Assembly: GCA_029856105.1 (NCBI GenBank)
Contig: JAHQWH010000213.1
Span: 1 to 15,811, forward strand
Length of the DNA stretch: 15,811 bases
From: Promethearchaeia archaeon
Lineage (GTDB): Archaea; Asgardarchaeota; Lokiarchaeia; Sigyniarchaeales; SOKP01
Reading direction: 5' to 3'
Part shown: positions 1 through 15,811 of the stretch, piece by piece
Layout of the letters: each line of letters begins with the position of its first letter
How positions within the stretch are numbered: position 1 is the stretch's first letter
The notes under the pieces: generated by a model
The model's input: only the letters and a program-made list of their open reading frames with translations
Told to the model about the DNA's origin: nothing
Database searches by the model: none
Made by a program: the position numbers and the translations under genes

Positions 1-192
1 ACTAATTTTTACACTTTTCTATAAAAATAGAAACAATATAAATAAATAGGTCATAGTTTATTTTAATTATAAGATCATTTTAACATCTATACAATTATTT
101 TAGGTATAAGTTTGATTTTGATTTACAGGGCATTATTCTATAATTAGCAAATTTTTTACATTTGCAAAAAAAAGTTTTGAAAGGTTTAAAAC

Positions 193-1371
193 ATGAAAAA
201 ACAATTAAAAGCAATTTTAATTATTGGAACAATACTAATAGCTGCAGCTGTTTCTCTATCAATTATATTACCTTATTTTAAGCAATCGCCACAGACCCCT
301 ACTTCTAAGGGATTAGTTTATATTTATGTTGATTCAGCTATACACGATACACTATTTTCAGAAATTACTCAATATAAGCAAGATGTAATTGATCAAGGAT
401 ATTCAGCAGAATTAATCGCTTGGTCATCTAACAATGTATCGGAGTTTAAACAGCACTTAGTTAATACCTCATCTCAAGGATTAATAGGCGCGGTTCTAAT
501 CGGTGACTTACCTTATGCTATGGCAAGGCATTGGGATTCTTTGCATGGTCGATATTGGAATTATCCTTGTGATTTATATCTTATGGATTTAGATGGGAAT
601 TGGTCTGATACAACTATCCCTTATGGGATATTTGATATAGATCAAAACGAACACACAAATGGAACTGGTGATTGGACTCCAGAAATATGGATTGCACGAA
701 TCAGCCCTAGCTCTATCGGAGCAACGGGATTCAATTACACAGCAGCTTATAAAAATTATTTTGACCGCAATTATAAGCTAAGGCATGGTTTTACTAATAG
801 GTCTCACAAAGCATTACTATACATAGATGATGATTGGTCAAGTTATAAAGATGAATGGATAAGCAATTTTACAGCTTATACCGGTAGCGAGATCGATTGT
901 TATTGGAATAATCCAACTACAACAGCTGCAAACTATATGAATAATATATCTACAGTTAATTACGAATTTGTCCATTTGCTTGTTCATTCATGGCCAACTC
1001 AGCATCTTTTTGGACCTCCTTCCAATCTTGGATCTGAGGGGATTTTAACGCACGAAAACATATATGGAAACAGTACTTTACCGTTATTTTATAATTTATT
1101 CGCATGTTTTTCATGTAATTATACCCAAGTTAACAATACTGGAACATATTATCTGTTTTCAGATAATACTTTAACAGTAATTGGGAGTTCAAGAGATGGC
1201 GGTATGGATTTATATCAACCCTTCTATGACAGTTTAAACCAAGGAGCAATAATAGGCGATGCTTTTGTAACATGGTTCCATAATCCTGAAATTGTTAAGT
1301 GGAATAAGGAATTATTATATTATGGAATGACAATATTGGGAGATCCTCTTCTTACGATATACATGACATAA
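193..1371 (+). CDS. Membrane-anchored/secreted peptidase C25 (gingipain)-like cysteine peptidase, clan CD caspase-hemoglobinase fold
   Basis: N-terminal MKK plus hydrophobic helix. Motifs resemble C25: AVLIGDLP, CDLYLMDLDG, PEIWIARI, putative catalytic His (LLVH265SW), putative catalytic Cys (NLFAC305FSC) and C-terminal ILGDP. Many N-x-S/T sequons. Confidence 0.75.
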   Translation: MKKQLKAILIIGTILIAAAVSLSIILPYFKQSPQTPTSKGLVYIYVDSAIHDTLFSEITQYKQDVIDQGYSAELIAWSSNNVSEFKQHLVNTSSQGLIGAVLIGDLPYAMARHWDSLHGRYWNYPCDLYLMDLDGNWSDTTIPYGIFDIDQNEHTNGTGDWTPEIWIARISPSSIGATGFNYTAAYKNYFDRNYKLRHGFTNRSHKALLYIDDDWSSYKDEWISNFTAYTGSEIDCYWNNPTTTAANYMNNISTVNYEFVHLLVHSWPTQHLFGPPSNLGSEGILTHENIYGNSTLPLFYNLFACFSCNYTQVNNTGTYYLFSDNTLTVIGSSRDGGMDLYQPFYDSLNQGAIIGDAFVTWFHNPEIVKWNKELLYYGMTILGDPLLTIYMT

Positions 1372-1394
1372 TTTCAGCTTTAAATTAGTAAGAT

Positions 1395-1430
1395 TTTATT
1401 TATTTTTTTTTTTCAAACTTTTTTTTTTCT
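1395..1430 (+). terminator. Oligo(T) archaeal-type terminator after the C25-like gene
   Basis: Long T runs about 25-60 nt downstream of the stop codon. Inferred from position only. Confidence 0.5.
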
Positions 1431-1476
1431 GTAGTTCCTTAAAACTTTTTTTATCTCTCTTCATGTATTTTAATTA

Positions 1477-2133
1477 ATGGGAAAAAAAAAGAATATAATT
1501 TTAAGTTTTGACTTAGATAATACACTAATCGATAATAGAGAAGGGATCGTTAACTCATTCAACTACGCCTTGAAAAAATATAATCTCCCAGCCCTCGAAA
1601 GAAACAAGATAGAAAAAATGATTGGTACCCCCTTAGACGACATGTTTGAAGAAATTTCTGATATTAATCCAAAAAAGTTATCAACAGCTTTCCGCGAATA
1701 CTACGGAAAAAAAGGGATTTATCAAGCAACGCTATTACCTGGAGTTAGAGAAAAATTAGACGAATTGAAACAAAAATCTTTTACCCTGGGCGTGATTACT
1801 TCAAAAAAGCAAGAAATGGCAGTAAGGATTATCAAGTATTTAGGAATTTTTGGCTATTTCGAATATATCTTGGGCGAAAGCAAAAATATCAAGAGCAAAT
1901 TAGACCCTAATCTGAAATCTTTTTTATTGAATAAATATAAAGGCTTTTTTATCGTGATTATTGGCGACCACCCTAAAGATAAAGCTCTTGCCGAAAATCT
2001 ACGCGCACCCTTCATTGGTGTTTTAACAGGAAACCATTCAGCTGCAGAATTACAACAAAATAGCACTATAAAAACTCAAATTTTAAGTAGCGTTAAGGAG
2101 ATAAAACCTAACTTAATTTATTCCTTATTATAA
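1477..2133 (+). CDS. HAD-superfamily hydrolase (phosphoglycolate phosphatase/Gph-like)
   Basis: Motif I FDLDNTL, motif II ITSK, motif III K (SKLDP), motif IV IGDHPKD, with a helical cap segment. Confidence 0.9.
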   Translation: MGKKKNIILSFDLDNTLIDNREGIVNSFNYALKKYNLPALERNKIEKMIGTPLDDMFEEISDINPKKLSTAFREYYGKKGIYQATLLPGVREKLDELKQKSFTLGVITSKKQEMAVRIIKYLGIFGYFEYILGESKNIKSKLDPNLKSFLLNKYKGFFIVIIGDHPKDKALAENLRAPFIGVLTGNHSAAELQQNSTIKTQILSSVKEIKPNLIYSLL

Positions 2134-2183
2134 AATAACAACATATTAAAAATAGTAAAAAAAGTAAAAAAAAGAATTATACT

Positions 2184-3638
2184 TTATTCCTTCAAATCTT
2201 CGTATATCTTCATAAATTCTTCGGGATTCCATTGTTCCTGCATGTATTTGCCAATTCCAGAACTATCTCTTGGCCCTACAACAACAAAGCAATCAGCTTC
2301 GTCTTCCAAAGCTCCACTTAAACGCGCAGCCATACCTGGAATAATCAAAATACGATGGTTAACCTTATCAAATATTTTAAATTCTTTTGTTGCTTCACCA
2401 ATCGATCCTGCGCTAAATTGGCCTCCTGCGACGGCTGACTCAATTCCTATACCTTCAGAATCTACAACCAACAGATACGCGTCTAAATTCGCCCCTTTTA
2501 TGTCTATTTCAACCGGAATTTTTGTTAGACGGTAATTTGAAGTCACAAAAATAGGAGAGGTCTCTGTTGGCTCTCCAATTTCGTATATTCCAGGATCTGC
2601 AGCGGGATAAATGCGAGGATCGCTAAAAATACTCTGCCTCAACGTCATCATTGCCAGAAGAGCCCAAATATCTTCTTTTCTTTTACCAGTATGCAAAACA
2701 ATGAGGTTAGTATCAATTGACTCCATGATCACTCCCATAATTAATTCTTGGTATTGATGCTCCCAGAGTTCCTTATCATCGTCAGTTTTCACTTGACTCC
2801 AATAAGCAGCGGGAACCCCCATAACAGGCCAACCTGCATTCATGTCTTCTTTATCAATCGCAGAAATTCTCAATTGCATTATATTATCGTAAGTTAATGC
2901 TACATTGCCTGGACCAAAAACGGTCATAGCGTCTAATACTATACCTGTCACGCCTAACTTCTGTAAGGTGGCACTTAAGGACAGCAATTCGTCTAAATCG
3001 CTTGAAACGGCCGCTACAGGCAAATCATTCTCTACGGCAAATTTTCCAATTTGTTCCCATGAATCTTTGGTTGCGGCGTAGAGTAATGGTTTTTTATCTT
3101 TAATTTCAGCAGCAGCAGCTAACAAAATATCTGGATTCAAACACGCTAACATTACGGGAAGATCTGAAACCTCTGTTAGTTTCGAAGCAGCGAGTTTAAA
3201 TTGCTCAGCGTCTCCAGATACGCATCTTAGAGCAATACCGCTAACTCTAAGAACATCTCCCATTCTTTCGAGTTTTACTTCGCTTAAATATTTAGCAATT
3301 TCTTCTAAATCATTTTCATCGTCGGCGATTTGTATAAAAATTTGTGTTTCATTATAATACGTGAGCTGATGGCGATTAAGAACTTCTTCACCCCCAACTA
3401 TACATTTTCTTTCTCCTATTCCAATAAATACTGGTTTTTGTGGAGGTGTCGTAATTTTTATTAACTTCTCGCGTTTTTTTGCCTGTTTAGGATCTTGCAT
3501 AAGGTGCGAACAGTCCTGCACCACAACGTTTCTTTCAAGCAAGTCTGTTGCAAAAGCCATGCATGTATCTCTACCACAGTCTTTACAATTACTTTTATCT
3601 AAAAGCGCATAGATCTCTAATGGACTCGGTCTTGCCAT
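2184..3638 (-). CDS. cdhE: Acetyl-CoA decarbonylase/synthase subunit gamma (corrinoid iron-sulfur protein large subunit)
   Basis: N-terminal [4Fe-4S] motif CKDCGRDTC-x16-C, then GGEEVL-RH, and a C-terminal corrinoid domain (SPIFVTSNYRLT, LLVVDSEG, LIIPGMAARL, VVVGPRDSS). SD-like GGAGAAAGTGA precedes the ATG. Confidence 0.95.
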   Translation of the reverse strand: MARPSPLEIYALLDKSNCKDCGRDTCMAFATDLLERNVVVQDCSHLMQDPKQAKKREKLIKITTPPQKPVFIGIGERKCIVGGEEVLNRHQLTYYNETQIFIQIADDENDLEEIAKYLSEVKLERMGDVLRVSGIALRCVSGDAEQFKLAASKLTEVSDLPVMLACLNPDILLAAAAEIKDKKPLLYAATKDSWEQIGKFAVENDLPVAAVSSDLDELLSLSATLQKLGVTGIVLDAMTVFGPGNVALTYDNIMQLRISAIDKEDMNAGWPVMGVPAAYWSQVKTDDDKELWEHQYQELIMGVIMESIDTNLIVLHTGKRKEDIWALLAMMTLRQSIFSDPRIYPAADPGIYEIGEPTETSPIFVTSNYRLTKIPVEIDIKGANLDAYLLVVDSEGIGIESAVAGGQFSAGSIGEATKEFKIFDKVNHRILIIPGMAARLSGALEDEADCFVVVGPRDSSGIGKYMQEQWNPEEFMKIYEDLKE

Positions 3639-3781
3639 TTCACTTTCTCCAAATTTGTTTTCTTTAAAATTTAATAATTTTAAAATATATAATATTTAGT
3701 TTAGTCAAATTTTACAATTAAAATTTGGTTTTTTGAATATTTATAAAATAATACATAAGAAAAAAAAAATTAGCATCTTAT

Positions 3782-5062
3782 TCAAAATGACTTCTTTTTG
3801 GGTTTAACTTTTAATAGTATCAAGGGAGCTAATGCCAAGGTTGATAGCACTCCGGCGATTAAAATTAAGGTCTCAATCGGAATAAAATCAGACAAAAATG
3901 TTCCTAATGGAATGAAAATTACACAAGAAAACGCGTATGCTAGTTTTAAACATTGGAACAAAAAAGTTTTGTGTTTTCCGTTGTTCGCTATTGTCATCAT
4001 TAAAGAAATATAATTCAATAAAAATATGCCTGCCAAGACTTGAATTATACCTTGGACGATCATCATAAGGAAGAAATCAGAGAAAGCCATTACGAAAGTT
4101 AGAAAAATGTAAATCACTACTGTAATAATGATAATCTTCTTTCTTTTTTTTATTTTAAATGTGCTATCAAGAGCGGAATTTTTCTTGGAAATTTTTTGCC
4201 CAATAATCCATCCTGAAATATTTAGTAATACAAATACGATATAAGATATAGAATATAAGCTAAAACTCTGTTGTCCAAATTTATTAAAAATCCAAGAAGA
4301 GAACGGAAATTGGTACAGTTTATCGCTCCAGATTAATAAATATGATAAGAATAGAAAGATAAAATTAAATGGCGAAACTTTCGGCGAATTCATAACTTCA
4401 TTTTGAAGATCTTTTTTTTTTTGGAAACTATTACCGAAATCTTTTAGGAAAATGATCGATACAAGCATGGGTAGAGATAATAAAACTCCAATTAAAAAAA
4501 ACATATTCCAGTGATTTAAATCAAAAAGATCGCTTAATACAAAAAGAAAAACAATAGAAGGTATAAACGAGCCGATATTTGAGGATATATTGATAGTCAC
4601 TAAATTATTATCCTTGATAATTTCATTTGCAGAAAGATCGATTATCATTTTACTGATTCCTACCTTTATAATTCCTTGACTTAGTAGATTTAAAGCTAAA
4701 AATAAACCAAAAATAGGTAAGTAGTTGCTTGAAAAGATTGATACAAAAAAGCTAATTAGAAAAAATAGTATCGAGAATGAGATTATAATCTTTTTGTTTT
4801 TCACAAATTTATCGAATGAAAATCCTAAAACGGGGTCTATGAATAATACTGAAAAAGCAAGAATTTGTATGAACGCCAGTTCACTCCTTACCACTGAACG
4901 TATGTTTAGCAAATACAAGGGTAGATAGACCGCTAAATAAATCTGTATTATGCTTAGCGTGAAATAAATTATAAAAAAGCCGATGTAATTCCGTTTTTTT
5001 ACTCTTGCTATTTCTTTTAAGTCCAACACTAAAATATTCGAGCTGGTTTTTAAACACTTCAT
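3782..5062 (-). CDS. Major facilitator superfamily transporter (about 12 TM helices)
   Basis: Two blocks of about 6 hydrophobic segments separated by a hydrophilic loop. Motif A-like GFSFDKFVKNKK follows TM2. The true start may be the internal GTG/TTG near 5030. Confidence 0.8.
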   Translation of the reverse strand: MKCLKTSSNILVLDLKEIARVKKRNYIGFFIIYFTLSIIQIYLAVYLPLYLLNIRSVVRSELAFIQILAFSVLFIDPVLGFSFDKFVKNKKIIISFSILFFLISFFVSIFSSNYLPIFGLFLALNLLSQGIIKVGISKMIIDLSANEIIKDNNLVTINISSNIGSFIPSIVFLFVLSDLFDLNHWNMFFLIGVLLSLPMLVSIIFLKDFGNSFQKKKDLQNEVMNSPKVSPFNFIFLFLSYLLIWSDKLYQFPFSSWIFNKFGQQSFSLYSISYIVFVLLNISGWIIGQKISKKNSALDSTFKIKKRKKIIIITVVIYIFLTFVMAFSDFFLMMIVQGIIQVLAGIFLLNYISLMMTIANNGKHKTFLFQCLKLAYAFSCVIFIPLGTFLSDFIPIETLILIAGVLSTLALAPLILLKVKPKKKSF

Positions 5063-5096
5063 TATATCGGTTAGATTTTTAATTTTATTTTATTCT

Positions 5097-5110
5097 CTTA
5101 TAAATATAAA
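5097..5110 (-). promoter_or_regulatory. Putative TATA box of the MFS gene
   Basis: Minus strand reads TTTATATTTATAAG about 35-48 nt upstream of the ORF start. The AT-rich background limits confidence. Confidence 0.4.
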
Positions 5111-5144
5111 ACGGGTTTATTAAACTACACAATAAATCGTTTTA
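5107..5144. repeat. Imperfect inverted repeat TAAAACG-GG-TTTATT N9 AATAAA-T-CGTTTTA
   Basis: Arms read directly from the sequence. It adjoins the putative MFS TATA box. Confidence 0.5.
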
Positions 5145-5208
5145 CGATGTTTTAGAAAGCTATTATGATCAGTAACAGAAAATTATAGATATCTTCCATC
5201 ATACTTAC

Positions 5209-5276
5209 AAAAAAAAGAGAGAAAATATGGTTTTCCCGCATATTGGGTATTACAAACACCCAAGCGGGAGAAACAT
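5209..5276 (-). terminator. GC-rich bulged stem-loop followed by U-tract (structured RNA element or terminator)
   Basis: Minus strand: AUGUUUCUCCCGC-UUGGGUGU-UUGUA-AUACCCAA-UAU-GCGGGAAAACCAU, followed by AUUUUCUCUC and U8. Confidence 0.65.
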
Positions 5277-5306
5277 TTAAGGAGTAGCATCAGCAGTTCC
5301 TGGCAT
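5277..5306 (-). CDS. Putative 9-aa micropeptide MPGTADATP
   Basis: ATG CCA GGA ACT GCT GAT GCT ACT CCT TAA, preceded by GAGGTAAAGGTAAG (SD GAGGT 9 nt upstream). A TATA-like element lies upstream and a hairpin plus U-tract downstream. Confidence 0.45.
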   Translation of the reverse strand: MPGTADATP

Positions 5307-5353
5307 CTTACCTTTACCTCAAATTATTTTGATGAAATATAAAGTGAATATTG

Positions 5354-5363
5354 TATATATAAG
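5354..5363 (-). promoter_or_regulatory. Putative TATA box (CTTATATATA) for the micropeptide/hairpin transcript
   Basis: About 48 nt upstream of the ATG. An archaeal start site about 25 nt downstream would leave a short 5'UTR containing the SD. Confidence 0.45.
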
Positions 5364-5527
5364 CCTGCTATCTTCAACCAACGGTTTCTAATAGCATTAT
5401 ACTGTCTCACAATGTTTATTCATAAATAGATATAAAAACATAGAGAAAAAAGCAAAAGATAAAGATAAACTTGGATATTTTAAACAAAAAAAACCGATTA
5501 ATCATTAAATCTAAAAATTTATGGCAT

Positions 5528-5542
5528 GAAAAAGTATTTAAG
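5528..5542 (+). promoter_or_regulatory. BRE plus TATA box (GAAAAAG-TATTTAAG) of the 1200-aa gene
   Basis: Purine-rich BRE-like element directly 5' of a TATA-like sequence, about 58 nt upstream of ATG 5600. Confidence 0.5.
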
Positions 5543-5599
5543 TTCTTATGCTAAATAAATTCATAATTCTAACGCGTATTTATCTATAAAATTGAATAT

Positions 5600-8500
5600 A
5601 TGGCAAAATTAAATATCGATTTTTTAATAGAAACTCCAATCAAAAAAATTCTTGAAAAGATTGATTACTTATTTCGTGAACTTCTTCAAGAGATTGAATC
5701 CTATCTCAATATTCAAGTAATTTACCCTAAAATAAACATTATTCTAAAAAATGAAACATCAATTTCAGGTGTTGCTGATAATATTTTTTCCATAGGAGTT
5801 GAAAGATCTTATAATAATGATATTCTCAGTATTAAAATATATTCAGATTTTTATCAATACATCCAATTTATTATGCTCCGGGAAGCGTATAAATGTTTTA
5901 TTCCTCTCTTCGCCAATCAAATTAAAATAATTGAAATTTTCATATATCAAAAGGTATTGATCGATCTCAATAAACTAAAATCTAGCAATGAATGGAACCG
6001 GCTCATACGAGATAAATTGGTTAATTATGAGTTCATTTCGGGTGAGTTTGATCGTTTAGAGAATTTTTTGAAACGTGAAAGTACTGAGAATATTGATAGT
6101 CCCTTTATATTTTTCTTTAAATATATTAGAAAAAATATCCAAATTATTGGTGAAAAAGAACAAAATTTTTACGACACATTTTTCAAGGAATTTTTATTAG
6201 TTTCCTCAAAATCATTATTCAACGATGAAATAATAGAAACAATAAGAGTTCTTGATAAAATCTTCAATCATGTAAAATATTATTCTGCATTGTTGGACTA
6301 TCAAGATTATTTTACCTTATTTAAAGAAAAAGGAGTGATTGAAACTAATCTCAAAAAATTTACTGAAAACATGCAATGGATTAAAAATTTTAGTTCTATA
6401 TCTCCAAGTTATAAAATAAACTGGCCGTCATTAAATATACTCTCAATAAATTGCTGCATTAAATTCAACCCCATTATTAGGAGAATCGAAATACTCAAAT
6501 TCATTAATGAGCTGCCTTTTTTTGTTCTTCTTAAGGAATCCAGAAATAGTTTCGGATTCGAAATTGATGGATATTTTGTATTACCTCAAATTTATATTGA
6601 TGACTTAAAAATTTATCTCGAGAAGTTTAGAGATAATGGATATGCTCTTCATATTAAATTGACCATAGTTGAAAAATCTGAAGCCTTTGTTAACTTAAAT
6701 TATTTTCGAGAATATCACGACAAAAAAACGATTGTTAATAGAAATCACAAGTTCTATGACAGAAAATATGAATTAGATTTTTCGATTGCTTATAGTAAAG
6801 AAGTAATTATGCCTAGTTTGTCTCTTCTCGATTGGTTAATAATTGATAGAATTCGTTACTTTTCACAAACGGGATTTAATTTCGAAAGAAGAGCTGGAGC
6901 TATTAAGTTGTTAAAGACTGATCTTATTAACGAAATTATTAGTCAAAGGAAATTTATTACTGACTTAAAAACAAATTTGTTAATCATTCATTCCTCGTTA
7001 AAACTCAGGAATAATTTTCTTGAGTTTTTAAAAACAAATGAATCCTTTGGATTCTTTTACATTAGAAACATACTTAATGATTATACCTTTACTTTAAACT
7101 TAATTAAAGATATTTTAACTAGAAATCCTTCTATTAACAGTGTCTTCAAATTTCGTGAATATTTTAAAAAACAAGGAGTCTCGAATTCAATCGAAAATAA
7201 CATTACATTTAAAAATTCAACGATTAAAAAGGCGATTTTTAACCATTTCCTACCGTTATATTTTGAATCAAAGGAGAATTTTGAGGAAGAAATTAGCAAA
7301 TATACTAGTTTTTTTAAAGTAATTAGTTCTTGTTACGATTTGAAGATCTTCAACCTTCAATCTATTCGCACGATTGTAAAAGACAGTTCTTTGATAAACA
7401 CTATTTATAAATCTAAGGAAGATAAATTAATGAGTTCATATGAGAGCTATCAATTATCCGATCTAACATATAAATTAATTGAGGAAAAGCTAGATTATTA
7501 CCTAAATAGCAAACCACCTGTAATTAAACCAAATTTAATAGGAAATATTATAGTTTCAATGGTTCAAGTTTTTATTGTTTTATTAAAAAATAACGAGGAA
7601 ACTATAGAAAATCTTAAAAAAATATCCTTTATATCAAAAAGAATGTGGAGCAGTTCTGGAGAAATACTTAATATTGTATTATTAATTCCATACTTAAGTA
7701 GCAGTGAAAAGAGGACATTTATTTCATTGTTGATTAATATTTTTAAAGAAAATCTGATTAGTATTAAAAGATATTTGTGGAGCCACTTTCAACAAGCATT
7801 TTCAAGGAAAGATTTTTATGATTTAGAACAAAAAGAATTCTTTTATACTAAAGATCTTTTTAGGCAATTTTTCCTAAATGTGAGAAGCATTCTTGGTGAA
7901 GTACAAAAACCACTCTCAGAAACCCAAACTATACAGCAAAATATATTTTGGTCAAAAGAAGAAGACATTTCTCATTTAATTAAATCTGTCGAGGATCGTA
8001 TTAGAGGGGAGCATGTAGATTTAAGCGTTGATAAGTTAAATGATCTTGTCGAATTCAATAATAAATTAAAAGAAAATTTGTTAAATCTTAGCAAGTTTAA
8101 AGAATCCCAAGAAAAGTTTTTCTTCAAAAACTACATTAAATCAATCAATTTTATACCCTCGTTTCAGAAATTCGGAATGAATCAATATTTCTTGTATTTT
8201 TATCCTACCGATATCAATCAAATTGATTTTAAACTTTTAATGAATAACTCTTTCCAATCTATTAGTTATCCCGCTCAGATTGATAACTCTAATTCTTTCT
8301 TATGCCAATATATTTTTCCTCTTCGCAATCCTGGTATATCTCCGTATTTAAATTGGTTAACTAAATCGAAAAAAATCGTCAGAGAATATTGTTTATTTTT
8401 CGTTAAAAAATTGTATCAAATACTGCATTTCAATTACAATTTAAGTTCAGATGGTTGGGATCTCGACCCAAATCGATTCAAAATCTACTTTCAAAACATA

Positions 8501-9202
8501 TTATTTAACCCCGATTATAAGGTTCAAATTCCAGATATGAAAGAATTTAACATTGGAGACTTGAACGTTTCAGATTATTTTGGTACCGATTCCCTCGAAT
8601 TTAAGGCGTTATCTCAAATTTACAATAGGCAATCGTTAGATATTAAATCGTATTTAACGAGGCGATATTTCACTCTTATCAATCATATAACTGAGCTATT
8701 GAAAAAAAGGTTGATTTTTCCCTATATCTCCGTTAAAAACTTAGATTTGATAGAAGAAATCACTATTATTTTACCGAATGTTAAACAAGAGCTAAACGAG
8801 ACAATAATTAAAATCTTCAGTTTTTTCAATGTTGGTTTCATTTATGAAGTAGAAGGGGAGTATTATATTCACGGATTTGACGAAGTGATAAAATTTGAGA
8901 ACGGCCTGATGATAAAATTACGCTTACCAGATTGTCAACTCGACGAATTTGAGAAGCTTTTCGATCTAATTTTTGAATATTTGGAGATCGATCATTACCT
9001 TGTTTTAAACGATTTAGTCGACGGAGAAAACTTAATTAGATCAACATTTAAAGAGTTGAAATTCTTAGAGACTTACAACCCTTTAACCAACCTAATTTGG
9101 AATGAAAAAGATAAAAAATGGCGGAACCATAAATTATTTAACGAAAATTTTGAACCTGTTTACCCAAACTTATTTTACGGAAAGGATAAATACGATTTAT
9201 AG
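5600..9202 (+). CDS. Large (1200 aa) hypothetical cytoplasmic protein, probably tandem degenerate Lrp/AsnC-like (wHTH plus RAM/ACT-like) modules
   Basis: Long ORF with no TM helices. Recurrent Lrp-type linkers (SPSYKINWPSLNI, SINFIPSFQKFGM, LIFPYISVKNLDL) are followed by beta-alpha-beta patterns ending in xxP. Lrp-like first helix LSLLDWLII. The CDS is certain; the domain call is inference. Confidence 0.7.
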   Translation: MAKLNIDFLIETPIKKILEKIDYLFRELLQEIESYLNIQVIYPKINIILKNETSISGVADNIFSIGVERSYNNDILSIKIYSDFYQYIQFIMLREAYKCFIPLFANQIKIIEIFIYQKVLIDLNKLKSSNEWNRLIRDKLVNYEFISGEFDRLENFLKRESTENIDSPFIFFFKYIRKNIQIIGEKEQNFYDTFFKEFLLVSSKSLFNDEIIETIRVLDKIFNHVKYYSALLDYQDYFTLFKEKGVIETNLKKFTENMQWIKNFSSISPSYKINWPSLNILSINCCIKFNPIIRRIEILKFINELPFFVLLKESRNSFGFEIDGYFVLPQIYIDDLKIYLEKFRDNGYALHIKLTIVEKSEAFVNLNYFREYHDKKTIVNRNHKFYDRKYELDFSIAYSKEVIMPSLSLLDWLIIDRIRYFSQTGFNFERRAGAIKLLKTDLINEIISQRKFITDLKTNLLIIHSSLKLRNNFLEFLKTNESFGFFYIRNILNDYTFTLNLIKDILTRNPSINSVFKFREYFKKQGVSNSIENNITFKNSTIKKAIFNHFLPLYFESKENFEEEISKYTSFFKVISSCYDLKIFNLQSIRTIVKDSSLINTIYKSKEDKLMSSYESYQLSDLTYKLIEEKLDYYLNSKPPVIKPNLIGNIIVSMVQVFIVLLKNNEETIENLKKISFISKRMWSSSGEILNIVLLIPYLSSSEKRTFISLLINIFKENLISIKRYLWSHFQQAFSRKDFYDLEQKEFFYTKDLFRQFFLNVRSILGEVQKPLSETQTIQQNIFWSKEEDISHLIKSVEDRIRGEHVDLSVDKLNDLVEFNNKLKENLLNLSKFKESQEKFFFKNYIKSINFIPSFQKFGMNQYFLYFYPTDINQIDFKLLMNNSFQSISYPAQIDNSNSFLCQYIFPLRNPGISPYLNWLTKSKKIVREYCLFFVKKLYQILHFNYNLSSDGWDLDPNRFKIYFQNILFNPDYKVQIPDMKEFNIGDLNVSDYFGTDSLEFKALSQIYNRQSLDIKSYLTRRYFTLINHITELLKKRLIFPYISVKNLDLIEEITIILPNVKQELNETIIKIFSFFNVGFIYEVEGEYYIHGFDEVIKFENGLMIKLRLPDCQLDEFEKLFDLIFEYLEIDHYLVLNDLVDGENLIRSTFKELKFLETYNPLTNLIWNEKDKKWRNHKLFNENFEPVYPNLFYGKDKYDL

Positions 9203-9331
9203 TTAATATTCTGTTTTTTCTTCTTATATTAAAATTCATAATTAAACGACAATTTTGTATGTATTATTCTTGGACTAAACGCTTTGAATTTCAAAAAAAA
9301 TAAAACAGTTCAAATTTTTTCTTATATATAA

Positions 9332-10783
9332 ATGGCACCCGAAGATTTTAACTTTGATAAGTTCGACACCTTATTTCACCCTCAACACATTGCGTTTGTA
9401 GGGGCGAGTGAAAAATCGAGATTTGGTGCGATGCTTTACTTACCTGCCTTTAAAAATTCAAAATGGGCAGATACATTTTACCCGGTTAATCCAAAGTACG
9501 AAAATGTGCTTGGTTGGAAGTGTTATTCTTCAGTACTTGATATTCCTTATCCTATAGATACAACTTATATCTCAGTGAAAACAAAACATATTCCTGCTGT
9601 TTTAAAAGAGTGCGTACAGAAAGAAACCCCTTGGGTCGTAATATTTGCTTCCGGATTTTCTGAAACCGGAGATTCATCTGGATTAAAATTAGAGCAAGAA
9701 TTAAAACAAATAATCAAAGGTACGAACACAAGAATAATAGGTCCTAATTGTTTAGGCCCATATAACGCCACCGAAGGAATGGCGTTTACGTTTAGCGCTA
9801 AAAACAATACTCCTGGTTCTATTTCGTTTATGTCTCAATCTGGAGGACACATGAGCCAATTATTAGATGTAGGATATAAGCGCGATCTCAGGTTCAGGTA
9901 TGGAGTATCGTTTGGAAACCAGTTAGATTTAAATTGTGTTGATTTTTTGAAACATTTCCGTAGAGATCCGAAAACTCGCGTTATTTCAGCTTACCTAGAA
10001 TCGTTTGGCTCAGCAATGGGTAACGATTTCTTTTTAGAGCTCAAAAAAGCAACAAAAATTAAACCCGTTATTATTTGGAAGGGTGGATACACGAAAGATG
10101 GTTCTCGAGCAGCTTTTTCGCACACAGGTGCTATAGTAAGCGATCTAAGATTATGGCGATCAATGGCTAAGCAAACGGGGGCGATAATCGTTAAAGACAA
10201 CGAGGAATTTTGGAATGCAATGAAAACCTTCGAATTGTTATTCCCAAAATATATACCAGGTGGAAAAAAAGTAGGAATAATAACTCCTGGTGGGGGATCT
10301 AGCGTAAACACAACAGATCTATTCAACTTTTTTAATTTAAAAATCCCAGAATTAACATTAGAAACTCAGAAGAAAATCAGTGAGATTTTACCATATGAAA
10401 ATGTAAACATTAGAAATCCCGTAGATTTGGGAGCCTTAGGGTTTGTTGTGGATGTATTTGCTGAATGTATAGAAATTGTAGCCACTGATCCTAACATTGA
10501 CATTGTAATAATTCCATTATGGCCGCATTTTATATATAACCATGTATTCAAACGTATGATAAAAATCCAGAAATCTACTTTGAAACCATTCGTTTTTTGT
10601 ATGCCCAGTATAGCTGATTCTTCTGAACTTGCGCAACGATTTTCTTCTGTCAAAAAAATTCTACACAAGGAGAGAGTTCTGTATTTTTTCTCGTTAAGAG
10701 ACGCGGCGAGAAGTATATCGCTTTATTGCGATTATATTGAATTTTTAAAATCGCACAACTACGACATTTCAAATGAAAAGTAA
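9332..10783 (+). CDS. ADP-forming acyl-CoA synthetase alpha-type subunit (CoA-binding protein, AcdA family)
   Basis: IAFVGAS, YPVNP, ASGFSE, RIIGPNCLG, SQSGG, SFGNQLD, YLES, WKGG, phospho-His motif AAFSHTGA and NPVDL. No ATP-grasp beta domain is fused. Confidence 0.9.
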   Translation: MAPEDFNFDKFDTLFHPQHIAFVGASEKSRFGAMLYLPAFKNSKWADTFYPVNPKYENVLGWKCYSSVLDIPYPIDTTYISVKTKHIPAVLKECVQKETPWVVIFASGFSETGDSSGLKLEQELKQIIKGTNTRIIGPNCLGPYNATEGMAFTFSAKNNTPGSISFMSQSGGHMSQLLDVGYKRDLRFRYGVSFGNQLDLNCVDFLKHFRRDPKTRVISAYLESFGSAMGNDFFLELKKATKIKPVIIWKGGYTKDGSRAAFSHTGAIVSDLRLWRSMAKQTGAIIVKDNEEFWNAMKTFELLFPKYIPGGKKVGIITPGGGSSVNTTDLFNFFNLKIPELTLETQKKISEILPYENVNIRNPVDLGALGFVVDVFAECIEIVATDPNIDIVIIPLWPHFIYNHVFKRMIKIQKSTLKPFVFCMPSIADSSELAQRFSSVKKILHKERVLYFFSLRDAARSISLYCDYIEFLKSHNYDISNEK

Positions 10784-10791
10784 AAAAGGCA

Positions 10792-11082
10792 CTAAACCTT
10801 TTTTATAATTTCTTTTAAATATTGTTTCATAAAATGTCTTTGAATACTACAATAATCTAATTTTTGATTATTCGTTAACGAATTTAATTCTTTATTGTTT
10901 AACAAGAAAAAGTGGACATCTATAATTTTTCCGTAAACTTTATTCATTTTATTGAAGATTTCTTGTTGTTTTAAGTGAATAAAGTCTTTTTCCTCAAAAA
11001 CTGGCAGATTATATAAATCGTTTGCTTTAATACTATCAAAAGTTCCTATAGAATAATTGATATTAGCTTTTCCTGAACTCAA
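10792..11082 (-). CDS. Small hypothetical protein (96 aa, TTG start)
   Basis: Fills the gap convergent to the acyl-CoA synthetase gene. SD-like GTGAT lies 5 nt upstream of TTG, with a TATA-like element near 11107-11115. No recognisable motif. Confidence 0.55.
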   Translation of the reverse strand: MSSGKANINYSIGTFDSIKANDLYNLPVFEEKDFIHLKQQEIFNKMNKVYGKIIDVHFFLLNNKELNSLTNNQKLDYCSIQRHFMKQYLKEIIKKV

Positions 11083-11363
11083 TTTTTATCACACTAATAT
11101 TATTAATTTATATATCTAAACCTCAAGTTTTTTGAAACTGTAGTGTTGTTTCTAATTTTGTCGGTAATCTGCAGTAATACCTACTAAATTGTCTATTTTT
11201 GAGGGTAGTTAATGCTATAATCTCAATTTTGTATATACTATTGTTTTTCGTATATTAAATTTAGAGCAAATTATATGTTAAGGGGTTAATAATGAGGGGC
11301 TAAAACCTAATATAATTCTGGAGGCAATATTTAAAATAAATTAAATAAATTATCTGAATTATT

Positions 11364-12380
11364 ATGGGTTTTATTTCTGGATTGAAAGGAGTGTTTAAAA
11401 AACGTATTTACATATTTATTATATTTTCCTTTATTCTTACTTGGGTATTGATATTAACTAACTCTTACTTGAAAAGCGAGTTACTTAGATCGTTTATAAT
11501 TATTTTCGGGGGAGGTTTTTTATTCTTTAACGTAATTTTATTTTGTGTATCCTTTTTTAAGAAACTTGATGATTTGAACAAATGGTTTTTCATCATCTGC
11601 TTTATAATTGCGATCGTTCTAAATGTATTTCTCTCTGATACAATTTTTAACCCAACATCTAATTTCTATTTACTAATTCTCCTTAATGCAAATCTGTTTT
11701 TTACTTCTTTTTTTGCCTTCAAATTATGTATGGATTCTGCTACTAAAGTGGATGATTATTTGTATAAAAATAAAAGATCTAGAATAGTAATTCGGATTGT
11801 AGAATTTTGCGTTTTTGGTTTTTTAGTTTGGTGGTTTTTTAGAATCACGATAATCTTTTTCAGTAATACTCCATCTGATTTGTTCACTTATGTAATCCGA
11901 ATTTTACAAATAATGTTTTGGGTAAACATAGTTTTAATGGTAGTCGTGCTATTTCGATTGATTATAACGAAAAAGTTATCGGCGTTCATTACTTTATTTT
12001 TCCTGTTAACTCTCTTCTACGCTTTATATATCCTTTTTGATTTATTGTTTGGAATATTTTTTAGTTCTGAATCGGGAGGCCCAATTTACGCTGTTATATC
12101 GTTTATTATTGACATTTTATTATTTTTATACATCTTAGGGATCGTTTATAGTAGAGTTGATTATATACAAGCTAAATTAAAATTATTTAAAGTCGATACA
12201 ATTGCTTTATTTCTGATAACAATGAAAATTTATGCTCAGGTTTCAAAAACCTTCGCAATAACCATTTCTGTAGAATTACAAATCTTCCAAGCAACGTGGT
12301 TATTTCTGATATTCATGTTTTTTAACCTAATATTCGGAATTCACTCAATTTTCACTCACAAGTATGGAAAAGGTAAGTAA
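11364..12380 (+). CDS. Polytopic membrane protein of unknown function (about 9-10 TM helices)
   Basis: Alternating hydrophobic segments with short basic loops. No family motif recognised. Confidence 0.8.
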   Translation: MGFISGLKGVFKKRIYIFIIFSFILTWVLILTNSYLKSELLRSFIIIFGGGFLFFNVILFCVSFFKKLDDLNKWFFIICFIIAIVLNVFLSDTIFNPTSNFYLLILLNANLFFTSFFAFKLCMDSATKVDDYLYKNKRSRIVIRIVEFCVFGFLVWWFFRITIIFFSNTPSDLFTYVIRILQIMFWVNIVLMVVVLFRLIITKKLSAFITLFFLLTLFYALYILFDLLFGIFFSSESGGPIYAVISFIIDILLFLYILGIVYSRVDYIQAKLKLFKVDTIALFLITMKIYAQVSKTFAITISVELQIFQATWLFLIFMFFNLIFGIHSIFTHKYGKGK

Positions 12381-12483
12381 AAGAATATATTAATAATCTA
12401 ACAAATTTTTAAGTAGAATCTTTAAATAAAAAAACGAACTTTAGGTTTTAGTATTTTAAATTAAAAAGAAAAAGAAAATTTAT

Positions 12484-12999
12484 CTAATACATCTCTTCTT
12501 TAGTAAATAACAAACTGAAGCAACCGTAGAATACGCCGTTTACAGCTCCGCTTATCAAAAAGGAGATTAATACTAAGATTGGATCTGCTACAGGGATACC
12601 ATAATACATTAAGGTTGTTGAGCTTATGAAGGCTAATATTCCCAAAGCTACAGCACTTATCATAGCTGTAATCATCCACCCCCCAAAACTACCCCCTTTA
12701 TTCTCTCCCATTCGTCCTGCGATTATTGATGCAACAAAGGGAGAAACAATGAATCCAATACTTTGAATTAGCATAGGAACAGTCATTCCCAAGGTAATTT
12801 GAACAAAGAACGAACTTTCAGACCCCGGCATACTAACTAGAGGCCCGAAAAAAATCAGCAATATTATTAATGGATCACTACTAATATCACTAAAAAGAAG
12901 GTTTAAATTAGTACTAATAGTTTCCGCTATTATTACAAACAGAAAATTTAGACCTATCAACGCAAGCAAACTAAATCCTAGAGCTTTACCTAATCCCAT
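12484..12999 (-). CDS. Small Gly-rich membrane protein of unknown function (about 4-5 TM helices)
   Basis: Hydrophobic helices with small-xxx-small motifs (GGSFGG, GAVNG, GVFYG). Confidence 0.8.
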   Translation of the reverse strand: MGLGKALGFSLLALIGLNFLFVIIAETISTNLNLLFSDISSDPLIILLIFFGPLVSMPGSESSFFVQITLGMTVPMLIQSIGFIVSPFVASIIAGRMGENKGGSFGGWMITAMISAVALGILAFISSTTLMYYGIPVADPILVLISFLISGAVNGVFYGCFSLLFTKEEMY

Positions 13000-13058
13000 A
13001 TTTGTCAGACTCTTTTTTTCAAATTATATATCTTAATTAATTTACTTCTCTTATGTAT

Positions 13059-13078
13059 ATAGCTATTGTAATAGCTAT
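13059..13078. promoter_or_regulatory. Palindromic putative operator ATAGCTATT-GT-AATAGCTAT
   Basis: Perfect 9-bp inverted arms with a 2-nt spacer, each containing the palindrome ATAGCTAT, in a divergent intergenic region. Confidence 0.55.
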
Positions 13079-13197
13079 TTAAATTTATTTAACTTAAAAC
13101 ATAAAAGTCATAATTTAATAAACATAAAAAATAATCGTGACAAAGGTTTTCAATCAATAAATTTCAATAGTTTATTAATAATTATGAAGACAAGGTT

Positions 13198-14241
13198 ATG
13201 AAGAAGAATCAAAATAAATTTCCAATTGGTAAGCTTAAACATAAGTTTCTCTTAAAGATGTTAAAGAATTTTGTTTCTAACACTCACTTAAAAGATGACA
13301 GGGTCATTATGGGGTCTAGTATTGGAGAGGATGCTGCCGTTATTGATATGGGCGATAATTACTTAGTTGCAAAGACCGACCCAATTACTTTTGCTACAGA
13401 CGCTATAGGATACTACGCCGTAAATGTCAATGTAAACGACATTGTGTGTACTGGAGCTACTCCGAAGTGGTTTCAATCAACAATTTTACTACCTAAAAAA
13501 CATACAGATGAATATTTGATTGAAAACATTTTCAAAAACATTCATGATACTTGCAAATCTTTAGGGATTTCTGTAATAGGCGGCCATACTGAGATTACTT
13601 CAGACCTTACTAGACCAATTATTGTTGGCTCTCTTCTTGGCGAGGTTGAAAAGGATAAATTAGTTTTGACATCTGGAGCAAAAGCAGGAGACTCAATAAT
13701 ACTAACCAAGGGGATATTTATCGAAGGCACATCCATTATAGCAAGAGAAAAGGAGAATATATTAAAGGATAAAGGGTACAGCGTCGAATTTATTGAAAAA
13801 TGTAAAGGTTACCTATATAATCCTGGTATCAGCGTCTTCAAAGAAGCCTTATTATCTAACGATAATTTTAAAATTAATTCTATGCACGACCCTACTGAAG
13901 GTGGTCTATTTTGTGGCATCGCGGAAATGGCAATTGCCTCTAATTTAGGGGTTTTAATCGAAAAAACCAAAATAAATGTTTTACCAGAACCAACGGAGCT
14001 AAGTAAAGTTTTTGATTTAAATCCGTATAACACAATATCTTCCGGTTCTCTTTTAATTTCAATTGAAGAAGAATTTACTGCAGATTTAATTAATATATTG
14101 AAGAAAAACGACATCAATTCTGAATTGATTGGCAAATTTACTTCGAAAAAAGAAAACTATTTGGTAATAGACGATAACAATAAAAAGACGCGAATGTTTT
14201 ATACAGAAACTGACGAAATCACAAAACTATTTAATTTTTAA
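13198..14241 (+). CDS. AIR synthase-related (PurM-like superfamily) ATP-dependent protein, HypE-like but lacking the HypE C-terminus
   Basis: GKL, IGEDAAV, KTDPIT, NVNDI, GGHTE, MHDPTEGG and ISSGSLL motifs. The protein ends TDEITKLFNF. Confidence 0.88.
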   Translation: MKKNQNKFPIGKLKHKFLLKMLKNFVSNTHLKDDRVIMGSSIGEDAAVIDMGDNYLVAKTDPITFATDAIGYYAVNVNVNDIVCTGATPKWFQSTILLPKKHTDEYLIENIFKNIHDTCKSLGISVIGGHTEITSDLTRPIIVGSLLGEVEKDKLVLTSGAKAGDSIILTKGIFIEGTSIIAREKENILKDKGYSVEFIEKCKGYLYNPGISVFKEALLSNDNFKINSMHDPTEGGLFCGIAEMAIASNLGVLIEKTKINVLPEPTELSKVFDLNPYNTISSGSLLISIEEEFTADLINILKKNDINSELIGKFTSKKENYLVIDDNNKKTRMFYTETDEITKLFNF

Positions 14242-14400
14242 AATTTTATTTTTAAAATAAAGTCGTTATTATTCAATTAGCTAAGATTTTTATTTTTGAA
14301 TTTTCATTATATTTTTATATTTAAGGGTTGTTTACTAAATTTAAATAAATTTACTAAAATTATATTATTAAATTAATATTTGATTTAAAGTGGTTAAAGA

Positions 14401-15811
14401 ATTACGAATAAAGAATTAAGTACCATTCTGAAATCCATAGGAGAAAAAGCGAAAGGGAAAGAATTAACTCTTAAGATAAATTCCCATGTCTTTTTTGATA
14501 TTTTAAAAAGCAAAGGAGCTTTATTTAGTGATTTTAAAGAAAGGATTATAAAAGAATGGGAACAGTTCAAATTAAAAAATCAAAAAAGAGTAATTCAAAA
14601 AACTTATAGTACGTTTTTTTTTCAATATTTTCATAACTATTTAGAATTTTATTTAGAAAACTTTTGCGGATTTGATACAAATTCCTTAAAATTAATTGCT
14701 AAGGAGAAGATTTCTGACGATAACTTATTTTTAGAGTATAATTATTATTTATCCCTCGAAGAGATGGAATCATTTAACGAATTTGCTGAAAATTTTAAAG
14801 ACACTTCAGATGGAGTTACCTCCCCGTTCGGATATTTATATTTAGTGGTCTCAATATTAGGAGTAATTCTGAGAAAACTAACTGGAGAAAAATTTTATAT
14901 TGTTTTAGACGCGGCTGTTATAAAAAACGGCGATAGTAGCAATACTCTAACTTCGTTGATAGTTATTAAAAATAGTAATGATGAGTTGTTTGATAATTAC
15001 TATTCTTTTGCTCTTTACTACTTTCTGAAATACTTTGAAAATGTTCCAGAAGCATATTCAGACAAACTATTAAAAGGTAGGGATAGGTTATATGAAATTG
15101 CTTTAGAGGAATACTCTTTTGCTAAAGAAAAACTCGTAGATTTATTATATTATTTCTATAAGAAGTGTAATCTGCTTCAGAACTTTTCGCCTGTATTAGA
15201 TTTTTTAAATTTCGTCAATTCAAGAGTAGAAGACTCAATTTTTCCTAAACTAGATATAATAAAAAAAGAGTTCCTACAGAATTTTGACTATACAAATGAG
15301 AAAAAGAACACATTTATTAGAATTTTCGATTACATTGACAAGAAAGCCACATTATACTCAACATTCCAGGCTAATAATTTACCGTCTCAAAAAAATCAAT
15401 TTAATTTATTTCTATTGTATATGAAATATTACTTTGGTAGTGGAAGTTTAGAAGCTTTGGAAGTAAGCGATTTATTATTTTTACCAGGAGAGTTTAGGAA
15501 CAGATTAAATAAACTTAATAAGACATTGGATGACCCAATTAATGCTAAAAATATCAAGGAAATCCAAGATTTTATGGACATTTTTTCAATTTTAACAAAT
15601 GTAGAACATCCAAATGTATTTTTTGAAAAAATCTTTAAAAAAAATATTTCACAGATTAATTACGACTTTTTAAGAACATTTTTACGAAGCTTGAATATAA
15701 GTATTACTCGTTTAATTGCCCATGAAAACAAGGTTTTATCTGAAGACCCAAATAACGAGCTTTTAACTTTTAAAATAGTTGTTGACCACATATGCCGAAT
15801 GCTCTACACCC
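14401..15811 (+). CDS. Hypothetical protein, 470 or more codons, truncated by the window end (not in the supplied ORF track)
   Basis: Translated by hand, the frame is stop-free from 14398 to the end (ITNKELSTILKSIGEK...TSPFGYLYL...YFGSGSLEALEV...VDHICRMLYT). The first ATG is at 14764, so the start is uncertain. Confidence 0.85.
   Translation, partial: MTNKELSTILKSIGEKAKGKELTLKINSHVFFDILKSKGALFSDFKERIIKEWEQFKLKNQKRVIQKTYSTFFFQYFHNYLEFYLENFCGFDTNSLKLIAKEKISDDNLFLEYNYYLSLEEMESFNEFAENFKDTSDGVTSPFGYLYLVVSILGVILRKLTGEKFYIVLDAAVIKNGDSSNTLTSLIVIKNSNDELFDNYYSFALYYFLKYFENVPEAYSDKLLKGRDRLYEIALEEYSFAKEKLVDLLYYFYKKCNLLQNFSPVLDFLNFVNSRVEDSIFPKLDIIKKEFLQNFDYTNEKKNTFIRIFDYIDKKATLYSTFQANNLPSQKNQFNLFLLYMKYYFGSGSLEALEVSDLLFLPGEFRNRLNKLNKTLDDPINAKNIKEIQDFMDIFSILTNVEHPNVFFEKIFKKNISQINYDFLRTFLRSLNISITRLIAHENKVLSEDPNNELLTFKIVVDHICRMLYT

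Follow-up and report, generated by a model that had tools for sequence, protein, structure and literature searches.

The window analysed here is a 15,811-nucleotide stretch of DNA from an Asgard archaeon of the class Lokiarchaeia, in which a very short gene lies between two larger ones. A transporter of the major facilitator superfamily (MFS), 426 residues long, is encoded at 3782..5062 on the minus strand. A soluble protein of 1,200 residues, here called BIG, is encoded at 5600..9202 on the plus strand; it is single copy in the genome and confined to one Asgard family. Between the two, on the minus strand, is a complete micro-gene module (5198..5440) comprising control region, promoter, open reading frame (ORF) and terminator. 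The layout proposed in the first-pass annotation is correct: the micro-unit shares the direction of the MFS gene and is divergent from the gene for BIG. CdhD, HAD and ADP-forming acyl-CoA synthetase-like genes are the neighbours in the window and at most other loci.

The signals of the micro-gene are all on the minus strand. A TATA-like box (5354..5363), read from the sequence and conserved in alignments A2 and A6, is the putative promoter element. The Shine-Dalgarno site TTGAGGT (5316..5322) lies 9 nt before the ATG and its GAGG is invariant in 13-14 loci. The ORF (5277..5306) consists of nine codons and a stop, encodes MPGTADATP, and its frame is kept across loci. A bulged GC-rich hairpin (5230..5274) begins 3 nt past the stop codon and is unusually stable (dG -22.2 kcal/mol, z -5.4; none of 200 shuffles equally stable). 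Its base pairs covary, the observed score being reached by none of 500 shuffles and the slide controls falling far lower, and compensatory changes are found at seven pairs. A run of eight T residues (5209..5216), an archaeal termination signal, lies within a conserved CCATATTTT...T-run motif that is invariant in alignment A3 and common to the paralogous units and the long-precursor forms described below. The micro-unit is a complete gene, with TATA box, strong Shine-Dalgarno site, nine codons, covarying hairpin and T-run. Neither an Rfam match (at E up to 1) nor a tRNA or tmRNA gene (ARAGORN) was found in the intergenic region.

Comparison of 14 loci indicates that the micro-ORF is coding. The Shine-Dalgarno site, ATG-CCn and CCn-TAA are invariant, third codon positions vary synonymously, and indels within the ORF come only in threes; this codon pattern identifies the ORF as translated. 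The interior codons vary and the core of the peptide diversifies quickly. A regular expression for micro-units found 43 in 1.25 Mb of loci and 4 in shuffled DNA, and nearly all of them adjoin BIG.

The module is also found elsewhere. The 243 bp at 5198-5440 are 93.5% identical over 246 nt to a copy at G000:C158, and covariance model R1 scores 137 bits at the window unit and 122 bits at the copy. The 30-nt ORF is identical in the two and the top of the hairpin has diverged. A further type, M-P-G-Q, has at least six copies in this genome, behind genes for DUF885-like proteins whose HE..GHH motif is intact; hhalign found no relation between BIG and the DUF885-like neighbour of these paralogous micro-genes. 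A class-wide search with model R1 recovers only a sub-clade of the genus, the DNA-level model being too narrow. These genomes thus conserve complete genes of 8-12 codons, which annotation pipelines do not see, and carry them in multiple copies, with at least ten in this one.

A conserved three-gene cassette

The product of 3782..5062 is a major facilitator. It scores 48.5 bits against Pfam MFS_1, above the gathering cut-off of 33.4, and a hydropathy scan gives about 12 hydrophobic segments in a two-half layout of about 6+6 around a central loop. NCBIfam returned a weak match to TIGR00880, the drug-resistance MFS superfamily; the subfamily is not assignable, and no PDB sequence match was found for the protein.

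The linkage of micro-peptide gene, MFS gene and giant protein that the first-pass annotation had suggested holds across one GTDB family of Asgard archaea, and in the neighbourhoods of BIG homologues the short ORF and hairpin and the MFS gene recur beside BIG. Genes of 8-12 codons adjoin BIG homologues in most of about 60 Asgard loci, and ORFs of this length were counted beside BIG in more than 30. In 14 close loci the adjoining micro-genes score 99-137 bits with covariance model R1. At more than 20 distant loci, with BIG identity down to 35-50%, the adjoining micro-genes are diverged. Of 53 fully flanked loci, 31 have an MFS homologue no more than 1 kb from BIG, in three arrangements. The genome of the window (3.66 Mb) holds two MFS homologues in all. 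Chance adjacency, which had been allowed for, is therefore excluded. The second MFS paralogue (C14) has no micro-unit nearby. A peptide gene was not detectable in 4 of the 31 MFS-bearing loci; leaderless peptides occur without a nearby MFS gene in five (L025, L029, L031, L033 and L067), and another 9 loci lack both a nearby MFS gene and a detectable peptide gene. The constant partner in the cassette is BIG. The micro-peptide gene, the MFS gene and the gene for the 1,200-residue protein form a conserved three-gene cassette.

The three arrangements also argue against a cis-acting leader peptide, the control of the transporter that had been offered as one explanation of the adjacency. In such a scheme, as in cmlA, cat and erm, translation of the nine codons and slow termination at the Pro-stop would melt the hairpin and so control read-through into the MFS gene. 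The layout in the window invites this comparison: at cmlA a 9-codon leader attenuates an MFS exporter gene, and here a 9-codon ORF and hairpin precede an MFS gene. The hairpin is close enough to the stop codon for a terminating ribosome to open its lower stem, the Pro-stop is conserved, and 17 loci have the unit ahead of the MFS gene and in the same direction. Unlike the cmlA leader, however, the micro-unit has a TATA box and a terminator of its own, and its orientation to the MFS gene is variable. The T-run and the start of the MFS gene are 147 nt apart, and that gene has a TATA-like box of its own. In at least 14 loci (including L010, L011, L013, L016, L027, L014, L020 and L060) the unit is convergent to the MFS gene or follows BIG with no gene after it that it could control, and the duplicated copy at C158 lies between convergent, unrelated genes. 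The same peptide family also occurs as secreted precursors of 36-46 codons.

The DNA between the micro-gene and BIG (5364..5599), a control region shared by the two, shows conservation that is unusual for AT-rich spacer DNA. Mean column identity is 76% in seven loci, with long invariant blocks, and blastn identity is 78-87%. It contains an inverted repeat (5407-5417/5436-5446), and relatives have palindromes upstream of the TATA box of the micro-gene. These features point to a putative operator.

Predicted domains of BIG

BIG has no signal peptide or TM segment. It has no match in Pfam or NCBIfam, and 37 homologues gave none even at E up to 1. HTH_AsnC and AsnC_trans_reg were not matched by BIG or by any of these homologues, and the BIG profile found nothing among PDB sequences. 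No TPR or RRNPP family match was found for BIG, which in predicted structure resembles other folds. With Foldseek, neither the whole model nor the N-domain alone had a significant match; the RND-pump rows that it returned (TM about 0.07) are meaningless.

The domain models were compared by VIA. Residues 11-206 (5630..6217, plus strand; pLDDT 85, pTM 0.86) are predicted to adopt the zincin catalytic-domain fold of the gluzincins, as in M1 aminopeptidases and thermolysin and in the inactive M1-like domain of TAF2. All of the top 50 matches are zincin peptidases, with the best to 9daz (Z 8.5, 170 residues aligned), followed among those considered here by thermolysin (Z 7.7, 172 aligned) and TAF2 (6hqa, Z 6.8), in a range (Z 6.5-8.5 for single modules) where only a common fold is certain. 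The domain differs from the gluzincins in its zinc site, the equivalence being judged from helix position and X18 spacing: R94-E95-x-Y97 stands at the place of HExxH, and Q117 at the X18-E place of the third ligand. R94, E95, Y97 and Q117 are conserved, and no histidine is found in helix 82-98, nor HExxH with a downstream Glu, in any of the 37 homologues. Since HExxH and the third ligand are replaced in every homologue, the N-domain cannot be a zinc peptidase. This zincin-like N-domain is found only in BIG proteins.

BIG is further predicted to contain at least three Lrp/AsnC-like modules, each a winged HTH followed by a RAM-like ferredoxin fold. Module A (residues 205-370, 6212..6709, plus strand) is matched by 2p5v (Z 7.0, 147 of 156 aligned), 2cg4 (Z 6.5) and 8q90 (Z 6.5); whole Lrp/AsnC chains (these three and 2e7w) align over 143-147 of about 150 residues at Z 6.5-7.0, where a Z near 7 speaks for fold, not homology. 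Module B (about 580-740, 7337..7819, plus strand) has ACT/RAM matches over residues 654-735 (Z 7.6-8.0) and packs with module A like the halves of NirDL. NirDL (4czc_A) is accordingly the highest match to the model of 209-762 (Z 14.5, 286 of 305 residues), a score raised by the simultaneous alignment of two modules. Module C (999-1144, 8594..9031, plus strand), which together with the C-terminal tail is the most conserved part, matches AhbA/B (4czd_A, Z 6.3) and ACT-like structures (Z 6.5-7.1). The modules differ from Lrp/AsnC and from the enzyme derivatives NirDL and AhbA/B in forming a single fused chain that is interrupted by long helical inserts. A fourth module, at about residues 780-950, was not confirmed: pLDDT is below 50, and hhalign among the four putative modules found no sequence similarity (probabilities of 2% or less). 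The earlier description of the giant as Lrp-like thus stands at the level of the predicted fold and finds no counterpart in any sequence family. No catalytic or active-site motif was seen in BIG.

Co-variation of peptide and putative receptor was one of the checks proposed for the first-pass annotation. Peptide similarity tracks BIG similarity (Mantel r 0.64), and when whole BIG is controlled for only the N-domain still correlates with the peptide (partial r 0.19, p 0.002), in a partial Mantel test that is weak and prone to phylogenetic artefacts. Among 12 close loci the Spearman correlation of peptide and BIG identity was not significant (r 0.22, p 0.08).

Longer precursors and comparable systems

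At five loci without a nearby MFS gene (L045, L047, L061, L070 and L078) the position of the micro-gene is taken by an ORF of 36-45 codons that begins with a signal peptide and has a Gly-rich core whose last codon before the stop is Pro. At two more (L037 and L038), also without a nearby MFS gene, a 46-codon precursor carries three repeated cores. Long precursors never occur beside an adjacent MFS gene (Fisher p about 2e-4, not corrected for kinship). The presence of signal-peptide and repeat-core precursors where the MFS gene is missing suggests that the peptide is exported and that the MFS protein exports the leaderless forms. A YcaO cyclodehydratase (Pfam, 132.9 bits) is encoded directly behind the Cys-containing repeat precursors of L037 and L038 and near the precursor of L070, and its presence in three loci suggests that the peptide may be a modified natural product, not a plain signal.

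The closest architectural parallel is with the leaderless communication peptides (LCPs) of the Bacillota, which act with receptors of the RopB clan. In SIP/RopB an ORF of 8-9 codons encodes the mature peptide with no leader (PMC10518010). The LCP gene is divergent from the gene for its cytosolic receptor and regulator, and its own promoter carries the binding site of the receptor (PMC10518010). The archaeal cassette has the same gene architecture, with 8-12-codon ORFs adjoining BIG, and in the window a leaderless nine-codon ORF divergent from a regulator-like gene; by analogy BIG would be the receptor. There are differences. The RopB receptor is a TPR-type RRNPPA protein and BIG has neither TPR nor sequence match, LCPs are hydrophobic whereas the peptides of the cassette are rich in Gly, Pro and polar residues, and the host is an archaeon. 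The cassette also has a linked MFS gene, unlike LCP systems, for which we know of no dedicated transporter. The 36-45-codon forms recall instead the classical RRNPP systems (Rgg-SHP, PlcR-PapR, Rap-Phr and AimR-AimP), in which the gene for a cytosolic receptor adjoins that for a pro-peptide with a secretion signal and, at its C-terminus, a short active core. The fold of BIG is unrelated to those receptors, however, and the cassette has no linked Opp-type importer.

Proposed peptide sensing and its alternatives

Comparative sequence data make a circuit that senses an exported peptide the most likely function of the cassette; to our knowledge no circuit of this type has been described for archaea. 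The free-standing micro-gene would produce a leaderless nine-residue peptide of the family M-P-G-x5-P, from which Met is likely removed to leave Pro at both ends. The adjacent MFS protein would export it, and after a presumed re-uptake it would be bound and sensed by BIG in the cytosol. Peptide binding would probably fall to the catalytically dead zincin domain, and the three or four HTH and RAM modules would act by DNA binding on the control region shared with the micro-gene, with autoinduction or a peptide-signalling loop as the outcome. The combination of exported peptide, exporter and cytosolic peptide-binding regulator is in our opinion the best reading, held tentatively and at not quite an even chance. 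The peptide-signalling module proposed in the first-pass annotation thus fits the comparative data, the signal-peptide forms at loci where the MFS gene is missing in particular. Several observations weigh against it, among them the loci with a leaderless peptide but no nearby MFS gene, those with no detectable peptide gene, and the YcaO genes. The best structural match in the models, NirDL, is an enzyme and not a regulator, and BIG has no sequence match to any DNA-binding or ligand-binding family. Moreover the cassette has no importer gene to bring an exported peptide to cytosolic BIG.

The strongest alternative, although an unlikely one, is a RiPP or microcin-like product, in which the micro-gene is the precursor, the MFS protein the exporter or self-protection pump of the producer, and BIG a regulator, scaffold or immunity protein of the pathway and not a quorum-sensing receptor. 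A comparable case is microcin C, whose operon has mccA (7 codons, among the shortest known genes), a hairpin terminator and the MFS exporter MccC, and the very short gene, hairpin and linked MFS gene of the cassette recall mccA-mccC. The YcaO genes, the single Cys carried by many peptides of the clade and the quick diversification of the core would also be accounted for. However, a modifying enzyme is absent from the window and most loci, no MccB-type (ThiF/E1-like) adenylyltransferase was found among the scanned ORFs of the window, and the window peptide has no Cys, no Ser-rich stretch and no other typical RiPP core. BIG has no catalytic motif, its peptidase-like domain has no metal ligands, and the constant partner, which differs in this from microcin C, is a giant regulator-like protein.

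We consider it rather improbable that the micro-peptide stays in the cell and acts on proteins of zincin fold (BIG and the DUF885-like peptidases), either as an allosteric ligand or as a decoy, while the MFS protein carries a different substrate (for instance peptides or amino acids) under feast/famine-type control by BIG. Lrp-type regulators classically sense nutrients, BIG has a zincin-like domain, the M-P-G-Q members sit behind peptidases whose motif is intact, and the missing importer would no longer be a difficulty. Signal-peptide-bearing forms where the MFS gene is missing speak instead for a peptide that leaves the cell, and MFS and BIG are linked only where the micro-gene is present as well; the second MFS paralogue has none nearby.

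Very improbable is the proposal that BIG has nothing to do with the peptide and is instead an enzyme or a structural protein, for instance one that puts the Lrp fold to a siroheme-decarboxylase-like use, and that the neighbourhood reflects shared regulation or a hitch-hiking small RNA or terminator element. In predicted structure BIG resembles the enzyme NirDL most, and module C resembles AhbA/B; nothing in the sequence points to DNA binding, and the micro-unit family also occupies other sites in the genome. The NirDL score owes its height to two modules aligning together, however, with no sequence similarity or active-site motif, and the micro-gene has kept its place next to BIG in three rearranged layouts and at BIG identities as low as 35%. 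The codon pattern of a translated gene and the lack of an Rfam match also argue against an RNA element. Hardly credible, lastly, is the cis-acting attenuator, given the unit's own promoter and terminator, the many loci where it is convergent or has no downstream gene, and the duplication of the 243-bp module elsewhere.

Communication by peptides is familiar from Gram-positive bacteria and from their phages. We found no description of it for archaea in the literature and no publication on this cassette. It is possible, though we would put it well short of even, that the peptide-sensing circuit represents the first system of cell-to-cell signalling by ribosomal peptides in Archaea. One Asgard family would export Pro-bracketed peptides of 8-9 residues, through a dedicated MFS pump if leaderless and through Sec if leader-bearing, to a novel kind of receptor made of a dead M1-type peptidase domain and a single-chain Lrp-like array. 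Peptides, N-domain and pump would diversify quickly, in the manner of pherotypes, and a second arm would consist of the paralogous peptides paired with DUF885-like peptidases. If this is true, a dead peptidase domain has become the ligand sensor of a receptor, and the closest prokaryotic relatives of eukaryotes own a private peptide language whose parts are unrelated to the bacterial systems.

Organization and linkage of the cassette

The MFS transporter gene (3782-5062, minus strand; Pfam MFS_1 at 48.5 bits against a cut-off of 33.4, with a 6+6 hydropathy pattern) and the ORF for BIG, a soluble protein of 1,200 residues (5600-9202, plus strand), are separated by a 537 bp spacer whose minus strand carries the parts of the micro-gene. 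Sequence reading places a TATA-like box at 5354-5363 and a TTGAGGT motif at 5316-5322, upstream of the micro-ORF, which runs through nine codons and a stop (MPGTADATP; 5277-5306, ATG at 5306). A bulged hairpin (5230-5274) lies 3' of the micro-ORF and is followed by a T8 run (5209-5216). These ORFs and the spacer bear out the orientations given in the first-pass annotation.

The window derives from an Asgard (Promethearchaeota/Lokiarchaeia-type) metagenome-assembled genome and is AT-rich (GC about 25-40% in 500-base windows). Its conserved neighbours (193-3638 and 9332-14241) encode a C25-like peptidase, a HAD hydrolase, CdhD (the acetyl-CoA decarbonylase/synthase delta subunit), an ADP-forming acyl-CoA synthetase-like protein and an AIR-synthase-family protein (HypE/ThiL/SelD-like). 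Synteny of these neighbours is kept within the genus and lost in distant BIG loci. Homologues of 14401-15810 (plus strand) in other loci align across 467-474 residues if the frame is read from 14401, which puts the gene start well upstream of the ATG at 14764; upstream of that ATG the frame holds no ATG, GTG or TTG, in keeping with a non-canonical start.

A covariance model of the micro-unit (R1) gave 14 strong matches (99-137 bits), every one just upstream of a BIG homologue. Weak matches took the equivalent position beside BIG homologues of only 35-50% identity, and on inspection these were genes of the same kind: an SD and ATG-CCn, a length of 8-12 codons, then a hairpin and a CATATTT...T-run tail. 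A regular expression for such units matched 43 times in 1.25 Mb of loci and 4 times in shuffled sequence. BIG is single copy in the window's genome. Sampling of one GTDB family found it in 63 of 68 genomes, and there was no hit at E 1e-10 in any of the 232 genomes representing the phylum's other families. Only two homologues of the window MFS occur in the window's own genome, the second with no micro-unit nearby.

Of 53 loci where BIG is full-length and flanked on each side by 1.8 kb or more, 31 have an MFS homologue within 1 kb of BIG (17 upstream divergent, 8 upstream co-directional and 6 downstream convergent). The window order, with the micro-gene between MFS and BIG, co-directional with the MFS and divergent from BIG, is found again in distant loci (L030, L035, L036, L040, L052, L059, L063 and L069), even where CdhD/acyl-CoA-synthetase synteny is lost. 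The proposed neighbourhood comparison thus found micro-ORF and MFS gene recurring beside BIG homologues. Conserved linkage of the three genes is close to certain, and because it survives rearrangement it points to a functional tie.

The micro-gene as an autonomous gene

The hairpin is stable (dG -22.2 kcal/mol, z -5.4). In alignments of 13-14 related loci its upper stem has compensatory substitutions, with seven pairs altered on both sides; the covariation score of 0.43 compares with 0.18 in shuffles (0/500 as high) and at most 0.13 in slid controls. In the same loci GAGG, ATG-CC and CC-n-TAA never vary; third-position changes give three synonymous codons at the two Pro positions, and conservation within the unit is lowest at the interior codons. 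The micro-ORF varies in length by whole codons only (8, 9 or 10), and hairpin indels are of 1-3 nt. An Rfam search with the micro-unit returned no match. Comparison across loci indicates that the micro-unit is a genuine gene and is translated. Directly 3' of the T-run lies a 22-nt block, GTAAGTATGATGGAAGATATCT (5187-5208, minus strand), which is also conserved where the MFS gene has another orientation (L010, L011, L013, L027).

In L010, L011, L013, L016 and L027 the micro-gene and the MFS gene converge, and in L014, L020 and L060 the micro-gene lies downstream of BIG. A second copy is present on contig C158 of the window's genome (G000:C158:12037-12164; L083:1385-1629), flanked by convergent, unrelated genes for a DUF7064/DUF7065 protein and a 455-aa protein. 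The duplication spans 243 bp (window 5198-5440) at 93.5% identity and takes in the promoter and about 75 nt further upstream; the 30-nt ORF is identical, encoding the same peptide, and the hairpin top has diverged. These placements indicate that the micro-unit is an autonomous gene with a putatively trans-acting product, and they argue against leader-peptide control of the transporter, the alternative proposed earlier.

At least ten such micro-genes occur in the window's genome. Besides the window and C158 copies there are at least eight further 9-codon family genes, located on G000 contigs C98 (7993-8307), C157 (1763-1858 and about 220 nt further on), C191 (35397-35496), C219 and C134 (loci L084-L089). 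Six are of an M-P-G-Q type with its own conserved promoter and are found, alone or as tandem copies, behind genes for paralogous proteins of 343-404 aa, which match DUF885 below threshold and have the HE..GHH motif intact. The M-P-G-Q genes and DUF885-like proteins may form a peptidase branch of the system.

Predicted structure and divergence of BIG

BIG has no match in Pfam, NCBIfam or PDB sequences. An AlphaFold2 model based on 37 homologues (mean pLDDT 70.6) is good over residues 1-770 and poor at 860-1000 and in the tail. The top structure-only match is NirDL, in which two Lrp/AsnC-like halves are fused (Z 14.5, 286/305 residues, model 209-762); residues 203-370 match whole Lrp/AsnC proteins (Z 6.5-7.0, 143-147 residues aligned) and 999-1144 match AhbA/B (Z 6.3). 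From these matches, BIG is predicted to contain at least three HTH+RAM-like modules, among which no sequence similarity was found. The giant Lrp-like protein suggested on first reading therefore stands in the predicted fold for at least three modules; the fourth is unconfirmed.

Residues 11-206 folded alone (pLDDT 85, pTM 0.86) retrieved only zincin metallopeptidases in the top 50 matches, for example M1 aminopeptidases (Z 7.6-8.5), thermolysin (7.7), DUF885 (5.7) and TAF2 (6.8), the last an inactive M1-like domain. The helix expected to bear HExxH has a conserved R-E-A-Y instead, His is absent at the HExxH positions of every homologue examined, and a near-invariant Gln 19 residues past the second-His position takes the place of the Glu of M1 enzymes; we infer that these positions are equivalent to those of the M1 motif. 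The domain is confined to BIG proteins: a search of 1.84 billion representatives gave 168 matches, each either about 1,200 aa long or a fragment. By its fold matches and the missing His, BIG is predicted to join an inactive peptidase domain to Lrp-like modules and is a plausible peptide-sensing regulator, although proteins with the Lrp fold do not always bind DNA, as NirDL and AhbA/B show. Conservation within BIG is highest in the C-terminal tail (residues 1141-1200, window 9020-9199; mean pairwise identity 0.67; predicted pLDDT < 50), possibly a motif on which a partner docks.

Peptide similarity tracks BIG similarity over 30 loci (Mantel r 0.64, p 0.0003), as linked genes would be expected to show. 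With whole-protein identity controlled, only the N-domain retains a positive partial correlation with the peptide (r 0.19, p 0.002), a hint of specificity that is suggestive only.

BIG and MFS are far more diverged between close relatives than neighbour genes, and alleles are reshuffled. Against L008, CdhD, MFS and ACS are 87-90% identical (MFS 88%) and BIG 73%; against L004, CdhD is 95%, BIG 86% and MFS 57%. The flanking CdhD and ACS have 87-95% identity to both. These mosaic alleles (3782-9202) suggest recombination or diversifying selection inside the cassette. The 240 bp from the micro-gene TATA box to the BIG start have 76% column identity with long invariant blocks, and relatives have palindromes just upstream of the TATA box (e.g. 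AATCGC-N14-GCGATT); these palindromes are candidate operators.

Proposed peptide export and signalling model

The MFS is adjacent in 31 loci; 27 of them have a leaderless micro-ORF, though four of the 27 depend on ATT serving as a start. In the 22 loci where no MFS lies within 1 kb, leaderless forms number five. Six of these 22 (L045, L047, L061, L070, L078 and the ambiguous L073) have ORFs of 36-45 codons at the same divergent position, encoding a basic N-terminus, a hydrophobic stretch of 15-20 residues and a Gly-rich core with a Pro-stop end. Predicted signal-peptidase cleavage would yield 8-9-mers in most. Five are signal-peptide-bearing genes of 36-40 codons upstream of BIG with the MFS absent, all on the minus strand (L045:7575-7691, L047:7543-7656, L061:7715-7825, L070:5967-6089 and L078:4688-4804). 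Longer and short genes share a terminator-like tail, and no long form was seen beside an adjacent MFS (Fisher p about 2e-4, kinship ignored). Most simply, the peptide would be destined for export, with the MFS serving those forms that have no secretion signal. Use of the peptide as an intracellular ligand is one of the two main rivals to the signalling reading.

The other is a modified natural product. In L037 (7595-7735, minus strand) and L038 (7498-7638, minus strand), also among the 22 loci lacking a nearby MFS, a 46-codon precursor has three repeated 8-residue Cys-containing cores; at one position, every repeat has Asp in one locus and Lys in the other. A YcaO cyclodehydratase gene follows in both (Pfam 132.9 bits; L037:5605-7374, minus strand), so in this lineage the peptide is probably heterocyclised.

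A literature search found no published description of the cassette. Closest in logic are leaderless communication peptides with RopB receptors (PMC10518010) and, for the leader-bearing forms, RRNPP systems; microcin C has a similar gene-hairpin-MFS layout. None of the cassette's protein parts is homologous to RopB/leaderless-peptide, RRNPP or microcin C proteins. Peptide signalling is the best-supported reading of the cassette, held tentatively and at somewhat less than an even chance.

Follow-up and report, generated by a model that had tools for sequence, protein, structure and literature searches.

Peptide products of nine codons are rare, and to our knowledge none has been described in archaea. 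In the mcc operon of microcin C, the MFS transporter gene is that of MccC, and MccB adenylates the terminal Asn of the microcin C precursor. Nine-codon leader peptides belong to the inducible cat/cmlA and erm genes, where they act in bacterial translation attenuation. In the Rap-Phr/RRNPP systems of Firmicutes, one to three tiny peptide genes stand behind the gene of a ~400-aa protein, in the same orientation. In mccA of E. coli and its relatives, a hairpin terminator placed after the 7-codon ORF gives rise to an abundant, ribosome-bound and very stable short transcript (Zukher et al. 2014, PMC4231749).

A nine-codon frame, MPGTADATP, first noted in the initial annotation, is located on the minus strand of the window (the whole 15,811-nt stretch of Asgard archaeal DNA that was analysed), in the 537-nt spacer between an MFS gene (3782–5062, minus strand) and an ORF of 1200 aa (5600–9202, plus strand). 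Sequence comparison makes it very probable that this frame is a genuine gene with a transcript of its own, of the kind of a directly encoded micropeptide gene with a transporter partner. Its closest analogue is mccA of microcin C, the defining features of which it lacks. In common with mccA, an ORF of fewer than ten codons with its own Shine–Dalgarno (SD) motif would itself be the gene, a hairpin with a putative terminator lies directly 3′ and an MFS transporter gene is located nearby. However, the mccA peptide has seven residues and ends in Asn, whereas the archaeal peptide has nine and ends in Pro (73 of 73 nine-mers of the family described below), and no MccB, i.e. no ThiF/E1-like adenylyltransferase, was found among the 11 window ORFs (Pfam) or the neighbours of sister copies. 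The systems further differ in copy number (at least ten dispersed copies per genome versus one per operon), in the gluzincin partner that takes the place of MccB/D/E and in the host (archaeal versus bacterial), and they have no sequence homology. The features of the locus, in the 5′ to 3′ direction of the minus strand, are as follows.

5600–9202, plus strand: 1200-aa protein, divergent syntenic neighbour on the upstream side (no Pfam match at E ≤ 0.1)
5440–5364, minus strand: 77-nt upstream region common to the MFS-type (subfamily A) copies, at which homology between paralogs begins
5438–5429, minus strand: second TATA-like word, TTTTTATATC, in the subfamily A upstream region
5396–5366, minus strand: predicted inverted repeat/hairpin in the subfamily A upstream region
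5363–5354, minus strand: TATA-like box CTTATATATA, probable promoter of the mini-gene (read in the sequence; family-wide TATA peak)
near 5332–5330, minus strand: predicted transcription start of the mini-gene, from the usual archaeal TATA-to-start distance
5320–5316, minus strand: SD motif GAGGT with a 9-nt spacer to the ATG (AGGT invariant among 20 aligned copies)
5306–5277, minus strand: ORF of nine codons, ATG CCA GGA ACT GCT GAT GCT ACT CCT TAA, encoding MPGTADATP
5274–5230, minus strand: two-part hairpin beginning 3 nt past the stop codon (z = −5.8; covariation)
within 5274–5230, minus strand: outer stem TTCTCCCGC/GCGGGAAAA of the hairpin, nearly invariant; the inner stem covaries
5225–5209, minus strand: T-rich tract ending in T8 (5216–5209), probable archaeal intrinsic terminator
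5208–5198, minus strand: conserved tail GTAAGTATGAT 3′ of the T-run, common to copies in different contexts (alignments)
5132–5115, minus strand: conserved promoter-like MFS motif TTGTGTAGTTTAATAAAC with a TATA box (all nine co-directional MFS loci aligned; also in G018)
3782–5062, minus strand: MFS-A transporter of 426 aa with ~12 predicted membrane helices (Pfam MFS_1, E = 7.5e-13; hydropathy)

The initial annotation had placed a TATA-like box, GAGGT, the ORF, a hairpin and T8 on the minus strand, and every one of these coordinates proved correct. Archaeal promoters are TATA boxes, from which transcription usually starts at a distance of ~26 nt, and oligo-T alone terminates archaeal transcription. 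The assignment of a promoter to 5363–5354 is supported by the wider family, in which a TATA-like box recurs ~50 nt 5′ of the ATG: among 83 units collected (distinct flanks, related genomes), TATA-like words peak 52–55 nt and 36–39 nt upstream of the ATG, which predicts a 5′ UTR of ~22–26 nt. The SD motif is plausible for this organism, since 5-mers of the GGAGG/GAGGT type are enriched 5–11 nt (peak 6–10 nt) ahead of the initial ATG of this genome's long ORFs (197 versus 55 in an inside-gene control); by this sequence measure, initiation of the SD type serves part of its genes. A T-run of at least five, 20–70 nt after the stop codon, is present in 83 of 83 units, partly by selection of the units. 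Farther upstream, flanks beyond 5440 differ between paralogous copies and homology starts at the 5440–5364 region, which may be a regulator site or a second promoter of subfamily A; more distant copies have a different inverted repeat at the place of 5396–5366.

The window copy is one member of a peptide family. A search with the pattern ATGCCNGGN7GN8CCNTAR returned 67 matches in 14 of 42 genomes of the genus (Promethearchaeia, Lokiarchaeia), with seven in this genome and 13 in one relative, versus two for the reversed control. In 119 other genomes of the class, five matches compare with five of the control; one of the five is probably real because a DUF885-like gene lies 122 nt ahead of it. 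The search of the genome for paralogous units of SD, short ORF and hairpin that had been suggested for this locus was thus productive, at least ten of the 83 units being located in this genome. Family ORFs have 8–11 codons, start with M-P and end with P and a stop codon, as does MPGTADATP, and the window copy also follows the family layout of an SD-like motif, a hairpin 0–3 nt after the stop and a T-run. The 73 nine-mers have the composition M73 P73 G68 [Q30 E17 T10 ...] x [G39 D21 E6] [T21 I19 A16] [V17 I15 T11 G8] P73, which gives the family profile M-P-G-[QET]-x-[GD]-x-x-P; the fixed Gly and Pro positions draw on all four codons of their amino acid, and the stop codon is TAA in 72 of 73. 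That the frame arose by chance in an AT-rich spacer beside an ordinary terminator might be argued from the frequency of short ORFs and T-runs at 28% G+C and from a scan for sigma-70 promoters and bacterial terminators, in which sites were no more numerous than in shuffled sequence (a bacterial model, and as such wrong for an archaeon). The 67 versus two pattern matches and the conservation of the unit across species and paralogs rule this explanation out, and we assign it a negligible probability.

The unit is conserved at several phylogenetic depths. The 243-nt element at 5198–5440 has a second copy on another contig (C158) of this genome, at 93% identity. The two share an unchanged sequence from the upstream TATA-like region as far as the 5′ arm of the hairpin, while the inner stem differs by compensating changes. 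By blastn, 10 of 24 congeneric genomes have the element, compared with none of 16 from other families. A covariance model built from 20 copies gave 31 strong matches (≥88 bits), one to three in each of 18 genomes out of the 42 of the genus. Its weak matches are divergent paralogs, which have unrelated flanks and hairpin sequences and the same peptide frame; examples are the tandem MPGQKDAIP and MPGQADAIP (C98), MPGQAGAVP (C219) and MPHGGEVIP (C134). When one genome of each prokaryotic species was scanned for the exact pattern, 66 loci emerged, only 17 of which have the full unit with hairpin and T-run. Sixteen of these are from Promethearchaeota/Promethearchaeia, and one is labelled as a Nanopelagicaceae bacterium but is identical to a contig of the same genus; the remaining 49 loci are scattered among bacteria and methanogens and lack hairpin and T-run. 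At the orthologous position, i.e. in the spacer between the gene of the 1200-aa protein and the MFS gene, the unit is present in about a dozen species.

Conservation in relatives had been proposed as a check of the frame, with synonymous-only changes expected. The first part held: SD, ATG, stop and frame are conserved in the orthologous spacer and in paralogs, and the 20 aligned copies show no change in AGGT, in ATGCC, in the first two letters (CC) of codon 9 or in the stop codon. The second did not, as residues 4, 5, 7 and 8 are hypervariable. Peptides from the spacer include MPGTADATP, MPGTANTTP, MPATCDTTP, MPGEHGIAP, MPGQHDVIP, MPGNSGICP, MPGCHDAVP, MPGTADIAP and others; 3-nt deletions lead to 8-mers such as MPNLAITP and MPNSGIIP, one copy has its stop displaced by a single codon (MPANCDTIPK), and the orthologous unit of G020 has ATT in place of ATG. 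Indels within the ORF are of 3 nt only and none breaks the frame, whereas the SD spacer and the hairpin loop carry indels of 1–2 nt. A quasi-symmetry of the peptide (P-G-TADAT-P), which had also been remarked on, is not kept in relatives and found no support.

At codons 2 and 9 entropy is zero at the first two positions, compared with 0.9 and 1.4 bits, respectively, at the third. Counted on a minimum spanning tree of 65 distinct ORFs, changes at the anchor codons 2, 3 and 9 are synonymous in 11 cases and nonsynonymous in one (p = 5e-5 against one third), whereas at the variable codons 4, 5, 7 and 8 there are 11 synonymous and 59 nonsynonymous changes (11/70), i.e. fewer synonymous changes than neutral (p = 0.02). 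The peptide therefore consists of a fixed frame and variable positions. With all interior codons pooled, the synonymous share is 29/92 and does not differ from neutral (p = 0.19); the substitution signal emerges only once anchor and variable codons are counted apart, and the case for coding is carried by the anchor codons together with the frame and the paralogs. Orthologous cassettes hold their peptide across species through synonymous change, as exemplified by MPGQAGAVP in five genomes. The initial proposal that the frame encodes a translated micropeptide hence gains comparative support from the conserved SD, start, stop and frame, from anchors with nearly synonymous-only change and from the paralogs.

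The deficit of synonymous changes at the variable codons would also suit the precursor of a modified natural product, in which the P-G-x5-P core is cyclised or otherwise modified and exported by the MFS transporter as an antibiotic-like or cofactor-like compound. Such a role would be in line with a multi-copy family of fixed frame and hypervariable core, with the adjoining MFS gene and with one copy located upstream of a radical SAM gene, and it has formal precedents in microcin C and in the proline-flanked MSDIN cores of amatoxins. We nevertheless regard it as very unlikely. No modifying enzyme is consistently adjacent, the radical SAM neighbour being confined to one context, the 11 window ORFs include no ThiF/MccB-like, YcaO, lanthionine or cyclase family by Pfam, and the peptides have no leader or follower sequence for recognition by an enzyme.

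The hairpin is under structural selection. In the window it folds at −22.2 kcal/mol compared with −9.6 ± 2.2 kcal/mol for shuffles (z = −5.8), with 0 of 200 shuffles as stable, and family-wide the stretch from the stop codon to the T-run folds better than shuffles, with a median z of −3.8. Across the 20 copies 89.5% of cells are paired versus at most 53% with the partner columns slid, and nine pairs have changed on both sides, a covariation score reached by 0 of 500 shuffles. G·U cells outnumber A·C cells by 16 to 9, which speaks weakly for an RNA read from the minus strand. In 67 of 83 units pairing begins 0–3 nt past the stop. A reading of the hairpin as a bulge-helix-bulge (splicing) motif was rejected by eye: the helix has only one 3-nt bulge, on either side, and lacks a 4-bp stem separating two bulges.

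This selection on structure, together with an outer stem and a following AAAACCATATTTT that are both nearly invariant within subfamily A, and with a nucleotide identity of the element (75–89%) above the amino acid identity of the adjacent MFS protein (52–57%), is what would be expected if a small structured RNA were the functional product and the ORF merely a by-product or a device to load stabilising ribosomes. An Rfam scan of 4900–5750 gave no family match even at E ≤ 10, however, and divergent paralogs keep the M-P-G-x5-P frame without a common hairpin sequence. Wobble-only variation at P2, G3 and P9 and codon-sized indels are likewise unexpected of a non-coding RNA, and we consider a role as RNA only to be quite improbable.

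Fifty-seven units have enough flank for their neighbours to be assigned; in 24 the preceding gene is DUF885-like, and 20 have an MFS gene next to them. The latter comprise 14 units that are upstream of and co-directional with MFS-A and six that are convergent with its paralog MFS-B; identity to the MFS protein of the window is 52–57% for MFS-A orthologs and 28–30% for MFS-B. In 12 loci the divergent neighbour is an ortholog of the 1200-aa protein. Wherever the spacer upstream of an MFS-A ortholog was read, it contains a mini-ORF (about a dozen species); these include two species without a match to the RNA model, which encode (ATT)PGNDAICPRY* and MNPGLAGGPPRY*, respectively. Because these two keep it upstream of MFS-A, the P-G-x5-P core is the constant part of the unit. 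MFS-A genes have a motif of their own, TGTG[GT]AGTTTA[TA]AAG, which is located beyond the T-run of the mini-gene, and the copy in the window lies 215 nt upstream of its MFS-A gene.

The position upstream of MFS-A on the same strand in 14 loci, with two further species alike, raises the question of a cis-acting leader or uORF, in which a slow M-P bond and slow termination at Pro-stop would decide whether RNA polymerase passes the hairpin and T8 and goes on to transcribe the MFS gene; the peptide would be only a stalling signal. The stop codon lies 3 nt from the hairpin, so that a terminating ribosome must melt the outer stem; Pro-stop is a slow-termination context; and GGGAAAA/TTTTCCC offers a possible alternative pairing. 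The unit shares with the nine-codon leaders that regulate bacterial cat and cmlA, and with those of erm, the ORF length, a strong SD and a hairpin right behind, and cmlA also has an MFS gene downstream. In those genes, however, the hairpin masks the site at which ribosomes would bind the gene under control, whereas here the MFS start is 140–190 nt past the T-run, behind T8 and its own conserved TATA motif, and many copies have no co-directional downstream gene. The alternative helix, predicted by RNAalifold, is without covariation and scores no better than slid controls, so that a pair of mutually exclusive structures finds no support. Nor is the unit always upstream of a gene it might control: six copies face the convergent MFS paralog, others face a soluble 455-aa protein or a Ras-like GTPase, and 24 sister units are downstream of a gene rather than upstream. 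Oligo-T, moreover, suffices for archaeal termination. Of the roles of signal, precursor or leader suggested at first, that of a leader is the least likely one because the unit has its own terminator and the MFS gene a promoter to itself, and because several copies lie opposite convergent genes; as an explanation of the locus as a whole we hold cis-acting control to be unlikely.

The second partner, encoded in front of 24 units, is a protein of ~400 aa (cluster 0), which the units follow on the same strand at a distance of 90–550 nt, singly or in tandem arrays of two or three that repeat every ~210–220 nt. All four copies of this gene in the genome are followed by one or two mini-ORFs, and across genomes the copy numbers of DUF885-like paralogs and of mini-genes go in parallel. 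Homologs of the DUF885-like protein number at least 905. The protein matches the DUF885 family of Pfam weakly (17.3 bits versus a cut-off of 32.4), with 33 of 85 relatives matching (best E = 4e-6), and searches of PDB sequences with the DUF885-like protein gave nothing meaningful. The alignment of the 85 relatives retains H227, E228, Y230, P231, G232, H233, H234, E252 and E267, in a nearly invariant HExYPGHH...E motif, and with this alignment AlphaFold2 produced a model with a pLDDT of 95, whereas a shallow alignment had given an unusable fold (pLDDT 41.6). Foldseek ranked three DUF885 crystal structures first (E = 1.5e-5 to 2e-3, at TM-scores of only ~0.5), followed by MATCAP, M32 carboxypeptidases, ACE/ACE2 and M3 oligopeptidase. 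These matched proteins are all gluzincins that act on short peptides or C-termini. The cluster 0 protein has the fold and the H-E...H-H...E motif in common with DUF885 (PF05960; 3O0Y, 3U24 and 3IUK) and with M32/M2/M3 gluzincins, but compared with the DUF885 structures it is ~150 residues shorter and its Pfam score is below the cut-off. The model points to a gluzincin (peptidase) fold of this partner, and we infer both its peptidase activity and a contact between peptide, gluzincin and MFS transporter from fold and gene order only.

In gene order these cassettes resemble the Rap-Phr/RRNPP systems: a ~400-aa protein is followed by one to three tiny peptide genes on the same strand, several paralogous cassettes per genome each have their own peptide variant, and orthologs keep the peptide. 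In contrast to those systems, the partner has a gluzincin fold and not TPR repeats, the product of nine residues has no signal sequence or pro-region and no room for one, and the window copy adjoins an MFS gene rather than the partner protein.

We consider it likely, from the comparative evidence above, that the locus is a stand-alone, monocistronic gene for a translated micropeptide whose product matters. The TATA box at 5363–5354 would drive a monocistronic minus-strand RNA of ~110–125 nt that ends at T8; a ribosome would bind GAGGT and translate MPGTADATP, a step supported by the comparative evidence. By analogy with mccA, the structure-conserved hairpin 3 nt past the stop would probably protect the very short mRNA and shape its 3′ end. 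Selection would keep the product and not the act of translation. Met1 is probably removed, as Pro at the second position allows this, which would leave an octapeptide core P-G-x5-P with proline at both ends. Four framework residues appear fixed (M1, P2, G3 and P9) and positions 4, 5, 7 and 8 free to vary; the proline-capped ends would resist most exopeptidases and would mark where trimming stops in variants that carry additional residues at the N or C terminus. As the fixed partners are an MFS transporter or a DUF885-like gluzincin, the most likely working model is that the MFS transporter moves the peptide across the membrane as its substrate or ligand, and that in sister cassettes the cognate gluzincin trims, degrades or recognises it.

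A wider reading, which we put forward tentatively and as doubtful, is that of an Asgard-specific system with the first directly encoded archaeal peptide genes of fewer than ten codons, the proline-capped octapeptides of which, with their hypervariable positions, are served by a cognate gluzincin as processing enzyme or receptor or by a dedicated MFS transporter in peptide-based signalling between cells, kin recognition or antagonism. A literature search on Asgard small ORFs and on DUF885 peptidases found nothing on such peptide genes. The family, of at least 83 distinct units, has gone unannotated in Asgard archaeal genomes because gene callers ignore ORFs so short. If made, its peptides would be the smallest archaeal gene products known to us and, with their transporter and peptidase-fold partners, would point to peptide-based communication or chemistry in the prokaryotes most closely related to eukaryotes. 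Its many paralogs, in which anchors stay fixed and other positions vary, also make the family a clean comparative test case for the validation of micro-ORFs by conservation alone.

The partner rule is not absolute, as the copies C219, C134 and G009b have neither an MFS nor a DUF885-like neighbour. Other neighbours of the units are a DUF7064/Rv3169-family protein, an M29 aminopeptidase, an alpha/beta hydrolase, a radical SAM protein, a Ras-like GTPase and glycosyltransferases.

Beyond the T-run of the window copy, GTATGATGG...CTGA bears no more than a loose resemblance to a C/D-box sRNA.

A 77-nt region 5' of the probable mini-gene promoter (window 5364-5440, minus strand) is common to the MFS-type copies and contains the following elements:

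5438-5429, minus strand, TATA-like TTTTTATATC
5396-5366, minus strand, inverted repeat

More distant copies carry another inverted repeat, AAATCGC...GCGATTT, in the same upstream place. Stretch 5364-5440 may serve as a second promoter or bind a regulator. The word ATTGTG, located at about 5412-5407, recurs there from a motif that is kept 5' of all orthologs of MFS-A, the transporter gene downstream of the mini-gene, and that is probably a BRE/TATA promoter:

5115-5132, minus strand, motif TTGTGTAGTTTAATAAAC

Mini-genes located 3' of DUF885-like genes often comprise two or three complete units in tandem, with a period of ~210-220 nt and a different peptide encoded by each unit of an array. Further tandems occur in the genomes G005, G050, and G051, in addition to two arrays in the window's own genome (G000):

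C98:8010-8250, tandem array
C157:1596-1846, tandem array

At the giant gene/CdhD-like locus, one transporter has taken the other's place: in four species (L011/L035, L028, L102, L116) the gene next to the mini-gene, on its 3' side, is an MFS paralog of 28-30% identity in convergent orientation, which stands where the co-directional MFS-A otherwise sits. The contig-end locus L084 (DATKTW010000107.1), titled 'Candidatus Nanopelagicaceae bacterium', has the same mini-gene (MPGCHDAVP), the MFS-A ortholog, and the CdhD-like gene; its sequence matches G011, a genome of the same genus, without any difference, and the contig is therefore probably of Asgard origin and mislabelled or mis-binned. The orthologous mini-ORF of G020 (L190:1217-1252) has ATT for ATG with the upstream GAGGT intact; this copy either starts at a non-canonical codon or is decaying. 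The window also contains these genes:

193-1371, Peptidase_C25-like ORF
2184-3638, CdhD/corrinoid Fe-S protein (acetyl-CoA pathway), Fe-S motif N-terminal
9332-10783, ADP-forming acyl-CoA synthetase-like protein

Directly after the T-run of the mini-gene starts a short hydrophobic ORF:

5152-5202, minus strand, 16 codons, MMEDIYNFLLLIIIAF and stop

Its frame is not clearly kept, because the relatives' version is 22 nt longer and reads MMEDIWLSK.... The same stretch also holds loose C-box/D-box-like words (ATGATGG ... CTGA).
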